From: a bacterium
GTDB taxonomy: Bacteria; Bdellovibrionota; UBA1018
Direction of reading: 5' to 3'
NCBI GenBank assembly: GCA_019751945.1
Contig: JAIEMT010000007.1
Coordinates: 2,608-66,607 of the forward strand
Length of the DNA: 64,000 nucleotides
Shown in pieces: positions 1 through 64,000 of this stretch. The notes under the pieces were generated by a model that was not told the origin of the DNA, made no database searches, and saw nothing but the letters and a program-made list of their open reading frames with translations. Within the stretch, counting starts at the first letter, position 1, and every line of letters begins with the position of its first letter. The position numbers and the translations under genes are program-made.

Positions 1-235
1 GATCTGATCACGGGTCGCTTGAGGCACATCCTTGTCAAAGGTGTAAGCTGAAGCGGTTGCCGGTATTGCCAAAGATAAAATGAGAATAGGAAGAGAAATG
101 GATTTCATGATTGCGGCCCCCCTGCCGCTTGGAATGTTCATCGTGAACTACAATCTGAAAGAATGTTTCATGCGTTTCCCGACCTGACAAGGCCATGACG
201 CGCATTTTTTAACTTTTTTTATTTAACGCGACGAA

Positions 236-808
236 TTAGGACGAGAGCTTGCCGACGTATTGAACCAGACTCGCTGCGAGCTTATCGACTGCAGCGGCCT
301 GCTTGGGGTTTTTTAGCGCACCGTTCTCATCGAAGGCCTCTGCTGCCTTGGGAACCAGAACGGGGCCTGGAACGACGAGCATGTTGAGATTTTGAATCAC
401 ATTCCGAATTTGCTGAAGCCCGCGGATCGCACCAAAGGCTCCCGGAGAAGCTCCGTAAAGCGCTACCACTTTTCCTTCAAGAGGTTCCAAACCATCGTCA
501 GTAGCAGGCTCGCGCGACAACCAGTCCAAAGTATTCTTCAGCACCGCGCTAAAAGAAGAATTATATTCGGGAGAAGAGATTAAAAACCCTTGGTGGTCAT
601 GAAACATTTTTCGAAGCTTGGCCAAATTTTCTGGAGGTCCTTGATCTTCAATATCCTGATCAAAGAGAGGAAGCGGGTATTCCTTCAAATCTAAGTAAGT
701 CACCTGAGCCCCTGCCTTCTTCGCCCCCTCAGCGGCAAGACGAGCAAGCTTCTTATTGAAGGAATCTTTTCGGAGACTACCGGCAAAGGCCAAGATTTTG
801 GAAGGCAT
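236..808 (-). CDS. NADPH-dependent FMN reductase family flavoprotein
   Basis: 190 aa. N-terminus MPSKILAFAGSLRKDSFNKKLARLAAEGAKKAGAQVTYLDL matches the flavodoxin-like NAD(P)H:FMN reductase (SsuE/ArsH-type) pattern (AxSGSxRxxSxN). Confidence 0.7.
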   Translation of the reverse strand: MPSKILAFAGSLRKDSFNKKLARLAAEGAKKAGAQVTYLDLKEYPLPLFDQDIEDQGPPENLAKLRKMFHDHQGFLISSPEYNSSFSAVLKNTLDWLSREPATDDGLEPLEGKVVALYGASPGAFGAIRGLQQIRNVIQNLNMLVVPGPVLVPKAAEAFDENGALKNPKQAAAVDKLAASLVQYVGKLSS

Positions 809-843
809 GGGGGGACCTTATCAAATCCCCATGGAATCGGAAA

Positions 844-2814
844 TCACTTCTTACTGGCAAGCCCACGCTTGGGAGCAGCTTGATGCTCTTCTAAAAGCTT
901 TGCGATATCGGAGTGCCCCTTACTCGCTGCAAGCGATTGCGCGGAATCGCCCTCTTCATCTCGAGCAGTCGCGTCTGCGCCTTGCTTTAAAAGATATTGA
1001 ACAGCGCTGAGGTGGCCAAATTCAGCTGCAATGGTCAGTGGTGTGGACTGATGGTCATCGCGCTCATTGACGCCGGCACCTTTCGCAACGAGGATCTCTA
1101 AAATCTTGGCATTCCCTCGAAAGGCAGCGACGTGAATAGGTCTCTCTCCCTGGCGAGCTTTGGCTTTTACGTTTGCACCTTTTTCAATGAGGTGTGCAAC
1201 CATCTTCTCGTTTCCTGCTAGGGCCGCAACCATCAAGGGAGTCATTCCCCCATTCCGTGGATTGGGAAGTTCAATGTCTGCTCCAGCGGCTAAGAAATAA
1301 TCCACCAGCTCCATATGCCCTTGTCGGGCAGCCATATAGAGCGGGAAGTACCCGAACTCAAGCTTGCCGTTGATCTTTGTCACGGCGCCGTTTTCAATCA
1401 AGAAACGAACTCGTTCAATATTTCCAACTCGGACGGCTTCACGAAGTTCGACCTCTGGTTTGAGATAGGCGATGTAAAAGAATCCTATCAGTCCCAAGAA
1501 TGTGGCAGCCGTTGGAACTAACCAACCGCGATTTTGTTGAAAGCGATGAGTGAGTTTCCCTGCCAGCTTCGGTTCTTCAGGAAACCCTGCTTCCATTCTT
1601 TTTCTTAGAATTTCAATTCTGTCGAGCGTTGTAGGATGCGCTGCTGCCGCATTAAAAACCGTATTCGGATCTTTTTTATCGACCGAATGGTCGTTCATGA
1701 GAGTGACCTTGGTCAAAGCACTTGCGAAGGCCTCGAAGCTCGCTCCCAATTTCACTGCGTTCTCGTCCGCTTCGATTTCTTGACGACGAACGATAGTTCT
1801 CAGAAAAGAGTTCTGAGCCAAGATCGCAAATACAACTCCCATCAATACCACTGAAGCGATAGCCTCTTTCGGAAGCAGCATTGCCAAGACGACCGTAAAC
1901 AAAATATAGGGTAGAAGAACCACGAACATTCCCAGTAAACTCCACACCAAGCGCTTACGAATGTGATTCAAGGAAATGTGACTCACTTCGTGAAGAATAA
2001 TCGCTTCAAACTCTTCCTTGGTCAGCTTGGTCAGCAATGATGCGGTGAAAAAGAGAGAGGGTTTGAACCAACCCACGCCCCACTTCATTCCAGCCACCAT
2101 GGCATTGTGAACTTTGAAGCGATCCGAATTGATGATCCAGAAATTCGGCGCTTTCAAACCCGCTCGCGCAAAACAACTCGTGAGAAGCTCAATCACTTGA
2201 GGGTCCGTCACTCGTTTTGCAGGAAACATGGCCCGAATCACCACCGGAGACAGCGCGTAGATGGCAACCAAACCGCAAATAACGCCAACGGGGGTGCTGA
2301 TCCAAGCGATCGACGAGCCCAACCACTGCGGAAGGACTCCCCAGTTTTCCGCACTTCCTAGAGCGCGAGATACCGACCACATGATGGCGTAGTACGTAGC
2401 GTAGAGCCCGATGACCGAGAAAAGGCCACGCAGACCCTGAGAAAGAACTTCCCAAGCGCCAACATCAATTTTTCTCATCACCTTTTCGATGCCGAAATTG
2501 ATTTGTCCGTGAATGAACATGGCGGCGATGTAGCCGGCAAATAGATATCCCAAAACACTCTTGCCAATAATGTTGGCTGCGATGAAGGCTCCGACAAAGA
2601 AACAAATCTGTCCGAGTGTTGCTGCAAACATCACTTGGCGAGACTGATCGAGAACTTCAGCAGTAGCACCTTCTTTAGCGCCATCCGAATTTTGCTTCAG
2701 GAACCAGCTCCCCCACCAAGCGTGAAGCAGAATCAATGCGCCGGCACTCCAGATGCAAATCCAAAAGAGTTTTTCAGTAAGCGGATGTGAGCTCAATGCG
2801 AGGGACCCTCGCAT
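844..2814 (-). CDS. Multi-pass membrane M48 (HtpX/Ste24-like) zinc metallopeptidase with C-terminal ankyrin-repeat domain
   Basis: 656 aa with several hydrophobic TM segments. HEXXH zinc site ILHEVSHISLNH is followed by EIEADENA (third-ligand Glu), typical of M48. The C-terminal ~230 aa hold about 5 ankyrin repeats (GMTPLMVAALAGNEKMVAHLIEKGANV; RPIHVAAFRGNAKILEILVAKGAGV; STPLTIAAEFGHLSAVQYLLKQGAD). Confidence 0.65.
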   Translation of the reverse strand: MRGSLALSSHPLTEKLFWICIWSAGALILLHAWWGSWFLKQNSDGAKEGATAEVLDQSRQVMFAATLGQICFFVGAFIAANIIGKSVLGYLFAGYIAAMFIHGQINFGIEKVMRKIDVGAWEVLSQGLRGLFSVIGLYATYYAIMWSVSRALGSAENWGVLPQWLGSSIAWISTPVGVICGLVAIYALSPVVIRAMFPAKRVTDPQVIELLTSCFARAGLKAPNFWIINSDRFKVHNAMVAGMKWGVGWFKPSLFFTASLLTKLTKEEFEAIILHEVSHISLNHIRKRLVWSLLGMFVVLLPYILFTVVLAMLLPKEAIASVVLMGVVFAILAQNSFLRTIVRRQEIEADENAVKLGASFEAFASALTKVTLMNDHSVDKKDPNTVFNAAAAHPTTLDRIEILRKRMEAGFPEEPKLAGKLTHRFQQNRGWLVPTAATFLGLIGFFYIAYLKPEVELREAVRVGNIERVRFLIENGAVTKINGKLEFGYFPLYMAARQGHMELVDYFLAAGADIELPNPRNGGMTPLMVAALAGNEKMVAHLIEKGANVKAKARQGERPIHVAAFRGNAKILEILVAKGAGVNERDDHQSTPLTIAAEFGHLSAVQYLLKQGADATARDEEGDSAQSLAASKGHSDIAKLLEEHQAAPKRGLASKK

Positions 2815-2842
2815 TACGTATCGGGTTTAGAGCGCCTCAGGA

Positions 2843-3976
2843 TTAGAGGTAGTAGTGAGCAAGTAGGTAAAACATATTGGAAAACTGCTTGGAATCGAGA
2901 ACCATTTGCCGCTTGAACGCGCCCACGAATTCGAAATGCGGTCGTGGGAAGAACTGAACCCCAAGACCCCATGCGTCAGACGCAGAATTCGCTACCCTGG
3001 GAGTCAGGTCCGAGCGTTCGGCCGTCAAAAAAGCCACGACTCCGGGGTGAGCTTCATAGCCCAATCGGTGTGATGTCACGAAACCCGTAGCCTTCGCATC
3101 GGTAGCCTTGGTTGTTTGATTCTGGAAAAAAAACTCCGACAACAAGAAGAGTTTCTTATTCAAAGAAAGCACCGCCCAAGGTCCGTATGCCCAGCGAGTT
3201 CGAGAGGTATCTTCTCCCTGATAAACCCCAAGTCCCACTTTTTGAGATTCCAAGAAATAGTAACTCGCATTCAATGCAAAACCTTGATCGCGGGCAGTCG
3301 ACCACTCCGGAACAAATTGTCCGTACACATAAGTGAGATTCACTGCCCACTGTTCATCCAACCACGCGAGCTCGGCATTGACGGTCTCCGTGTCCTGAGC
3401 GAAACCTAAGCCGCTACGAACAAGTGTGGTGTGATCCGGCTCGTTCACACCGAAGGATTTATCAAAGCGTCCTGCACGCAGACTGAGCTGGTCGCTAAAG
3501 CGTCCCATTACATAGTAACGACGACTAAAAAAACGTCCCTGACCACGGCCCATCTCTTGACGACCGAGCGAAACATCCACAGCCCAGGATTTTGAATTGT
3601 AAGCAAACTCGGCATCGGCCTGCATGAGAATCGACCGCGCCGTTTCTGCTGTAGACGTATTCACCAGCGCCTGTAGCCAGCGAATGTCTCCACCCAGGAG
3701 CCAAGGCTCTTCCACTTTGGCCAATCCGTAAATGTAGGCTTGTTCGCCGTCTTTGGACCAGGTGCTCAGAATTTCCTTAGAAAGCTCTCGACCGTAGGGA
3801 GTGAGAACCCCGCCGCCAGATGGACTTAAGTGACAAGCAGTGCAGTTAGCGTAACCTTCTCGAATCATTTCTGGGAACGCAAAGGCGTTCGTTGCGCTCG
3901 TTGAAAGACACAAGGAAAAAAGAAAGAGGTACGCCGCCAAGTATTTCATGAATACCTCACTGCTTTTTCGCAACAA
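2843..3976 (-). CDS. Putative fused monoheme cytochrome c / outer-membrane beta-barrel (Cyc2-like) protein
   Basis: 377 aa with a signal peptide (MKYLAAYLFLFSLCLSTSATNAFA). A single CXXCH heme motif (NCTACHLS) lies within about 20 residues of the predicted mature N-terminus. The rest has alternating amphipathic strands rich in G/Y/W and an aromatic C-terminal end (LLAHYYL), like an outer-membrane beta-barrel. This architecture matches Cyc2-type cytochrome-porins. Confidence 0.4.
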   Translation of the reverse strand: MLRKSSEVFMKYLAAYLFLFSLCLSTSATNAFAFPEMIREGYANCTACHLSPSGGGVLTPYGRELSKEILSTWSKDGEQAYIYGLAKVEEPWLLGGDIRWLQALVNTSTAETARSILMQADAEFAYNSKSWAVDVSLGRQEMGRGQGRFFSRRYYVMGRFSDQLSLRAGRFDKSFGVNEPDHTTLVRSGLGFAQDTETVNAELAWLDEQWAVNLTYVYGQFVPEWSTARDQGFALNASYYFLESQKVGLGVYQGEDTSRTRWAYGPWAVLSLNKKLFLLSEFFFQNQTTKATDAKATGFVTSHRLGYEAHPGVVAFLTAERSDLTPRVANSASDAWGLGVQFFPRPHFEFVGAFKRQMVLDSKQFSNMFYLLAHYYL

Positions 3977-4574
3977 AACTCACTGCTACGTCGACATCGT
4001 TCGCCACAGTGATTCCAGAAAACGACGGAATATCGATTCCGAAATCAGCGATCTTCAACTTCATTTTGGCGTCGCCCTTGAATTGATGTTCGCCGGTGCT
4101 TTTCAAATCAATACTGCCTGAGACTGGTTGTTCTTTTCCGTGGAGGCTGAGTTTTCCTGAAAATTTTCCCTCACCGGAAAAACCGGGTTTGGAAAGCTGC
4201 TGGGGAGTCATACTGATTTCAGTAATAGAAAGTTTTGCTTTGTCGTTCCCTGGTTTTTCTACTTCGAGATACTTTTCCTTCATGTGACGGTCGCGAAGAG
4301 AGATGCCACTTTCAAATTCCTTGAGGTTAATCAGGAATTCGCCAGAGACTTTGGAATTTTCAAAAGAAATTTTGCCTTCGGGCTTGGCACCTTTTCCGCG
4401 AATGCGAAGCGCACTGGGCCGACCCACGGCGATAAACTCCACACTCGATTGCTGAGCATCCAAAGCATAGACCGTTTTTGCCGCTGCTGGAGTACTCGCC
4501 GAAAAACCCGAGTTGGAAACCAATAAGATAGAAGCTAGTGCCCAAAGATTTTGAACCTTCATACGCCCCTCCAC
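3957..4574 (-). CDS. YceI-like periplasmic (polyisoprenoid-binding) protein
   Basis: 205 aa, signal peptide, YceI-like beta-barrel signature (YALDAQQSSVEFIAVGRPSALRIRGKG). Overlaps the downstream Cyc2-like gene start by 20 nt. Confidence 0.5.
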   Translation of the reverse strand: MEGRMKVQNLWALASILLVSNSGFSASTPAAAKTVYALDAQQSSVEFIAVGRPSALRIRGKGAKPEGKISFENSKVSGEFLINLKEFESGISLRDRHMKEKYLEVEKPGNDKAKLSITEISMTPQQLSKPGFSGEGKFSGKLSLHGKEQPVSGSIDLKSTGEHQFKGDAKMKLKIADFGIDIPSFSGITVANDVDVAVSFVAKKQ

Positions 4575-4610
4575 CGCCGGTTCTTACATGAGAGGGCTAT
4601 GTCAGGCTAC

Positions 4611-6011
4611 TTAAATGAGAAGTTGCTTGAGAATCGGAGCTGGAGCGCCATTGCGGGTGGCAGATCGATGCATCGCAGTCGGAACATCGAATGACGTGAA
4701 CAGTGTATTCATCACTGACGCGATGTTGAGATAGTGCGTGGCATCGTAAGTAGCCGGCAAATCGTCCTTCGGAATTCCGTTGGTAAAATCAAAAGGCTTG
4801 CCCATGATTTTGACCATCTCAGAATCCACAGCCTTGTGAGCGGCAGAGAGCTCCATCTTTGCATCTGTCCCATCCGATGCTCCAAAAACACAACCGCCAC
4901 GAATACCTTTGCCACCCAACCAAATCGAATTATTTAAGGCATTGTGATTTGTTCCGGTCTCATCGATCTTCGATCCCGTAATTCGCATGGTGCGAGAAAA
5001 CTCGGAAGCAAACATCACGGTGGTCACATCCAAAAGCGAACGATTGGCATCGTAGGGCGTATCTTGCAAACCCTTGAAGATGTTTGAAACTCGAGTGACG
5101 ACTTCCTTCGCCATCGCAGGCATTTTCTTCGCACTGGCTGCATCGTGACAATCTACGTTGCTCAAATCATTTCCTGCTAAAGACAAAATTCCGCAACGAG
5201 TAATTCCGTTCAGAAAGAAGGAGCCCAACATCTCCACAAATTTACCCTCTTCAGTCGTGGCTTTAAAATCACCCGAAGCCTTGAGAAGACGCTCACTGAT
5301 GATCGGAGAGGTCTCAAATCCCTCAGCCATTGCCAAAGATCCGTTCGAAAATCTTCCCTTGCCGCCGCCGTTCTTTTCCATTCGAGCATGAAGAAAGTTT
5401 AAAAGCGGCGATTTCAAATCGAAGGGCTTACTCTTCTTGAGTTTTTCAGCAATGATGGCAGCAGAAGCACTGCTCAGAGGAATGATTCTCGACACATTGT
5501 TGAGATTGGCGAAAAGCGTGCCTGATTGGATCGCATCCAAAGGCATCTCTTCTTTTCGTTGCGACCCCACTCGATTGAAAGAAGGCACAAAGCTTTCGCC
5601 GCCGAAGGCGTCGCCGGTCAACATCAAGTTTTCGCACTGATCGTGGCCATCCAGGCTCGAGCTCATCACCACGCCATTGAGAATGGAAAACTTATCCTTA
5701 AAAGGCAGGAGCGGATCCATAATCTTGGTCGCTAAACACTGGCCGCCATTGGCGCCCTTCCAAACCTGAGGATCTTCACCGGTATAGTTTTGAATTTTCC
5801 CTGCCGCAGTCATCTCCAAAGGACGCGCATCGAAGAAGTAGGACGGATCCAGACCCCCTTGCACAAAAATCTGGAGAAAGAAATGAGGATCAGCTTCGGG
5901 CTTATGAACATTTGAAAAAGCCCAAGACCAACGAGGAATATAAAGAGCACCAATGCCCGCTACGAGCATTCGTACAAAATCCCGTCGCGAAGTATTTGAA
6001 TCGAGCTCCAT
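4611..6011 (-). CDS. Tat-secreted DUF1501 family protein (sulfatase/phosphatase-like fold)
   Basis: 466 aa. Twin-arginine signal SRRDFVRMLVAGIGALYIP. DUF1501 proteins are usually encoded next to PSCyt/DUF1549/DUF1553 proteins, as here. Confidence 0.6.
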   Translation of the reverse strand: MELDSNTSRRDFVRMLVAGIGALYIPRWSWAFSNVHKPEADPHFFLQIFVQGGLDPSYFFDARPLEMTAAGKIQNYTGEDPQVWKGANGGQCLATKIMDPLLPFKDKFSILNGVVMSSSLDGHDQCENLMLTGDAFGGESFVPSFNRVGSQRKEEMPLDAIQSGTLFANLNNVSRIIPLSSASAAIIAEKLKKSKPFDLKSPLLNFLHARMEKNGGGKGRFSNGSLAMAEGFETSPIISERLLKASGDFKATTEEGKFVEMLGSFFLNGITRCGILSLAGNDLSNVDCHDAASAKKMPAMAKEVVTRVSNIFKGLQDTPYDANRSLLDVTTVMFASEFSRTMRITGSKIDETGTNHNALNNSIWLGGKGIRGGCVFGASDGTDAKMELSAAHKAVDSEMVKIMGKPFDFTNGIPKDDLPATYDATHYLNIASVMNTLFTSFDVPTAMHRSATRNGAPAPILKQLLI

Positions 6012-6012
6012 A

Positions 6013-6600
6013 TTACTTCCTTAGTAAGAAATACGGGTTCATAAAAATGGCAAACGATGCTGACTGCAAAAGTTCTTGATGCGAAACTTTCTCAAACTCC
6101 GGTCCCAAGAAAAAATCTCTCCAGGCCTGGTACTCTTCGATTGGCGCATCGTAACGCATCACCTGTAGCCACAACGCTTCGAGGTTTTCTTCCGTACGTG
6201 CCGAAGCCGCAGGCCAAGCACAGAGCGGCTTGGCAAGAGTCAGCGTTTCATCGTTTAGAAGAGACGAGTCCTCGCAAAGCTTTCCAAAGTCCTCGGAAAA
6301 TCCGCTGAACACCAAATACCAAAGCAGGAGATTCACTCCGTTTGGCTGTGCATTCTGATATCCAGTTGTAAGTCCCGTACTCTTGTAGACGCCCATCAAT
6401 TCCAGAAGAGCCGTATCAAAATCCTTGGTTCCCTCTCCGACGTAGGTCCCCAGAGATGTCTTAGGGGATCGGAGCAGGCGCTGATTGACAGTTTGATCTG
6501 TTTCGACGAAGCCCCGAAATCCTGCCATGGGCGCAGCCACCTCGGCTGCAGCCACCGAGGAAACCAAAAGACCCAGTGCCATCAGTTTCAGAGGTTTCAT
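6013..6600 (-). CDS. Secreted hypothetical protein
   Basis: 195 aa with a signal peptide (MKPLKLMALGLLVSSVAAAEVAA). Tightly packed between the DUF1549/1553 and DUF1501 genes (4-nt overlap upstream, 1-nt gap downstream). Confidence 0.35.
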   Translation of the reverse strand: MKPLKLMALGLLVSSVAAAEVAAPMAGFRGFVETDQTVNQRLLRSPKTSLGTYVGEGTKDFDTALLELMGVYKSTGLTTGYQNAQPNGVNLLLWYLVFSGFSEDFGKLCEDSSLLNDETLTLAKPLCAWPAASARTEENLEALWLQVMRYDAPIEEYQAWRDFFLGPEFEKVSHQELLQSASFAIFMNPYFLLRK

Positions 6601-8609
6601 TTTCTAGCTTCCTTTGCCGCTTGCTTCAGAACGCTATTGGACCACGTGTAAAGTTCGTTCAAATCGCCCGGAGTCATATAGCGATGCTTCGGCATACGGA
6701 GCTCCGGATCCGGACTGGAAAGGCGATCCGAAATCATTTCGAAAGTTTGATTTCGGGAATACTGTTTTCCCGTGGCATCCACGTGATGAAAACTAGAACT
6801 CCCATCGGGCATCGAAATCCACTTGGTCAAGTCTAATGGATTCTCGTCAGAGACGACGTTGTGGCAAGTCACACAATTCTTCTGAAGCAGGAAATTTACC
6901 TTACAAGGAGGCGATCCCTTAGAATCCACTCCCGGCGCGGAATCATAGCAGCGATCTGCTACAGGATCGGTCTGCGCAAAAGTACATCCCAGAACCACAC
7001 TGCCCACCACACTCTTGAACGCCACTGAAGAATTTTTCTTCTTCGCGATCGTATTGAATTGCTGGGTGAGATAGTCGAGGTAGCCCGCATCTAAAATTTG
7101 GTCTTCCGTGTTGAAATACTGGAAGACTCTTCGAACCAAGCACTGGCGCACTTCTGGAGCCTCTCCGATAATTCTAAAAAGATCGTCGAGATTTTCGCCG
7201 TATTCATTATGTTTTGATTCACCTGCTGCGCGAATGTAGCCAATGCGCCACTTACGATCTTTACTTCCCGTTTCTAACCATTCCTTTTCGTAGTTGCTGT
7301 ATTTTACTTTCGCTCCGTCATCGAAAAAGAGTTCGTCTTTTTCAAGATCTGCGGGCGTGAAAAAAGATCCTTGATCCTTAAAGAACCCTGCCATTGGATC
7401 GAGCTTATAATGACAAGCAAAACAGCTCGGGTCGTCTCCATGTTTCTTTTGACCATGATCGCCCGGGCTTTCGACGTTGATCGGCGTGAGATCATCGCAA
7501 AAGAAGCGCTTCAAAATATAGGAGGCCCGCTTGCGATTATAGTTGGTCGAAGAATTCGTCAGCGTGACCTTAGCAGGAAAGGTAAACATGGTTTGACGGT
7601 ACTTCGATGAAGCACCCAAATCCTTCATGTCTATTTTTCTGATTTGATCCACCGTCGCCGGAAAATAAGCGGGGGGCTCGAATTCCATTATATTCTTGAT
7701 GTGAAGCTCACTCTTAGCCTGGGCCGCTTTTAAAGCATCCAAGATAGCAAAGTTTCGATTTTCCGGCTTTCCGTCGAAACAGCCGTTGTAGAGTTTGCCA
7801 AAAAAGTCGGGATCAAAAAATAAATCAAAAGAGAGGTAGAAGTGAAGACCAAGCCCCTGCAAGGGACCGTTAGGATCTTGCTTCCCGTCGGTAAACTTTT
7901 TACAAAAACCATCCCAATCATTCGGATTGGCTTGAACCCAATCCAGCAGCTTTTGCATTCGGGCTCGATATTCTTTGATCCGAACACGACGGATCTCCTG
8001 CTGAGACTTCCCGACTTCATTGGGATCCTCTTTATCAGCCGTAACTTCACCTAACGGCAGAATAAAAGAGGGCTGATGGAGCTTTAAGAGTTGAAGGTAG
8101 TCGCCGTTTTTGACGGTGTTTTGGGCAGAGGCCACAGCGCTTGGAAAACCGATGACCTCATTACTAAAGCTTCCATCCTTGTTTCGAACGGCGCCCAGCT
8201 TACTTCCTAAAAAGTACATGTTGAAATCTAAGACCGTGTCAGCAAAAAATGGGTCATTCAGAAGTTTTTGAACAACCTGGCGTCGATTGAGACGCATGAA
8301 TTCGCTCAGTTCAGCCTTTCCGCGAACCCCTTGACCACCGCGCATGGCCTTGACGGTTTTTTCAATCCAGATTTTCTTCTGCCAATCGTCTGGGAAAAAA
8401 GGTTTTCCTTCGGGTGATTCGCAGGCGTTCATCGGCACGTACTTCGCCTTTACGACATCGGGATTTGGAAGGTCATCAACAAACTGTGTTGAACAAGAAG
8501 CGGCGACAATGGTCAGTGCCACTAGAGAAATTCGAGAATAGTATTGAGAAAAACCCCCCGGTTTCTTCACGTGACGTTCAATACTATAATTTGGGAAAGT
8601 TGCAGTCAA
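6597..8609 (-). CDS. PSCyt/DUF1549/DUF1553-type cytochrome c domain protein
   Basis: 670 aa with two CXXCH heme-binding motifs (CFACHYKLDP and CVTCHNVVSD). Co-located with DUF1501, the typical pairing of this planctomycete-type cytochrome c family. Confidence 0.5.
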   Translation of the reverse strand: MTATFPNYSIERHVKKPGGFSQYYSRISLVALTIVAASCSTQFVDDLPNPDVVKAKYVPMNACESPEGKPFFPDDWQKKIWIEKTVKAMRGGQGVRGKAELSEFMRLNRRQVVQKLLNDPFFADTVLDFNMYFLGSKLGAVRNKDGSFSNEVIGFPSAVASAQNTVKNGDYLQLLKLHQPSFILPLGEVTADKEDPNEVGKSQQEIRRVRIKEYRARMQKLLDWVQANPNDWDGFCKKFTDGKQDPNGPLQGLGLHFYLSFDLFFDPDFFGKLYNGCFDGKPENRNFAILDALKAAQAKSELHIKNIMEFEPPAYFPATVDQIRKIDMKDLGASSKYRQTMFTFPAKVTLTNSSTNYNRKRASYILKRFFCDDLTPINVESPGDHGQKKHGDDPSCFACHYKLDPMAGFFKDQGSFFTPADLEKDELFFDDGAKVKYSNYEKEWLETGSKDRKWRIGYIRAAGESKHNEYGENLDDLFRIIGEAPEVRQCLVRRVFQYFNTEDQILDAGYLDYLTQQFNTIAKKKNSSVAFKSVVGSVVLGCTFAQTDPVADRCYDSAPGVDSKGSPPCKVNFLLQKNCVTCHNVVSDENPLDLTKWISMPDGSSSFHHVDATGKQYSRNQTFEMISDRLSSPDPELRMPKHRYMTPGDLNELYTWSNSVLKQAAKEARK

Positions 8610-8612
8610 TTT

Positions 8613-9632
8613 TTAAGACGAAGCAATTGCAGCAACAAACTGGTCTACATCGGTCGGTGTCGTATTCCACGAAGTCATCCAACGAGCGATCGGCCCCTTC
8701 GGATCAACAACGTAGAAATAAAAGTCTTTTTGAAGACGTTCCACTAAAGGAGGGGAGAGTCGAACAAAAATCGCGTTTGCCTGTACTGGGTACAAAACGG
8801 GAATCGCCTCTAAATTTGAAACCCCTTTGTAGAGGCGCTGAGCCATTTCATTCGCGTGAAGAGCGTTAGTCTTCCAAATTTCTTTTTCTAAATAAGCTTC
8901 AAACTGGCAAGAAAGGTAACGCATCTTCGAGGCTAACTGCATGGCCTGCTTTCGAACAAAATGAAAGCGCTCTGCAAACTGGGGCTGATTGAAGAATACG
9001 ACGGCCTCTCCTAGAAGCATTCCATTCTTCGTCCCTCCAAAAGACAGCACATCCACACCCAAGTCGGCACTGAGAGACTTCAAAGATCCGTTCAGACTCA
9101 CGACTGCATTTGAAAAGCGAGCCCCGTCCACGTGCAAAAACATTTTATGAGCGTGCGCAAAATCTGCGAGCGCTTTTACCTCCTGAGAGGAATAAACTGT
9201 TCCTAATTCGGTGGTTTGAGAAATGCTAATCACCCTGGGCTGAACCCGATGGGGATCTCCTTTATAAGTCAGGAACGGCTCAATCTGCTCGGGACAAAGC
9301 TTTCCATCTTTTGTTGGAAGAGCGAGTATCTTTACACCGGCGAATTTTTCGAGAGCCCCGCATTCGTCGACTTGAAGATGGGCGGTGTCAGGACAGATCA
9401 CCGCTTCATGCGGAAGCATGCAACTCGAAATGGCCGTGACGTTCGCACCGGTTCCATTAAAAACAGGAAAAGCCTGTGCTGCAGATCCAAAGTGCTTCTG
9501 AAACAGTTTTTCAATCGATACGGTTTTAGAATCTGCACCGTACGCAGAAGCCCAGGCTTGATTCTCCATTTCGAGAGACTTCAAAAGAAGAGGATGCGCC
9601 GGGACGGTGTTGTCGCTTGCAAAGGTTTTCAC
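8613..9632 (-). CDS. ltaE: Low-specificity L-threonine aldolase (beta-eliminating lyase family, PLP)
   Basis: 339 aa. The N-terminus MKTFASDNTVPAHPLLLKSLEMENQAW... and overall layout match the threonine aldolase family. Confidence 0.7.
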   Translation of the reverse strand: MKTFASDNTVPAHPLLLKSLEMENQAWASAYGADSKTVSIEKLFQKHFGSAAQAFPVFNGTGANVTAISSCMLPHEAVICPDTAHLQVDECGALEKFAGVKILALPTKDGKLCPEQIEPFLTYKGDPHRVQPRVISISQTTELGTVYSSQEVKALADFAHAHKMFLHVDGARFSNAVVSLNGSLKSLSADLGVDVLSFGGTKNGMLLGEAVVFFNQPQFAERFHFVRKQAMQLASKMRYLSCQFEAYLEKEIWKTNALHANEMAQRLYKGVSNLEAIPVLYPVQANAIFVRLSPPLVERLQKDFYFYVVDPKGPIARWMTSWNTTPTDVDQFVAAIASS

Positions 9633-9670
9633 AGCGCTGTCTTACCCGAGCCGGGAATAAGAAAAAAGAC

Positions 9671-10561
9671 CTAATCAATGAGGATTTGATTGGTAACAGC
9701 CGGAGGTGGCTCACCCCAAAGAGTCTTCAGATCTGAAAGAGGCACGATCTCTAACGGTTCTTTTGCATTGTCGAGACTGGCCAGAAGCGTGGCTTCTTGG
9801 GTGGCCTTCTTGAGTTCTGCCACTTGAGTGGCGTGCGATTCGTGAGCCGCCTTGAGTTCACGAGAATACGCCTCAACGACATTTGCAGATTCGGCCTGTG
9901 CACTTTCAAGCTGAGCGAGCTTCTTTTCATACTCCGCCTTGGTTTTTTCTTTTTCGCGAGAAAACTCCCACTCCAAGCGTTCGCGCATGGAGACTTCTGC
10001 TTTCTTCAACTCCTGGTCAAAAACTCGCTTACTTGCGGATAAGGCCTGCTGTTCCTTCATCAGCTCTGCAAACTTTGCTTCCGCACTATGCAGGCGCACC
10101 AAGGTGTTTTGCAACTCGAGTTGATAAGACTTGGCATGACGCTCAACCTGCTCACGCGCCGTTTTCTCCACAGAAAGATCGGAGACTGCTTTCTTGAGTT
10201 TCAACTCCAAGGCAGAAATTTTTTCGCGATCGATTTCGTATTCTTTTATGGCAAGCTTGGCTTCTTTTTCTTTTTGAAGCACGTCTGTCCAAGCGCCTCG
10301 ATATTGGGTGAGCTCTTTTCTCAGGGTATTGATTTCGGTTTTAGCCTGGCCTTCAAAAGTTCGATACTCATTCAACGCCATCTTCATTCTGGTTAGAATG
10401 GTTTCGTATTCTTTCAGCTTCTGATCTTTTTCTTGAACGAGACGATCGTAGACTTTCTGACTTTGCTCGTAGTCCTGCTTGAGCTGTTGCACTTCTTTAT
10501 CTTTGTTCGAAAGTGTTTCTTCTAACTGGCGAATGGCCAGAAGAAAGGCGTCAGAGTTCAT
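9671..10561 (-). CDS. Coiled-coil protein (hypothetical)
   Basis: Heptad-rich and K/E/Q-rich over about 290 aa. The track ORF extends to 10729, but the first 56 residues are R/P/S-rich and overlap the MarR gene. Start taken at the internal Met (MNSDAFLLAIRQLEE). Confidence 0.4.
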   Translation of the reverse strand: MNSDAFLLAIRQLEETLSNKDKEVQQLKQDYEQSQKVYDRLVQEKDQKLKEYETILTRMKMALNEYRTFEGQAKTEINTLRKELTQYRGAWTDVLQKEKEAKLAIKEYEIDREKISALELKLKKAVSDLSVEKTAREQVERHAKSYQLELQNTLVRLHSAEAKFAELMKEQQALSASKRVFDQELKKAEVSMRERLEWEFSREKEKTKAEYEKKLAQLESAQAESANVVEAYSRELKAAHESHATQVAELKKATQEATLLASLDNAKEPLEIVPLSDLKTLWGEPPPAVTNQILID

Positions 10562-10592
10562 CTTTCTATTTTCAACTCGACGAGCGGGGGAG

Positions 10593-11069
10593 TCAAACAG
10601 GGGTACTGGGCAAGATCTTCCCGGCTTCAGAGCTCGCAAAGGCGGCTCGGAAGCGCGCGATGCGCTGAACGGTGCCACGGACCTCCTGGGCTCCAAACTT
10701 CTGCTCGAAGTAATTTTCAACGGAGTCAATTGTTTGAATGAGCTTCACAGCCAGGCGGCGCCCCTCCGGCCTCAGGATGAGCTGATAGCTCCGGGCGTCT
10801 TTTTCATTGAGCTTTCGTCGGAGCAGGCGCCTCTTCTCAAGGTGGGAAACGCCATGGCTAATATTGCCGCGAGTTGTCCCTAGAATATCAGCGAGCTGGG
10901 ACGGACTTACGGCGTCGTTCTTCTCGAAAAACAAGGAGATCAAAATCAAGGCTTGCATGAGGTTGCAGTTCTCTTGCTTGAGCTTGGAATTCAGCCCTCT
11001 TAGGATCGTGTCATAGCTAGATCCGATGGCCAGAAGCAGGCTGTTTTGAACGAATTTTTCGATTTTCAT
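10593..11069 (-). CDS. MarR family transcriptional regulator
   Basis: 158 aa with a winged-helix MarR signature (LSPSQLADILGTTRGNISHGVSHLEKRRLLRRKLNEKDARSYQLILRPEG). Divergent from bioB. Confidence 0.7.
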   Translation of the reverse strand: MKIEKFVQNSLLLAIGSSYDTILRGLNSKLKQENCNLMQALILISLFFEKNDAVSPSQLADILGTTRGNISHGVSHLEKRRLLRRKLNEKDARSYQLILRPEGRRLAVKLIQTIDSVENYFEQKFGAQEVRGTVQRIARFRAAFASSEAGKILPSTPV

Positions 11070-11179
11070 GATGGACTAATCCGATTTCTAAATAGTTTAA
11101 GTCGTCAACTATCTAGCACTAAATCTATATCGCTTCCAATCTTATTTAATTCCAATAGAAAGCGTTTCCTGGCAAATGA

Positions 11180-12121
11180 TTGTCCATGGAAAACAATCTA
11201 TTAGCCCAAGCCGAAGCTCTTTATAACCAACCCTTTATGGACCTGCTCTATCAGGCTCATCAAGTGCATCGACAACACCACGACCCCGCAGAAATTCAAC
11301 GCTGCACTTTGCTCTCCATCAAAACCGGGGGCTGCCCTGAAGATTGTTCGTACTGCCCGCAATCGGCGCACTACGATACTGGCTTGGAACGCGAAAATTT
11401 AATGCCACTCGAGAAGGTTCGAGAAGCCGCCAAGAACGCCTCAGCCAATGGCGCTCAACGATTTTGCATGGGCGCCGCGTGGAGAAATGTGAAGGACGGA
11501 CCCGAATTCGACCGCGTTTTAGAAATGGTCAAAATCGTGAAAGCGGAAAACATGGAAGCCTGCGTGACGCTCGGAATGCTGACGGAAAGCCAAGCTCAGC
11601 GTCTCAAAGAAGCGGGTCTCGATGCTTACAATCACAACTTAGATTCCAGCCGCGAATTTTATGAAAAAATTATTCACACGAGGAACTATGACGACCGACT
11701 CAATACACTGAAAGCTTGCCGAAGTGCTGGCCTCACCGTTTGTAGCGGCGGAATCATTGGCATGGGGGAATCCGTGAAAGACCGTTGCGGACTCCTGGCT
11801 GAACTTGCTGCTTTGGATCCCCAACCTGAGTCAGTTCCGATCAACTTACTGATTCCCGTTGCTGGCACACCTCTCGAAAAGTCGAAGGAAGTCGATCCGA
11901 TTGATTTGGTGAAAACCATCGCTGTTGCCAGAATTCTCATGCCGAAATCGCGCGTTCGCCTTTCGGCCGGCCGAATCTCGCTCACCAAAGAAGCCCAGGT
12001 TTTGGCGTTCTTTGCTGGAGCTAACTCTGTTTTCTTAGGAGAGACCCTACTCACACGCCCGAATCCCACCCCGGATCAAGATCATCAGCTGTTGTCGAGC
12101 TTGAGTGGGTCTGTGCACTGA
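11180..12121 (+). CDS. bioB: Biotin synthase (radical SAM)
   Basis: 313 aa. CxxxCxxC radical-SAM motif ([13 protein letters not shown]). First gene of the bio operon. Confidence 0.9.
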
Positions 12122-13222
12122 GTGGATTTTAACCCTCACTTCGAAAAAATTATTCGCGAGTTAGAAGCTGCTTCTCAGCACAGGAGCTTGAAGCCCCGAA
12201 GTGGTGTTGATTTCTCTTCCAATGATTATTTAGGATTTAGCGAAGATAAGATTCTTCGTCAGCGCATTCTTGCTCGTTTAGAAAATCTTCCCACCGGGTC
12301 AACCGGATCGCGCCTCCTCCGAGGAGAAAACGAAGTTTACTCACAAGCTGAAGCCACGCTGGCTCGTTTCTCAGCACGAGAAGCTGCGATTATTTTTCCC
12401 TCGGGATATCAGGCTAACTTGGGATTATTGAGCGGGCTTGTGGGCCCTAACGATGTCGTGTTTTCAGATCAATTCAATCACGCCTCGATCATCGACGGCA
12501 TTCGACTCAGTCGTGCGCAAAAGAAAGTTTACCCTCATTGTGATCTGGGACAGTTAGAAGAACTCCTTCGCACGACTTCCAGCAACGGCCTAAAACTGAT
12601 CGTGACCGAATCGATTTTCAGCATGGACGGCGATCGCGCTCCACTCAGTGACTTGGCAGATCTAGCCGAGAAATATGAAGCAGGTTTGGTGGTGGATGAA
12701 GCGCATGCCACTGGGCTGTACGGATCGGGCTTGGTTCAAGAACTTCTCCTAACCGATCGCGTGTTGGCCACACAACATACGGGCGGAAAGGCCCTCGGCG
12801 TCGGTGGAGCCTGGATTGCCTGCAGCGCGGCCCTAAAAGATTACCTCGTAAACTTTTCAAGGCCCCTCATTTTTTCAACGGCACCCATTCCTGCTCTAGC
12901 GGTATCACTCGAAGAATCCGTCCTACACTTGTCCAGCGCAGGACCCGAGCAAATTGAAGCGCTTTGGCGTCACTGTAGTTTATTGAGCGCAAGCTTGAAC
13001 CTTCGTCAAATACGCGGTCCTATTTTTCCGTACATCTTGGGTGATAATGCATCTGCACTTCGCATGAGCCAAAAACTCATTGCCGCAGGTCTCGATGTGC
13101 GCGCCATTCGACCCCCCACAGTTCCGGAAGGAACTGCCCGCCTTCGAATGACGATTCACGCGGATCAAGATCCGAAGGACATTCAGAAACTCACGCGGAT
13201 TCTGCAGGAGTCGATGTCATGA
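12122..13222 (+). CDS. bioF: 8-amino-7-oxononanoate synthase
   Basis: 366 aa alpha-oxoamine synthase. PLP-lysine region GTLGKALGVGGAW and VVDEAHATGLYG. GTG start directly after the bioB stop. Operon context supports bioF rather than kbl or spt. Confidence 0.8.
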   Translation: MDFNPHFEKIIRELEAASQHRSLKPRSGVDFSSNDYLGFSEDKILRQRILARLENLPTGSTGSRLLRGENEVYSQAEATLARFSAREAAIIFPSGYQANLGLLSGLVGPNDVVFSDQFNHASIIDGIRLSRAQKKVYPHCDLGQLEELLRTTSSNGLKLIVTESIFSMDGDRAPLSDLADLAEKYEAGLVVDEAHATGLYGSGLVQELLLTDRVLATQHTGGKALGVGGAWIACSAALKDYLVNFSRPLIFSTAPIPALAVSLEESVLHLSSAGPEQIEALWRHCSLLSASLNLRQIRGPIFPYILGDNASALRMSQKLIAAGLDVRAIRPPTVPEGTARLRMTIHADQDPKDIQKLTRILQESMS

Positions 13223-13824
13223 GTACTCCCGGAATCTTCGTCACTGGAACCGATACGGGCGTGGGAAAAACAGTCGTATCGGGGTTACTCATCTCTGCCA
13301 TCCGGGATTGGAAGGGTCAGGTAGGATACTTTAAACCCGTCCAAACTGGATCTGATTCTGACACCCAAACCATTGCTCAACTCACGGGGCTCAACCCTCC
13401 ATCTCTGGCAGTTCCTGTTTACGAATTTCCGGAACCCATTGCTCCTCACCGCGCGGCGTCGCTTCATGGCGCTCACATTGAGATTGAAAAAATTCAGAGC
13501 GCCTGGGAAAGCCTTCCCAAAAATTTTTGGATCGTCGAAGGGGCAGGGGGGATTTGCACACCTCTTTCCAATACAACTCAGATTCTCGACATTCCCAAAG
13601 CGCTCGAGTTACCAATCGTAATTGTGGCCGCTTCGCGCCTAGGAACCATTAATCACACTCTACTGACCTATCAGCAGGCTCGTGCAAAAGGTTTGCGGGT
13701 TTTAGGAATTATTGTCACTGGAGAAGAAGATCCCGAATTAGTGAGCTACCTAAAAAAGGGGTTGGATCTCCCCGCTATTTCTAAGTCAGAAATCCCGACT
13801 TGGCTGAAAGGGGTGTTGCAGTGA
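13219..13824 (+). CDS. bioD: Dethiobiotin synthetase
   Basis: 201 aa. P-loop GTDTGVGKT. ATGA overlap with bioF. Confidence 0.85.
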   Translation: MSTPGIFVTGTDTGVGKTVVSGLLISAIRDWKGQVGYFKPVQTGSDSDTQTIAQLTGLNPPSLAVPVYEFPEPIAPHRAASLHGAHIEIEKIQSAWESLPKNFWIVEGAGGICTPLSNTTQILDIPKALELPIVIVAASRLGTINHTLLTYQQARAKGLRVLGIIVTGEEDPELVSYLKKGLDLPAISKSEIPTWLKGVLQ

Positions 13825-15089
13825 ACACCCTTTCAAATCGAGACGCTCAGGTGGTTTGGCATCCCTATTCTCAACCAGGCAGAGACAAAATGGTGCTGCC
13901 AGTGTTGTCAGCTCAGGGCGCTTACCTACATCTAGAAGATGGCAGCAAAGTCTTGGATGCCATCTCGTCATGGTGGGTAAATATTCACGGACACTCGCAC
14001 CCGAAAATTGCAGCGGCAATTGCAGAACAGGCGGCGAAACTCGAACACGTGATTTTTTCGGGTTTTACTCATGAACCCGCTGTACGCCTAGCAGAAATAT
14101 TGCTCGAGGCTACCCAGTCACGGGGCGCTCCGTATCGAAAGGTTTTCTACTCTGACAACGGTTCCACAGCGGTCGAAGTCGCTCTGAAAATGGCCTACCA
14201 ATATTTTCAGAATCGAAAAGTTCAGGGCCGAGAACGCTTCATTGCTCTGCGCGGCTCCTATCACGGCGACACTTTGGGCGCGATGGCGGTGGGAGATCCG
14301 GAAGGATTTCACTCACGATTCAAACGCCTCCTACCGGCAGTAGATTTTATCGAACCAGGGGACATCGTCGCCTTAGAATCCCTGCTTCAAAAAAACCCAG
14401 GCCAGTATGCCGCATTTATTTTTGAGCCGTTGATTCAAGGCGCCGAAGGAATGAAAACTTATAGCCCTGTATTTCTAAAGTCTGCGATGGCACTTTGCCG
14501 GGATAACGAAGTTCTCACCATCGGAGATGAAGTCTTTACAGGCTTCTATCGCACCGGCACCCGCTTTGCCTTTGAACAACTCGGCATGGCTCCAGATCTT
14601 CTCTGCATTTCCAAAGGAATTACGGGAGGGTTTCTTCCCCTTTCAGCAACTTTAGCGACGGGGCAAGTTTTTGAGGCCTTCGTTTCATCCGAGATGAGAG
14701 ACGCTTTTTTACACGGACATTCCTATACCGCAAATCCAATTGCCTGCGCGGCAGCGCTAGCATCCTGGGAAATATTGAACTCTGAGGAATGCCAGAAAAC
14801 TATTCGAACGATTTGCGAAACAACGAAGGAATGTGTGTCCCAATTTGAGGGACATCCGAAAGTGAAATCCGTGCGCACGGTGGGAACTATTGGTGCCGTC
14901 GAAGTCCATCAAAAAGATACTTACTACTCCGTTGCGAAGGAAAAGATCATTGCGGCCGCGGTACGCGAGGGGGTTCTACTGAGACCTCTCGGAAATGTTC
15001 TCTATTCCGTACCCCCTTACTGCGTGACTCGCCAGGAAGTTCAGAAAATTTACAAAACACTAGGAGATCTCATCCATGAATACTTTTGA
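13800..15089 (+). CDS. bioA: Adenosylmethionine-8-amino-7-oxononanoate aminotransferase
   Basis: 429 aa class-III aminotransferase (WHPYSQ..., SYHGDTLGAMAVG, CISKGITGGF with PLP-Lys). An alternative GTG start at 13821 would give a 4-nt GTGA overlap with bioD. Confidence 0.85.
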   Translation: MAERGVAVNTLSNRDAQVVWHPYSQPGRDKMVLPVLSAQGAYLHLEDGSKVLDAISSWWVNIHGHSHPKIAAAIAEQAAKLEHVIFSGFTHEPAVRLAEILLEATQSRGAPYRKVFYSDNGSTAVEVALKMAYQYFQNRKVQGRERFIALRGSYHGDTLGAMAVGDPEGFHSRFKRLLPAVDFIEPGDIVALESLLQKNPGQYAAFIFEPLIQGAEGMKTYSPVFLKSAMALCRDNEVLTIGDEVFTGFYRTGTRFAFEQLGMAPDLLCISKGITGGFLPLSATLATGQVFEAFVSSEMRDAFLHGHSYTANPIACAAALASWEILNSEECQKTIRTICETTKECVSQFEGHPKVKSVRTVGTIGAVEVHQKDTYYSVAKEKIIAAAVREGVLLRPLGNVLYSVPPYCVTRQEVQKIYKTLGDLIHEYF

Positions 15090-15714
15090 AAATCTACTTG
15101 GCTACTTCAAAAAGGATTCTATGCTCCACGCCCGGTTCATCAATACGATTAGCCTCCTGGAATACATCGGCGCTCGAAAAATTCTAAAAAGCCAACATGA
15201 AGGTGCCATTTCCGCAACCGTACTGGGGCACGTTTCAGAGGAAATTCGCCATGCTCAAATCTTTAAAAGGGTGGCCTTGAAAATGAGCGGCGGCAAGCTC
15301 CCTACCTACGACGATCAATACCTGCTCGCTGGTCCCGCAGCTCGCGACTACTTTCAAGGTCTGGATCACGGAATTGCTGCCGAATTGGAAATTCCAAACG
15401 GCTGGTTGAACTACCTGTACTCCACTCTGCTCATCGAAGAACGCGCTGGAAAGATCTACCCCAGTTACAATCTCTTTCTGGGCGAACAAGGCTTCCCAGG
15501 GGTTCTGGAAGCCATCGTCCTAGAAGAAAATGAACATTTGAAAGACGTGTACGATTTTTTAGGAGAAGCGGACGCCGAAAAGATGGAAATGCGCCTGGTT
15601 CGAATGCGCGCGCTAGAAGAACGCCTTTACGACGCTTTTATGAAGCAAGCATTGACCGAGTGCCAGGTTCACGTACAAAATGAACCGTCATGGACAATCT
15701 CACCCACAGCTTGA
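15076..15714 (+). CDS. Ferritin-like di-iron carboxylate protein, function unknown, translationally coupled to bioA
   Basis: 212 aa. Two EXXH motifs (SEEIRHAQ and EENEHLKD), each preceded by a candidate ligand Glu (LLEYIGARK; LIEERAGK). This is the classic four-helix-bundle di-iron pattern. Start overlaps the bioA stop by 14 nt. Confidence 0.5.
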   Translation: MNTFENLLGYFKKDSMLHARFINTISLLEYIGARKILKSQHEGAISATVLGHVSEEIRHAQIFKRVALKMSGGKLPTYDDQYLLAGPAARDYFQGLDHGIAAELEIPNGWLNYLYSTLLIEERAGKIYPSYNLFLGEQGFPGVLEAIVLEENEHLKDVYDFLGEADAEKMEMRLVRMRALEERLYDAFMKQALTECQVHVQNEPSWTISPTA

Positions 15715-16895
15715 TAGGCGTCACGCTCGGGCGTGCGCTGCTAAGAAAATCTAAATCAAAAACGGAAGCAGCTTGGCGATCTTGCGCCGTCGTCACTGCA
15801 GTCGTGGCCAGCAATATTCCAGACGGCGATTTTCTTTTTTTTCTGAACCGCAGCAATGAAAAGCTGGGGTACCTGATTCACCATCGTGGATTTACTCACA
15901 CCATTTTTGTTTCCATTTTAGTTTCGGTAGTATTGGCGCTGGCGTTGTCGGCCATGTACAAACTCAATAAAAAGCAACGGCTCCAAAATATTGGACTCGC
16001 CATCATCGCCGGATTGTTGCACATCACCGCCGACAGCTGGAATGATTACGGGGTACACCCGTTCTGGCCCTTGTCCAACAACTGGTACTACGGCGACTCT
16101 ATATTCATTGTCGAACCACTCCTCATCTTTTCGATGCTGCCGCTCGCGTATTTCTCAGCTGAATCCGTCTGGGGAAAACGAATTTGGGTTGCAGCTGGAG
16201 CTGGGATTCTACTTCTGGCCTGGATATCCGCCTTCTCTCAGTGGTGGGTCGCGCTCTGGATCAGCTGCGTCGCAGGAGCATTTTACCTTTGGCAGAAGAG
16301 AAAGCCGCAGGGACTGCTTCCTGCAGTGACTGGAGTTTTGGCCACTCTTCTCCTTTTTTTCACGGCAGGATCTCTTGCGCGTAAAGAAATTCGATCGGTC
16401 CTCTCTCCAGGTGGAAAAAAAGATTCGGAGATTCGACAGCTCATGACGTCTCCTGCTCCCTCAAACCCACTCTGCTGGAGAACATTAGTGGCGACCGTAG
16501 ATCGTTATCAGAACTATGCGGGCCATATTGGATTTGTCAGCCTGGCTCCAAAGCTCATTCAGCCTCTGGAGTGCTTTGAGCAGCTCATTGGGAAGCAAAG
16601 CGCTCCACTCCGTCCGCCCCTGGTGGCTTCAACAGACAAGGTATTTTGGTACGCAGACTTTCAAGCGCCCGCGAAAGAGTTCATCCGCCTCGAAAATGAA
16701 AATTGTACAGTCGATGCGGTTTCTCGCTTTTTAAGAATCCCCTTCTGGAAGGATGCGGGAGAGAATGTTGTCATCGGAGATCTGCGATACGACCGAGAGA
16801 AACGACGAGGCTTCGCCGAAATTGAAGTTTCTAAGAAAGATAAAAATTGCTTAATTGGCGTTCCACCTTGGAACCGGCCGATTCAACTTGATTAA
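15690..16895 (+). CDS. Membrane-bound metal-dependent hydrolase (YdjM/DUF457-like) with a ~180-aa C-terminal extension
   Basis: 401 aa. The N-terminus MDNLTHSLIGVTLGRALL and HHRGFTHTIFVSI fit the LexA-regulon YdjM-type inner-membrane metal-hydrolase family. Several TM helices. Start overlaps the preceding ORF by 25 nt. Confidence 0.5.
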   Translation: MDNLTHSLIGVTLGRALLRKSKSKTEAAWRSCAVVTAVVASNIPDGDFLFFLNRSNEKLGYLIHHRGFTHTIFVSILVSVVLALALSAMYKLNKKQRLQNIGLAIIAGLLHITADSWNDYGVHPFWPLSNNWYYGDSIFIVEPLLIFSMLPLAYFSAESVWGKRIWVAAGAGILLLAWISAFSQWWVALWISCVAGAFYLWQKRKPQGLLPAVTGVLATLLLFFTAGSLARKEIRSVLSPGGKKDSEIRQLMTSPAPSNPLCWRTLVATVDRYQNYAGHIGFVSLAPKLIQPLECFEQLIGKQSAPLRPPLVASTDKVFWYADFQAPAKEFIRLENENCTVDAVSRFLRIPFWKDAGENVVIGDLRYDREKRRGFAEIEVSKKDKNCLIGVPPWNRPIQLD

Positions 16896-17326
16896 AGAGC
16901 GATACGCTTCGTTTTTACTTTGCCACCCCGTTCACACTCACGTGCCACGGTGATGATTTTTAAACGCGCACCATCGATTTCGCGCGGACCAATCTTAGCA
17001 GTCATGAATTCTTTGGCTTCGGCAGCAACGGGCGGGGAAGCACATTTCAAAAAACGGACAGCGACTTGCTCCGGTAAACCCTGCAATGCATAACCCACGA
17101 TCTTTGCGGGTGTCTTAGCGACAACTTCCGCTAATTCCATGTCCGGGAGCTTCACGATGTCTTCCCAGGAAAAGGTAAATTGTAAAATTCTTGCGGTGTA
17201 TTCGGGGTCTTCGACCTTACCGATATCGATCATCTTCTGGCGCTTCGATGCTGAAGTAGCCTCCCAAAGCTCTACAATCTGTCGAAATCCTTCAGGGGCT
17301 CTCTTATAGCGGCTGAAAACGCTCAT
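16892..17326 (-). CDS. Hypothetical cytoplasmic protein
   Basis: 144 aa ORF with good coding appearance, convergent with the hydrolase gene. No motif recognised confidently. Confidence 0.3.
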   Translation of the reverse strand: MSVFSRYKRAPEGFRQIVELWEATSASKRQKMIDIGKVEDPEYTARILQFTFSWEDIVKLPDMELAEVVAKTPAKIVGYALQGLPEQVAVRFLKCASPPVAAEAKEFMTAKIGPREIDGARLKIITVARECERGGKVKTKRIAL

Positions 17327-17461
17327 GATCGTATTGTCCTTTGAAAAGTACCGTGTCTCTCAATATTAAACTAAGAAATCCTTCCATTCCAACAGGTTCT
17401 TTCTTTTCGGATCTTTGACCCCTAATCTTGAATTCACAACCGGATCCTGATAGACAGCGTC

Positions 17462-18022
17462 ATGAAATTTTTTATCCCGTATCTATTTATTGCTTCACTG
17501 TTGATCAGCCCCTGGGCCCGCGCTGAGAGCGCCACCCGCACCATTCGTCTGACCTGCCAAGGAAAAGGTGAACGCTACGAAGTCACCTTTGAAAAGGTCA
17601 CCACCCATGGTTGGGATGAAGTAGAAAACCGTGTGGTTCTTGTGTCAGATGTGACGAATGTGAAGTTTCCGCGAGGCTATTTAGATTCGGAAGCAATCCA
17701 AGCCTCGGGCACTATGGATCTCCATCCCATTCCTGCTTCGGCTACTGATGCTCCAGAAATCATCACTCCCGGCGCATTTTTAGAAGTGCTGGCGGATGTG
17801 AAGACTGCGGGGTCAAATGACTTGGAAGCTATTAAGAAAGTTCTGATCAAAGGGATTCTTCCAGATCCGTCGCTTGCGGAAGCGAATCACCCTGTCCGAG
17901 TTGACGCTTTTGTTTATCTACTCGACGCTGCCGGAAAACTCACCGGTCAGAACCGCATGGACATGGTGGATTTCAATCCCAGCGCAGCAGACATTATTTC
18001 GTTTTCTTGCACCAATAGCTAG
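17462..18022 (+). CDS. Secreted hypothetical protein
   Basis: 186 aa with a signal peptide (MKFFIPYLFIASLLISPWARA). Confidence 0.4.
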   Translation: MKFFIPYLFIASLLISPWARAESATRTIRLTCQGKGERYEVTFEKVTTHGWDEVENRVVLVSDVTNVKFPRGYLDSEAIQASGTMDLHPIPASATDAPEIITPGAFLEVLADVKTAGSNDLEAIKKVLIKGILPDPSLAEANHPVRVDAFVYLLDAAGKLTGQNRMDMVDFNPSAADIISFSCTNS

Positions 18023-18906
18023 AAGAGTTCGGCCGGAATTTCGGCTTCCTTATAATAGCTGCCGCCCCAACATCTCGTCCCCAGGCGTGTAACAGCGCAA
18101 CCATGTTCTGCCCCGATCGACATAGAGAGAACGTCTCGCAAATCACTCGGAGGACGGCATGCATACCTTCGACTACCCCAGCATTCGACTCCCTTTGCAC
18201 TCGACGCGCAGACACAGCTTCCCCCAGATGCAAGGAAGTTCACATCTTTCAGATTGGGAGGAACGTCGGTAGCTGCCGATCCCCAACACTTTACTTCACG
18301 ATTGAGCGTTAATGCACAAACATGGTCGTTGCCAGCCACCAGCTGAAGAGCGGGAGCAATTTTCGAGGGAATTCCTCTGTAAGTCTTTCCAAAAGCATCA
18401 GTACAAGTCACACCCGATTTCTTCATGAAACAGAAGAATGCGTCTCCAAACACGAAGCTATAAAAAGGATCTTTAGGATTGGCCGGAAAACTCACAGTGT
18501 TCCATCCGCTACCCCAGCATTGAATCCCTTTTGCCGAAAGAGCGCAGGTGTGATTCCCCATTGCTCGAAGTTCGTAAACATCTGTCAGATTGGAAGGAGG
18601 AGCGGTCATCCGCTGACCGCCGCACTTCACTCCAGATTTTCCAGAAATACAGTAGTGCGCATTTCCAACGGCGAGAAGGTCACCCGGCTCTGACGAAAGT
18701 TGATCCGGGTTTCGACCCCAGCATCTCGTATTGTTCGTGGTATTCGCGCAGGTGATTTGCTCACCCACTCCGATGCGAATAATGGCGTCTTCAAAAGCCT
18801 GAGCCGAATGAAGTCCGGTTGAAAAAAGAATTCCCAACGCTAAAAGGATCTTGTTCCGCATGATTTCCCCCGCAGGAATCATGCTGCGAGGAACAGCATT
18901 TTTCAA
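18019..18906 (-). CDS. Secreted RCC1-like repeat protein
   Basis: 295 aa with a signal peptide. Repeated HxCAL/CAx...GxxCWG units (CALSAKGIQCWGS, CALTLNREVKCWGS, CASSAKGVECWGS, CAVTRLGTRCWGG) resemble RCC1 beta-propeller blades. Confidence 0.45.
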   Translation of the reverse strand: MKNAVPRSMIPAGEIMRNKILLALGILFSTGLHSAQAFEDAIIRIGVGEQITCANTTNNTRCWGRNPDQLSSEPGDLLAVGNAHYCISGKSGVKCGGQRMTAPPSNLTDVYELRAMGNHTCALSAKGIQCWGSGWNTVSFPANPKDPFYSFVFGDAFFCFMKKSGVTCTDAFGKTYRGIPSKIAPALQLVAGNDHVCALTLNREVKCWGSAATDVPPNLKDVNFLASGGSCVCASSAKGVECWGSRRYACRPPSDLRDVLSMSIGAEHGCAVTRLGTRCWGGSYYKEAEIPAELF

Positions 18907-19514
18907 GGACCTAAGTAGCCGGGCAAACCTTGCGCCGCAGTATCGCGGGAAATAGCGAGAGCGTCTTTGACAGCCCGCCTAAAGTTGGGACGGGTAGGCA
19001 ACGTATCGGGCAAGAGAGTCACTCTGGAACGGAAAAACTGCGCCCATTGAAATTCTGCGTAAAGGACATCTGTCTTATTATAGCCCCCTGCGTCCCGAAC
19101 CGCCGAAGAGAGAGATCGATAGGGGTCGTCTTTCATTTCACGAAGGGACTGCGGTAGGTCCTTCACTTCCCTGGTGTGTCCAGTTTCATCGATCAAATAG
19201 ACAAATCCGTTTTTGATCATCTGATCCCAAAAGTCTTTCCAGCTAAGAGAACTCCAATCCTCTTCCAATTTAGCCGGAGCTACGGAGAATCCGCAGATCT
19301 CCAGCATCGCGACAGCATGGTGATGTCGATCGATTAGGAAAATACTTTTTCCGGGTCCATAAATAATGGGGATCTTCTTTTGGTCCACGGTGGCGCTTGC
19401 CCCGCAGATTTCTTGCGCCTTATTTTCCACTTCAAACATTCCAACCGCAAACTGTGTGGGCCGAAGCTGATCGAGCTGTACAGAAAGGAGGAGTGGAAGA
19501 AGCATCGAAACCAT
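18903..19514 (-). CDS. ParB/Srx-like nuclease-domain protein (hypothetical)
   Basis: 203 aa. LRPTQFAVG motif is characteristic of the ParB N-terminal/sulfiredoxin fold. 4-nt overlap with the upstream RCC1-like gene. Confidence 0.35.
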   Translation of the reverse strand: MVSMLLPLLLSVQLDQLRPTQFAVGMFEVENKAQEICGASATVDQKKIPIIYGPGKSIFLIDRHHHAVAMLEICGFSVAPAKLEEDWSSLSWKDFWDQMIKNGFVYLIDETGHTREVKDLPQSLREMKDDPYRSLSSAVRDAGGYNKTDVLYAEFQWAQFFRSRVTLLPDTLPTRPNFRRAVKDALAISRDTAAQGLPGYLGP

Positions 19515-19542
19515 CCCTAAGTTTTAGAACCTGGGCACTCTT

Positions 19543-20526
19543 TTGTCTACAAACGTTGAAAACTCGGCTATCTTTAAGAAAGAATCCATGCGCTCCAAAG
19601 CCCTCGCAGTGCTCATTCCGCTTTTGACGATCTCGCTGACTGCGTTAGCGGAAGACGAAATCCCACTCATGGAAGAAGCAGGCTCTGAAGCACCCGTGAC
19701 TTCCGAAGCTCCTGTGACAGCAACTCATTCGGATGAAACCACCGGCGACTTTGTAAAAATTCCTGCGCGAGTAGATAGTCTGGGAGCGGGGCAAAAAATC
19801 GTTCGGTTGAAATTCAGCGGCACCGGTATTCCCATGCAGGACGCCGTCATCATGATCTCTTCCGACAAAACGCGTGTCGCTGCGGCCAAAGTGGTCCGCA
19901 TCTTGGGAGGAATTCAATCCGTCGATGCCAAGATTCTTCGCAGCTATTCCAAAATCGAAAATTACCTGCGCATTGGAAGCACTGTGAATGTGAGCGTCCA
20001 TAAAGTAGGACTGGGAAAACTTCCCGAGAAAAACTTTGACGTCGAAATGGTTGCTCAACCCGCAATTAAAGCTGCTGAATGCAGCCGATCTCGCAGACGC
20101 TTTGGAATTTCAGCCGGAACGCTCGAAGGAGTTGTCGCTCTTTTCTCCGGGAAACTCAATTACCACCTCAATTGTTGGGCCCGAGTGAGCGCAGGCTATG
20201 GAATGACTCCCTCGACGACCTCCTCTCTGAGCATTATTCACGGTGGGCTCGACTTCACTGTTCCGGGCTGGAGTTTTTCTCCCGCCCTGGGGCTCAAAGT
20301 AGCTCTTATCTCCGCAAGTGCTACAGGCTTTGGTACCGCGCTGAGCGCTCTCGGACCCAACAGCAGCTCGATAACCAACGGAAATTCCGCCACACTTCCT
20401 TACGGAACTTTAGGATTTGATTGGGTTACAAACGGTGGATTTTATTTGGCAGCTGGAACAAATATCTTGCCGGTCCCGCAATTTGGTTTGGTGGGTTTTT
20501 ACTTCACCACGGGTTATTTCTTTTGA
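19543..20526 (+). CDS. Putative outer-membrane protein (Gly/Ser/Thr-rich beta-barrel-like C-terminal half)
   Basis: 327 aa with a signal peptide (LIPLLTISLTALA). C-terminal 130 aa are G/S/T/A-rich and end in an aromatic GYFF terminus. Confidence 0.4.
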   Translation: MSTNVENSAIFKKESMRSKALAVLIPLLTISLTALAEDEIPLMEEAGSEAPVTSEAPVTATHSDETTGDFVKIPARVDSLGAGQKIVRLKFSGTGIPMQDAVIMISSDKTRVAAAKVVRILGGIQSVDAKILRSYSKIENYLRIGSTVNVSVHKVGLGKLPEKNFDVEMVAQPAIKAAECSRSRRRFGISAGTLEGVVALFSGKLNYHLNCWARVSAGYGMTPSTTSSLSIIHGGLDFTVPGWSFSPALGLKVALISASATGFGTALSALGPNSSSITNGNSATLPYGTLGFDWVTNGGFYLAAGTNILPVPQFGLVGFYFTTGYFF

Positions 20527-20564
20527 CGCTACGCATAGGGCATAGTAGCTAGCTCTTCGGAGCG

Positions 20565-21020
20565 ATGAAAACCCCTTCCTTTTTCCTCACCTATTTACTT
20601 GCCGGATTCGTCCTCTGCGGATCTCCGTCGAAAACATGGGCCGGGCTCGATAGCCAAGGCGTCTATTCCCTAATCGAAGTGGCAACGTGCGCGGCCACTC
20701 AGCCCTCTAGAATTAAAAAAATTCTGATCTTTGCTGACAGCCCTCGCCTGGCAAGGCTTACAGCGGCCGACATCTTGATACCCGGTGCCCAGTCAGGAAA
20801 GGGAGCCCTGCTTCTCATTCCGGAGGATCCCGAGGATGCCTTCTCTTCGAAAGAAGAAACTCACCTGGTTGTAGGAAACATAATCACCTCTTCGAGTGGC
20901 TTACTCTTCAGCGGTGGGAACAATGGTTTTAGAATTGAAATGACTCTCCCGTTTCAATTCAACGGAAAAATCTCTTTCAACCAAGTCGGTCCTGAATTTG
21001 AATGCAGGAGTGAAAACTAA
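20565..21020 (+). CDS. Secreted/lipoprotein hypothetical
   Basis: 151 aa with a signal peptide and a Cys after the hydrophobic core (FVLCGSPS). Confidence 0.35.
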   Translation: MKTPSFFLTYLLAGFVLCGSPSKTWAGLDSQGVYSLIEVATCAATQPSRIKKILIFADSPRLARLTAADILIPGAQSGKGALLLIPEDPEDAFSSKEETHLVVGNIITSSSGLLFSGGNNGFRIEMTLPFQFNGKISFNQVGPEFECRSEN

Positions 21021-21991
21021 AACGGCTCGACAGCCCAGACTTTTTTGGGAACATCAAAGTACCAATTTGCGCGACTAATGGCATTGTAGCCCAAGAGCAG
21101 AACCACGGGCTGACTGGCGCCTTCATTGACGTATTCCAATGACGTGGCTACGACGATGTGATCTTCCAAGCGAAGCGAACCCACCTGAATATTTTTCATT
21201 TTATACCGAGCGACCTTGCCGATCTTCCCGCTGGCATCGAAGTTGTTCACTTCTGAAATCGGAGAAAAAAGACTCGGATTAGCATCGACGAATTTCCGAT
21301 CCACAACGGTAAAGGCGCAGCCTGTATCCCACATCGCGAGCAAGGACTGATTTTCAACAGTGGCTGTTAAAAGAGTCTGCCCGAAATTGGAAACGGTTAA
21401 AGATTGCAGATCTCTTTCCGGAAAGTTCGTTGGATTGAGACGAAACAGCCGAGCCTTGAAATTCATCTCAAACGGCGCTTCCAATAAAACGTCATTTCCT
21501 AAATGCATTTCCACGGTGCTAAAAAATCCGTGCGGCTTTCCAGGCTCTACAGTGATTCTCTGAATTTTCTTGGGACCCACAGTGTTGCCAGCGAATTCAA
21601 AGTTCTTCACCAGAATGATGTCAGAAGTTTTCACCCCGCCATTCAATCCCAGCAAATGTTGCTGACCCAAAGAAGGATAAGAACTGAACTCCTTGCTGTA
21701 AGTGACCGCGCTCAACTTTCCAGAGTCGAGATAACACCAAGTCGAATTCCCGTCGGCACCACAGGGCAAGAAAACCATCCCGCCCCCATCGGAACGCTCG
21801 TATACGGCAATCGAGTTGGGCTCTTTAAACTGATTTTGAATAACTTTGAGATCAAAAAACTGGGCAGGTTTCACGGTAGCGGCATTGCTTGTACGAAGAG
21901 TGGACTCTTCACCAATCGCACAAGCGGAGAGAAGAGAAAATCCAACTGCAAAACCAAGTGCGAACTGAAAGAAAGTCCCAGAGCCGTTCAT
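21017..21991 (-). CDS. Secreted two-lobed aspartic peptidase (pepsin/retropepsin-like, two D-T/S-G motifs)
   Basis: The track ORF runs to 22432, but the first 147 codons are R/S-rich and overlap a plausible + strand gene. Start taken at MNGSGTFFQFALGFAVGFSLLSAC (signal/lipobox-like). Two catalytic motifs: WCYLDSGKLSAV and AMWDTGCAFTVV. Confidence 0.5.
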   Translation of the reverse strand: MNGSGTFFQFALGFAVGFSLLSACAIGEESTLRTSNAATVKPAQFFDLKVIQNQFKEPNSIAVYERSDGGGMVFLPCGADGNSTWCYLDSGKLSAVTYSKEFSSYPSLGQQHLLGLNGGVKTSDIILVKNFEFAGNTVGPKKIQRITVEPGKPHGFFSTVEMHLGNDVLLEAPFEMNFKARLFRLNPTNFPERDLQSLTVSNFGQTLLTATVENQSLLAMWDTGCAFTVVDRKFVDANPSLFSPISEVNNFDASGKIGKVARYKMKNIQVGSLRLEDHIVVATSLEYVNEGASQPVVLLLGYNAISRANWYFDVPKKVWAVEPF

Positions 21992-22094
21992 GGAGAAATC
22001 TACCCCTGCTTTTAAGCTTGAATTCCGTAAGTGCATCGTTATATAGCACTGTGTCATTAAAAGCGGGACCGCTTTTTTTCGGAGAGGAAACTTT

Positions 22095-22484
22095 ATGTCT
22101 AAGTCTTTATTTATACTGGGATTGTTTATTCTGGGTTCAACCCCGTCCTTTGCCGAGGAAGCAAATGGGACCGTCGACACCAGCCTTTGCGACACCAACA
22201 TGGCCGGCTTTGCGAAGCTAGAAAATCGCGAAGTTCTGCTGGATTTGTTCCGACAGGGAGCACTCGAAAGCGGACGCCTCAATACAGACATTGCTAAAGA
22301 AGTCGTACTGCCCTCAGCAGCCGCCATCTGTCCCCAAAGCCTCACCAAGCAGTGCCGCACGATCTTGAAATCCTCAGTGGGCTTAGCAGACTGGGTGATC
22401 TGCCCTCCAGCCCTGAGTGCACAAGAACGCATCGATCTTATGAGACGAGCTGCTCAGTACTGGTCCGAGCACGCGATCTACTAA
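22095..22484 (+). CDS. Small secreted Cys-containing hypothetical protein
   Basis: 129 aa with a signal peptide (MSKSLFILGLFILGSTPSFA) and 5 Cys. Becomes non-overlapping once the protease gene is shortened to its likely start. Confidence 0.4.
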   Translation: MSKSLFILGLFILGSTPSFAEEANGTVDTSLCDTNMAGFAKLENREVLLDLFRQGALESGRLNTDIAKEVVLPSAAAICPQSLTKQCRTILKSSVGLADWVICPPALSAQERIDLMRRAAQYWSEHAIY

Positions 22485-22485
22485 T

Positions 22486-22923
22486 TTAGCCTACGCGCTT
22501 ACCGAAAACCTTCTGGTCGAGCGAGTACTTACCAGGTCCAGTGACCATGAAGAGTACCGACATACAAAGGTAGATTGCTGCCAACTCGTAAGAAGACTGT
22601 CCCACAAAGGGGTCGCCTTTCACGAAGATGTGGAAGCTCATGGCGACGCCCATCGTACAGATCAACCCCAGAGATGCTAGCGGGAACAAGAGCCCCAGAA
22701 TCCAAGCCAACCCCCCTCCAAACTCAGCGAATGCAGCTAGGAATTGAAAGAGTGCGGGCACCGGCGAATCCGGCCCCATCCAATGAGTCGCATTCTGGAA
22801 CTTCGGCCATCCGTGCAGAACAAAGGCATAGCCCGCCACTAACCGGAGCAACAAGAAAGCTCCCGAATTCCAGGCCGACTGATTCTTCACCAAAAAGAAC
22901 TTTTTAAGCTGAGCCGTTTTCAT
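22486..22923 (-). CDS. DoxX family membrane protein
   Basis: 145 aa, four TM segments, DoxX-like N-terminus (AFLLLRLVAGYAFVLHGWPKF). Confidence 0.6.
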   Translation of the reverse strand: MKTAQLKKFFLVKNQSAWNSGAFLLLRLVAGYAFVLHGWPKFQNATHWMGPDSPVPALFQFLAAFAEFGGGLAWILGLLFPLASLGLICTMGVAMSFHIFVKGDPFVGQSSYELAAIYLCMSVLFMVTGPGKYSLDQKVFGKRVG

Positions 22924-23067
22924 AAGAATCCCCCCGAAGATGTTGAAATAGCTTTACTAAAAGCTACCATCCCCTGGGGCTGAGTCAATTGGTGTCCGGG
23001 TATTTTGGGCTTTCTTCCCTTGATTCTGCCCCTGCGGTCGGGTACTCCTTCGGGTCTACATCAGCGT

Positions 23068-23145
23068 CGGGATGTGGCGCAGCCTGGCTAGCGCACTTGC
23101 ATGGGGTGCAAGGGGTCGTGGGTTCAAATCCCGCCATCCCGACCA
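23068..23145 (+). tRNA. tRNA-Pro (anticodon GGG)
   Basis: 78-nt cloverleaf folded by hand. Acceptor CGGGATG/CATCCCG, D-arm GCGC-AGCCTGGCTA-GCGC, anticodon stem CTTGC/GCAAG with loop ATGGGGT (anticodon GGG), T-arm GTGGG-TTCAAAT-CCCGC, discriminator A plus encoded CCA. Coordinates are anchored to the overlapping track ORF frame. Confidence 0.8.
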
Positions 23146-23179
23146 TTTTTCCTCGGAAATTTACTCCTCTAAAACTGAG
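23131..23179. repeat. Left arm of a perfect 49-bp inverted repeat (includes the last ~15 nt of tRNA-Pro)
   Basis: CCGCCATCCCGACCATTTTTCCTCGGAAATTTACTCCTCTAAAACTGAG. Its exact reverse complement recurs about 55 nt downstream. Confidence 0.7.
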
Positions 23180-23205
23180 CCAGGGTGAGCTTCCTTGCTC
23201 CTTGG

Positions 23206-23229
23206 TCCCCGCGTCCTGCGGGGCCCTTT
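23206..23229 (+). terminator. Putative intrinsic terminator for tRNA-Pro
   Basis: GC-rich hairpin CCCGC-GTCCT-GCGGG followed by CCCTTTTAT. Lies in the spacer of the inverted repeat. Confidence 0.4.
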
Positions 23230-23233
23230 TATG

Positions 23234-23282
23234 TCTCAGTTTTAGAGGAGTAAATTTCCGAGGAAAAATGGTCGGGATGGCG
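23234..23282. repeat. Right arm of the 49-bp inverted repeat
   Basis: CTCAGTTTTAGAGGAGTAAATTTCCGAGGAAAAATGGTCGGGATGGCGG is the exact reverse complement of 23131..23179. It ends about 5 nt before the CPBP-protease ORF. Confidence 0.7.
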
Positions 23283-23287
23283 GTGCT

Positions 23288-24193
23288 TTGTCATGTCGAC
23301 AGGCGACATCCATTGGTTTATTGGGCGATACAATGCCCATATCGACAGGATCAAAAAACAGCAGAATAGGATTCAGCTTTAGACTGCTCGCTTATTCGTT
23401 TGGGTTTTGGGCAACATTTTTCATTTCACTATTTCTCGTTATGTTCCCTGGGCAAAAACTAAATTGGGATAAAGCTGTCACCCAAGCCATCTTCGGCACT
23501 ACTTTTATCGCTTTATTCTTTTTGTTTACAAGGGGGTTCGCCCGTCGGTTTGATAACTATGGATGGGAAGAGCTCGGCTTAATCTCGGGTAAGCCTTGGT
23601 GGTTGGCATTTGGATTTGCTCTAGGTGCCTTGACTATGCTTGGGCAGCTTCTAGTTGAGGCACTACTAGGTTGGACCCAATTTACTAGCAGACCAATCTC
23701 CAGTGAAACATTTGTCTGGTACATCTACCCGGGAATTTCGTTAGTTGGAATTGCAGCCTCGGGATTTTGCGAAGAACTCGCCTTCCGAGGTTATCTATGG
23801 CGAAAATTTCAAGACCAGCAAGGGCGGCTGCCAATAGTTTTGTTCATGACAGCTTTATTCTTTGCCATCATTCCTCACTTCAACCAGCTCAACCTCTTTT
23901 TCTTCATTTTTGCTTTTTTGATGGGGCTTTTACTTGGTTGGTTTCGCTATCGTACGGGGAATTTATGGTTTGGGATTGGTTTCCACTGGGCTTGGAATTG
24001 GTCACAGGGGAGTCTTTGGGGCTCTAAAGGATACTCCCTGATTTATGTGCAACACTCTCCGCCGACCCATGAGTGGGCAGGTCACAACTTGGCAGCGGAC
24101 GATATTCTTCAAATCATTATTTTAAGCCTATTGCTCTTGGCCTCTCTAATTTTCTCTAAGGCACGATGTCTTGCTTCAACTCATAAACGGTGA
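23288..24193 (+). CDS. CPBP family intramembrane metalloprotease (CAAX protease-like)
   Basis: 301 aa, about 7 TM segments. CPBP motif 1 EELAFRGYLW, later FHWAWN. The real start may be an internal Met (MPISTGS). Confidence 0.6.
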   Translation: MSCRQATSIGLLGDTMPISTGSKNSRIGFSFRLLAYSFGFWATFFISLFLVMFPGQKLNWDKAVTQAIFGTTFIALFFLFTRGFARRFDNYGWEELGLISGKPWWLAFGFALGALTMLGQLLVEALLGWTQFTSRPISSETFVWYIYPGISLVGIAASGFCEELAFRGYLWRKFQDQQGRLPIVLFMTALFFAIIPHFNQLNLFFFIFAFLMGLLLGWFRYRTGNLWFGIGFHWAWNWSQGSLWGSKGYSLIYVQHSPPTHEWAGHNLAADDILQIIILSLLLLASLIFSKARCLASTHKR

Positions 24194-24698
24194 GTTTAAG
24201 GTCTGTTCCCTTGGCGGTTTTTTTGATTTCTTCGCCGTTGGGTTGAAATCCAAACTTCTTCACGGCGCCCAAGGAGCTGGGGTTGTGGGCGGCTATTTTT
24301 GCGACGATTGTGCTGAAACCCAGCTTTCCAAAACCGAGATCGATCATGGCCTGAATCATTTCTGAAGCGATCCCTTTGCCCTGCCAGGGATTGGCGACCC
24401 AATAGCCGATCTCGCCCCTTTTTGGGTCCTGTTCTTCCACTAAGCAGATGCAACCGACGGGACGGCCCTTTTCTTTTTCGTGGGCAATATAAAGGTACTT
24501 GCCCTTCGGAATGCCCTCGATTGCAATTTTGCACCAGCCCTCTGCTTGTTCGAGGGTCATGGGCCAGGTCAGAAAGGAAATCATCTCGGCGGTTTCGCGG
24601 TAGTTGAGGGTGTCGAAGACGTCTTTCACACTGTGCTCGCCGATGATGGTCAGGTTGAGTCGGCTGGTCTCGACAGCAAGGGTCATAACGGGGTTCAT
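24156..24698 (-). CDS. GNAT family N-acetyltransferase (RimJ/RimL-like)
   Basis: 180 aa. Acetyl-CoA-binding motif QGKGIASEMIQAMIDLGF. The overlapping Arg-rich 187-aa ORF in another frame is rejected. Confidence 0.6.
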   Translation of the reverse strand: MNPVMTLAVETSRLNLTIIGEHSVKDVFDTLNYRETAEMISFLTWPMTLEQAEGWCKIAIEGIPKGKYLYIAHEKEKGRPVGCICLVEEQDPKRGEIGYWVANPWQGKGIASEMIQAMIDLGFGKLGFSTIVAKIAAHNPSSLGAVKKFGFQPNGEEIKKTAKGTDLKLTVYELKQDIVP

Positions 24699-24811
24699 GG
24701 AAGGATAACTTAAGCAAATTCTCCCTGAGAGTACAGACCTTCGGGGCTTGAAACTCCAAAGTTTTCAGGCTCGGTTGACAATACTATTCAATTTCAGAAG
24801 AATAATAGACC

Positions 24812-25966
24812 ATGCGCCTGAGAAACCTCGTTATCTGGGCACTCCTTGACACCGCTCTGGGTTTTCCAATTGCCGCCCTTGCTTGCGAAAATGTTCGTCT
24901 GGATTTGGATCCCAAAGTCCTTGGAAAAGTGCCTGCCATGAAACAGGGAAAAATCTCTGCCTGTTTCAGCACTACCGCAGTTCAATTAATTGATGCTTAT
25001 CGATTTTCAAATGGAGACGTGGATTACAACTTCCTTTCCTCACCTATTGTTCTCGGGTCAGAGTCAGGAGACATCCTTTCTGAAGGGGGCACGGTAAAAG
25101 ATTCTCTGATACGAGCACAGTCCGTGGGCACTTGTAGCACGAGAGAAACGGCCCGCTTTTTAGGCAACGATCAAGGTTCCGAGTTTTTGGAGTTTTTAGC
25201 CAAAAACTATTCTCTCGCTCGTGGACGTTCCTACAATCCCTTGCTGAAACAGAACATCCAGTCCCTTTCTAAAACCCAATATTTCGAACAAGACAATGGC
25301 GGTAATTTCGAAAATCTGGATTCACTTCGATCGGTGACGTTTGCCAGAGACATGCCCAAAGTACAAAAAAAGCGTCCGAAGTATACTGCTGATCAAAAAA
25401 TGGCAGCTCAGGACATCTGTCAACGCTTGAAGACACTTGGATTAGAAGATGCTTCGGTAACTCGAATTCTGGAATTTCTCACAGAGTCCCGCCAGATTTT
25501 TATATCTCGCATTCTAGGCAGTCTCTGCAAAGAGAGAAAAAGTCTAAAATTCCTTCCAAATCCTACTATGGAAGACGCCTGGACTACGGGACCTTCCGGA
25601 GTAGCCCCACCCAATAGCGCTGTTCGTGAATCAAAAATTAATTTGGCCATCGACCAAGCCCTCAAAAACAAAAGACCAGTTGCTATCGAATTTTGCAATG
25701 AGGCAGTCACCTCTCTTGAGCATGAAGGAAAGTACAATGAGAAGGGCGAATGGATTTGTGAAAAGAACGGACAGCACGCGGCGGTAGTTGTGGGAAGCAA
25801 GACAAATGCTATCGGTGGTTGCTTCTACCTAGTTCGCGACTCTTACTGCGACCAATATCCGAAGCAATGGAGCGGTCTCAGTAAGAAAGACGTGTGTGCC
25901 GGGGGGCAGTACTGGATTCCTTCCGGTAGACTCTTAAAAAATACCCGCGCGGCAATACACTTTTAG
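24812..25966 (+). CDS. Secreted papain-like (C1-type) cysteine peptidase candidate
   Basis: 384 aa with a signal peptide. Candidate catalytic Cys (KISACFSTTAVQLIDA, compare CGSCWAFSTTGA), His (NGQHAAVVVGSK) and Asn/Trp region (YLVRDSYCDQYPKQWSG) in papain order. Confidence 0.5.
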   Translation: MRLRNLVIWALLDTALGFPIAALACENVRLDLDPKVLGKVPAMKQGKISACFSTTAVQLIDAYRFSNGDVDYNFLSSPIVLGSESGDILSEGGTVKDSLIRAQSVGTCSTRETARFLGNDQGSEFLEFLAKNYSLARGRSYNPLLKQNIQSLSKTQYFEQDNGGNFENLDSLRSVTFARDMPKVQKKRPKYTADQKMAAQDICQRLKTLGLEDASVTRILEFLTESRQIFISRILGSLCKERKSLKFLPNPTMEDAWTTGPSGVAPPNSAVRESKINLAIDQALKNKRPVAIEFCNEAVTSLEHEGKYNEKGEWICEKNGQHAAVVVGSKTNAIGGCFYLVRDSYCDQYPKQWSGLSKKDVCAGGQYWIPSGRLLKNTRAAIHF

Positions 25967-25971
25967 TCTCA

Positions 25972-27564
25972 CTACCTCAGCTCGGAAATATATGTCTCGA
26001 GCTCCGGCAGACTGGAGGGATGCAAATGTTCGACCGGAGGCATGGGGCGAGCGCTTCTTGAGTGGATTCGCTCGATAAAGGATTCAATGAAGTCGGCCTT
26101 GTTTCTGCCTGCCTTTTCTAGCTGCTGAGCTAGTTTGGGGAGGTCATCTAGAGCTAAATCGGGGGCGCCGGTTTCTCCGCCCTCGTGGCAGGTCATACAT
26201 TTCTGTTGAATCAGACGAACTGGTGGGACACCAGCCGGCTCTTCCTGTTTTGCAAAAACATTTAAGGGATTGAAACCCAGTCTACTCGCTTCCTTTTTGA
26301 GATCGTTTTCGATGCCATAGCAAAACCACCTCGGATATTTAAAGAGGTTCGAGCCCCCAAAAGCTTTCGATAAAAGGGCAAAATCAGATTCGGGACCGAG
26401 CGTTGAAGTAAAAGCTGCAGAATTCTTTTTTAGACCTAGGCTCAACTGATCCAACTCAATGCCCATGGCTTTCAACGCCACAGCCCAAACCCTTGATCCA
26501 TCGTAAATTCCAAATGAGTCTTTGCGATCTGCGTACTTTGAAGTGTACTCCGGAGAAAAAGCATTTTTTCGGTTTCGACGCTCGCGACGGTAATCTCCTA
26601 AACTTCTACCGAGATCAGAGGTGTACTGATCTCCAAGCGACCCCGGTAAGCAATCAATGTCTTTCACCGGACCAAGACTTGTAGAGTAGGGAAATTCAAG
26701 AATTCGCTTTTTGATTTCATCCGAACGTTTGATTTTGGTCGCGATCCGCCTGACGTTGAGTTCGTGAAGATGAGTTGCTAAACGTAAATTCGGTCTGACA
26801 AAAAAACCATTTTCTACCGAATAGTCTTTAGACGGAAAATCATTGGAACGAGGTCGCCAGTAGGGAAAATATTTCAAATACTCGTTTAGCTTACTATTTG
26901 GATCCGTAGCCTTCAACTCACCCAGCTGTCGATACCGATCCATTCCCGGTTTGGCTTTCTTAAATTTCTCGAAACTTTCTTGCTCAGCCTTGATGAAATC
27001 AATCTGATCATCATCACTGCCATACACTCCAGGCCAGGGGGCGTAGGTGTCCCAGATTGGACGAAGCTCTTGCCGATGGCAGAGGGTGCAGGATTTTGGA
27101 TTTTCCCGGAACTCGGGCCGAGAGCCAGGTGAGAATTTAATCTCATTAAAAAGAAAAGTATCTGACCCATCATCAAACTGAATGATCTCGACCTTGTCGT
27201 AATTTCTCTGAGACGGATGTCCATTGAAAGCCAGAATCAGTTTTCCGTCGCCGCCAAAGAGAATCGCTCGAGGGTACTGATAGCTCGCCCCTTGGAGGCT
27301 TCGGCTTCCGTACACCAGCGTATAGTTTGTTCGATACTCTAAAGGAAGAATGGACAACATCGTGTCCACATCTTGAATATTCTGAGCGATGACCTGATCT
27401 TTCAACCAATCATAAGTAGGAGATTGGGAGTAAGAAAAAGCAAAGTCTTCCTTGGTATAGGATGCTTTCTCAGCAAGCCAGATATCTGTATTGAGTGCCG
27501 AGGCACCCGATGGAAAAAAGAAAACAGTCGCGGAGGAAAGACTGAAACTCGCGACTGTTTTCAA
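25972..27564 (-). CDS. Secreted protein with two c-type heme-binding motifs
   Basis: 530 aa with a signal peptide. CXXCH motifs CTLCHRQE and CMTCHEGG are about 290 residues apart. No wider family recognised. Confidence 0.4.
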   Translation of the reverse strand: MKTVASFSLSSATVFFFPSGASALNTDIWLAEKASYTKEDFAFSYSQSPTYDWLKDQVIAQNIQDVDTMLSILPLEYRTNYTLVYGSRSLQGASYQYPRAILFGGDGKLILAFNGHPSQRNYDKVEIIQFDDGSDTFLFNEIKFSPGSRPEFRENPKSCTLCHRQELRPIWDTYAPWPGVYGSDDDQIDFIKAEQESFEKFKKAKPGMDRYRQLGELKATDPNSKLNEYLKYFPYWRPRSNDFPSKDYSVENGFFVRPNLRLATHLHELNVRRIATKIKRSDEIKKRILEFPYSTSLGPVKDIDCLPGSLGDQYTSDLGRSLGDYRRERRNRKNAFSPEYTSKYADRKDSFGIYDGSRVWAVALKAMGIELDQLSLGLKKNSAAFTSTLGPESDFALLSKAFGGSNLFKYPRWFCYGIENDLKKEASRLGFNPLNVFAKQEEPAGVPPVRLIQQKCMTCHEGGETGAPDLALDDLPKLAQQLEKAGRNKADFIESFIERIHSRSARPMPPVEHLHPSSLPELETYISELR

Positions 27565-27590
27565 AAACCGAAATGAAATAACGCTTAACC

Positions 27591-28757
27591 TCAGTTACAC
27601 TGCCAGGTTTCTTCCCACATCTTATCTTTGAAAACGTATCCTTTTTCCGTCAGACGGCTTACTGAACGACGATTGAAATCAATTGTAATGGTGTCGGCAA
27701 CACTCTTGCCAAAACCAATTTCCGTTTTTAGAAAAATTACTCCAGCAGCTTGCTTAGAGTCGTCGACCTTCCAGGCAAACTTATTGCGACCGGTGTTCTG
27801 AATTTCAGCTGTCGCATTAATTCCTAAGGCATTTGAGAGCACCTGCATGGAACCGTCTTCCTTCTTTTTCACTACGAGATGAGCGTGAGAAGGATTCGGA
27901 TCCTTAGGAGCAAAGTCCCGGCTTGTAGCGTCGCACTCCATCAACTTGGTTGAATCTTCCATCGGCGCGGTTTTGGCAACTTCAGGCAACCTTTCATCCA
28001 CCGGATCAGCCGTGCACTGAAAGGTCTGACTCACGACCGTGTGTTGGCCTTTTCCAAGAACGGCTAAAGAATCCTGACCTAATCGAGAAAAGGCCCCATA
28101 AGTGTCTTCAAAGGTCTGTTTAGTCACCTTCTTGTTGGTCAGATCGACCGTCACAATATCCAAGAAAGCGGGGGTTCTCCACTCTACCGGACCCGGAATA
28201 ACCTTGTAGGATCTCCAAAGATGGACAATGCCCTTTTTGGAGTCCATCCAATCCAAACAATAAGTATCGTTCGCTTCCAAGCGACCTTCCGCCGGAAGGA
28301 GCGTCTGAATGCCAACCGGATCGCCCTTGTATTCACCGTCCGAATAGTTCAAACGACGGCAGGACGGAAAACTCTTGGCGAAAAATGGACTCTTCTTCAG
28401 CCTGTTCCCAGTGTTCATGTTGTAATCCAGGGTTTCTACCGAGACGACAGGACCAGCGGGAACCTGGGATTCTAGCCAAATCTGGGATCCGACTTCGCCG
28501 ACAGGCGCGCTCATGGCTGAACCTCGAATCGTCAAGAGCGTGCGAACACCTGTATTGATCACTCCTTTTTCAGGCTTGATCCCCGTCGCTTTGGCCGAGT
28601 TTTCAGCAATGCATCGCAAAGCGGTGAAACCCTCCGGAGAATAAATGGCCGAATTATCAAAGACCGTTCCAGCATCGATGTTTTGAACCTCGGCAGTCCA
28701 AGCCGAGTGAGCGAGGCAGATACTGAATACGAATAAAATGTGTCGGATGGTTTTCAC
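27591..28757 (-). CDS. Secreted hypothetical protein
   Basis: 388 aa with a signal peptide (MKTIRHILFVFSICLAHSAWTA). Confidence 0.35.
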   Translation of the reverse strand: MKTIRHILFVFSICLAHSAWTAEVQNIDAGTVFDNSAIYSPEGFTALRCIAENSAKATGIKPEKGVINTGVRTLLTIRGSAMSAPVGEVGSQIWLESQVPAGPVVSVETLDYNMNTGNRLKKSPFFAKSFPSCRRLNYSDGEYKGDPVGIQTLLPAEGRLEANDTYCLDWMDSKKGIVHLWRSYKVIPGPVEWRTPAFLDIVTVDLTNKKVTKQTFEDTYGAFSRLGQDSLAVLGKGQHTVVSQTFQCTADPVDERLPEVAKTAPMEDSTKLMECDATSRDFAPKDPNPSHAHLVVKKKEDGSMQVLSNALGINATAEIQNTGRNKFAWKVDDSKQAAGVIFLKTEIGFGKSVADTITIDFNRRSVSRLTEKGYVFKDKMWEETWQCN

Positions 28758-28919
28758 GTTTTTCTCCTAATCTAAAATGTTGCTCAAGGAGCTCCAGCAA
28801 GGCGTTTCTGGGCGTTTATAATTAATAGCGCATAGTGTCAACGCACGTGGAACGAACGGCAACACTCTTCGGTTACAATATTTTGGATTCTTGTACCCAA
28901 ATGAAACTCTGTACTAGTC

Positions 28920-30206
28920 CTACAAGAGTTCCATCGGCTGGACTTTCCTTAAAAAAATAAAACCCGAAAAATGATTCGCTAACACCGCTTTCATTTCCGG
29001 ATCATCATCGGAAGGATCGCCCCAAATTGTTTGTAAGGATGTCATTAACGGGTGGTCCTTATCTAAAAAAACATCGTCCTGAAAAGTTTCAAAGAGGTAG
29101 CTTTCCAAAAAACTGGCCGGTGCCGTCTTTACGATCGGTGGCTGAAGACTACTCAGTCTGAATCCAAGTTCGTAGCTCGAAATCGCGATGGGATGGTACT
29201 TCTTCCCGAAAAACTCCCGCAAGCGAGTGCCCATGGTACGTGTTCCACGGTAATCTTTTGAGACGAATTCGAGTTGATTGCTATTAAAGAGAATATGGGC
29301 GTTGTGCGCCCAGATCACAGCGGGTTTGCCCTTGAGGAAGTGAAGAGAAAAATTAATAATTTTCTTTGCCATTCCTAAATCCCGCGCCGAATTACTGCGA
29401 GGTTGGTCGCTATTTCGATAATACATCTGACCAAGCCAGGCCTGATAACCATCTATCGCAGCCTGAATCTGAAACCGATTTTCACCCCTCGCGTTCAATT
29501 TTAAATCCAGCTTAGCTTTCAGATGGTCGATCGCCAAATTGCAGGAAGCAAAATCCTGGGAATTGATTAGTTTCTCATGATTGAAGACACGACGCTCAGT
29601 CTTACTGGCATCTTCTTCAGTGGCGTCTATTACCAAACAATGCTTCACAAACTGCTGCCATCTCAAGCCATTGGACAAAGCAAATTTTTTCAGGATCTTT
29701 CCATCTGCTGCAGGCTGACGCGTATCGTAGCCATAAAATAGAATGGGGTCTTCGCGATGGCTTTGGTTGAAATCCCTAATCCAAGTGAACATTTTCGCAA
29801 TCTCTCTTGCCTGCCAAACTTTATAGAACCTTTTAAGTGGCTCTATGACATCCGACGATTCCCCAGACAAAAACCGTTTCATGGGTTCGGTAAAAGCATC
29901 CGGTTGTTCAAAGAGCAGAGCTCTGACTCCCTTTTTCTCAACGAGGTATTTTATGATTTCGAATTTGACCTCATAGAATCCTCCCGAACCGTGGGAGCTC
30001 TCCCCTAGTCCAATAAGGAAACTTTCCTCTGCGTCAGAATTTAAGAACTCCCAGGATTCGAGCCCACGCACGTGAGCATAGTCCCCTTTAATATCTCTGG
30101 AAACAACACGTGATGAATCATTGCGAATGCCGCCATGCTGGCATCCGAAAACACCCAGAAACAAAGGCAATGACATCAACCATCTCTTCAAGGTCGACCT
30201 TTTCAA
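28920..30206 (-). CDS. Erythromycin esterase / ChaN-Tiki superfamily protein
   Basis: 428 aa with a signal peptide. GLGESSHGSGGFYEVKFEIIKYLVEKKGVRALLFEQPD resembles the conserved GEATHG..E N-terminal region of erythromycin-esterase-type hydrolases. Confidence 0.45.
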   Translation of the reverse strand: MKRSTLKRWLMSLPLFLGVFGCQHGGIRNDSSRVVSRDIKGDYAHVRGLESWEFLNSDAEESFLIGLGESSHGSGGFYEVKFEIIKYLVEKKGVRALLFEQPDAFTEPMKRFLSGESSDVIEPLKRFYKVWQAREIAKMFTWIRDFNQSHREDPILFYGYDTRQPAADGKILKKFALSNGLRWQQFVKHCLVIDATEEDASKTERRVFNHEKLINSQDFASCNLAIDHLKAKLDLKLNARGENRFQIQAAIDGYQAWLGQMYYRNSDQPRSNSARDLGMAKKIINFSLHFLKGKPAVIWAHNAHILFNSNQLEFVSKDYRGTRTMGTRLREFFGKKYHPIAISSYELGFRLSSLQPPIVKTAPASFLESYLFETFQDDVFLDKDHPLMTSLQTIWGDPSDDDPEMKAVLANHFSGFIFLRKVQPMELL

Positions 30207-30227
30207 CTATATTCACCCATACGGCCA

Positions 30228-33200
30228 CTAAGGCACTGTAACAAGGTACAGATGCTCAGGGATTGCTGTACTTGAAGGAAGCACTTCCAGCAAGTCCAAC
30301 ATCTGCCAGTTGGAATTCACGCGAATGCGGATCGTATGAGGACCGGAGGTGAGTGAAATATTGGGGCTATAAAGCTTACCCCAGTAGACCCCACCGCCTT
30401 TGGAATCTGGACCCTCGATGCTATCGAGGTCTGCGCTTAATTCCACCGCCTTGTTGTCGACGAAAACTTGGTAGTTGTTGCGCGCGATTAAATAGGAATA
30501 CGGATCTCCTGAAGTCGCTGAGCTGGAATAACCCGTTCGAACACGCACGGCAAAGTGATAACTCCCGGCCGATGAAACGTTCACGGGGATGGAAATCTCA
30601 TCTCCGTTATCTACCATCATCAGGCCTGCTCCACCGCTAGCCAAATCAAATGCCGCGCTTCTAATCGTACCGTTGGTACCAACGTCGCTCACCTTCGTAT
30701 AAGAAGAAGTCTCTAATTCTATCACCTGTGCGCTCCCATTCGCACCGGGAGGATTCATATCCGGTGTCGGCACGGTAGCAAGCACGGTATTGCTTGGAAA
30801 CGGAACGTCGGCTGTGAGTACTTCAAGAACATCGAGCATCTGCCAACTAGAATTCATACGAATGCGAACTGTGTGATTGCCCGCGCTCAAGGATAGATTC
30901 GGCGTATACAAATTACCCCAGAAAACACCGCCGCCTTTCGAATCTGGTCCGGCTATTCCATCTAAATCTGCAATCAATTGAACGGCAACGCCATCGATGA
31001 AGACCTGATAATTATTCAATGTAGTGAGATAGGAATTGGGAACGGACTTGCTCGTGTTGGAATACCCCGTTCGTACTCGAAGAGCAAAGTGATAAGCCCC
31101 GGCACGCGCAAGATTCACCTGAATTGAAAATTCATCGCCTGGGTCGAGCGCTTGCAAACCCGCTCCACCACTCGCCAAATCAAATGCTGCCATCCGAATG
31201 TTGCCGTTACTACCCACGTCGCGAACATTCATTAAGGTCGCTGACTCGAGCTCCACTCGCTGAACCAAACCCAACTCGGGTTCTAAGTCGGTTACAGATG
31301 CGGCTGGATCTCTCCAGAGCACAACCGCACTTTGAGGTTCGACAAAAAATGGGAAGTAGGTCGGAAAACCTTCGAGGTCTCTCCAGCCCGAACAGAGGGT
31401 GCCCGACAACGAACAGGGAATCGATACTGCTTGGGCAGTACTGGGGTTCACCGCGACCTGAAGGAGCTGATCAAAATTTGTAGCTGTCACGCTCACCGCT
31501 TTTAAATCAAAACCACCAAAAATCACCTGAGAGGAAACCGGAATGGTGAAATCGATTCTCGCGTTGGCAGAGGTTGCACTCGCACGAAAATAGATGTCAT
31601 GAGTAGTCCAAAGTCCGGCCTCGGTTCTAGCTTGAACGGAGAGCTGCTGATTGAGCGCATCGATGTTTCCATAGGGAGTGACATTTTCACGAACGCTCAC
31701 TCCGATCAAAGCAGGTTTCGAAGTAGCCGATCGTAGTTGCACTCGGGCTCGATAATAAGTGTCTCTTACCGTGGAAAATGGTTTTGATATCGCAAGGCCA
31801 ATTTCGCTGGCTGCAGTGGAGTAGAGTAAACAAATGCCGGAACTACTGACGATCGGACAAGGAACCTGAGCCTTTGTTGCCGTCACGTTAGCGGACCAAA
31901 CCGAAAAGCTCGAAAGCTCAGACGCCGTACCCGCGTTCAAGGTAGAACTTTCCGAAACAGTCTGAAAACCCGGAGTGACGGAACTGAACGGTTTCATGGG
32001 AGCACGATCCACTCCTAATCCTGCTAACTCCTCAAAAGTAAAATCGCGAGAACCCGCATTCGACGTAAACCGTAGGTAAGTGAAAGTGGTGGGATTCAAA
32101 AAAGTGTTTCCAGAGCCACGTATCGCTGCAGGAATACGATCTAGACCAGTGCCCTGATTGGAATACACCCATATTGGAATTGCAGAATACTTCGAGCCCA
32201 AGACGTTCCCGACAAAAAGATTGTTTACCGAAGCTGGAACAGTTTGGCCACTCGGGTTGAGAATAGGAACAAACTGCGCGGTTGGTCGGTCAAATCTTTT
32301 TCGAACACTATCCTCCGCAGATCTCACACCGTAGACCTTGTAATTAAGAAAAGAATTGTTCTGAATGACGTTGTCATATGCATCGTGAAGCATCAGTGCA
32401 ATGTCGACGTTCTCAACAACATTGCCGGTAACGGTCATTCCGTGAGAATAGTCATCAAGATAAAGACCTGCTACCGCATACGCAACCCGCCCCTTTCCTG
32501 AAAGGTTCGCTGTCGCATTTCTGAGAATATTATTTCGAACAGTCACTCGGGGTTGACGATCGGAGATGTGGATGCCCCCGCAGTCGTCCGCAAGTAAACA
32601 AAAGTTCTCAATAACGTTACCTTCAATGACAGCACCTGCTAATCCAAAAATTCCTACGTAAGCAATGTTCTTAAAACGATTGTTTCGAATCACCGCTGGG
32701 CTGGGATAATAAGAATTTAAAAGTACCGCTGCGGCCGAAAACCGAGGCCCCAATGGCGTGCCGATATTTTGAAAATCATTATTTTCGAGAAGAATTCCTG
32801 CGTCTGCTCGAGCAATATAATGTTGCCGAATAACGTCCGACCCGATGTTATTCACCATGGAGTTTTGAATTTTCCAGGGCTGTGTATTTCCGTCGAATGA
32901 AAATGCAAGACGATAACTATTCTTCACCTGAATCTGAAAGATACTCAGATTCGCGGCACCGTTTGCCTGAATGGCATTCAACCCAGAATTGATGATCTGT
33001 AAATTTTGTAGAGTGACATCGGGGCTGTTGGCCAAAGTGAGAATGTTCTTGTCTTCCGCTACCTCAACGACAACGTCATTCGGATTCAATCCGTTTGGCA
33101 ACGATACATAGAGAGTACTGGTCGCAGCGTCATAAACCCAACCCGGTTGGTTCTGAGCCATCATCCAGACTTTGTTTTCGAGATAGTAGCCCCAGTTTTT

Positions 33201-33893
33201 CATCGGAGGATACGCAAAGTAGCAGTTGGGGTAGCACTCCGTAGGTTGCCTAGGTGCAGAGTTCATCGCGAATATTCCGGAAGTGCGATTGAAACTGGAA
33301 ACGACAACAGAGTTGTACCAATAGTCGACAATTCTTGCGGTGAGAGTCGCTCCTACCAAGTCCTTACCACCCAAAAAAGTCAGGTCGCCAGCGGCTGCTT
33401 GAAGAGTGAGATTGCTAGCAGCAGCCGTCGTGGCTGGAGCATTTTCTCCGATGGTTAAAAATCCCGACGCGGGATAGCGCGCTTTCTTTAAGAAGTTGTT
33501 CTGATAAAAAACCTGTCCTACCGGATTAGAAACGACTTTCTTGTAAATTGTACCGGAATGAACACTCCAGCCCGTAACCCGAGCACTCCCACTCAAAGAA
33601 GTGGAGGAAGCTCCTGCACCGTTAATAACAAGTGGAGCCTTGAGACCAGAAATTTGAAAAGTGCCCGCACAAGTTCCAGAGGCGACTTCCAATCTCCCGC
33701 CGACAGTGATGACAGCGTTAATGCCCGCCTGAAGACTTGAAAAGGGGCGGGCTTGAGAGCCGTCGCCTGTCGAGGCGCTTTTGCAATCGACGTAGACCGT
33801 TGCTGCCCAAGAGGCGCTCGCCGAAAGAAGGCCATAAGATAAGGCTAAACACCCAGTACGTAGTAAATTCCCCATCGATCGATCCCCACCCAT
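30228..33893 (-). CDS. Large secreted right-handed beta-helix (pectate-lyase-fold) protein with two tandem C-terminal carbohydrate-binding-like domains
   Basis: 1221 aa with a signal peptide. Central region has parallel beta-helix repeat signatures (NNIGSDVIRQHYIARADAGILLENNDFQNIG; GNVIENFCLLADDCGGIHIS; GNVVENVDIALMLHDAYDNVIQNNSF). The C-terminal ~330 aa are two ~160-aa repeats, about 55-60% identical. Confidence 0.6.
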   Translation of the reverse strand: MGGDRSMGNLLRTGCLALSYGLLSASASWAATVYVDCKSASTGDGSQARPFSSLQAGINAVITVGGRLEVASGTCAGTFQISGLKAPLVINGAGASSTSLSGSARVTGWSVHSGTIYKKVVSNPVGQVFYQNNFLKKARYPASGFLTIGENAPATTAAASNLTLQAAAGDLTFLGGKDLVGATLTARIVDYWYNSVVVSSFNRTSGIFAMNSAPRQPTECYPNCYFAYPPMKNWGYYLENKVWMMAQNQPGWVYDAATSTLYVSLPNGLNPNDVVVEVAEDKNILTLANSPDVTLQNLQIINSGLNAIQANGAANLSIFQIQVKNSYRLAFSFDGNTQPWKIQNSMVNNIGSDVIRQHYIARADAGILLENNDFQNIGTPLGPRFSAAAVLLNSYYPSPAVIRNNRFKNIAYVGIFGLAGAVIEGNVIENFCLLADDCGGIHISDRQPRVTVRNNILRNATANLSGKGRVAYAVAGLYLDDYSHGMTVTGNVVENVDIALMLHDAYDNVIQNNSFLNYKVYGVRSAEDSVRKRFDRPTAQFVPILNPSGQTVPASVNNLFVGNVLGSKYSAIPIWVYSNQGTGLDRIPAAIRGSGNTFLNPTTFTYLRFTSNAGSRDFTFEELAGLGVDRAPMKPFSSVTPGFQTVSESSTLNAGTASELSSFSVWSANVTATKAQVPCPIVSSSGICLLYSTAASEIGLAISKPFSTVRDTYYRARVQLRSATSKPALIGVSVRENVTPYGNIDALNQQLSVQARTEAGLWTTHDIYFRASATSANARIDFTIPVSSQVIFGGFDLKAVSVTATNFDQLLQVAVNPSTAQAVSIPCSLSGTLCSGWRDLEGFPTYFPFFVEPQSAVVLWRDPAASVTDLEPELGLVQRVELESATLMNVRDVGSNGNIRMAAFDLASGGAGLQALDPGDEFSIQVNLARAGAYHFALRVRTGYSNTSKSVPNSYLTTLNNYQVFIDGVAVQLIADLDGIAGPDSKGGGVFWGNLYTPNLSLSAGNHTVRIRMNSSWQMLDVLEVLTADVPFPSNTVLATVPTPDMNPPGANGSAQVIELETSSYTKVSDVGTNGTIRSAAFDLASGGAGLMMVDNGDEISIPVNVSSAGSYHFAVRVRTGYSSSATSGDPYSYLIARNNYQVFVDNKAVELSADLDSIEGPDSKGGGVYWGKLYSPNISLTSGPHTIRIRVNSNWQMLDLLEVLPSSTAIPEHLYLVTVP
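30250..31330. repeat. Tandem duplication (~540-bp unit x2) inside the 1221-aa gene, encoding the two C-terminal binding domains
   Basis: DNA similarity is visible between about 30300-30660 and 30838-31200 (for example GCTCCACCGCTAGCCAAATCAAATGCCGCG versus GCTCCACCACTCGCCAAATCAAATGCTGCC). The protein repeats are VGSNGNIRMAAFDLASGGAGLQALDPGDEFSIQVN and VGTNGTIRSAAFDLASGGAGLMMVDNGDEISIPVN. Confidence 0.55.
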
Positions 33894-34517
33894 CGGCTAA
33901 TAAAGCAATATCGGTACCGAAGACGGTTAATGTAAACCCGCCTAAGTGGGTGAATTCTTTAGGTGTGTCAGGGGTGATTTCGAGTCCATTTGTACAGAGA
34001 ATGAGCACACTTTAAACACTGCGAGTGTAAAATGATCAATCTCACAAAAGGCTCGAAACTACGGATTAGTTTTTTAATTTGCAGACGATCTTGCCGTACA
34101 CCGGCTCTTCGCTATCGGCGTGCTCTTTTGCTTTGCCGAAAACAAGGGTGTATTCGCCCGAGACTGCTCTCTTGATGGTCTCGACCTTGAAGCGGCTGGC
34201 GATTAACGAGAAAGTAAAAGCATGTCTACGAGAAAGCCGCGGAACGCCGCTCCTGAAGCCTCGACGCGGCTCCTTATTTTTCCAGCAGATTGAGTGTTGA
34301 CATCCCGCCGCCCCACGTATACACGAAGCGCAAATACGAGTTCACCGCGGGACGTTATCTCTAGGTGGAAGCGTGTTTTGATCGAATTTCCTCTGGATTC
34401 CCAGGGATGGGAATCCCCCCAATTATTTCAGTTGGACAGTTTGCGGTTGGCAGTATGCGGAAGCGGGCAGCGGTTTGCTGTGACTGTTTCTGTAACGGTT
34501 TTCGGGGGGCCTGAAGA

Positions 34518-35462
34518 CTAGAGGGCTGCGGCCCAGCCACCGTTCCCACCCGCAGCAACGGGGCGAAGAGCGGCGGCAGGACGGACTTTTTCTTCGGCGG
34601 TTACGGAATCCATGATCTCAAAATTGTTGGGATCCTTGAAAATCTCGTTCAAAAGCTGGCAGTGCAAATCATGGCCAGCGCGATGTAACCGGAAGTGAGC
34701 CTGGAGAGCGTAACCAGCAAGTTTAAAGTCTCCAAGCGCGTCGAGCACTTTGTGGCGGACAAACTCATCAGCAAAGCGAAGTCCCTCGGGGTTCAATATC
34801 TTGGCCTCATTGAGAACCACGGCATTTTCTAAAGAACCCCCGCGAGCCAATCCCATCTGCTTGAGCATCTCGACTTCTTTTAAGAAGCCAAAGGTGCGAG
34901 CACGAGAAAGCTCGGTGAACGATGTCTTGCCTTCAATATAATGAAAATCTTGATGTCCAATCGCGGGATGATCCCACTCGATCGAACCTTGAATCTCGAG
35001 GCGCTCAGACGGGCCAGCAGCCGCCCACTTCTCGCCGATCTTCACTTCTACTTTACGAGTCAGAATGAGCTTCGCACGAGTGGCGCGCTGAGTTTCTAAA
35101 CCTGCATCTAAAATCGCTTCACAAAAAGGATGAGAGCTCCCGTCCATGATCGGAATTTCCGGACCATCGACTTCAATCAACGCATTGTCGACACCCAAAC
35201 CTTGGAGTGCCGCTAAGACATGCTCCACGGTGCTCACGGTCGCGCGACCCTGGCCAAGCGTGGTTGCCATCTGCGTGTTCACGATCTTGCTGTAGTGACC
35301 TAGAATTTCGGGGCGACCTTCCAAATCTGTTCGAACAAAAATGATTCCTGAATTGATGGGGCCCGGCTTGATATTCAGAATACTGTCTTTGCCAGAGTGA
35401 ACGCCAACACCCTTGAGTTGAATTGGAAATTTGAGTGTCTGTTGCAGATTAATTAAGTTCAT
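34518..35462 (-). CDS. lpxC: UDP-3-O-acyl-N-acetylglucosamine deacetylase
   Basis: 314 aa. Canonical LpxC N-terminus (IKFPIQLKGVGVHSGK...) and HVLAALQGLGVDNALIEVDGPEIPIMDGSS. Confidence 0.9.
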   Translation of the reverse strand: MNLINLQQTLKFPIQLKGVGVHSGKDSILNIKPGPINSGIIFVRTDLEGRPEILGHYSKIVNTQMATTLGQGRATVSTVEHVLAALQGLGVDNALIEVDGPEIPIMDGSSHPFCEAILDAGLETQRATRAKLILTRKVEVKIGEKWAAAGPSERLEIQGSIEWDHPAIGHQDFHYIEGKTSFTELSRARTFGFLKEVEMLKQMGLARGGSLENAVVLNEAKILNPEGLRFADEFVRHKVLDALGDFKLAGYALQAHFRLHRAGHDLHCQLLNEIFKDPNNFEIMDSVTAEEKVRPAAALRPVAAGGNGGWAAAL

Positions 35463-35682
35463 CTGTACTCTGTAAGAGCAAGGTGCGTGCCTAGCTGTGA
35501 TGTGTCATTTCACTTTTTGTGAGATTTTCTTTTACGCGATTTCTCGCATGATTTCTAGTATTTAACTGCACCGTCAAAAAATTTTCGGCACTGCGAAACG
35601 AGCGGAAACACGACACTCTGAATCAATGTGTGATTTAAGACACAAACTTTCGAGACCCATCTGTTGTTATTTGTACACACTC

Positions 35683-36741
35683 TCAATCAAAGAGAGTGGG
35701 CGGCTCAGAGCCGGGAACGGAAGTTTTTTTTGTCTCTTCCCAGGGCAATCCCAGATGTTCATAGGCCAAACGGGTCGCCATTCGCCCCCGACTCGTGCGC
35801 TGAAGGAAGCCCTCTTGAATCAGGTAGGGCTCGTAGACATCCTCCAGGGTATCTCTCTCTTCACCGATGGCAGAAGCAAGGGTTTCAATCCCCACCGGAC
35901 CGCCATCGAATTTCTCAGAGATCGTTCGAAGATACTTTCGATCCATCGAATCTAACCCCCGGTGATCGACCTCAAAGAGCTGGAGGGCTTTTTGAGCCAA
36001 AGCACGATCCAGCTTCTTAGCGCCTTCTTCTGCACGAACCTGCACGAAATCCCGCACCCGCTTCAGCAAACGGTTGGCAATTCGGGGCGTTCCGCGCGAG
36101 CGGCGGGCAATTTCATTGGCGCCCGACGCATCGATTTCAATATCGAGAATCTGGGCGGAACGAAGCACGATCTTTTCTAACTCTTCGTGAGGGTAAAATT
36201 CTAATCGCAGCTGCACTCCAAAGCGGTCTCGCAAGGGATTGGTGAGCAAGCCCGTCCGAGTGGTAGCCCCCACCAAAGTAAAGCGAGGTAAATCGATGCG
36301 CAAAGTCCGCGCTGCTGGGCCTTGTCCAATAATGATGTCGAGTTTGAAATCTTCCATCGCTCCGTAAAGCACTTCTTCGATGGTTTTCTGCAGACGGTGA
36401 ATCTCGTCGATGAAAAGCACGTCGCCCGGCTGAAGCTGACTCAAGACTGCGGCCAGGTCGCCCTTCTTTTCAACGTTCGGGCCCGTCACCATGTGAATCT
36501 GAGAACCCATCTCGTGAGCAACAATCTGTGCCAGCGTGGTTTTCCCCAAGCCCGGAGGTCCCGCCAGCAAGACGTGATCGAGCGAATCGCCCCGTTTCTT
36601 CGCCGCCTGAATAAAAAGCGAAAGATTTTCTTTCACATGCTTTTGGCCGACGTATTCCGCCAAAGTGCCGGGACGTAGATTGGGCGCTTGATCCCCGGCC
36701 GCCGATTCTGGCGCAACGATTCTGGATTCGGTGTCGCTCAT
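35683..36741 (-). CDS. ruvB: Holliday junction branch-migration helicase RuvB
   Basis: 352 aa. Walker [12 protein letters not shown], Walker B DEIHRL, RuvB C-terminal winged helix. Confidence 0.9.
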
Positions 36742-37391
36742 GAAGCAGAACCCCCGATACTTCGAAGAGCGCTGCGAATCAGCTCTTCCACCTGCGTCGG
36801 CGGAGTGGATTGAGCCATCAACGAATTCAAAGTCGATGTGACTTCCATTTCTCGATAACCTAAACCCATCAGCGCCTCTCGCGCTTCACGCAAAATTCCA
36901 CCCGCACCCGAAACAGCTCCGGATACTTTGGCGTGGGTTTCAGAGGGCTTCTTCGAAAGAAGCCCAGAATATTTTCCAGCCTGAACTTGCTTCCGGATGG
37001 GATCAATCATTTCTAAAATAATTCGATCCGCCGTTTTCTTGCCGATGCCCTGAACGTCGTGCAACGATTCTTTGTCGCCATCCACAATGATTTGAAGCAA
37101 ACGACCGGGCTCAGTATGTGAAAGAATTCCCAGCGCGCTCTTAGGACCAATTCCATTCACGTTCAAAAGAGCCAGGAATAAATCTTTTTCATCCTTGGTG
37201 CGAAAGCCGAAAAGATCCAGCGCATCTTCGCGCACGTGAGTATGAATGTAGAGTTCGAGAGAATCGCCCGCCTGAAGGCTGATGCCCTCGCGAATGGACA
37301 TCGTAACGAGGTAACCCACTCCATTCGCGGTGGAGAGAAGGAGTTTGTTGTCTTCGATTTCTAGAATTTTCCCCTGAAGGTAACCGATCAT
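36738..37391 (-). CDS. ruvA: Holliday junction DNA helicase RuvA
   Basis: Start taken at the internal [15 protein letters not shown] (218 aa, canonical RuvA N-terminus). The track ORF extends to 37532 through an R/S-rich stretch overlapping ruvC. ATGA overlaps with ruvC upstream and ruvB downstream. Confidence 0.8.
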
Positions 37392-37999
37392 CTCTTCTTT
37401 ATTACTGCCGCAACTCCGAGGGATTCGGCAAGCGACATTCGCTTTTTCTTTCCTGAGCTCAATTGAGTTGCGAGCGACGGTTTTTGGGACGCTGCTGCAA
37501 CTGGTTGCGACACCAACCGATAGGCGTGGCATATTGCGAGCGCTAACGCATCAGACGCGTCAGAAGTGACAAAGTTTTTCTGCCCAAGCAAAATTCCCAC
37601 CATTCGAGCGATCTGATCTTTATCGGCCTGACCGTACCCGCTCACTGCAGCCTTTGCTTCTGTGGGGCTGTACTCGGCGATTTCTAATCCGTGAATTTTT
37701 CCAGTGAGGATTGCAGCGCCGCGCGCCTGGCCCAGTTTCAGCGCAGAAAGTGCATTCTTCGCGAAGAAAACTTTCTCAACCACCATGACATGCGGACGCA
37801 CCTGAGTGATCACTTCGCTCAAGCCCTGATGGATAAGAAGTAACCGATCATCTAGCGAAACGGTGGCCTTCCCGCTCGTGCTCGCGATCTTCAAAGTACC
37901 ATGGCAGACGTGTTGGAGTTGATTCCCCACCAGGTCGACGCAGCCGTAACCTGTGAGACGAGACCCCGGATCTATTCCTAAGATTCGGAACACTTTCAT
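37388..37999 (-). CDS. ruvC: Crossover junction endodeoxyribonuclease RuvC
   Basis: 203 aa. MKVFRILGIDPGSRLTGYG is the typical RuvC N-terminus with the catalytic Asp. Confidence 0.85.
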   Translation of the reverse strand: MKVFRILGIDPGSRLTGYGCVDLVGNQLQHVCHGTLKIASTSGKATVSLDDRLLLIHQGLSEVITQVRPHVMVVEKVFFAKNALSALKLGQARGAAILTGKIHGLEIAEYSPTEAKAAVSGYGQADKDQIARMVGILLGQKNFVTSDASDALALAICHAYRLVSQPVAAASQKPSLATQLSSGKKKRMSLAESLGVAAVIKKR

Positions 38000-38029
38000 T
38001 CCGAATCATTCTAGTAGTTCGAACTCGAT

Positions 38030-39178
38030 TTAGGAAAGGGCTTTATCGTAGATTCGATAAACCTTCGCCAACTCGCCCTTCATGTATTCGACGCCGCGAA
38101 CCATGGGCTTGTTGTCTTCCAAGATCCAAGACGCTTCGCCGGTCGGATAACCGTTGCCAGGACCGCGCGTTAAATATTCTGTATAAAGGAGCGGGCCAAT
38201 ACCCACTTCGCGATACGCCTTCTTAATTCCCAAAGTGAGAATACGACAACGATTCAGCGTCTTCTTCTTTCCCGGACCCTTGGTGTTCCAAAGTAACTTC
38301 AACAACCCAAAGGGCAGAAGCTTTCCATCTGGAACCTTCTTCAACGCTTGATTGATGTCGGGCAGAGCCAGAGCAAAGCCCGCGGGCTCGCCTCGTACTT
38401 CACACATCAAAAGAAGATTCGGATCCACCACAGCCTTCATGTCTTTGGCCATGTGACGAAACTCTTCAGGGTTCATCGGGACGAAGCCCCAATTCTTTTC
38501 CCAGGCGTCGTTGTAAATTTCTAAAATGGTTTCGACTTCCTGGTCGAATTTTTTCATGTCGACCGTACGGAAAGTCACCTTACCGCCGGCCTTCAAACGC
38601 TCGGAATGACGAATCAGTTTTTCTGAAAACTTAGAATCGCCGTGAATGTAGTAAGCGTTCAAATCTTTCGCCTTCGCAAAACCCCAGCCCTCTAAAAGGG
38701 TAGCGTAGTAAGGCGGATTGTAAGTCATCATCACCGACGGAGTGTCATCGAAGCCTTGGATCAGCAAACCGCACTCGTGGTTCGTGCTCGGATTCATCGG
38801 TCCACGCAGCATATTCATGCCCTTGGACTTGGCCCAATTCGCCACTTCACCCAACATCAAGTCGGTGAGCTCTTGGTTCTCAATCGCTTCGTAGAACCCA
38901 AAGAAGGCCGTTTTCTCTTCGTGATACTTGTTGTGGTTGTCATCGATCACGCCGACAACGCGGCCCACGCACTTACCATTTTGATAAGCCACGAGCGGGT
39001 ACATCCAGGCGTGCTTGAAAAAGGGGTTCTTATTCACGTCAAGCGTGTCTTTGACCGCGATCTTCAGCGGCGGAACCCAGTACGGACTGTCTTTGTAGAT
39101 CATCCAAGGAAGGTCAATGAAGTCCTTCCAGTCTGACTTGCTCTCAACGCGCTTCAGCTGAAACTGCTGCGTACTCAT
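38030..39178 (-). CDS. GNAT-superfamily acyltransferase-like protein (candidate bacterial ceramide synthase-type N-acyltransferase)
   Basis: 382 aa. Two GNAT-like halves (...GRVVGVIDDNHNKYHEEKTAFFGFYEAIEN...; ...FRTVDMKKFDQEVETILEIYNDAWEKNWGFVPM...GEASWILEDN). Overlaps the downstream spt-like gene by 35 nt, implying co-translation. Confidence 0.4.
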   Translation of the reverse strand: MSTQQFQLKRVESKSDWKDFIDLPWMIYKDSPYWVPPLKIAVKDTLDVNKNPFFKHAWMYPLVAYQNGKCVGRVVGVIDDNHNKYHEEKTAFFGFYEAIENQELTDLMLGEVANWAKSKGMNMLRGPMNPSTNHECGLLIQGFDDTPSVMMTYNPPYYATLLEGWGFAKAKDLNAYYIHGDSKFSEKLIRHSERLKAGGKVTFRTVDMKKFDQEVETILEIYNDAWEKNWGFVPMNPEEFRHMAKDMKAVVDPNLLLMCEVRGEPAGFALALPDINQALKKVPDGKLLPFGLLKLLWNTKGPGKKKTLNRCRILTLGIKKAYREVGIGPLLYTEYLTRGPGNGYPTGEASWILEDNKPMVRGVEYMKGELAKVYRIYDKALS

Positions 39179-40466
39179 TCTGTACTACCTTTTCCTTCTT
39201 GCTATCTCTGGGGAGACTCACGGTCTTCACCCCAAAATGAACGCGCGCCAACTCTGCCAATTCATGCTGACGCTCGGTTCCGATAATTCCGAACTCTTTG
39301 CCCAATTTCTCGAGAACTTCAAGGGCATAATTGAGGTCAGCCTCTTCGTGGGTGGCCATATAGCTAGTGCGAATGAGAGCACAGCCTTCCGGAACGGCAG
39401 GTCTTGCTACCGGGGTAGCAAATACACCGTGTTCGTAGAGTTTCGAAACAAAGCCATACGCTTGGTAATCATCACCGATCAGAAGCGGAATGATGGGAGT
39501 GCGACTGTTGAGCGTGTTGTAACCCATCGACTCCAAACCTTCGCGCATCTTCTGAGCGTTGGAGCGCAGGTTCTGTAGATGTTCCGGCTCTTCCTGAACG
39601 ATCTTCAAACACTCGAGCACAGCGCCCACCGCAGCTGGCGGCATGGCGGCACTGAACATGAACGGACGCGCCTTGTGGCGAATGAAATCGACGACTTCCT
39701 TCTCACCAGCGATGTAACCACCAATGGAAGCAAAGGACTTCGAAAAAGTACCCATGACGAGATCTGCAGCGCCCATCCTATTGAAATGGGCTTCAGTTCC
39801 CTCACCGCGAGGTCCGAGAACACCCAAAGCATGGGCATCGTCCACGTAGACGCGGCAATTATATTGTTTAGCGAGCTGGGCCAGCTCTGGAAGATTCAAA
39901 ATATCGCCGGACATGGAGAATACGCCGTCTGCAATAATCAAGGCGCCGTCGTAGTCCTGGCGGGTTTGCTTGAGCACGCGCTCGAGGTCTGCCATATCGT
40001 TGTGGCGATATTTCACAGTATCGCCGATGGCAACGCGAGTGCCTTCAATAATGGATGCGTGGTTTTCACGATCGCAGTAAATCACGTCGCCACGACCGAC
40101 GAGGCACGAGATCGAACCCTGGTTCGCCAAGAAACCCGTCGAAAAAACGAGGGCAGATTCCTTACCCACAAATTTTGCCAATTCAGCCTCGAGCTCTTCA
40201 TGAAGAGCGAGGTTTCCGTTCAAAAAGCGAGAGCCCGTGCAACCGGTGCCAAAAATATCAATGGCGCGCTTGGAAGCTTCCTGGACCCGAGGATGGTGGG
40301 TCAAACCTAAATAGTTATTGGAACCAATCATGACCCGTCTTTTTCCATGGCTCACCACTGAGGAGCCTACGGTCGATTGAATGGGGCGAAAGAAGGGATA
40401 GAGCCCCGCCGCCTTGATTTTCTTCGCTTCATCATACGCACTACATTTCGCAAACAAATCCATCAT
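39144..40466 (-). CDS. spt: Serine palmitoyltransferase-like alpha-oxoamine synthase (PLP)
   Basis: 440 aa. Close family resemblance to bacterial SPT: GTGCTGSRFLNGNLALHEELEAELAKFVG, ALVFSTGFLANQGSISCLVGRGDVIYCDRENHASIIEG, active-site Lys in GTFSKSFASIGGY, and PVARPAVPEGCALIRTSY. Distinct from the operon-embedded bioF paralog at 12122. Kbl cannot be fully excluded from sequence alone. Confidence 0.55.
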   Translation of the reverse strand: MMDLFAKCSAYDEAKKIKAAGLYPFFRPIQSTVGSSVVSHGKRRVMIGSNNYLGLTHHPRVQEASKRAIDIFGTGCTGSRFLNGNLALHEELEAELAKFVGKESALVFSTGFLANQGSISCLVGRGDVIYCDRENHASIIEGTRVAIGDTVKYRHNDMADLERVLKQTRQDYDGALIIADGVFSMSGDILNLPELAQLAKQYNCRVYVDDAHALGVLGPRGEGTEAHFNRMGAADLVMGTFSKSFASIGGYIAGEKEVVDFIRHKARPFMFSAAMPPAAVGAVLECLKIVQEEPEHLQNLRSNAQKMREGLESMGYNTLNSRTPIIPLLIGDDYQAYGFVSKLYEHGVFATPVARPAVPEGCALIRTSYMATHEEADLNYALEVLEKLGKEFGIIGTERQHELAELARVHFGVKTVSLPRDSKKEKVVQNEYAAVSAEAR

Positions 40467-40673
40467 ATGGTTCTTACCTACCTTGATTCGGGATTATCAT
40501 TAGCCGTAACCCCTTGTCAATTATTGGTATTTTATTACGCAGCAGAAAGTACTCAAGTTCCTATAAAAATTTCCGATAAGAGAAGGGATAGGGAAGTAGT
40601 GTTCGCACATCCTCGGGAAGCCTTGACGCTGGGCGCAGCGTCTCGTTTCTCTCGGCGGAAAGAAGTTCGTATG

Positions 40674-41165
40674 CTCAGCCGTGTTGGATCCGCACTTAAA
40701 AAGTTCGTTTCCCCCATATCGTCGGTCACACCTGCGTCCGCCAAAACAGGATCCCATACCGAAACAGATCAGCAGCCCACCCGCGAAAAGGCCTTGGAAC
40801 TCAGCGGCTTCATTAAATTCGAAAGCCAGTCCGACGAACAAAAGCAGCAACAAAAGAAGAAGCAGAAACAACCGAAAGAGACCGAACTCGCAAAGGACCT
40901 GGAGAGCGCCGGATCAAACGTTATCCCCATTTCCCCCTCGGTCTCGCTCGAACAAACGAGCTCGACTCCAAAGCCTCCAGTGCCCCAGGCCTCGAACCAA
41001 CCTGGAATGACTTCCACCTTCTTAGCCTTCTTCAATATGTTTCAGAGACGGAAGGAATACTTCATTCGTTGGCTGGGGGTGCGCAATTACCAAGACTCCA
41101 CGCGCCGAACCAAGAAGCTTTCAAAGCACTCCAAGGGCACCATGCTCGATCGAAAAGCCGAATAG
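40674..41165 (+). CDS. Low-complexity (K/Q/S/P-rich) hypothetical protein
   Basis: Start placed at MLSRVGSALKK. The track ORF begins at 40377, which would overlap the spt start and leave no divergent promoter space. Contains a QKQQQKKKQKQPKE tract. Confidence 0.3.
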   Translation, partial: LSRVGSALKKFVSPISSVTPASAKTGSHTETDQQPTREKALELSGFIKFESQSDEQKQQQKKKQKQPKETELAKDLESAGSNVIPISPSVSLEQTSSTPKPPVPQASNQPGMTSTFLAFFNMFQRRKEYFIRWLGVRNYQDSTRRTKKLSKHSKGTMLDRKAE

Positions 41166-41209
41166 GGGATGCCCCAAAAACAGGCACCCCCTTCAGCAAA
41201 TTTCAGCAA

Positions 41210-41812
41210 TTACTGACGGCCAAACTCACGGGCTTGTTCCGTGGGCTCGCCATTGTAATAACCGCTTCTCACCACCGAGCCCCGAACTGGGCTTTCAGAA
41301 GGAGTTGGGCGCTCGTAATAATACCGAGCCACCGGTGCCGGCTGCGGAATATAGACCGGTACTGGCTGTGGAATGTAGACCTGAACCGGCGCTGGAGCCG
41401 GGGCGGGAGCTGTCTCCACACGCAAAGGCTGAGGTGCCTGATGGTGGTGCGGATGTTGATAGGCAGGGCCTTCGCAGCTCTGATATCCGCCCTGCACAGT
41501 GCGCTCTGAAGCACTCAAGATGAGATGAATGGGGCAACCACCTGCTGCGTTTTCAACGAGCTCCTTAAAACCCCAACAAGCTCGGTCGCTGACGAAGGTG
41601 TAGTTGCCTTCCCAATTCTGATGATAGTTTCTGTAAGTGAGCGAATTAGAGCGCCCACACGAAACATCGTTGGCGCTGATCCAGCCATCGGCCCAGCTTT
41701 GACCAGCGATGTTCACTCGAATTTTATGAGTTTCCCACGCAAAGGCACCAGTCCCCGGCAATGCCATGAGAACAAGACTTGAAATTCCTACTAAACGCAC
41801 CAGTTTATTCAT
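41210..41812 (-). CDS. Secreted protein with proline-rich tandem repeats
   Basis: 200 aa with a signal peptide (LVLMALPGTGAFA). Repeats APAPAPAPVQVYIPQPVPVYIPQPAPV. The Cys-containing N-terminal domain is followed by HHHQAPQPL. Confidence 0.4.
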   Translation of the reverse strand: MNKLVRLVGISSLVLMALPGTGAFAWETHKIRVNIAGQSWADGWISANDVSCGRSNSLTYRNYHQNWEGNYTFVSDRACWGFKELVENAAGGCPIHLILSASERTVQGGYQSCEGPAYQHPHHHQAPQPLRVETAPAPAPAPVQVYIPQPVPVYIPQPAPVARYYYERPTPSESPVRGSVVRSGYYNGEPTEQAREFGRQ

Positions 41813-41974
41813 ATCTTCTCCCCTTTCAGGATTAGGGGATCGCCCTTAACGAATCCTGGCCCAATTCGTCAATCTTCGCATACTGCGAAATGTCATGGAT
41901 AATCAAGTGTTCAATTTCATTAGACTTTACCCCCTTGATTTTTTGACGCGGTGAATATATAATAATTTTTAACA

Positions 41975-41996
41975 GTTTAAGTTTTCATTAACTTAA
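41975..41996. promoter_or_regulatory. Imperfect palindrome TTTAAGTT-N6-AACTTAAG upstream of the 42014 lipoprotein gene
   Basis: 8-6-8 inverted repeat (7 of 8 matching) about 20 nt upstream of the ATG. Candidate operator, sequence only. Confidence 0.2.
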
Positions 41997-42013
41997 GCTG
42001 CGAGGAGCGATAC

Positions 42014-42943
42014 ATGAAACTCACACAAAAGCGCACTTACAACTTTGCACTGGGTTCTTTAATTGGCTTGAGCATTTTAGCCGCAGGATGCGGCGCCGAA
42101 GACCCTTCCGCCGCCCTGGCAGCTCTCAGCGCCGGCCAAAAGGTCTACGCCAAATCCCTACTTTCTTGCAACCCCCTGAGTGGAGGCTCCGGCCAGGCGA
42201 TCGATTACAACCTCGGCCTCGCCGCTCGTCTGTACTACACACCGGCAGGTCAAACCAATACCAGCAACCGCGTCTCCGATTACATCAACAATGGGGCGGA
42301 CCTGGGCGTCGATATCTTTTTTAACCAAGTGAACGTCCAACCCACCTACTTCACGCAAGGCTTTCCAAGTGAAGCGGGTCCTGCATTTCGCACACCTAAC
42401 GGAAACATCCTGATGGAGTGGTTTGGCATCCGCTATCGCAGTACGCTGCGCCTGGCGAACAAAGCCCCCGGTCGTTATCAAATCGCAACACTTTCAGACG
42501 ACGGCTCTGTTCTCTACATCGCGCCAAATGGTGTGAACGGAAATTCAGTGAAGTTGGTGGATAACGACGGTCAGCATGCCACCAGAATGGCTTGCTCTTC
42601 CGACGTAATCACCATGGATGCCAATACGCGAATTCCGATCCAACTCGACTATTTCCAAGGCCCCCGTTATCGCCTCACCAGTATGATGCTTTGGAGACAT
42701 ATTCCAGACAACGTTGACCTCAACGCGAACCCTTCCGCCTTGAACGACCCAGCCTGCGGAGTTGCGGGAATAGATACTTTCTTCGTCACCAACACCAATG
42801 GCACTCCTTCAACCCCGACCCAGTATTATCAAAATATTTTGTCGCGCGGCTGGGAAGTCATTCCGGAAGAAAACTTCGTTCTGCCCAACACGGATCCTGC
42901 GAATCCTTGTTTCCCGGGGGGTGGCGTTGTCATCGGAATCTAA
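42014..42943 (+). CDS. Lipoprotein, hypothetical
   Basis: 309 aa. Lipobox LSILAAGC after the hydrophobic signal. Confidence 0.45.
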   Translation: MKLTQKRTYNFALGSLIGLSILAAGCGAEDPSAALAALSAGQKVYAKSLLSCNPLSGGSGQAIDYNLGLAARLYYTPAGQTNTSNRVSDYINNGADLGVDIFFNQVNVQPTYFTQGFPSEAGPAFRTPNGNILMEWFGIRYRSTLRLANKAPGRYQIATLSDDGSVLYIAPNGVNGNSVKLVDNDGQHATRMACSSDVITMDANTRIPIQLDYFQGPRYRLTSMMLWRHIPDNVDLNANPSALNDPACGVAGIDTFFVTNTNGTPSTPTQYYQNILSRGWEVIPEENFVLPNTDPANPCFPGGGVVIGI

Positions 42944-42949
42944 GAGAGA

Positions 42950-43636
42950 CTACTGCTCCGCACTTGAGGTCTTGAGAATATAGCCGGCGCCGTAGATCGT
43001 GCTGAGGGAGCAATCAAACTTCTTCAACTTGCGGCGAAGATTAGCAATGTGAGTATCCACGGTGCGATCGGCCACAACTGCATCCGGCCAAAGATCGCCG
43101 AGCAGCTTGTTTCGGGGAATGACCTGATTGGGTCGCTCCATAAAATATCTGAGAAGGTCAAACTCCATCTGAGTCAGACGGGCGGGCTCGTTATTGATCC
43201 AAACCTGATTCGATTTCGGGCAGAGCTTGAGATTCCCCATTTCCTGAACCGACTCTTCTTTTGAATCGAGCTCCTTTCTTCTCACTCGAGCTTGCACGCG
43301 GGAAATGAGTTCACGACCTTGAAAAGGCTTGGTGATGTAGTCATCGGCTCCAAGATCCAACCCCTTGCAGCGATGATCGATTCCCGTAGAAGACGTCAGC
43401 ATGATCACAGGAATACTGCGAGTGGCGGGTTGATCGCGCAGTTTCCTCACTACCTCAAACCCATCCATTCCCGGCATGTTGATATCGAGAAGAATGACGT
43501 CGGGTTGTTTTTGCACGGCCATCAAGATGGCTTCGCGCCCTGAAGAAACCCCCACGGGTTCGAAACTGCCTCGCAAAATATCCGAGACGATTTCAACATT
43601 TTCAGGATCATCATCGACAATCAAAACTTTCTTCAT
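42950..43636 (-). CDS. OmpR/PhoB-family response regulator (no adjacent histidine kinase)
   Basis: 228 aa. Receiver domain (MKKVLIVDDDPEN...DVILLDINMPGMDG) plus winged-helix trans_reg_C (RLTQMEFDLLRYF...GAGYIL). Confidence 0.8.
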   Translation of the reverse strand: MKKVLIVDDDPENVEIVSDILRGSFEPVGVSSGREAILMAVQKQPDVILLDINMPGMDGFEVVRKLRDQPATRSIPVIMLTSSTGIDHRCKGLDLGADDYITKPFQGRELISRVQARVRRKELDSKEESVQEMGNLKLCPKSNQVWINNEPARLTQMEFDLLRYFMERPNQVIPRNKLLGDLWPDAVVADRTVDTHIANLRRKLKKFDCSLSTIYGAGYILKTSSAEQ

Positions 43637-43989
43637 GCGAACATCCCCGACAGTGATTTTCCGCCCAGCAGATGGAGATGCAAGTGAAAAACTGTCTGAC
43701 CGCCGTTAGAATGCGTGTTTATTACCGAACGAAACCCACTTGGCAAAAGACCTTGGTCTCGCGCAATCTTCACAGCAAATTCAAAAAGCTCGCCCACCAT
43801 CTTTTGCTGATTCGGCTCGTCACCCGGGAAAGCGGCATCCAGAGAAGCAACATGGAGCTTCGGCATCACAAGCAAGTGAACAGGGGCCTGCGGGTTTATG
43901 TCTTCTATGCAAAGAAAGTTTGAAGACTCCCCAATTTTTTTGGCCCCAATCTGCCCTGCAATAATTTTACAGAATATGCAGTCTTTCAT
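43633..43989 (-). CDS. HIT (histidine triad) family hydrolase
   Basis: 118 aa. HxHxHxx motif VFHLHLHLLGG. 4-nt overlaps on both sides. Confidence 0.75.
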   Translation of the reverse strand: MKDCIFCKIIAGQIGAKKIGESSNFLCIEDINPQAPVHLLVMPKLHVASLDAAFPGDEPNQQKMVGELFEFAVKIARDQGLLPSGFRSVINTHSNGGQTVFHLHLHLLGGKSLSGMFA

Positions 43990-45242
43990 TTCAGCCTCTC
44001 GATATCGGCGCCAAGCTTTCGAAGTTTCTCTTCCATGCGCTCGTAGCCCCGATCGAGATGGTAAATACGGCTGATCACCGTCTCACCTTCGGCGCAGAGC
44101 CCGCCAATAATGAGACTCGCACTAGCACGAAGGTCGGTCGCCATAATCGGAGCCGCTTTCAACTGACTCTTGCCCTTAACCAGAGCCGCCTTTCCACGAA
44201 TAGAAATATCCGCGCCCAAACGAGATAACTCCGGAACGTGCATGAAACGATTTTCAAAAATATTTTCCGTAATCAGCGATGCTCCATCGGCAACAGCCAT
44301 CACCGCCATGAATTGCGCCTGCATGTCCGTCGGAAACCCCGGAAAGGGCATAGTAATGACGTCCTTAGAAATGGGACGCCCGTGACTTTTTAACGTCACA
44401 CTTTCATCGCCTCTTTCGATCCGAGCGCCAGTCTCTTCAAACTTGGCCAACACCGACTCTAGGAACAGCGGCGAAATTCCATTCACCGTCACTTCGCCTC
44501 GGGTCGCCAAAGCCGCCGCCAAATAAGTTCCGGCCTCAATTCGATCCCCCATGATGGAGTAATTGATTCCACCCAAGGTTTTCTTACCCTGCACGTAAAT
44601 GGTCTCAGTTCCTTCACCTTCAATGATGGCACCCATAGACTTTAAGGATTGAGCAAGATCGACGATCTCTGGCTCGCGCGCGCAATTTTCTAGAACAGAT
44701 TCCCCTTCCGCCAACGCTGCTGCCATCAAAGTATTTTCAGTCGCTCCCACACTGGGGAATTCAAATGCGACTCGCGCACCTTTCAATTTTTTTGCCTTTG
44801 CTAAGACATAGCCTTCTTCGAGTTCGATTTTAGCGCCCAATTTTTCAAGCGCACTCAGATGAAAGCCGATCGGTCGTGCGCCGATTGCGCAACCACCGGG
44901 CAAACTGACTCGCGCTTGTCCGAATCGAGCTACGAGTGGCCCCAGCACCAATACAGAAGCACGCATCTTTCGAACTAGGTCGTAGGGCGCTTCAAATGTT
45001 TTTACACCAGCAGCGTTGAGTTTTACTTTGTGCTGCTCCGGGGAGTTTTCAACTTTCACTCCCATCTGCTCTAGAAGCAAAAGCGTAGTATTGATGTCCT
45101 GAAGCTGAGGGACACGAGCCAATTGGCTCGGTTGATCAGTGAGAAGCGAAGAGAGAAGGATGGGGAGCGCGGCATTTTTTGAGCCCGCTACATCGATCCG
45201 ACCTCGGATCGCCTTACCACCCTTGATTCGTATCTTATCCAT
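43986..45242 (-). CDS. murA: UDP-N-acetylglucosamine 1-carboxyvinyltransferase
   Basis: Start at the internal MDKIRIKGGKAIRGRIDVAGSKNAALP (canonical MurA N-terminus). The 27-codon upstream extension in the track would overlap prmC. Confidence 0.85.
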   Translation of the reverse strand: MDKIRIKGGKAIRGRIDVAGSKNAALPILLSSLLTDQPSQLARVPQLQDINTTLLLLEQMGVKVENSPEQHKVKLNAAGVKTFEAPYDLVRKMRASVLVLGPLVARFGQARVSLPGGCAIGARPIGFHLSALEKLGAKIELEEGYVLAKAKKLKGARVAFEFPSVGATENTLMAAALAEGESVLENCAREPEIVDLAQSLKSMGAIIEGEGTETIYVQGKKTLGGINYSIMGDRIEAGTYLAAALATRGEVTVNGISPLFLESVLAKFEETGARIERGDESVTLKSHGRPISKDVITMPFPGFPTDMQAQFMAVMAVADGASLITENIFENRFMHVPELSRLGADISIRGKAALVKGKSQLKAAPIMATDLRASASLIIGGLCAEGETVISRIYHLDRGYERMEEKLRKLGADIERLK

Positions 45243-45259
45243 CTGCCAACTCGTCCGTT

Positions 45260-46177
45260 TTATCGATGAGCTACGAGCGCACGACTTCTTCCCGTAAGGT
45301 CCGGCACTAAAACCACCTGCCACCCTTCCGTTTCAAAAAGCCCTACAATCTGCTCAGCTCGATTTGATGGTATCTCTACAAAAATTTCAGCATCCTCGGC
45401 AAGGAATTCCTTCGAATTTCGAGAAATTTCTGCATAAAAATGCAGCGAGTCCATAGACACCGGAAACAACGCCAGTGGGGGTTCATGCTCCAACACCTGC
45501 GTTTCAATCTCGTCACTCAAATCTAAATAAGGCGGATTACTGACTAGAAAGTCAGCCCGAATCCCTTCTGAATTCTCACGAAATGTATCAAATACTTCCA
45601 GTGCATTGCGCGCACGAAGAAGTTGCAAGCGCGACGCCCCTTCTTTCAAAATGGATGATGCGTTCTGCTCAGCAATTGCGGCGGCGGAATCACTTACCTC
45701 TGAGGCAATCATTCGCAAATTCGTAAACGCACTCAAGAGCTCAATTGAAATCACACCACTCCCCAAACCAATTTCAATACCCATTTTAGGCGGGCGGGTG
45801 CGCGACTGAAGACGCTTGATCACTTCAGTCACAACTAATTCAGTTTCTGGGCGCGGGATCAACACCCCCGAGGCCACCCTGTAGTCGTGATTTAAAAACA
45901 CTTGAGACCCCAAAAGATACTGGAGGGGTTCGCCGGAAGCACGCCGATTCACAATCCGCTCAGTGGTCAGCCAGCTCTGGGGAGATACCTCTTCCAAAAG
46001 ATTTTGATAGAGCTCCGCTCGTTTCGGAAATCGCCCCATCCGAACTTCTAAAATTTTTGAAACAAGTAATTCTGATTCCTGCAAAACCGCATCCTCTGAA
46101 GCCGCTCTGCCCGAAGACAGAAGCGTCTGCCGAGTGAGCTGGAGAGCTTCGCCAATCGTGATTGGTAATGCTTGCAT
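45260..46177 (-). CDS. prmC: Release-factor glutamine N5-methyltransferase
   Basis: 305 aa. SAM-MTase with the N-methyl-transfer motif VSNPPY. Immediately downstream of prfA. Confidence 0.8.
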   Translation of the reverse strand: MQALPITIGEALQLTRQTLLSSGRAASEDAVLQESELLVSKILEVRMGRFPKRAELYQNLLEEVSPQSWLTTERIVNRRASGEPLQYLLGSQVFLNHDYRVASGVLIPRPETELVVTEVIKRLQSRTRPPKMGIEIGLGSGVISIELLSAFTNLRMIASEVSDSAAAIAEQNASSILKEGASRLQLLRARNALEVFDTFRENSEGIRADFLVSNPPYLDLSDEIETQVLEHEPPLALFPVSMDSLHFYAEISRNSKEFLAEDAEIFVEIPSNRAEQIVGLFETEGWQVVLVPDLTGRSRALVAHR

Positions 46178-46179
46178 GA

Positions 46180-47253
46180 CTAACCCTTGAAACCTTGCTC
46201 TTTAAGGGCTTCCATCTGGTAGTGATTTTGAAGAGCATCCAGAAGCTCCTCGATCTTTCCTTCCATCACATCGGGCAGCTGATACAGCGTGAGTCCGATT
46301 CGATGATCCGTCAAACGACCTTGCGGAAAATTGTAAGTCCGAATGCGTTCGCTCCGATCGCCTGTCCCCACCATCGTCTTGCGCTTATCAGAATGCTCTT
46401 TTGCTGCGCGTTCTTGTTCCGCATCCAACAACCGGGAACGCAAAATCTTCATCGCTTTGTCTTTATTTTTCAACTGCGAGCGTTCATCTTGGCAAACCAC
46501 GACTAAGCCGGAGGGAATGTGGGTAATACGCACAGCAGAGTCTGTCGTGTTAACACCTTGTCCGCCTGCACCACCGGAACGAAACACATCAATGCGCAAG
46601 TCCGCCGGATTAATGTTGACGTCCACCTCTTCTGCTTCCGGCAATACTGCCACAGTCACCGTAGATGTATGAATACGACCTTGTGCTTCGGTTGCGGGGA
46701 CACGTTGTACGCGGTGAACTCCGCCTTCCCACTTCATTCGGCTAAACACGCGCTGGCCGTCGACCTGAGCAATAATTTCTTTGAAGCCACCAATTCCCGT
46801 GGGGTTGGTGGAGAGCAAATCCATTCGCCATCCCTGTTTTTCAGAATAGCGTTGGTACATTCGAAATAACTCGCCCACAAAAAGAGCTGCTTCATCCCCA
46901 CCTGCTCCGGCGCGAATTTCGAGCATGACGTTTTTTTCGTCATTGGGATCTTTCGGGAGCAAAAGGATTTGCAGGCGCTTGGTCGAAGCCTCGAGCTCAG
47001 GCTCAAGATTTTTCAACTCTTCTTTGGCCATGCTGACAATGTCAGCATCCTTTTCAAAGAGGAGTTCCTTGTTGGATTTTATTTCCTTCTGAAGATTTCG
47101 ATACTGGCGGTATTCCGCTACGAGATCCTGCAGGCTGGAATGTTCCTGCGAAAGCTTACGAAAATCCCCAGGACGCGAAGCAAGACTCGGGTCCGCCAAG
47201 CGACTTTCGATTTCTAAAAAACGAGCTTCGATGGATTCTAATTTATCAAACAA
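46180..47253 (-). CDS. prfA: Peptide chain release factor 1
   Basis: 357 aa. GGQ motif (SGGAGGQGVNTTDSAVRITH) and RF1-type PxT region. Confidence 0.9.
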   Translation of the reverse strand: MFDKLESIEARFLEIESRLADPSLASRPGDFRKLSQEHSSLQDLVAEYRQYRNLQKEIKSNKELLFEKDADIVSMAKEELKNLEPELEASTKRLQILLLPKDPNDEKNVMLEIRAGAGGDEAALFVGELFRMYQRYSEKQGWRMDLLSTNPTGIGGFKEIIAQVDGQRVFSRMKWEGGVHRVQRVPATEAQGRIHTSTVTVAVLPEAEEVDVNINPADLRIDVFRSGGAGGQGVNTTDSAVRITHIPSGLVVVCQDERSQLKNKDKAMKILRSRLLDAEQERAAKEHSDKRKTMVGTGDRSERIRTYNFPQGRLTDHRIGLTLYQLPDVMEGKIEELLDALQNHYQMEALKEQGFKG

Positions 47254-47280
47254 TAGAACCCCGATTGATGAGTCGAGCTA

Positions 47281-47481
47281 CTACTTTTTCTTATACTTAT
47301 TCAGGAAGCGCTCGACGCGGCCTTCGGTGTCGATGAGTTTGTGCTTGCCCGTAAAGAACGGGTGGCAATTCGAACAGATTTCGACCTTAATATCCGGCTT
47401 CGTAGCGCGCGTCTGGATGACGTTGCCGCAAGCACACGAGACCGTCGTTTCAACATAAACTGGATGTAAACCTTGTTTCAT
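47281..47481 (-). CDS. rpmE: 50S ribosomal protein L31 (zinc-ribbon type)
   Basis: 66 aa. MKQGLHPVY... with CxC...CxxC ribbon (VSCACGNV...[11 protein letters not shown]). Confidence 0.85.
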
Positions 47482-47529
47482 AGCCCGAGAGTCCTATCAA
47501 AATGGAGAGTTAGGGTCAACTGCTGGCTT

Positions 47530-48777
47530 TTAGCCGCTCATGGATTTTACGAATTCCTCGTTGGTCTTACTATGGGAGACCTTATCCAACAGGAATTCCA
47601 TCGCATCGACGGTATTCATGGGATGCAGAACCTTACGTAAGATCCAGAGACGATTGAGCATTTCCTTCGGCAGGAGGAGTTCTTCCTTACGGGTGGCAGA
47701 CTTATTGATGTCCAAGCACGGGAAGATACGCTTCTCCATGAGCTTCCGGTCGAGGTGGATTTCGGAGTTACCGGTACCTTTAAATTCCTCGAAAATGACT
47801 TCGTCCATTCGAGAGCCGGTTTCCACCAGGGAGGTCGCGATGATCGTCAGCGAACCGCCTTCTTCAATATTTCGAGCCGCTCCAAAGAAGCGCTTCGGCT
47901 TATGGAGAGCGTTGGAGTCCACACCGCCGGAGAGAATCTTTCCAGACGGCGGAACCACTGAGTTGTAAGCACGGGCGAGACGAGTAATCGAGTCGAGCAA
48001 GATGACCACGTCGTATTTGTTCTCGACCAAACGCTTCGCTTTTTCGATGACCATTTCAGCCACCTGAACGTGACGGGATGCTTGTTCATCGAAGGTGGAG
48101 CTCACGACTTCACCCTTCACCGAGCGTTGCATGTCGGTGACTTCTTCAGGACGTTCGTCGATCAAAAGAACGATGAGCTTAATCTCAGGATGGTTCGTGG
48201 TGATCGCATTCGCGATGTCTTGCATGAGGACCGTTTTCCCCGCGCGCGGAGGAGCAACGATCAAACAGCGCTGTCCCTTTCCGAGTGGCACCATCATATC
48301 GATAATTCGGGTGCTGTAATTATTGGGCTGATATTCGAGGTTGATGCGCTTGTTGGGATATAAAGGAGTGAGGTTATCGAAGAGAACTTTTTCAGCGTTC
48401 ATCTCCGGGGTTTGGAAATTGACTTGCTCCACCTTCAAAAGAGCAAAGTAACGCTCGCCCTCTTTTGGCGCTCTCACGGAACCGCTGACGGTATCCCCAG
48501 TACGCAAACCGAATCGGCGAATCTGCGAGGGCGAAACGTAAACATCGTCCGGACCTGGCAGGTAGTTATAATCGGGAGCTCTTAAAAATCCGAAGCCGTC
48601 GGGCAAACATTCCAAAACGCCATCGGCATAAATGTGTTCATCTTTTTCCGCTTTTTTCTGAAGAACGGCGAAGATCAAATCCTGCTTTCGCATTCCACCG
48701 GCATTCTCGATGCCCAGCTCTTTGCCCATTTCGACGAGGTCGTTGATCTTCTTTTCTTTTAATTCTCGTAAATGCAT
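47530..48777 (-). CDS. rho: Transcription termination factor Rho
   Basis: 415 aa. N-terminal [24 protein letters not shown], Walker [13 protein letters not shown]. Confidence 0.9.
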
Positions 48778-48930
48778 TCAAGCCCCTTAATACATCACAG
48801 TCATGTCAGATATTTGGCGGTGACGAACGGCCACCTTTTGATTTGAAATTGGATAAAGGAAACTACCCTTTAACGCCGAGTTAACAAAGTCTGTTCAACG
48901 AGTAAAGAAAAAAGAGTAAGATAGTCTTAT

Positions 48931-50046
48931 ATGCATTCTAACTCGGGGAAGTCTTTCTTTGGGTTAATGATCACAGGAGGCCTCCTGGCCTGCCTGGCAG
49001 GCGGACTTTACTTTGCGTACTACGCCTTGATGCCCGCAAAAGTAGGCCTCGATCGCCCTGAAGATAACATCATCATTCTCGTTAAAAAGGGGCAAAGTGG
49101 CCGCGAAATCGCCACCTTCTTAGCCAGCAAAAACATCGTTTCGAGCGGCCGAAAATTTCTGATGATTGGGAAGTTTTTGGGCAAGGAAAACAGCATTCGC
49201 GTGGGCGAATATCAAGTCTCTCCCACCATGACCCCCATGAAAATTTGGTCGGTCATCACGAGCGGTGTCAGCCTGAGCCACCCCATCACAGTCCGTGAAG
49301 GCGAGAACATGTACGAGATCGCCGATGACATCGAAAGTAAGGGCCTGGGAACCAAGAAGGAGTTCCTTCAACTCTGTAAAAGTCGCGTCCTAATGCAGAA
49401 ACTCGACTTCAAGGAACCCTACCCGGTTTCCCTGGAAGGGTATCTTTTCCCGGAAACCTACTTCTTCAACCGCAGCATGAGCGCCGAAGAAATGATTAAG
49501 CAGATGGTTAAAAAGTTTCAGAGCGTCTGGACTCCGGAACTCGCGAAGCGCGCAGAGGACATGCGACTCACCAAACACCAAGTGGTCACGCTAGCGTCGA
49601 TTGTTGAAAAAGAAACGGGCGCTCCGAGCGAGCGGCCTCTGATTAGCTCTGTTTTCCACAATCGCCTGAACAAGAAGATGCGCCTTCAAAGCGATCCCAC
49701 GACGATCTACGGAATCTGGGAACAGTATAAAGGAAACTTGCATCGCAAGGACCTCCACACCCCCACGCCTTTTAATACCTACACCGTCGCGGCGCTTCCT
49801 TTGGGACCCATTTCGAATCCGGGACGAGAGGCGATCCGAGCAGCCCTATTTCCAGCTCAAAGCGACTTTCTCTATTTTGTCTCTCATAATGACGGGACCC
49901 ATCAGTTCTCTAAGACTTTCGCAGAACACAACAATGCTGTAATCAAGTTTCAGAAGGACCCGAACGCCCGAAAGGGAAAGAGCTGGCGTGACTTGAAAAA
50001 GAACAAGAGCCAGGCCCCCGCTTCGAAGCGAAGACAATCGAGTTAA
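48931..50046 (+). CDS. mltG: Endolytic murein transglycosylase (YceG-like)
   Basis: 371 aa. N-terminal TM helix, then a YceG-like domain (HPITVREGENMYEIAD...SVFHNRLNKKMRLQSDPTTIYG). Confidence 0.75.
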   Translation: MHSNSGKSFFGLMITGGLLACLAGGLYFAYYALMPAKVGLDRPEDNIIILVKKGQSGREIATFLASKNIVSSGRKFLMIGKFLGKENSIRVGEYQVSPTMTPMKIWSVITSGVSLSHPITVREGENMYEIADDIESKGLGTKKEFLQLCKSRVLMQKLDFKEPYPVSLEGYLFPETYFFNRSMSAEEMIKQMVKKFQSVWTPELAKRAEDMRLTKHQVVTLASIVEKETGAPSERPLISSVFHNRLNKKMRLQSDPTTIYGIWEQYKGNLHRKDLHTPTPFNTYTVAALPLGPISNPGREAIRAALFPAQSDFLYFVSHNDGTHQFSKTFAEHNNAVIKFQKDPNARKGKSWRDLKKNKSQAPASKRRQSS

Positions 50047-51542
50047 TGCGAATTGCCCTCATTGATCTAGGAACCAACTCCGTACGTTTTGACGTCCACC
50101 AATTCGGACCCGGTACACGCGTTCGTCTTCTACATCGTGAAAAAGTCATGGTTCGACTCGGGCAAGGGGTTTTTACGGCTGGGCAGCTCGATCCCAACGC
50201 CGTTCATCGCACGATTCATTCTTTCCGTGTTTTCAAAAGAATCTGCGAAGATCTGAATGTTCGAAAGATTGTAGCGATTGCCACGAGCGCTCTTCGCGAA
50301 GCATCGGACGGTGCCCAGTTTGTAAACGCAGTTCGAGAGGCTACCGGCATCGGTATTCGCATTATTTCAGGCCCTGAAGAAGCGCGGCTCATTGCAGTTG
50401 GAATTTTAGCGAATGAGAAAGTTCCCAAAGGGACATTCGGACTGATTGATATTGGTGGCGGCAGCACTGAGATTAGCATCTGTAAAAAGAAGAAAGTAAC
50501 GTTAAGCCAGAGTTTTCCACTGGGAACAGCACGCCTTCAGCAGCTCTTTTTAAAAGGAACTCCCCCGCACCCAGATGATATCGATCAGCTCCGCCAATAC
50601 ATTCGGCAGACTTTTCATTCTCAGATGAAGAAAAAGCGTTGGCCTAAAACCAAAGATTGGCTGGGATCCAGCGGAACGGTTCGTGCGGTTGCCCGAATTC
50701 TTCGAAAGAAAAAACAAAAGCACTTCGACTTGGAAGAGCTGCATGAACTGGTGAGGGCCATGAGTAAAATGACCACCACCCAACTTCTGGGTATTCCGGG
50801 AATGGAACCCAAGCGCGTGGACATGATTCTTCCTGGCTCAATTTTATTGGAAGAAGCGGCAAAGATTTTTGGATGCAAAAAAATTACCGCCACTGAATTC
50901 TCACTTCGTCACGGACTCCTAAGAGAGCAGCTAGAGATTGCCAAGAAAACCTTCCGATCCGGCGTCGCTCTTCACTTTGCCGACATTGAAGAAAAAGCCA
51001 AAAAGATGGGTTTGGACCCAGACGGCCTGAAACAGGAAAGACAGTTTGCGGAGAAGATTTTTGACCGGTTGCGGGCCATTCATGGGCTCGGTAAGGAATG
51101 GAAACCCTACCTCGGCGCAGCCATGATGTTACGAAATGCCGGACAAGCCGTGTCGATGATTGGCCACCAAGAACACTCTCACTATATCGTTAAGAATGCG
51201 CACTTCCCCTTTGCGGAAGACTGGGAAGCAGAGCTCATCGCAAAACTCTGCCTAAATCACGAACGCGCGAAGATCGAAGCGAAGGGAATACCTTTTAAAG
51301 GAAACTTGAAACTTCGGCGCACTTTTGTGAAACTCTTAGGGATTCTTTCTCTCGCCGACGCGCTTTCACCTGAGTCGGGGCCCCCAGTAAAACTCAAAAA
51401 AGTGAGTATTCAAAAGAAGTCGATCGAGATTGCCTTTTATTCCAACAAAGATTCTGGAGATATGGAATCCCTTCGCGTCCAGCAACGCCATGCCATCTAC
51501 TACCAAGCTTTTCGACGATCCGTAGCGGCATTCCCCACTTAG
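50046..51542 (+). CDS. ppx: Exopolyphosphatase / guanosine pentaphosphate phosphohydrolase (Ppx/GppA) with C-terminal HD domain
   Basis: 498 aa. MRIALIDLGTNSVRFDV and DIGGGSTE (ASKHA fold). C-terminal HD-type region (HSHYIVKNAHF). Confidence 0.75.
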   Translation: MRIALIDLGTNSVRFDVHQFGPGTRVRLLHREKVMVRLGQGVFTAGQLDPNAVHRTIHSFRVFKRICEDLNVRKIVAIATSALREASDGAQFVNAVREATGIGIRIISGPEEARLIAVGILANEKVPKGTFGLIDIGGGSTEISICKKKKVTLSQSFPLGTARLQQLFLKGTPPHPDDIDQLRQYIRQTFHSQMKKKRWPKTKDWLGSSGTVRAVARILRKKKQKHFDLEELHELVRAMSKMTTTQLLGIPGMEPKRVDMILPGSILLEEAAKIFGCKKITATEFSLRHGLLREQLEIAKKTFRSGVALHFADIEEKAKKMGLDPDGLKQERQFAEKIFDRLRAIHGLGKEWKPYLGAAMMLRNAGQAVSMIGHQEHSHYIVKNAHFPFAEDWEAELIAKLCLNHERAKIEAKGIPFKGNLKLRRTFVKLLGILSLADALSPESGPPVKLKKVSIQKKSIEIAFYSNKDSGDMESLRVQQRHAIYYQAFRRSVAAFPT

Positions 51543-51629
51543 GAATAAAACGGCTTTTTTTGTTTACTACTGGGCTTTCTTAGGTTGTTTCTCTATGATT
51601 AAAAAGTTCGTCAATTTGGAGAACCTAGC

Positions 51630-53168
51630 TTGTCCCGGTCGGACCTTTTGGAAGTTTCATTTCTAATTCCAGCACACCGTGCTGAGTCTCAACTGCAAAA
51701 CACGGTTGAGAAAGTACACCACTATCTTCAATCGAACTATCCGGGATCTTTTGAAATCATTCTTGTGCCCAACGGAAATAAGCAGGCCCAAGATCTTACC
51801 CTCGAAGCTGCAGAAAAATTGTCGCAAAAGTTTCCGGAAGTAAAAACCTGCAAGACTGCATTGAAGCTCGGCGGAAAAGGCGTTGCATTAAAAAATGGAT
51901 TTTTCGCGTCTCGTGGAAAAAGAATTTTTTTCTCCGACGCCGACCTTCCCTATGACTTGAATTTCTTCGACGAAGCAAAAATCTTGATGGATCAAGGATA
52001 CGAGTTCATCACCGGGAATCGCAGACTTCCCAATAGTCGCTTTACGCTTCCGGTTTCGGTGTTACCACTTGCTTACAAGAGACATCGCCTTGGCCTAGAA
52101 TTTAATAGCCTCGCTAGAATGCTTTTTCCAATTCAGTCGCGCGATACACAAGCTGGCATCAAGGCCATGAGTCGCGCGTTTGCTGAAAAAGCTTTTCAAC
52201 GAATGATCTGCGACGGATTTCTTTTTGATGTGGAGTTTTTCTTAGTCGCCAAAGAATTTGAGACTAAACGAGCAGAACTCCCGATTCATCTTTATTTGAA
52301 CCACGAAAAAACCACCGTTCGTATCTTTCACGAAACGCTTTCTATTGGACCCATGCTGGGTCGAATTTTGAAAAATTACTATCAAGGTCATTACGGTAGG
52401 CTTTCAAGTTCAGACCCCAGTAACAATCTTCTTCCACGCAACCTCACCGTCACAGGTGATGACTGGGGAATGTCCCCCGCGATTAACCGCGGGATTCTGG
52501 ATCTCGCTCGAAGAAAAATTCTCAACCGCGTCTCGGTCATTGTGGATGCGCCGTTTGCAAGTTTTCTCATGAAAGAGCTACTTGAAATTCCTCAGGTGCA
52601 AATCGGTCTCCATTTTAATCTTACTTATCGAACCCGGTTTTCATCACCCGGCAAACTTATCGCTCATGGATTGAACCCTTTTCGGAAAAAAGGCGAATGG
52701 GAAGCCTGGGTGCGCTCAGAGTTCTCAAGGCAGCTCGAAAAACTCTTCGGACTCATTCCCACCGTTTCTCATATTGACGGCCATCACCACGTTCATATTT
52801 ATCCTGGCATCGTAGAACAGATCGTACCCCTCGCTAAAGCGAGGGGCGTTCTAGATATGCGTTTACCGGCCGATCCCGCACTGTGGAAAACTCCGAAGGT
52901 CTTGCTGCTCATCTTTTCTCTTTGGGCCAAGTTTCAATTTGATCGAAACGGAATCAAATATAAGCCCTGTTTTTATCCGCAATCAAAAGACTTCGAGTCG
53001 GGCAATCGTCTTTATCGAGCGCTTGCAAATAAACAGGGCTACGAAATCATTCTCCACCCAGCTGACGAGGATGACTTAAAAGCAAACGCTTGCGAAGACT
53101 CCTACACCTATCAACGTGTCACTGAGTTCAAAGCCTTTGGAAATATTTTAGGGAACTCAGGGGCCTAA
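51630..53168 (+). CDS. Fusion: GT2 polyprenyl-phosphate sugar transferase (DPM1/ArnC-like) + YdjC/ChbG-type carbohydrate deacetylase
   Basis: 512 aa. N-terminal half has GT2 motifs (FFSDADLPY as DXD; DTQAGIK, compare D-T/S-Q-x-G-F-K of ArnC/DPM1). C-terminal half has YdjC signatures (TGDDWGMSPAINRGIL, compare NADDFG; SHIDGHHHVH, compare HxDxHxHxH). Confidence 0.6.
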   Translation: MSRSDLLEVSFLIPAHRAESQLQNTVEKVHHYLQSNYPGSFEIILVPNGNKQAQDLTLEAAEKLSQKFPEVKTCKTALKLGGKGVALKNGFFASRGKRIFFSDADLPYDLNFFDEAKILMDQGYEFITGNRRLPNSRFTLPVSVLPLAYKRHRLGLEFNSLARMLFPIQSRDTQAGIKAMSRAFAEKAFQRMICDGFLFDVEFFLVAKEFETKRAELPIHLYLNHEKTTVRIFHETLSIGPMLGRILKNYYQGHYGRLSSSDPSNNLLPRNLTVTGDDWGMSPAINRGILDLARRKILNRVSVIVDAPFASFLMKELLEIPQVQIGLHFNLTYRTRFSSPGKLIAHGLNPFRKKGEWEAWVRSEFSRQLEKLFGLIPTVSHIDGHHHVHIYPGIVEQIVPLAKARGVLDMRLPADPALWKTPKVLLLIFSLWAKFQFDRNGIKYKPCFYPQSKDFESGNRLYRALANKQGYEIILHPADEDDLKANACEDSYTYQRVTEFKAFGNILGNSGA

Positions 53169-53171
53169 ATC

Positions 53172-54362
53172 TTGAAACTAGGAAAGCTTTCTAAAGTTCT
53201 GATCATTTTTGCTGGACTTGTCTTCTTCTATTCCACCGCTCTTTATATTGATCGCCTTCACGAAGACATTCCGAGCGATTTTAAAGTTTATTATAAAGCA
53301 TCCAATAGAATGGCCTCTCACAAATGGGACGATATCTATTCCGTCCAAGATGGAAGGATGCCTTTTAGATACTCTCCCTCCACGCTCATTCTTTTTACAC
53401 CTCTGTCCACCCTACCCAGAGTTCCCGCCAATCAAATCTGGTGCTTTTTGCAAGCTGGGCTTTTTGCTTTAGGGCTGTATTTTATTTATAGGACCCTCAA
53501 GGACCTTCGAACAGAAAATCCACTCCTGATCGTTGCAATTACTTTTCTGCTTGTTGTTCGCTATTATATGGACGCTCTGTTCTCGGGCCAAATCTTTGGA
53601 ATGATGTTTGCGGGCTTCGCTGCCGGACTTTACTTCTGGCAGCGCTCTCAACAAGCTGGTGCGAGCGCTGTGTTGTTTTTACCTGTGGCCGCAAAACTGG
53701 TTCCCGGGACAACCTACATCCTGGCTCTTTGCCAAGGTGGTTTGAAGAAAAACTGGAAAACTATTTTTGGAATTCCCGCTCTTTTAGTGGTCGTCACGAA
53801 TCTGCTACTTCTTTTCTGGACCAAGAGCTTCAGCGTCATTGGTTCGCTTTGGTATCAATGGTGCTCCGTAGTTCTCAATGACAAGGACACTTACGACGCC
53901 CGCATTTCGCGCAGCCAATCCTTTCGATCGGCTCTGTTGCGCTGGTTCGGCGAAGGTCCCCGTGTCGAGTGCTTATGGAGCTCAATCTTTGTTTTGGGGA
54001 TCGCCTTCTTAGTTTATTTGTGGGTCAGCAGAACGCCGAAAGATCCGCGTGGAAAAGCCTTGGGATATTCGTTAGCAGTTCTGGGATTTGTCATTCTCAT
54101 GCCCCAATCCCTTCCCTATGCGTTTGCGCATCTCGCTCTCCCAGTTGCGATTTTACTTTCAGAGCTTCATTCTAAAAAACTGAATCTCAAGATCATCGCC
54201 TTGATGGTGCTGTTTTTTGTGTTCTGTTCTTTGCCAGGAACTACTGTGGTTGGATTTCAAATCGCAGATGCCATTCAGATTTGGTCGATTCCCTGCCTGG
54301 TCGTAGTCGGCCTAGCTGCAATGACTGTGCGCCTCTACTGGAAGCACTCTCGGCCTCAGTGA
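53172..54362 (+). CDS. GT-C membrane glycosyltransferase (DUF2029 / GT87-like, polyprenyl-P-sugar dependent)
   Basis: 396 aa, about 10 TM segments. First periplasmic loop DFKVYYKASNRMASHKWDDIYSVQDGRMPFRYSP fits the DUF2029/PimE-type consensus (DF..Y..A...IY.....PF.YPP). Starts 4 nt after the fusion gene. Confidence 0.45.
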   Translation: MKLGKLSKVLIIFAGLVFFYSTALYIDRLHEDIPSDFKVYYKASNRMASHKWDDIYSVQDGRMPFRYSPSTLILFTPLSTLPRVPANQIWCFLQAGLFALGLYFIYRTLKDLRTENPLLIVAITFLLVVRYYMDALFSGQIFGMMFAGFAAGLYFWQRSQQAGASAVLFLPVAAKLVPGTTYILALCQGGLKKNWKTIFGIPALLVVVTNLLLLFWTKSFSVIGSLWYQWCSVVLNDKDTYDARISRSQSFRSALLRWFGEGPRVECLWSSIFVLGIAFLVYLWVSRTPKDPRGKALGYSLAVLGFVILMPQSLPYAFAHLALPVAILLSELHSKKLNLKIIALMVLFFVFCSLPGTTVVGFQIADAIQIWSIPCLVVVGLAAMTVRLYWKHSRPQ

Positions 54363-54859
54363 ATCGTAGCTCTCTTGATGGCCCCACCTAGTAAAATGAG
54401 AAGCGGAATGTGAATGAGCGACGCTAAAAAATCGACTGAAGAAAACTGGCGCAGCTTCAAAGGCGAAAGCCCGCAGGCAATGTAAATGGGCGCTCGAACA
54501 TACGGCGTGAAGCGGGTGACAAAGACAATCCAGAAGCGTCTTTTTTTTACTTTTTCTAGAGATGCCTCCACCTTGTCGGCATTTACAAACCAGACGAAAG
54601 GTTTGCGCTTCAGCGCACCCTTTCCAATATATTTCGAGAGAGAGAAAATAAATGCGTTCGCAGGCAACAACCCGATAGTAACTGCGAGCCAAGCCTCAAA
54701 GAATCCGACCCGGCCTTGACTCCAAGCCATTCCCAACGCCAGCATAATCACTTCTTCAGGAAAAATGGTGAGGATCGCTCCTTGCAAAAGAAGCCAAATC
54801 ACTAGTAAATCAATTTGCCAATGGGTCAGCTGTTGAAGCTGATGAAGAAGAGATTCCAA
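54356..54859 (-). CDS. DedA/SNARE-associated family membrane protein
   Basis: 167 aa. DedA core VTRFTPYVRAPIYIACGLS. Convergent with, and overlapping by 7 nt, the GT-C gene. Confidence 0.55.
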   Translation of the reverse strand: MESLLHQLQQLTHWQIDLLVIWLLLQGAILTIFPEEVIMLALGMAWSQGRVGFFEAWLAVTIGLLPANAFIFSLSKYIGKGALKRKPFVWFVNADKVEASLEKVKKRRFWIVFVTRFTPYVRAPIYIACGLSPLKLRQFSSVDFLASLIHIPLLILLGGAIKRATIH

Positions 54860-55327
54860 TTAGTCCCGCTTCTTTCTGACAACATCTTGAATGAGCCAAG
54901 TGAGACGAACCTGCGTTCCCACAGATTCGATTTCAACCCATCCGGCCTTCTTAATATCGATCACTGCACCCGTGAGAATTTGAACGCACTCGGGAATCCA
55001 ATCCCCATGAGAACAAGCGACGGTTAACTCGGAAGCCGACGGACCCCGCCACCAATCCGCAAATTTCTGGGCGCGGGAACGAAGACCTAGGCCTTCACCG
55101 AGTTCATCGCGGACTTCTACTTTGTCAGAAATAGCCTGAATCGTTTCCATGCACCGTTTTTTCGGACTACTCAGAAAAGTGGCCTCAGACGAGTCAAAAT
55201 AGTCGTGAAAGTACTTCGCCACTTCTTTGGCTTGTTTCTTCCCCTTGTCACTCAAGCCATTATCGACCTGGGGACCCAGAAGCTTTTCTCTATGCGCGTG
55301 GCGAATGAGCACCAGTGTTTTGCTCAA
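54860..55327 (-). CDS. Histidine phosphatase superfamily protein (SixA-like phosphohistidine phosphatase)
   Basis: 155 aa. RHG-type motif LVLIRHAHREK, overall SixA length. Overlaps the 3' end of ppk by 38 nt. Confidence 0.55.
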   Translation of the reverse strand: MSKTLVLIRHAHREKLLGPQVDNGLSDKGKKQAKEVAKYFHDYFDSSEATFLSSPKKRCMETIQAISDKVEVRDELGEGLGLRSRAQKFADWWRGPSASELTVACSHGDWIPECVQILTGAVIDIKKAGWVEIESVGTQVRLTWLIQDVVRKKRD

Positions 55328-57425
55328 GAGGTGTTCCTTTATAAACGGTGTCGGCTAGTTCTTGGAGTCGCTGCTGCGAACGAAGCGGCTCCTGTCCTGC
55401 GGCTATGCTTCGCTTCTTCCAAACGCCGTCAGAAGTGAGTTCGCGTCCTTTGACTCTATCCCCTAAATAGGCGGGGATCACTACTTTTTCTAGATGCTGG
55501 TAAAGACGCTCATCTAAAACCGGAAACGCAAGCTCTAAGCGCGAATAAAAATTTCTGGGCATCCAATCCGCGCTCGAGAGATAAAGGGTCTTCGTTGTTT
55601 CAAAAAAGTAGATTCGACTGTGCTCTAAGAATCGATCAACAATGCTGACAACCCGAATATTTTCGCTGAGGTTCTTCACTCCCGGAATCAGGGAACAGGC
55701 CCCTCTCACAATGAGGTCAATTTTCACCCCTGCCTGAGAAGCGTCATAGAGGCGCTGAATAACGGCTTCATCAACCAGAGCATTCAATTTCACGACAATT
55801 CGCCCGGGCTTTCCACTTTTCACGGCAGTGACTTCGTTATCAATCAATTGAATAATACGACGGTGAAGTTTGGTTGGCGCATGAATCAACCTCTTAAAGG
55901 CTTGAGGAATCTTTCCCCCATAAAGAGAATCAAAAAAGACGCGAGCGTCTTCACCGACAATGGGGTCGGCCGTGAGTATCGCTAAATCCGTGTACTGACG
56001 GGCCGTGACGGAATTGTAATTCCCTGTAGAGAGATGGGTGTAGCGTCTTTCAATCCCGCCCTCCATTCGCGTCACCAGAGTCACCTTGGCGTGAACTTTC
56101 AAGTCTCCAAAACCAAATGTGACCAAAACTCCCGCCTTACGAAGTTCATCAGCAAGTCGCAGATTGTTTAGTTCATCAAAGCGTGCACGAAGTTCAATGA
56201 CAACGCGCACCTTCTTACGCAAGCAAGCGGACTTCAATAGTTCGATCACCGGAGAAAGCGCATCCATTCGGTAAACGGTCATTTCAATACTGGTGACATC
56301 GGGATCTTTACAAGACGCTTCAATCCACTTCACATAGGCATCAAACGAATCGTAGGGATGATGCAGAAGAAAGTCCCGCGTGGAAAGTTGCTGAAAAATT
56401 TTTTCAGTTTTTCTGAATTCCACGGGAATCGGAGGATGCACCGGCGGATAAACCATTTCCGACCTCTCTAAAAGTTGCGCCGGCAGTATTCCCAAGGAAG
56501 ACCAAAGTCCGTTGAAGCAGTAGGTCTTCTGCGCACGGTAAACTTGTTGAGACTTTAGCTTAAAGACTCCCTGGATAGATGAAACTCTCTCCTGAGTTTT
56601 TTTGTCCCACTGCTTGCACTGAAATTGAAGACGAATGGGTCGACCTTTTTCGCGCTTCCCAAGGCCCGATCGAATGACATCGGGAATGGACTCCGAATCT
56701 TCTTCATCGAAGTCGACGGTTAAATCAGCGTCACGCGTGAGACGGATCACCACTGGGTGACCGGTGACACCAAAGGCCTCCCCCAGAAACCGCGAGAGCA
56801 ACACATCTAGGAAAAACAGGTAAGTCTTTCCAGTTCCGCTATCTGTAAAAACCAAGACAGGTTTTATTTTTTTGGGAATTCGAAACCAGCGACCGGAATC
56901 ATAAATCACGGCCGACTGAAGGTTCTCGAGCAAATTTAAATCTTTCGCCTTGTAGGTTTCAGGTGCCTGTAGCTCTGGAAGAATGTCGCGTTCAAAGGTG
57001 GCTTTAGCAGCCGCCACAAGCGATTCACTAGTTCCCAGATCGAAGACGAGTTGTACGCCCTGGGGCTCCAACTCTTTAGAAAGAGTTTCGGCGGTCTTGG
57101 ATTGATCAACAGCAAACTTTTGAACGGCATTGAGAATCTGAGTTTGGATCTGCGTGAGACGTGTGGCTGAGCTGCGTTCGCCTTTTCGCGTGGCCAACGA
57201 AATACTTCGGCGAAGTGAGGCCATTCGAATCATAAAAAATTCGTCGAGATTCGATACCGAAATGGCTAAAAATTTCACCCGCTCTAGGAGCGGGTTGCTG
57301 GCATCTTTCGCCTCGGAAAGGACGCGCTCATTAAACTGTAACCAACTGAGATCTCGATGAATGAATGGCTTTGCAGGGTCCGAGAGAAGTGGTCTGAGGC
57401 GAGGAGAAAGTCTAAAAGCGTCCAT
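55290..57425 (-). CDS. ppk: Polyphosphate kinase 1
   Basis: 711 aa. PPK1 N-terminus (FIHRDLSWLQFNERVLSEA), two PLD-like HKD-type domains (HAKVTLV). Confidence 0.85.
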   Translation of the reverse strand: MDAFRLSPRLRPLLSDPAKPFIHRDLSWLQFNERVLSEAKDASNPLLERVKFLAISVSNLDEFFMIRMASLRRSISLATRKGERSSATRLTQIQTQILNAVQKFAVDQSKTAETLSKELEPQGVQLVFDLGTSESLVAAAKATFERDILPELQAPETYKAKDLNLLENLQSAVIYDSGRWFRIPKKIKPVLVFTDSGTGKTYLFFLDVLLSRFLGEAFGVTGHPVVIRLTRDADLTVDFDEEDSESIPDVIRSGLGKREKGRPIRLQFQCKQWDKKTQERVSSIQGVFKLKSQQVYRAQKTYCFNGLWSSLGILPAQLLERSEMVYPPVHPPIPVEFRKTEKIFQQLSTRDFLLHHPYDSFDAYVKWIEASCKDPDVTSIEMTVYRMDALSPVIELLKSACLRKKVRVVIELRARFDELNNLRLADELRKAGVLVTFGFGDLKVHAKVTLVTRMEGGIERRYTHLSTGNYNSVTARQYTDLAILTADPIVGEDARVFFDSLYGGKIPQAFKRLIHAPTKLHRRIIQLIDNEVTAVKSGKPGRIVVKLNALVDEAVIQRLYDASQAGVKIDLIVRGACSLIPGVKNLSENIRVVSIVDRFLEHSRIYFFETTKTLYLSSADWMPRNFYSRLELAFPVLDERLYQHLEKVVIPAYLGDRVKGRELTSDGVWKKRSIAAGQEPLRSQQRLQELADTVYKGTPLEQNTGAHSPRA

Positions 57426-57518
57426 ATACGTCTACAGCGAGTAAACCACATCTATGTAGGCTCAAAGCGAAAGGGAGTCAATCTTGTCTGAATCCTAATA
57501 GAGTGAACAGAGGTGAAA

Positions 57519-58115
57519 TTAGGCGTACTGCAGGAGGAATTCTGGCTCTTTGACCAGGAATGGAAAAATGGGATTCACATAGGACGCTTCCAGGTCCAGG
57601 AGCCATTGTTTCATCTTCAGCTCCGGGTCTGCCTGGCCCGATTTCCCCATAAAACCGCCGATATTGCTGGCTGCAACGACCCGATGGCAGGGAATCAAGA
57701 TCGGAAGGGGATTCTTTTTTAGAGCTTGCCCCACCGCTCGTGCCGCGGGAGTTATTCCATTCTTGTGAGTTCTCATGGCTACCCAAGAATAGGTTCGGGT
57801 TTCACCATAAGGAATATGCGTAATGGCATCATACACGCGCTTCTGAAAATCGCTGAATTCCGATGAATCAATGGAGTCCCAAGACAGCGGAGCGATAGGT
57901 CCGCCTTTTTCTAAGTAAGCCTTCAGCGAATCAATTGCATGAGCCACGTTTGAAGGAAGTGGCGTGCGCGAAAGTAAATTCCAAAGGGGCACGCCATCGG
58001 TGGTCGTATTCAATTCGACCTGGCTGAGTGTGCCGTTTTCTCCCCACTTCACTGTGACGTTTCCAAATGGAACGCGAAACTGGGCGTGATTCATTCTTCT
58101 TCGAATGTAAAGCAA
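57519..58115 (-). CDS. ogt: Methylated-DNA-protein-cysteine methyltransferase
   Basis: Active-site PCHRVV motif (ILIPCHRVVAASNIGGF) and preceding YGETRTYSWVA helix-turn-helix region. The N-terminal few codons may be over-extended. Confidence 0.65.
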   Translation of the reverse strand: MLYIRRRMNHAQFRVPFGNVTVKWGENGTLSQVELNTTTDGVPLWNLLSRTPLPSNVAHAIDSLKAYLEKGGPIAPLSWDSIDSSEFSDFQKRVYDAITHIPYGETRTYSWVAMRTHKNGITPAARAVGQALKKNPLPILIPCHRVVAASNIGGFMGKSGQADPELKMKQWLLDLEASYVNPIFPFLVKEPEFLLQYA

Positions 58116-58555
58116 GAACCCGCGATACGAAAGGCTATTTTAGCAAAATCCCGATACTCCAATTCCTCGTTCACCGTCGAGTAGACCCGGTACTTGTCCC
58201 AAAATGAAAGCTCACAGTAATTGGTTCGTTCGTAACATGTGACGTGTGACGAAAGAGCAACGCTACGAGCTTCACGACAAGAACCCGCGCGAGAATTTTC
58301 TATCTCTTGTTGCAGACAAGCTTTGACTTCAGAGAGCCACGTTTGTCCACCCGCAGAGTATTCGGATTTTCGCGTTTCAAATTTCTGACAGTACCGATAA
58401 CCAAACTCGAGATAGTACCCTTCGGCACCACAAGCAGAGTTCGACTCCTTACAAAGGTAGTAGTCGCAGGTTCCGATAAACTTAGAACAATCATCAAAGA
58501 TTTTTGAATGCGCCTCAGCGAACCACGCTGAGAGCAGGAATAGAACGATCCCCAT
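58091..58555 (-). CDS. Secreted Cys-rich hypothetical protein
   Basis: 154 aa with a signal peptide (MGIVLFLLSAWFAEA) and 10 Cys. Confidence 0.3.
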   Translation of the reverse strand: MGIVLFLLSAWFAEAHSKIFDDCSKFIGTCDYYLCKESNSACGAEGYYLEFGYRYCQKFETRKSEYSAGGQTWLSEVKACLQQEIENSRAGSCREARSVALSSHVTCYERTNYCELSFWDKYRVYSTVNEELEYRDFAKIAFRIAGSCFTFEEE

Positions 58556-58738
58556 TTCCTCTTTCCCCCGAAAGACGGTTCTCTATTCGCTCAGTTCTGT
58601 GATAAGAAAAAGCGAAATCGACTACTGCAGCGTGCTGACAGCTTGCGCAAGTTTTTCGCTTTATTTTCGCTTGTTTATGCGTTTTTGAAATTGTAATGTG
58701 CCCCTGGCTTTTTTTAAGCCTGGGGGGAGAGAAATTCT

Positions 58739-60430
58739 GTGTCGTCTTACGTAGTACTAGCCAGAAAATGGCGTCCAGGACAGTTCTCGGACATCGTCGG
58801 ACAGCAATCCGTTGTCCGCACTTTGATCAACGCCATTCGCACTCAAAGAATCCACCAAGCTTATTTACTCACCGGTTCTCGCGGAATCGGAAAGACCACT
58901 ATTGCCCGAATTTTCGCCAAAGCTGTTCGTTGTGAAAATCCTCAAATTTCTGAAAACGATTTTAAGTCTTGTGATCAGTGTGTGAGCTGTAAAGAAATCA
59001 CCGCTGGCAACGGCGTCGATGTGATTGAAATCGACGGAGCTTCCAATAACGGTGTGGATGCGATTCGTGAAATTCGCGAGAACGCAAAATATCTTCCCTC
59101 AACTGGCTCTCGAAAAATTTACATCATCGATGAAGTGCACATGCTCACCACCGCAGCATTCAATGCACTTCTGAAAACTTTGGAAGAACCACCGGCTCAC
59201 GTCATCTTTATTTTTGCGACAACCGAACCACATAAAATTCCAGCCACGATTCTTTCTCGCTGTCAGCGTTTTGATTTAAAACGAGTGACCACTGCCCAAG
59301 CACAAACTCGGCTCACGGAAGTTTTGGCAGCAGAAGGAATTGAAGCAGAGCCAGCAGCTCTTGCATTAATTAGCCGGGCTTCCGAAGGTGGAATGCGCGA
59401 TGCGCTTTCTCTTCTAGATCAAGCCATTGCTTACTCGGCGGGCAAAATTACGACTGCAGCAGTGCGTGAGTTTCTGGGAATGATTGAAGGTCAGGCCCTT
59501 GCTGAAATTCTTCGGGGAATTTTAGATCGCAAGCCTCAGAAGTCTTTGGAAATGATTCATAGAGCCTATCAAGACGGACATGATCTCAAAATCTTGACGC
59601 GGGGCTTGGTAAACTTCCTTTATGAAACCATTTTAATGAAAGCGGGATTGGAACAGGGCGGTGGAGAAGATCTGTCCTCTGAAGAACGTGAAGAGATTCG
59701 CTCACTCGTTCCGCTCCGCAGTTTAGAAGAGCTCGAGCTTATTTTCCAAGCCCTTCATTATAGTCTGGATCAGATTGCTCGCTCGTCTCAGCCCAAAGTC
59801 ATCTTAGATATCTTGGTGATTAAGTGCGCCATGGCGGAAGCATTGGTGAGTGTGGATGGTGCAAGTGCTGCACCGTCAGCACCAGCACCACAGCCTAGCA
59901 GGCCCGTACAAATGACTGCAGCTCCCGCACCTCGGCCTGTAGTTTCACAACCCCAGCCGGTGCAATCCACAACACCAGCTCCAACGATTGCTAAACCCGC
60001 AACACCTCCAGCTTCGGCTCCGCAGGGTCCCAAATCTTGGGAAGGTTTTATTCGGCACGTGAAAGCAGCGCGCCCCATGTTAGCGACTATTTTAGAACAT
60101 GCGAATCAATCGGATTTTAGCACTGATGTGTTGGTACTCTTATTCAACTCTGAAGACGCTTATTTCCGCGACCAACTTCAAGCCAAGGCATCGAGCGAGC
60201 CGCTCACTGCTTTAGCAAAAGAATACTTTGGCACGATTCGCCGAATCAAAGTCGACATGAACGACTCCAAAACAGAGAGCGTGGCCGGTCGACGGGAACG
60301 CGAACAAAAAACTCGTGAAGATGCTGCTCGCGACGCGGTAAAAAATAGCGCGGTGATCCGTGAAGCTCAGAATTTATTTGGCGGCGATTTAGGACCCATC
60401 GAACTGTCGGAGAACAACCCGCATGTTTGA
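58739..60430 (+). CDS. dnaX: DNA polymerase III subunit tau/gamma
   Basis: 563 aa. Walker A GSRGIGKTT, zinc module CDQCVSCKE, Walker B IIDEVHML. P/A/Q-rich linker, then tau C-terminal region. Confidence 0.85.
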   Translation: MSSYVVLARKWRPGQFSDIVGQQSVVRTLINAIRTQRIHQAYLLTGSRGIGKTTIARIFAKAVRCENPQISENDFKSCDQCVSCKEITAGNGVDVIEIDGASNNGVDAIREIRENAKYLPSTGSRKIYIIDEVHMLTTAAFNALLKTLEEPPAHVIFIFATTEPHKIPATILSRCQRFDLKRVTTAQAQTRLTEVLAAEGIEAEPAALALISRASEGGMRDALSLLDQAIAYSAGKITTAAVREFLGMIEGQALAEILRGILDRKPQKSLEMIHRAYQDGHDLKILTRGLVNFLYETILMKAGLEQGGGEDLSSEEREEIRSLVPLRSLEELELIFQALHYSLDQIARSSQPKVILDILVIKCAMAEALVSVDGASAAPSAPAPQPSRPVQMTAAPAPRPVVSQPQPVQSTTPAPTIAKPATPPASAPQGPKSWEGFIRHVKAARPMLATILEHANQSDFSTDVLVLLFNSEDAYFRDQLQAKASSEPLTALAKEYFGTIRRIKVDMNDSKTESVAGRREREQKTREDAARDAVKNSAVIREAQNLFGGDLGPIELSENNPHV

Positions 60431-61037
60431 AACACAGAACACCTCCACACGGGATCCAGTCTCACGATTGATTTATGAGCTGACGAAGCTTCCTGGAATT
60501 GGTGAAAAAACTGCCACACGTTTGGCTTATTACATTTTGAAACAAGACGCGGGTTACGCAAAGTCTCTTTCGGATGCCTTAACGACAGCGAAGCAAGCCA
60601 TCAAGCTTTGTAGCACTTGCTTTAATTTCACGAGCGCTGAACCCTGTGCGATTTGTTCGGATCCGCGCCGGGATAGCCACCTCATCTGCGTAGTGGAAAG
60701 ACCTTCTGACGTTCTTTCGATGGAACAATCCGGTGTGCATCGTGGCGTGTACCATGTTTTACACGGCGCCCTCTCTCCGCTCGATGGAATTGGTCCTGAA
60801 GAATTAAAAGTTCGCGAGCTCTTGCAACGTCTCCAAAGTGAAGTGCGGGAAGTCATTTTAGCGACAAATCCCAGCGTGGAAGGCGAAGCAACAGCGATTT
60901 ATCTATCGCGTTTAATCAAACCTCTCGGAGTTCGTTTGACCCAGCTTGCTTACGGATTACCAGTGGGCGGGATGCTCGAATACGCCGACAAACAAACCAT
61001 CAGTCGTGCGATGGAGAACCGCGTGGAGATCTCCTGA
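60423..61037 (+). CDS. recR: Recombination protein RecR
   Basis: 204 aa. HhH N-terminus (LTKLPGIGEKTATRLAYYIL), C4 zinc finger CSTCFNFTSAEPCAICSD, Toprim domain. Overlaps the dnaX stop by 8 nt. Confidence 0.85.
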   Translation: MFETQNTSTRDPVSRLIYELTKLPGIGEKTATRLAYYILKQDAGYAKSLSDALTTAKQAIKLCSTCFNFTSAEPCAICSDPRRDSHLICVVERPSDVLSMEQSGVHRGVYHVLHGALSPLDGIGPEELKVRELLQRLQSEVREVILATNPSVEGEATAIYLSRLIKPLGVRLTQLAYGLPVGGMLEYADKQTISRAMENRVEIS

Positions 61038-61631
61038 TTGAGCTTCATCAATCGTGTTTCAAAAGAAGTTAATTTAAAGATTATTTATTGCGGCACAGGT
61101 CTTTCAGGAAAAACGACGAACGTTCAATACGTTTACGAACAGACTCAGCCAGAGCAACGCGGCAAGCTCCTGAAGCTCAGCGCCGAGAATGAACGAACTT
61201 TGTTTTTTGATTTTTTGCCACTCTCCGTCGGTGCGATGAAAGGGTATAAGACCCGGTTCCATCTGTATACGATTCCGGGGCAAACGTTTTACGATCTGTC
61301 CCGACAATTTATTTTACGGGGTGTGGATGGAGTTGTTTTTGTAGTCGATAGTCAGTCTGAAAGAATGGAAGCAAACATCGAGAGCTATGAGGCGCTCGAG
61401 AAAAGCTTAGAGTTCCAGGGATACGACATCAACAAGCTGCCGCTGGTTTTTCAGTACAACAAGCGGGATGCAATGGGGGCGATGCCGATCAAGGAGCTCG
61501 AAGCAACATTCAACCCGATGAAGCGACCGCATTTCGAAGCAGTTGCCAATCGGGGTGATGGGGTAATGGAGACACTTCAGTCCATCAGTCAGTGGATTGA
61601 AAGTGAGCTCAAAGGGGGGGAATTACCATGA
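61038..61631 (+). CDS. mglA: MglA-like Ras-family small GTPase
   Basis: 197 aa. LKIIYCGTGLSGKTTN (P-loop, compare KIVYYGPGLSGKTTN of MglA), TRFHLYTIPGQ (switch II), QYNKRD (NKxD). Confidence 0.7.
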   Translation: MSFINRVSKEVNLKIIYCGTGLSGKTTNVQYVYEQTQPEQRGKLLKLSAENERTLFFDFLPLSVGAMKGYKTRFHLYTIPGQTFYDLSRQFILRGVDGVVFVVDSQSERMEANIESYEALEKSLEFQGYDINKLPLVFQYNKRDAMGAMPIKELEATFNPMKRPHFEAVANRGDGVMETLQSISQWIESELKGGELP

Positions 61632-62038
61632 GAAAGGATGTCTTAAGGAAGTTTCAAAAAATCTTCGAAGCACAGAGGAAGACAATTCTCTTCAACGATC
61701 GAGTGATCCGCGAAGATTTCAGCGTCAACCACGACGACCGCTTCGATGAAATCGATCAGGCCACCACGGATGTTGAACAGGCTATGAGAATGCGCCTCTG
61801 CAACCGTGAAATTCTTTATCTGAAGAAAGTGGATGAAGCACTCAAACGCATCGAAGATGGAACTTTTGGGGAATGCACGGAATGTGGAGAAGATATCGAG
61901 GTTCGACGGCTGGAAGCTCGTCCGACCGCTAATCTTTGCGTGGGATGCAAAGAAGACCAAGAACGCCGAGAAATTTTGACGGCCGCTGGTCGCAAACACA
62001 AAAGCCTCGGAGAGGCTTTTTCTAAAAAGTTCGCCTAA
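61628..62038 (+). CDS. DksA/TraR-family C4 zinc-finger protein
   Basis: 136 aa. Coiled-coil N-terminal part with acidic DEIDQA tip, then CTECGEDIEVRRLEARPTANLCVGC zinc finger. ATGA overlap with mglA. Confidence 0.6.
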   Translation: MRKDVLRKFQKIFEAQRKTILFNDRVIREDFSVNHDDRFDEIDQATTDVEQAMRMRLCNREILYLKKVDEALKRIEDGTFGECTECGEDIEVRRLEARPTANLCVGCKEDQERREILTAAGRKHKSLGEAFSKKFA

Positions 62039-62044
62039 GCGAAC

Positions 62045-62599
62045 TTGGGGGGAGAGGGAATGAGAAAGTTTATATTCATCGTGGGCGCGGTTGCGCTCGC
62101 AAGTTCATCAGCCTTTGCTGTTCAAGAAACGAAATCAGATAAATTAAAAGCTTTATATGAAGCAGCTCCGAAGCCAGCCGTGATTGGAGATTTTGATCTT
62201 CTAGGAGACCAACAGAGTAAACAGAACTGTGGCTTCTTTGAGCTCGATGACAGCTTTAGCGAAACCTCTATAAAAGGGTACATCTATAATCCGCCGATGC
62301 CCCAGGAAAAAGCAGGTCCGCTCTTTCCGACGCCACCCGCACCAGGATCTGTTTTGGTATTGCTCTTCGGATCCGTCGCTTCTACTCCTCAGTTGCAGGA
62401 TCATTTTGCCAGTTACGTCACCTTTAAATATGGAGCAAGCGCTCTAGAAATGAACGTAGCACCCGAATCCCGCATCTCTGACTCTCCGTGGAGAATTAGT
62501 TTCAAGAAAGATGCGACCTACATCTACTTCAAGCTCGATTCCTATGTTGGCATCGCCGGCAGCGAAACCACTAGGTATGGGTACTGCTGGAGGGAATAA
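62045..62599 (+). CDS. Secreted hypothetical protein
   Basis: 184 aa with a signal peptide (FIFIVGAVALASSSAFA). Confidence 0.35.
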   Translation: MGGEGMRKFIFIVGAVALASSSAFAVQETKSDKLKALYEAAPKPAVIGDFDLLGDQQSKQNCGFFELDDSFSETSIKGYIYNPPMPQEKAGPLFPTPPAPGSVLVLLFGSVASTPQLQDHFASYVTFKYGASALEMNVAPESRISDSPWRISFKKDATYIYFKLDSYVGIAGSETTRYGYCWRE

Positions 62600-62782
62600 G
62601 CCCCATTACCTATACATCATAAGTGATGGAATTTAAGCGGTTTTAGTCGTGACATTCAATGACACATGAGACTTTTATCCTAGATTTGACATACTTATAA
62701 GAGCGGCGGATGGTCCAAAAAAGACCTTGGTAGTATGGTTCATCTGCCGCTTTTATATAGTATCTCTATAGAAAGTCGCTGA

Positions 62783-63610
62783 ATGAAAAACAAAGGGTTT
62801 GGGTTACTCGAAGCCGTCATCGCACTAGGAATTACAGGGGTGGTGGTTCTTGCCGTAATGAATGTCACCGGATTAGGATTAAAAACCCAATTTGAATCCA
62901 ATCTTAAGTTTTCGGCCGATAATTTTCGAAAAAACATTATTCAACATCTCAATAATCCGGTGGCCTGGACCAACACAGTCAATGACGCCGCCAATGCGAG
63001 CTTGCTCTGCCTAAGAACAAACGCAAACTGTGCAGGTGGTGGCGGACCATTCCGCGTAAGAGACGCTTCCAACAATATCGTTTGGGATGCGATTACAAAT
63101 CCTCCAGGTGGAGCGGCAGCGCAGCGGGGTATTACTCCTAATGGTGAGCTCTGCAGTACCTTCAACCAAGCGGCGGGTAACGATGCTTGCCCGCTCCGCC
63201 TAAATCTCACTTGGACACCGGTTTGCCCGGCCGCCGGTGCGTGCATCAGCCCCCCCGTTCGGGTCACGGGTGCTATGACCTATCGAAACTCCACTCCCGC
63301 TCGAACGATGGGCTGGAGAGACACGCAATATGGAATTGATGTGATCATAGGTACGGCGGGTGTGGGAGCGTACCACATCGTCAACACTCAGATCGACGCC
63401 TTTCGGTGGCCGAATGGAGCGGTCTACTGCCCCGTGGGTGAAGTGGCCACAGGGGGAGGAGCTTATTGTCAGGGCCAACCCGGAATTGGCTGGGCTTTTA
63501 TATTCAACAGTAGCCCAACCCTCGATGGACGGGGATGGTCGGCCAACTGTGACACTCCAGAAAACCAGAATGTGCGCTTGTACCTCTACGTTGTTTGCAC
63601 CCGACCGTAG
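62783..63610 (+). CDS. Type IV pilin-like (class III signal peptide) protein with Cys-rich C-terminal domain
   Basis: 275 aa. Prepilin leader MKNKG^FGLLEAVIALGITGVVVLAV (Gly -1, Glu +5, hydrophobic helix). The C-terminal 200 aa hold 10 Cys. Confidence 0.5.
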   Translation: MKNKGFGLLEAVIALGITGVVVLAVMNVTGLGLKTQFESNLKFSADNFRKNIIQHLNNPVAWTNTVNDAANASLLCLRTNANCAGGGGPFRVRDASNNIVWDAITNPPGGAAAQRGITPNGELCSTFNQAAGNDACPLRLNLTWTPVCPAAGACISPPVRVTGAMTYRNSTPARTMGWRDTQYGIDVIIGTAGVGAYHIVNTQIDAFRWPNGAVYCPVGEVATGGGAYCQGQPGIGWAFIFNSSPTLDGRGWSANCDTPENQNVRLYLYVVCTRP

Positions 63611-64000
63611 TTCTTAAACAAGATTTGAAGAAAAAAAATGGATCCATTTGACACCATATTCATGGTTCCCTGTTCTTTTTTACATTTTCCGTGAAAACTA
63701 GTCGGAAAATTATTCAAACCCCGAAAACCGCTCCCCTCTTGATTCTTCAGGCTTTTTTGCCGCAGCTCGTTTCATCCAGGTATTTCTGACGCCTTGCCAA
63801 GACATTGGCACACCCCTCGCATTAGTAAGAACGCAGGAGGCGGTGACACAAATGAAAGGGCTTCAGATGACGTTAGCAGCAGAAAGCACCAACACAAGAA
63901 CAGCAGTCGCCGTTGCCGCCTCCTCTTCTTCCTCTCCAAAGAAACAAGGTTGGCAGTGGCCAACTCCCCTTTGGACCGCTTGGCTTTCACCAAAAAAATG

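Follow-up and report, generated by a model that had tools for sequence, protein, structure and literature searches.

Two overlapping genes in a 64,000-nt stretch of Bdellovibrionota DNA (hereafter the window) very probably form a two-gene unit, spt-bcerS, of the known bacterial ceramide pathway. The first gene encodes a 440-aa serine palmitoyltransferase-like (SPT-like) alpha-oxoamine synthase (AOS) and the second a 382-aa tandem-GNAT N-acyltransferase of the YghO/CC_1154 family (the bacterial ceramide synthase, or bCerS, family). The genome is Bdellovibrionia/Oligoflexia-like. A sequence-only reading of the window had proposed a putative bacterial ceramide synthesis pair at this position, and both family assignments as well as the linkage of the two genes agree with that proposal.

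Organisation of the spt-bcerS gene pair

Both genes lie on the minus strand, spt at 39144..40466 and bcerS at 38030..39178. The 35-nt overlap between them that had been described before is confirmed by the ORF coordinates: positions 39144..39178 belong to both genes, as the last part of spt and the first part of bcerS. Inspection of the DNA located a Shine-Dalgarno-like stretch for bcerS, AAGGAAAAGG (39188..39197, minus strand), within the 3' end of spt, where it ends 9 nt before the bcerS ATG at 39178. The overlap suggests that translation of the two genes may be coupled. The 440-aa protein consists of a core of ~395 aa and, behind it, a C-terminal tail of ~45 aa with little conservation; this extension, which overlaps the next gene, sets the protein apart from the SPT of Sphingobacterium multivorum (SmSPT; PDB 3A2B, 8GUH). 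Pfam detected Aminotran_1_2 in the 440-aa protein (E 6e-58) and the GNAT domain Acetyltransf_1 in the 382-aa protein (aa 216-360, E 7e-7). The acyl-CoA motif RxxGxG reads REVGIG (aa 323-328) in the latter, while proteobacterial bCerS proteins carry a 3-residue insertion in this region.

The 440-aa protein resembles serine palmitoyltransferase

When the 440-aa protein was compared with solved structures in the PDB, SmSPT scored best (389 bits), followed by Thermus BioF/Kbl (323 bits), E. coli Kbl (267 bits), cysteate-C-fatty acyltransferase (244 bits), BioF (about 212 bits) and ALAS (about 207 bits). The ranking of NCBIfam models was similar at the top: the best model was NF047600, 'serine palmitoyltransferase' (CFB type), with 491.9 bits, and the next were the BioF/Kbl-family model TIGR01825 (412.8 bits), Kbl (390 bits) and BioF (387 bits). 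The score of 491.9 bits does not reach the NF047600 equivalog cutoff of 640, so the NCBI rule would not automatically name the protein SPT; by its name the model represents the CFB group, and SPTs of Bdellovibrionota may or may not reach its cutoff.

SmSPT and the 440-aa protein, both of the soluble homodimer type of AOS, align over aa 6-391 with a single 1-residue gap and 46% identity over trimmed columns. The active-site residues of SmSPT have been named (PMC10196870), and in our alignment the 440-aa protein keeps Asn52, Gly80-Ser81 (with its loop), Phe83, His138, Ser185, Asp210-Ala212-His213, Thr241, Ser243, Lys244 and Met271. All four motifs previously picked out as resembling those of bacterial SPT, GSRFLNG, VFSTGFLANQG, DxxNHASIIEG (here DRENHASIIEG) and GTFSKS, are present in the translation; the lysine of GTFSKS corresponds to the PLP lysine Lys244 of SmSPT, the histidine of NHAS to His138, and DDAH to Asp210/His213.

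In a neighbour-joining tree, with bootstrap supports computed on unrooted splits, the 440-aa protein fell within a clade of Bdellovibrionota sequences (99-100% bootstrap) that neighbours SmSPT; it grouped with other GNAT-linked alpha-oxoamine synthases, outside Kbl, Thermus BioF/Kbl and bioF. A position inside the Kbl or BioF clades, which the sequence-only reading had named as evidence against itself, was not what we found, with the split between SPT and Kbl/BioF reaching a bootstrap of only about 61% in this small tree with few outgroup sequences. Together, these comparisons support the assignment of the 440-aa protein as SPT-like, of the Bacteroidetes/delta-proteobacterial subgroup.

Could the 440-aa protein instead be Kbl (glycine C-acetyltransferase) or a second BioF (8-amino-7-oxononanoate synthase), with the GNAT protein being an unrelated small-molecule acetyltransferase encoded next to it? 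The source annotations say as much ('8-amino-7-oxononanoate synthase' or '2-amino-3-ketobutyrate CoA ligase', and 'RimI-like' for the GNAT protein), and the Kbl and BioF models reach 387-413 bits. Nevertheless, the SPT model and the SPT structure score above them, and the GNAT protein is a full-length YghO/bCerS homologue. The true bioF is already present in a bioBFDA operon, at 12122..13222 on the plus strand among bioB, bioD and bioA; its product is 32% identical to the 440-aa protein, which is indeed a second paralogue, as had been noticed. No tdh gene, the partner that would go with Kbl, adjoins the 440-aa gene. Finally, the GNAT gene is immediately preceded by an AOS gene of the same strand at 67 of 80 genome loci from several phyla, an adjacency not expected by chance. 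We therefore regard the Kbl/BioF assignment as largely refuted and as having next to no probability.

A second question concerns the amino acid substrate. The pair might make a non-serine aminolipid backbone (cysteate capnine/sulfonolipid-type, 1-deoxy or glycine-derived) that is then N-acylated by the GNAT protein. Sequence separates the alpha-oxoamine synthases of this branch poorly, the cysteate enzyme is a clear relative, the SPT equivalog cutoff is not reached, and SPTs also take Ala and Gly, with low efficiency (PMC10196870). On the other hand, SmSPT outscores the cysteate enzyme by 389 to 244 bits, every residue that contacts serine in the SmSPT complex is conserved, the linked GNAT protein comes from a family required in ceramide synthesis, and Bdellovibrionota are known sphingolipid producers. 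A backbone built from an amino acid other than serine is, in our judgement, unlikely, and we retain serine as the probable substrate.

The 382-aa protein belongs to the bacterial ceramide synthase family

The 382-aa protein is 35% identical to E. coli YghO over 98% of its length (E 2e-56), and its identity to the GNAT proteins of Sphingomonas, Rubrobacter and Streptomyces is 32%, 40% and 35%, respectively. In the reverse search, YghO and these three GNAT proteins matched only the gene at 38030..39178 in the 64-kb window. In the Sphingomonas, Rubrobacter, Streptomyces and E. coli genomes, the GNAT gene is found beside AOS, ACP, NAD-epimerase and fatty-acyl-AMP-ligase genes. The family-wide motifs YN(D)AWxxNWGFVP and ExSW(I/V)LE(D)N are common to the 382-aa protein and YghO. 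An AlphaFold model of the 382-aa protein shows a tandem GNAT (pLDDT 80, pTM 0.80) that matches tandem-GNAT structures (E 1e-12); a PDB search with the sequence gave noise only.

The yghO gene of E. coli BL21 (ECD_02850) is a homologue of Caulobacter CC_1154, which encodes an N-acyltransferase required for dihydroceramide (PMC9386255). A role as ceramide synthase has been shown genetically for two genes only, CCNA_01212 of Caulobacter and BF9343_4218 of Bacteroides fragilis, and the 382-aa protein is connected to the tested enzymes via E. coli YghO and the published orthology statement. It has in common with the bCerS proteins a tandem-GNAT architecture of ~380 aa and the linkage to spt. The NCBIfam scan of the 382-aa protein matched no family, and CerR-like proteins likewise matched no pathway-specific NCBIfam model; NCBIfam apparently models only Spt of the ceramide pathway, and the negative result for the GNAT protein is therefore uninformative. 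Aminoglycoside or peptidoglycan acetyltransferases, closest relatives that would have spoken against the proposed pair, did not emerge: the relatives are YghO and the GNAT proteins encoded in spt/ACP/epimerase clusters. These results support membership of the 382-aa protein in the bCerS family, as judged from sequence and predicted fold.

The gene pair is linked across phyla

Among the 80 genome loci, the GNAT gene adjoins an AOS gene in 75. Tight spacing or overlap is usual, the median distance between the AOS stop and the conserved GNAT residue 8 being 32 nt. The arrangement of an AOS gene followed by a YghO-like GNAT gene was found in loci from Bdellovibrionota, Ignavibacteriales, Zixibacteria, Rhodothermales, Spirochaetaceae, Rickettsiales and Actinomycetota. 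For three relatives of the GNAT gene from gammaproteobacteria (54-56% identity; loci L039-L041), no AOS gene was found within 8 kb.

In Halobacteriovoraceae, Spirochaetes (Spirochaetaceae), Rickettsiales, Rubrobacter and Streptomyces the cluster also contains a gene for a CerR-like NAD epimerase/reductase, which directly follows the GNAT gene except in Spirochaetaceae, where it lies between the GNAT and AOS genes. PAP2 and fatty-acid-hydroxylase genes are found alongside in the Halobacteriovoraceae clusters. The spt-bcerS-cerR operons of Rubrobacter radiotolerans plasmid 1, Streptomyces sp. NBC_01001, Halobacteriovoraceae and a Rickettsiales MAG resemble the window pair in gene order and in the tight spacing of the first two genes (GNAT identity 35-48%, AOS identity 40-54%), but whereas their third gene encodes the NAD-dependent epimerase/reductase, ruvC occupies this place in the window. 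The window also differs from Bacteroidota, where the genes of the pathway are dispersed, and from Caulobacter, E. coli and Sphingomonas, where bcerS is either separated from spt by several genes or divergent to it and the clusters also hold acpR, aasR, cerR and lptFG copies that the window pair lacks.

The earlier statement that Bdellovibrio-like organisms contain sphingolipids is borne out by literature reports: in Bacteriovorax stolpii, sphingophosphonolipids have been described and an SPT has been characterised. One locus labelled 'MAG: Bacteriovorax stolpii' (L060) was considered as a stand-in for the SPT of this species and set aside because we distrust the label; its contig has 60% G+C, compared with about 42% in the B. 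stolpii type strain.

The window contains no ACP, acyl-ACP synthetase or keto-reductase of the pathway

The sequence-only reading had also reported that no ACP, acyl-ACP synthetase or CerR-like reductase gene is adjacent to the pair. A tblastn search of the entire 64-kb window for an ACP, an acyl-AMP ligase or a CerR-like reductase gave no match even at E<=10; the queries were taken from the E. coli, Sphingomonas, Rubrobacter, Streptomyces, Halobacteriovorax, Spirochaetaceae and Rickettsiales clusters and included seven CerR-type proteins. A Pfam scan of 28 other ORFs of the window detected no further lipid genes, and one step past the right end of the window the search for the reductase yielded only a generic adh_short gene.

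From the missing genes it had been concluded that the module is incomplete or split. For the ACP and the synthetase this does not hold. The specialised ACP and acyl-ACP synthetase go with the alpha/beta/gamma-proteobacterial SPT subgroup, according to PMC9386255, which describes no such pair for the Bacteroidetes/delta-proteobacterial subgroup. As the 440-aa enzyme belongs to the latter, the lack of a linked ACP/acyl-ACP synthetase gene is as expected and does not make the module incomplete. The one step left without a gene in the window is the keto-reduction.

It is conceivable that spt and bcerS are genuine but that the pathway ends at 3-oxo-ceramide, or that the pair, having lost the CerR step, is a relic from which mature sphingolipids are no longer made. 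In line with this, no window-clade locus (L001-L054) showed a reductase gene within 8 kb of the pair, and a profile search with the CerR type of Bacteriovoracia gave only Halobacteriovoraceae/Bacteriovoracaceae-type matches, none of them located on a contig for which the window-clade pair is known. However, both proteins are 66-80% identical within the clade, with many invariant residues, which argues for selection on function; moreover, the three pathway genes are unlinked in Bacteroidota too, and the reductase of some Bacteroides is a different one, of the KDSR type. We consider such a truncated pathway very improbable and favour a functional pair whose reductase would be encoded elsewhere in the genome.

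Promoter and ruvCAB context

A sigma-70-like promoter is predicted at 40493..40520 on the minus strand (TTGACA, 16 nt, GATAAT; 11/12 matches, a consensus match only); 27 nt separate its end from the start codon of spt, which lies downstream. Directly downstream of bcerS, after a gap of 30 nt, follow ruvC, ruvA and ruvB (35683..37999, minus strand), which are genomic context outside the lipid pathway. If ruvA starts at the internal Met48, ruvC and ruvA overlap by ATGA; ruvA and ruvB overlap by 4 nt. No terminator-like site was found on the minus strand between these genes, and about 40 Bdellovibrionota loci retain the synteny of spt-bcerS with ruvCAB. The ruvCAB genes are probably co-transcribed with spt-bcerS.

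Proposed pathway and significance

In the proposed pathway, the 440-aa PLP enzyme would condense L-serine with a long-chain acyl thioester, most likely acyl-CoA as in the Bacteroidetes/delta-proteobacterial SPT subgroup, to 3-ketosphinganine. The 382-aa tandem-GNAT enzyme would then N-acylate this product to 3-oxo-dihydroceramide, and a keto-reductase encoded elsewhere, either a CerR-type enzyme of the NAD epimerase family or a KDSR-type short-chain dehydrogenase, would yield dihydroceramide. Transcription of the pair would start at the near-consensus promoter (40520..40493) and probably continue into ruvCAB.

A more far-reaching scenario can be drawn, to which we assign a small chance. In the freshwater/soil Bdellovibrionia/Oligoflexia clade that includes the window, spt-bcerS may have lost a linked CerR gene and be a fixed part of a housekeeping array (murA ... 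spt-bcerS-ruvC-ruvA-ruvB-lpxC), with transcription probably reading on into ruvCAB. To complete ceramide, these predators might then use a non-homologous reductase, or their membranes might retain 3-oxo-ceramides as lipids. Regulation of sphingolipid synthesis might also be shared with genes for DNA repair and lipid A.

As the pair encodes the first two enzymes of a known pathway, the assignment is right but routine, a re-annotation and no new system. The only question that it raises concerns the enzyme for the 3-keto reduction in the window's clade. Its value lies mostly in annotation: thousands of database homologues are named '8-amino-7-oxononanoate synthase' and 'RimI-like/GNAT N-acetyltransferase' where the evidence points to an spt-bcerS pair, and a simple rule follows, namely that a bacterium with an SPT-like AOS gene immediately followed by a gene for a YghO-like tandem GNAT is likely to be a ceramide producer.

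Arrangement of the spt and bcerS genes

The 440-aa open reading frame (ORF), encoding an alpha-oxoamine synthase (AOS) that resembles serine palmitoyltransferase (SPT), occupies 39144..40466 on the minus strand, and the 382-aa GNAT ORF lies on the same strand at 38030..39178. The two share 35 nt, exactly as in the sequence-only reading, which had proposed a ceramide pair of spt and bcerS (bacterial ceramide synthase, bCerS). Within the 3' end of the 440-aa gene, a Shine-Dalgarno-like stretch (AAGGAAAAGG) stops 9 nt short of the ATG at 39178. A near-consensus sigma-70-like promoter (TTGACA, 16 nt, GATAAT; 40493..40520, minus strand) ends 27 nt upstream of spt. This promoter-like site is the only feature accounting for any of the 743-nt gap upstream of spt (40467..41209), where the sole ORF is a low-complexity one on the plus strand (40377..41165) without a Pfam match and where no Rfam family matched.

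Downstream, 30 nt separate bcerS from ruvC, and no terminator-like site was found between them on the same strand. From ruvC through ruvA to ruvB, each stop codon overlaps the next start codon, and lpxC follows. Upstream of spt are genes for a 200-aa protein without a Pfam match, a PA14-like lipoprotein, a response regulator and a HIT protein, together with murA, prmC, prfA and rho. The neighbours of the pair that are conserved in the window's own clade are housekeeping genes (ruvC, ruvA, ruvB, lpxC, murA, prmC and prfA). As called mechanically, the ruvA ORF (264 aa, 36738..37532, minus strand) shares 145 nt with the ruvC ORF (37388..37999, minus strand). RuvA-like sequence begins at Met48 (MIGYLQGK), where a start would make the ruvC stop and the ruvA start overlap as ATGA (37388..37391); the start of the long ORF is probably wrong. 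Elsewhere in the window, an erythromycin-esterase-family gene (28920..30206) has as its neighbour a gene for a 1221-aa protein (30228..33893, minus strand). Right-handed beta-helix and CBM35-like regions occur in this protein, which may be secreted and act on polysaccharides.

The 440-aa protein is of the SPT type

Pfam assigned the 440-aa protein only to the general aminotransferase class I/II fold. The top NCBIfam model was NF047600 (CFB-type serine palmitoyltransferase; 491.9 bits), yet this score is below the equivalog cutoff of 640; TIGR01825, a BioF/Kbl-family model, scored 412.8 bits, and the Kbl and BioF models 390 and 387 bits. Among PDB sequences, S. multivorum SPT (389 bits) ranked ahead of Thermus BioF/Kbl (323), E. 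coli Kbl (267), Sphingomonas paucimobilis SPT (256) and cysteate-C-fatty acyltransferase (244). Residues 6-391 align to the S. multivorum enzyme with one 1-residue gap, and all active-site residues of its serine complex are kept in the alignment (S. multivorum numbering: Asn52, Gly80-Ser81, Phe83, His138, Ser185, Asp210, Ala212, His213, Thr241, Ser243, Lys244 and Met271). The motifs quoted earlier for this protein were all present in the translation. Its C-terminal ∼45 residues are not kept in homologues, most of which have 413-430 aa.

Neighbour joining on a small set (26 sequences, 393 columns, 300 bootstraps) placed the protein inside a Bdellovibrionota clade (99-100% bootstrap), which branched among S. 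multivorum SPT and the remaining GNAT-linked enzymes. These were separated from E. coli Kbl, Thermus BioF/Kbl and the BioF of the window, albeit with a support of only 61% for this split. The true bioF is indeed a separate paralogue, 32% identical to the SPT-like protein. It sits in a complete bioB-bioF-bioD-bioA operon (11180..15089, plus strand), whose genes tightly abut or overlap.

The 382-aa protein is a YghO-family tandem GNAT

For the 382-aa protein, Pfam found one GNAT domain in the C-terminal half, and NCBIfam and PDB sequences gave no match. An AlphaFold model (22 homologues; pLDDT 79.7, pTM 0.80) has two GNAT-like halves, and its top structural matches were tandem GNATs: a clavulanate-pathway protein (2WPW/2WPX), a glucosamine N-acetyltransferase (5KF1), MshD and Eis. 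A tblastn search of annotated plasmid and replicon records was decisive: the protein matched E. coli YghO with 35% identity over 98% of its length (E 2e-56). Similar full-length matches were obtained in Klebsiella, Pseudomonas, Sphingomonas, Roseomonas, Rubrobacter and Streptomyces. With YghO and the Sphingomonas, Rubrobacter and Streptomyces GNATs as queries, the 382-aa gene was the only match in the window. An alignment of 15 diverse family members contained 26 invariant residues and the common motifs YN(D)AWxxNWGFVP and ExSW(I/V)LE(D)N; residues 323-328 form an acyl-CoA motif (RxxGxG).

The acyl-CoA N-acyltransferase needed for dihydroceramide has been listed as aca (CC_1154, yghO ECD_02850, Swit_3908 and DRN02_007910, among others), and the E. 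coli BL21 cluster genes are named aasR, epi, acpR and spt (PMC9386255). CC_1154 is CCNA_01212, a bacterial ceramide synthase; deletion of its B. fragilis homologue, BF9343_4218, leads to accumulation of 3-ketosphinganine. The predicted kinship of the 382-aa protein with CCNA_01212 runs through YghO and the published orthology statement, not through direct alignment.

The genes around the YghO-like matches are consistent with a ceramide cluster. [quoted passage not shown] Sphingomonas parapaucimobilis has the order reductase-ACP-AOS, then lptFG, desaturase and GNAT, and Rubrobacter and Streptomyces have AOS-GNAT-reductase operons. On the Roseomonas mucosa plasmid pTT14-1 (locus L085), the YghO-family gene (6953..8110) is annotated 'dATP pyrophosphohydrolase'. 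Its neighbours are LptF/G-family permease, sterol-desaturase-family, CDP-alcohol phosphatidyltransferase and nucleotidyltransferase genes, and the label is probably an annotation error in a cluster for sphingolipid head groups.

The two genes are linked across phyla

A scan of one genome per species gave 231 loci with GNAT relatives, of which 80 were kept. An SPT-like gene adjoined the GNAT gene in 75 of these and was directly upstream on the same strand in 67. For these 67, the median distance between the SPT-like stop codon and conserved GNAT residue 8 was 32 nt (≤71 nt in 65 of them). This upstream arrangement was found in several classes of Bdellovibrionota, Ignavibacteriales, an FCB-group bacterium, Zixibacteria, a Lysobacteraceae MAG, Rhodothermales and a Rickettsiales MAG. 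At two Spirochaetaceae loci the SPT-like gene is just downstream of the GNAT gene, after a reductase gene, and at an Acidobacteriota locus the two genes are neighbours on opposite strands. The loci without an adjacent SPT-like gene were two contig-edge cases and three gammaproteobacterial MAGs (L039-L041; Gammaproteobacteria and Arenicellales). The GNAT homologues of these MAGs (∼8001..9131) are fairly close to the window protein (54-56% identity), but their surroundings contain no SPT-like gene out to 8 kb, which sets them apart from almost all the other loci. Their spt may lie in another part of the genome, or their GNAT may serve another function.

Halobacteriovoraceae and the Rickettsiales MAG have, directly downstream of the GNAT gene, a gene for a 320-360-aa protein of the NAD-dependent epimerase/dehydratase family, which is also the Pfam family of CerR, the reductase of the ceramide pathway. 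At the two Spirochaetaceae loci this gene separates the GNAT and AOS genes, and a homologue is near the pair at the Acidobacteriota locus. PAP2 and fatty-acid-hydroxylase genes are next door to the pair in Halobacteriovoraceae. Four Halobacteriovoraceae loci (L057, L064, L066 and L070; ∼5900..12300) share an extended, conserved order in which spt, bcerS and a cerR-like gene come after a PilZ-domain gene and are followed by divergent PAP2-phosphatase-like and fatty-acid-hydroxylase genes; this looks like a fuller sphingolipid cluster than that of the window. The type strain of Bacteriovorax stolpii has a G+C content of ∼42%, against 60% for the contig of the record titled 'MAG: Bacteriovorax stolpii' (L060). 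The species label of this MAG looks doubtful, so the SPT encoded there should not be taken for the characterised enzyme of B. stolpii.

Partners of the pair

No CerR-type reductase, specialised ACP or acyl-AMP ligase was found in the 64-kb window, even at E≤10, and Pfam scans of 28 further window ORFs gave no additional lipid genes. The sequence-only reading had noted that these partners were not adjacent and called the module incomplete or split. This holds for the reductase. It does not hold for the ACP and synthetase, since that pair has been described for alpha-, beta- and gamma-proteobacterial SPTs, and its absence here is expected; the Bacteroidetes/delta-proteobacterial SPTs, including that of Bacteriovorax stolpii, are treated as a separate subgroup (PMC9386255). 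In Bacteroidota the three pathway genes are likewise unlinked, and the short-chain reductase of some Bacteroides is a different one. With the Bacteriovoracia CerR type as a profile, the matches were only of the Halobacteriovoraceae/Bacteriovoracaceae type and did not extend to the window's clade. The only reductase-type gene seen near the window encodes a 249-aa classical short-chain dehydrogenase (adh_short/KR; L090, contig k127_228753, 13586..14335), ∼3 kb past the window's right end, and no tie to sphingolipid synthesis was found for it. The enzyme for the reduction step is genuinely unaccounted for in the window.

The SPT-type scores and active site, the YghO-family GNAT and the cross-phylum linkage bear out the substance of the earlier interpretation: the pair is spt-bcerS of the known bacterial ceramide pathway, with predicted substrates. 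Sphingolipids and an SPT have already been documented in the phylum of this bacterium, and to this known pathway the window pair adds a further member.

Follow-up and report, generated by a model that had tools for sequence, protein, structure and literature searches.

The fusion protein encoded at 51630–53168 and the GT87 protein encoded at 53172–54362 are interpreted as a two-gene operon for lipid-carrier amino-sugar glycosylation, with the adjoining DedA protein as a bystander, a reading to which we give a probability of about 60%. The window, a 64-kb stretch of DNA, comes from an uncultured Bdellovibrionota MAG (MBY0470192.1, recorded only as ‘bacterium’) and not from a characterised Bdellovibrio. 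An ORF check of the window verified the three open reading frames at the coordinates first given for them, and their domain matches are far beyond chance. The fusion gene begins with a TTG codon at 51630, preceded by a GGAG ribosome-binding site about 10 nt before it. A 3-nt spacer separates its stop codon from the GT87 gene, so that the GT87 start is the fourth nucleotide past the stop, which is the 4-nt step originally noted. The features are as follows.

51630–53168, forward strand: GT2-YdjC fusion protein, 512 aa
51630–52415, forward strand: GT2 (GT-A) domain, residues 1–262
51936–51944, forward strand: DAD, GT2 domain, residues 103–105
52017–52025, forward strand: NRR, GT2 domain, residues 130–132
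52053–52124, forward strand: JM1-like helix, GT2 domain, residues 142–165
52143–52163, forward strand: DTQAGIK, GT2 domain, residues 172–178
52317–52382, forward strand: JM2-like amphipathic helix, GT2 domain, residues 230–251
52437–53144, forward strand: YdjC/ChbG-type metal-dependent deacetylase domain, residues 270–505
52458–52469, forward strand: DDWG, YdjC domain, residues 277–280
52605–52625, forward strand: GLHFNLT, YdjC domain, residues 326–332
52770–52796, forward strand: HIDGHHHVH, YdjC domain, residues 381–389
52899–52946, forward strand: hydrophobic helix, YdjC domain, residues 424–439, a gap in soluble ChbG (profile alignment)
53172–54362, forward strand: GT87 protein, 396 aa
53277–53294, forward strand: DFKVYY, GT87 protein, residues 36–41, with candidate catalytic base D36 and Y40
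53361–53378, forward strand: PFRYSP, GT87 protein, residues 64–69
53586–53591, forward strand: G139-Q140, GT87 protein
53694–53696, forward strand: K175, GT87 protein
54356–54859, reverse strand: DedA protein, 167 aa

The fusion protein consists of two domains joined by a disordered linker (residues 259–266) in its AF2 model (pLDDT 87.4). Its Foldseek matches divide between GtrB, ArnC and DPMS structures and ChbG/YdjC structures. Pfam places Glycos_transf_2 at residues 10–140 (E 2.6e-11, 44 bits, cutoff 23) and YdjC at residues 272–503 (E 1.6e-34, 120 bits, cutoff 30). The domain scan thereby bears out the original prediction of a GT2 fused to a YdjC deacetylase, and the motifs quoted for it (DAD, DTQAGIK, DDWG and HIDGHHHVH) are present at verified coordinates. 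No transmembrane (TM) segment was found in the fusion protein, the highest Kyte–Doolittle 19-mer being 1.18, whereas GtrB, ArnC and PfDPMS each have a TM anchor; its predicted location is peripheral, at the cytoplasmic face. We propose that it acts as a polyprenyl-phosphate HexNAc transferase and a polyprenyl-P-HexNAc N-deacetylase.

Searching the PDB with a profile of the GT2 domain gives DPMS (5mlz, E 5.6e-11) and GtrB (E 4.6e-10) as top matches, and the best Foldseek matches are GtrB (9nyf, 2.4e-10) and ArnC (9bhc, 6.5e-10), with DPMS also matched. The DADL sequence (D103xD105) aligns with D94xD96 of GtrB. R131 aligns with GtrB R122, a ligand of the acceptor phosphate whose mutation abolishes activity. 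Eight residues (D103, D105, N130, R131, R132, R151, D172 and G176) are invariant across 16 stand-alone GT2 homologues. Sequence and fold support placing the domain in the polyprenyl-phosphate glycosyltransferase class, on a GtrB/DPMS profile alignment that spans only residues ~14–152; the acceptor-binding C-terminal half has no sequence alignment to either protein.

The YdjC domain belongs to what NCBI names the ‘ChbG/HpnK family deacetylase’, and its motifs align with DDFG, GMHF and HIDSHHHVH of ChbG (pdb 7vi8). The metal and catalytic residues, whose absence would have counted against the original prediction, are invariant in the alignment: every complete member of an 84-sequence set, whatever its architecture, keeps D277, D278, H328, D383, H385 and H387, two truncated members being gapped at D383, H385 and H387.

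The 396-aa protein matches Pfam GT87/DUF2029 (E 5.5e-15, 56 bits, cutoff 25), and its AF2 model is of high confidence (pLDDT 95.5, pTM 0.93). Foldseek places PimE first (9dm7/9dm5, TM 0.63–0.67), followed by GPI-MT-I, ArnT and ALG3/6/9. The model supports a GT-C(A) fold nearest PimE and no transporter fold, so the original assignment to the DUF2029/GT87 type holds. PimE is a mycobacterial GT87 enzyme, a polyprenyl-P-mannose-dependent α-1,2-mannosyltransferase. The two proteins share only ~15% identity, but the match to the PimE profile is clear (E 1.8e-21), the Asp-x3-Tyr motif is kept, and Y67, Q140 and K175 align with the essential PimE residues Y92, Q163 and K195; D36, Y67 and K175 are invariant across 54 GT87 homologues. 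In contrast, the PimE residues W319, H321 and H322, which make its contacts with the transferred mannose and with the phosphate, correspond here to L314, Y316 and A317, so the donor plausibly differs from polyprenyl-P-mannose. The setting differs too: the genetic partner is a HexNAc-deacetylase fusion and not a mannose-phosphate synthase, and the host belongs to a Gram-negative lineage without PIMs.

Comparison with other genomes ties the three domains together. Among the best 150 representatives found with the GT87 protein there are 37 GT87-GT2-YdjC, four GT87-YdjC and four GT87-GT2 polypeptides. The commonest form of the module is a GT2-methyltransferase (GT2-MT) followed by a GT87-degenerate GT2-YdjC protein, the arrangement in the window being the rarer one. 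The triple fusion also occurs in two cultured Bdellovibrionota strains, FG-1 and FG-2. The GT2 of the triple fusions has lost its DxD and retains R131, R132, R151 and D172. Directly upstream is an intact GT2-MT gene; this pattern fits a degenerate domain still able to bind the polyprenyl-P-sugar for deacetylation. The GT87 protein is basic at both termini, consistent with an N-in/C-in topology, in which the GT2-YdjC part of the triple fusions would lie in the cytoplasm. As well as these abundant triple fusions, the search for the fusion elsewhere recovered a GT2-YdjC gene whose stop codon overlaps the start of a GT87 gene at two loci (L090 and L092) with otherwise unrelated surroundings, and the GT87 of the window clusters with the partner GT87s of exactly these loci. 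By comparative genomics, the Rosetta-stone fusions and the conserved overlapping two-gene unit show that the GT2, YdjC and GT87 domains are functionally linked. Of the reference-genome loci, L036 (49% identity) and L041 (45%) have the closest GT2/YdjC relatives, each followed by an ArnT-like GT-C gene (PDB ArnT 1e-25; NCBIfam ArnT 1e-35), with ArnE/F-like EamA genes, encoding small transporters, in the vicinity. Against the link, no recognisable GT-C was found within 3 kb in 14 of the 38 YdjC loci with adequate flanks.

These comparative data strongly support the core amino-sugar pathway. The fusions, the kinship of the GT2 domain and the ArnT- and ArnE/F-like neighbours of its relatives suggest that polyprenyl-P-HexN is the most likely product of the operon and that its HexN would be transferred in the periplasm. 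By family membership, the GT2 domain would first transfer HexNAc (GlcNAc or GalNAc, which sequence does not distinguish) from UDP-HexNAc to polyprenyl (undecaprenyl) phosphate at the cytoplasmic face of the inner membrane. The fused YdjC domain would then remove the N-acetyl group to give polyprenyl-P-HexN, the fusion allowing the lipid-linked intermediate to pass straight from one domain to the other. This product would be flipped by some transporter; DedA apart, no dedicated flippase gene was found in the locus or elsewhere in the 64-kb window. Finally, the GT87-type GT-C would pass HexN on to an envelope acceptor in the periplasm, D36 serving as general base while K175 holds the leaving phosphate. 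The chemistry is inferred and so is the acceptor, for which the likeliest candidate is a sugar hydroxyl, either on LPS (lipid A or core) or on some other surface glycan. Lipid A itself as the target is speculation. The earlier appeal to the lipid A of Bdellovibrio is a weak analogy that does not carry over directly to this genome, an uncultured Bdellovibrionota MAG.

The nearest described systems are those of Francisella (FlmF2/NaxD/FlmK) and Bordetella (LgmA/LgmC/LgmB), each composed of an Und-P-HexNAc synthase, a YdjC-family deacetylase and an ArnT-like GT-C, and placing GalN or GlcN on lipid A phosphate; NaxD deacetylates Und-P-GalNAc. The same three activities in the same order (a DPM1/ArnC-like GT2, YdjC-superfamily deacetylation on the carrier, and periplasmic GT-C transfer) are proposed here, and the analogy originally drawn is reinforced by L036 and L041, which have the Flm/Lgm/Arn layout. 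However, in the window GT2 and YdjC form one polypeptide with no TM anchor, the GT-C is of the GT87/PimE type and not the ArnT/GT83 type, no small flippase gene is linked, and the acceptor need not be lipid A phosphate. In the Arn system of E. coli and Salmonella (ArnC, ArnD, ArnE/F and ArnT) a masked amino sugar is loaded on Und-P, unmasked at the cytoplasmic face, flipped and transferred by a GT-C. The logic is shared, and the GT2 domain has ArnC among its best structural matches, but Arn uses Ara4N and the GT83 transferase ArnT, and its CE4-type ArnD removes a formyl group where the YdjC domain would remove an acetyl group. Three-component periplasmic glycosylation systems (GtrB/GtrA/Gtr*, and the pentofuranose systems of Kelly et al., 2024) similarly combine a polyprenyl-P-sugar synthase, a flippase and a GT-C, and the GT2 domain finds its top fold match in GtrB. 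These systems transfer neutral sugars without deacetylation, and their loci include a gene for a dedicated flippase of the GtrA, SMR or MATE type. A literature search found no paper tying YdjC to GT-C or polyprenyl enzymes and no description of such a system, in agreement with the claim of an apparently undescribed variant. Amino-sugar systems acting on lipid A confer polymyxin resistance, and the operon most likely represents a variant of these systems that is so far unstudied.

The best of the alternatives, though an unlikely one, is a GPI- or hopanoid-like pathway. Here the GT2 would act as HpnI, placing GlcNAc directly on a membrane lipid (diacylglycerol, phospholipid, ceramide or hopanoid), YdjC would deacetylate it as HpnK or PIG-L does, and GT87 would mannosylate the flipped GlcN-lipid with separately made polyprenyl-P-mannose, as do PIG-M and PimE. 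The product of the fusion protein would thus be the acceptor of GT87 and not its donor. Characterised GT87 enzymes are indeed all polyprenyl-P-mannose-dependent mannosyltransferases acting on glycolipid acceptors, and GPI mannosyltransferase I ranks third among the structural matches of the GT87 protein (profile E 5e-5). The mannose-contacting histidines of PimE are not conserved, however, and the locus has no linked polyprenyl-P-mannose synthase. HpnI and HpnK place GlcNAc on bacteriohopanetetrol and then deacetylate it, likewise pairing a GT2 with a YdjC-family deacetylase on a membrane lipid; we know of no GT-C partner for them. The fusion protein does match NCBIfam HpnK, but at 52 bits, far under the cutoff of 232.6 and more weakly than ChbG, and HpnI is not among its matches. 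The missing TM anchor and the unalignable acceptor half of the GT2 would suit a direct lipid acceptor, but the best sequence and fold matches of this domain are GtrB, DPMS and ArnC, with the phosphate-binding arginine kept. Its close relatives, moreover, pair with ArnT-like GT-C and ArnE/F-like flippase genes, a layout known to us only for Und-P-aminosugar donors.

A slimmer chance is given to DedA as a dedicated component, either flipping polyprenyl-P-HexN or recycling polyprenyl phosphate. As originally described, its gene is convergent with the GT87 gene, overlapping it by 7 nt, and the protein matches Pfam VTT_dom (E 8e-17). The arrangement is retained in all contigs of the species (L002–L004), the window holds no other flippase candidate, and DedA proteins are documented undecaprenyl-phosphate flippases tied to polymyxin resistance (PMC12893004). 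Against this, the adjacency is seen only in this species: in none of 75 related genome loci does a DedA gene lie within 8 kb of the module, the nearest two-gene orthologues (L090 and L092) have none either, and the relatives with an ArnT-like GT-C carry EamA/ArnEF-type proteins nearby instead. The nearest DedA homologues (44–53% identity) sit in unrelated gene contexts. The gene is on the opposite strand as the last of a ppk-hisP-dedA string, abutting hisP and ppk, and the NCBIfam UptA match is weak (54 bits, cutoff 250). The protein is also C-terminally short by about 30–45 residues and lacks the last TM helix, which is present in all five closest homologues. DedA is probably no more than a neighbour, contrary to its inclusion in the system as first predicted.

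A secreted polysaccharide synthase-deacetylase of the PNAG or Nod-factor type, in which the GT2 would polymerise GlcNAc for partial deacetylation by YdjC, is highly improbable: the pairing recalls PgaC/PgaB and NodC/NodB and there is a weak NCBIfam PgaC/IcaA match (E 4.8e-7, 29 bits), but this is far under its cutoff (422), GT2 synthases of the processive kind are integral to the membrane and have CE4 partner deacetylases, unlike the TM-free YdjC fusion, and the recurrent fusion to a GT-C is left unexplained.

The GT2-YdjC fusion and GT87 genes, together the module, lie on the forward strand and are met by dedA from the opposite strand. The three open reading frames are exactly as the original prediction described them, the motifs that it quoted were all present at verified coordinates, and Pfam confirms the domains of each protein:

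Features of the locus in the window
51630-53168, + strand: fusion protein, 512 aa; Pfam Glycos_transf_2 at residues 10-140 (E 2.6e-11) and YdjC at residues 272-503 (E 1.6e-34)
53172-54362, + strand: GT87 protein, 396 aa; Pfam GT87/DUF2029 (E 5.5e-15)
54356-54859, - strand: DedA/VTT-domain protein, 167 aa (E 8e-17)

The fusion gene begins with a TTG codon at 51630, preceded by a GGAG sequence ~10 nt 5' of the start. Its stop codon is separated from the start of the GT87 gene by a 3-nt spacer, and the convergent GT87 and dedA genes overlap by 7 nt. Upstream of the module is ppx on the + strand, while a SixA-like histidine phosphatase, ppk, ogt and dnaX lie downstream; within 50046-57425 the module lies between ppx (+) and a string of ppk, SixA-like phosphatase and dedA (-). 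A promoter and terminator scan of the locus gave counts that were not above those of shuffled sequence.

The source organism is an uncultured Bdellovibrionota MAG and not a characterised Bdellovibrio, its Rho clustering at at least 90% identity with those of Bdellovibrionota MAGs. In sister species, recognised by a Rho at least 90% identical, none of the ppx, module, ppk, SixA-like or dedA genes is found between mltG and ogt; they carry a stand-alone GT87 gene at this site instead (L086-L089). It was considered as a syntenic ortholog and rejected, the proteins being distant paralogs with ~31% identity over ~88 aa. The idea that the module had landed between ppx and ppk and clipped dedA was also pursued, with no relic of a DedA tail and no GC or GC3 anomaly being found. 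Elsewhere in the window (847-2826, -) is a 660-aa protein with a Peptidase_M48 domain, ~5 hydrophobic segments and C-terminal ankyrin repeats, an architecture unusual for a bacterium.

When a profile of the GT2 domain and its stand-alone homologs was compared with the PDB, the two best GT2 structures were Pyrococcus DPMS (E 5.6e-11) and Synechocystis GtrB (E 4.6e-10). AF2 models the fusion protein (pLDDT 87.4) as two domains joined by a disordered linker at residues 259-266. The closest folds to the GT2 domain (E 2e-10 to 5e-9) are GtrB (2.4e-10), ArnC (6.5e-10) and DPMS (5e-9), the structural alignment to GtrB extending over ~240 columns with an rmsd of 3.9. The DxD motif of the GT-A fold is formed by D103-A-D105-L, which aligns with the DADL of DPMS and GtrB (D94xD96). 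R131 of the 'NRR' sequence aligns with R122 ('TRR') of GtrB, described in the GtrB structure paper as an essential ligand of the acceptor phosphate; R131 is invariant in stand-alone GT2 homologs, near-invariant across the other architectures and kept in 34/37 triple fusions. No equivalent of GtrB R200 could be assigned, because the C-terminal half of the GT2 domain does not align by sequence. The model shows the arrangement of two amphipathic juxtamembrane helices, JM1 inside the GT-A domain and JM2 behind it: a helix (142-165; four K/R, with R151 invariant) follows the NRR strand as an insertion, and a second helix (230-251; hydrophobic moment 1.22) takes the JM2 position at the end of the domain. 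From its sequence and model the domain is assigned to the polyprenyl-phosphate glycosyltransferase class, and sugar transfer to polyprenyl phosphate is predicted.

A C-terminal TM anchor is present in GtrB, ArnC and PfDPMS but absent from human DPM1, and the fusion protein likewise has no hydrophobic segment that could provide one (maximum KD 19-mer 1.18). The feature is not universal, as the GtrB authors point out that a separate chain can supply the TM part, citing the human DPMS complex. The fusion protein would be a peripheral membrane enzyme comparable to the DPM1 subunit of that complex.

The deacetylase half matches the Pfam YdjC model (PF04794) with 120.4 bits against a cutoff of 29.7 and over 254/266 model positions. 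Absence of the YdjC metal-binding residues on alignment had been named as grounds for refuting the assignment; instead D277, D278, H328, D383, H385, H387 and H389 align with the DDxG, GxH and HxDxHxHxH motifs of ChbG (7vi8), and all seven are invariant or near-invariant in 84 homologs of every architecture. By these residues the domain is intact and, as the fusion protein carries the complete 'active' motif set, sugar transfer and deacetylation could plausibly both be performed by this one protein. A hydrophobic helix at 424-439 (VLLLIFSLWAKFQFDR) aligns to a gap in soluble ChbG and fits a membrane-bound substrate, which is only suggestive. With the gene context of close relatives, this helix lends indirect support to a putative NaxD/LgmC-like activity on polyprenyl-linked HexNAc.

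The GT87 protein scores 56.2 bits against PF09594/DUF2029 (cutoff 25) over residues 65-306, and its AF2 model has a pLDDT of 95.5 and a pTM of 0.93. Foldseek ranks PimE first (TM 0.63-0.67), followed by GPI mannosyltransferase I, PIG-U, ArnT, ALG3, ALG6 and ALG9, in agreement with the GT-C fold, here GT-C(A), foreseen for 53172-54362. Transporters, which would have spoken against a glycosyltransferase, were matched only at a probability below 0.25, so the 396-aa protein does not model as one. The family profile matches PimE with an E-value of 1.8e-21 and aligns Y67, Q140 and K175 with PimE Y92, Q163 and K195, mutation of any of which abolishes PimE activity. The catalytic aspartate of PimE, D58, lies at the tip of the first periplasmic juxtamembrane helix and is stabilised by Y62, and K195 binds phosphate. 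D36 of the GT87 protein starts a helix (36-48) just after TM1 in the model, and the D36...Y40 spacing equals that of D58...Y62; D36 is the probable D58 equivalent, an equivalence based on spacing and not on a printed alignment. D36, Y67 and K175 are invariant in 54 homologs. The PimE residues of the site for the transferred mannose and phosphate, W319, H321 and H322, are replaced by L314, Y316 and A317, which makes a donor sugar other than the mannose of PimE plausible, and the genetic partner GT2-YdjC predicts that the donor is HexN.

A word-indexed homolog search with the GT87 protein gave only 2 matches, and an exhaustive HMMER search was used instead. This returned 297 cluster representatives, 68 of them with E<1e-30. 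When architectures were assigned to the best 150 of the 297 with local domain profiles, 37 were single polypeptides of the form GT87-GT2-YdjC, with four each of GT87-YdjC and GT87-GT2. Scanning 185,579 species, each represented by one genome, gave 75 distinct loci, mostly in Bdellovibrionota (Bacteriovoracaceae, Oligoflexia and Bdellovibrionales MAGs), the remainder coming from Thermoanaerobaculia, Gemmatimonadota, Planctomycetota and Thermodesulfobacteriota. The commonest layout, at ~28 loci, is a GT2-methyltransferase (GT2-MT) gene followed by a GT87-GT2*-YdjC triple fusion, GT2* being a GT2 domain without the DxD motif; the Gemmatimonadota loci have GT87, GT2 and YdjC as three separate adjacent genes. 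The three domains are functionally linked.

The search for the fusion in other genomes also recovered the layout of the window, GT2-YdjC followed by GT87, in the nearest orthologous loci. In L090 (P0004) and L092 (P0008) the start codon of the second gene overlaps the stop codon of the first, with wholly different genes on either side. The window GT87 clusters with exactly the partner GT87s of these two loci. This recurrence in differing flanks, together with the clustering, indicates that the two genes are a unit that moves together. A side observation concerns L092 (6789-8838), in which an OmpR-type response regulator and histidine kinase lie divergently and directly upstream of GT2-YdjC; this single case recalls the control of lipid A modification by PmrAB/PhoPQ.

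The closest GT2/YdjC relatives in a reference-genome scan are L036 (49%) and L041 (45%):

Lgm/Flm-like loci of the closest GT2/YdjC relatives
L036:7905-11587 and L041:7920-14021 (Thermodesulfobacteriota / 'delta proteobacterium' MAGs): GT2, YdjC in an overlapping +1 frame, ArnT-like GT-C, small EamA (ArnE/F-like) proteins

Each appears to be a complete Lgm/Flm-like operon, with the layout of the experimentally defined Francisella FlmF2/FlmK and NaxD and Bordetella LgmA/LgmB/LgmC systems, of which NaxD deacetylates undecaprenyl-P-GalNAc. As both genomes show the same +1 frame change, overlapping genes are a likelier explanation than a sequencing error. The GT-C immediately after GT2/YdjC is ArnT-like (Pfam PMT_2/PMT; NCBIfam lipid IV(A) Ara4N transferase, E 1e-35; PDB ArnT, E 1e-25), and the small EamA-type proteins are encoded close by. 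In the window the partner is instead a GT87, so that the same GT2/YdjC lineage is combined with two GT-C families, the pattern to expect if a lipid-linked amino-sugar donor came from GT2/YdjC and the choice of acceptor from the GT-C. Among the 38 YdjC loci flanked by at least 3 kb on both sides, a GT87 lies within 3 kb in 20/38 and an ArnT-like protein in 4/38; no recognisable GT-C was present within that distance in 14/38.

In the triple fusions the DxD motif is replaced by N/H-P/L-E-Q-P, D103 being kept in 0/37, and R131, R132, R151 and D172 are kept in 33-35/37. An intact GT2-MT gene nearly always precedes the triple-fusion gene. The cultured Bdellovibrionota strains FG-1 and FG-2 (L018, L049) are among the carriers of this arrangement. 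The simplest reading is that GT2* would have lost UDP-sugar binding but would still hold the polyprenyl-phosphate-sugar and present it to the deacetylase. The genes that recur around these fusions are as follows:

Recurrent genes at the triple-fusion loci
L001:5120-9237 and ~28 other loci (e.g. L006, L007, L014-L016, L018): GT2-MT gene, then GT87-GT2*-YdjC triple fusion
L001:9234-10514 and 20 other loci (alignment A5): fam2, a multi-TM family of ~430-450 aa, directly downstream of the triple fusions, with which it apparently shares an operon
L042:69-1250 and 20 other loci: 360-aa protein, unannotated, that has an 'HCC' motif and gives a faint MtaA-like match (E 0.13), just upstream of GT2-MT

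The first TM helix of the fam2 proteins is followed by an invariant D-M-E-x-K-E-D-E loop that resembles the acidic motif of GT-C enzymes; the family gave no match in Pfam, NCBIfam or the PDB. A role as a second transferase or as the missing flippase is conceivable. A relationship to GT87 was considered and dropped, there being no detectable similarity (hhalign probability 8.5%).

The most likely course of the reaction has four steps, and builds on the observed domain identities, conservation of catalytic residues, folds and genetic linkage. The GT2 domain would transfer a sugar, presumably from UDP-HexNAc, to a lipid acceptor that is probably polyprenyl phosphate, giving polyprenyl-P-HexNAc; the YdjC domain would deacetylate this putative substrate to polyprenyl-P-HexN; a transporter would flip the product across the membrane; and GT87, with D36 as the base and K175 on the phosphate, would move HexN from this predicted donor to a periplasmic acceptor. 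The ortholog at L091 sits in a surface-polysaccharide gene cluster, and lipid A therefore remains one candidate acceptor among several.

A bolder and rather unlikely elaboration is that GT87 replaces the ArnT-type enzyme because the acceptor would be a sugar hydroxyl and not a lipid A phosphate, these Bdellovibrionota placing a cationic hexosamine on phosphate-poor or glycosylated lipid A or LPS core by a previously unknown GT87 activity. The catalytically dead GT2 of GT87-GT2*-YdjC would act as a receptor for the polyprenyl-P-sugar, channelling the carrier lipid between the deacetylase and the transferase in one membrane-spanning polypeptide; at loci of this form, N-methylation by the partner GT2-methyltransferase may also occur. 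The main rival to the four-step sequence is a GPI/hopanoid-like route, in which GT2/YdjC would build a GlcN-lipid that GT87 then mannosylates; both the PI-GT character of the GT2 domain and the ArnT/ArnEF-type contexts in which the close relatives lie argue against this route, which we consider improbable. HpnI/HpnK and PgaC readings were rejected, with NCBIfam scores far below cutoffs and no TM segments.

The original prediction also drew the DedA protein into the system. The convergent overlap with the GT87 gene is real, although the adjacency, tempting to over-read, is here no evidence of involvement. Neither the 75 genome loci (0/75) nor L090-L092 have a dedA gene within 8 kb of the module, and nothing in the evidence gathered ties the window DedA specifically to the module. 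The gene is on the opposite strand, its start abutting the stop of hisP, the SixA-like phosphatase gene, which in turn overlaps ppk. The closest DedA homologs (44-53% identity) adjoin PLD, YebC, PFK and other unrelated genes, and a metagenome scan with DedA found only the same species plus one 1-kb contig. The protein has 167 aa against 195-213 aa in the five closest homologs, whose last 30-45 residues, including a TM helix and the basic tail, have no counterpart in it; its reading frame stops exactly at the overlap with the 3' end of the GT87 gene. Against the NCBIfam UptA models it reaches 54 and 29 bits (cutoffs 250 and 300), which, with the missing C-terminal TM helix and the lack of linkage in the 75 loci, places it outside UptA. 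The window DedA is probably a bystander; as DedA proteins are real undecaprenyl-phosphate flippases (PMC12893004), some contribution of this copy is conceivable. No ArnE/F-like or other small flippase gene was found in the 64-kb window.

The addition of amino sugars (Ara4N, GalN, GlcN) from lipid carriers is the main Gram-negative route to a lower envelope charge and to resistance against polymyxins and host cationic peptides. To our knowledge all characterised systems of this kind use an ArnT/GT83-type transferase. The window locus and ~60 species-level relatives would couple the same donor-making chemistry to a GT87/PimE-type transferase, and GT87 would no longer be confined to mannosyltransferases of actinobacteria but would include an enzyme with a probable hexosamine donor. 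Flm, Lgm and Arn already follow this logic; what is new is the fusion, the GT87-type transferase, the degenerate GT2* of the dominant form and the methyltransferase partner. The locus had been called an apparently undescribed variant, and a full-text literature search bore this out, no paper being found that brings YdjC together with GT-C or polyprenyl enzymes; NCBI annotation is generic ('ChbG/HpnK family deacetylase', 'glycosyltransferase 87 family protein'). The natural GT2-YdjC and GT87-GT2*-YdjC fusions tie all steps together and are attractive for structures of a polyprenyl-linked intermediate passing between active sites. The family suggests that predatory and environmental lineages (Bdellovibrionota, Thermoanaerobaculia, Gemmatimonadota and Planctomycetota) have an envelope modification that is still uncharacterised.

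The methyltransferase partner of the triple fusions is of the SAM-dependent class I and could possibly N- or O-methylate the sugar; the window system has no methyltransferase. Methionine and one-carbon genes recur just upstream of GT2-MT, with MetH in 23 loci and MTHFR in 7, and these genes, like that of the 360-aa protein, may serve to supply the methyltransferase with SAM or simply reflect synteny within the lineage.
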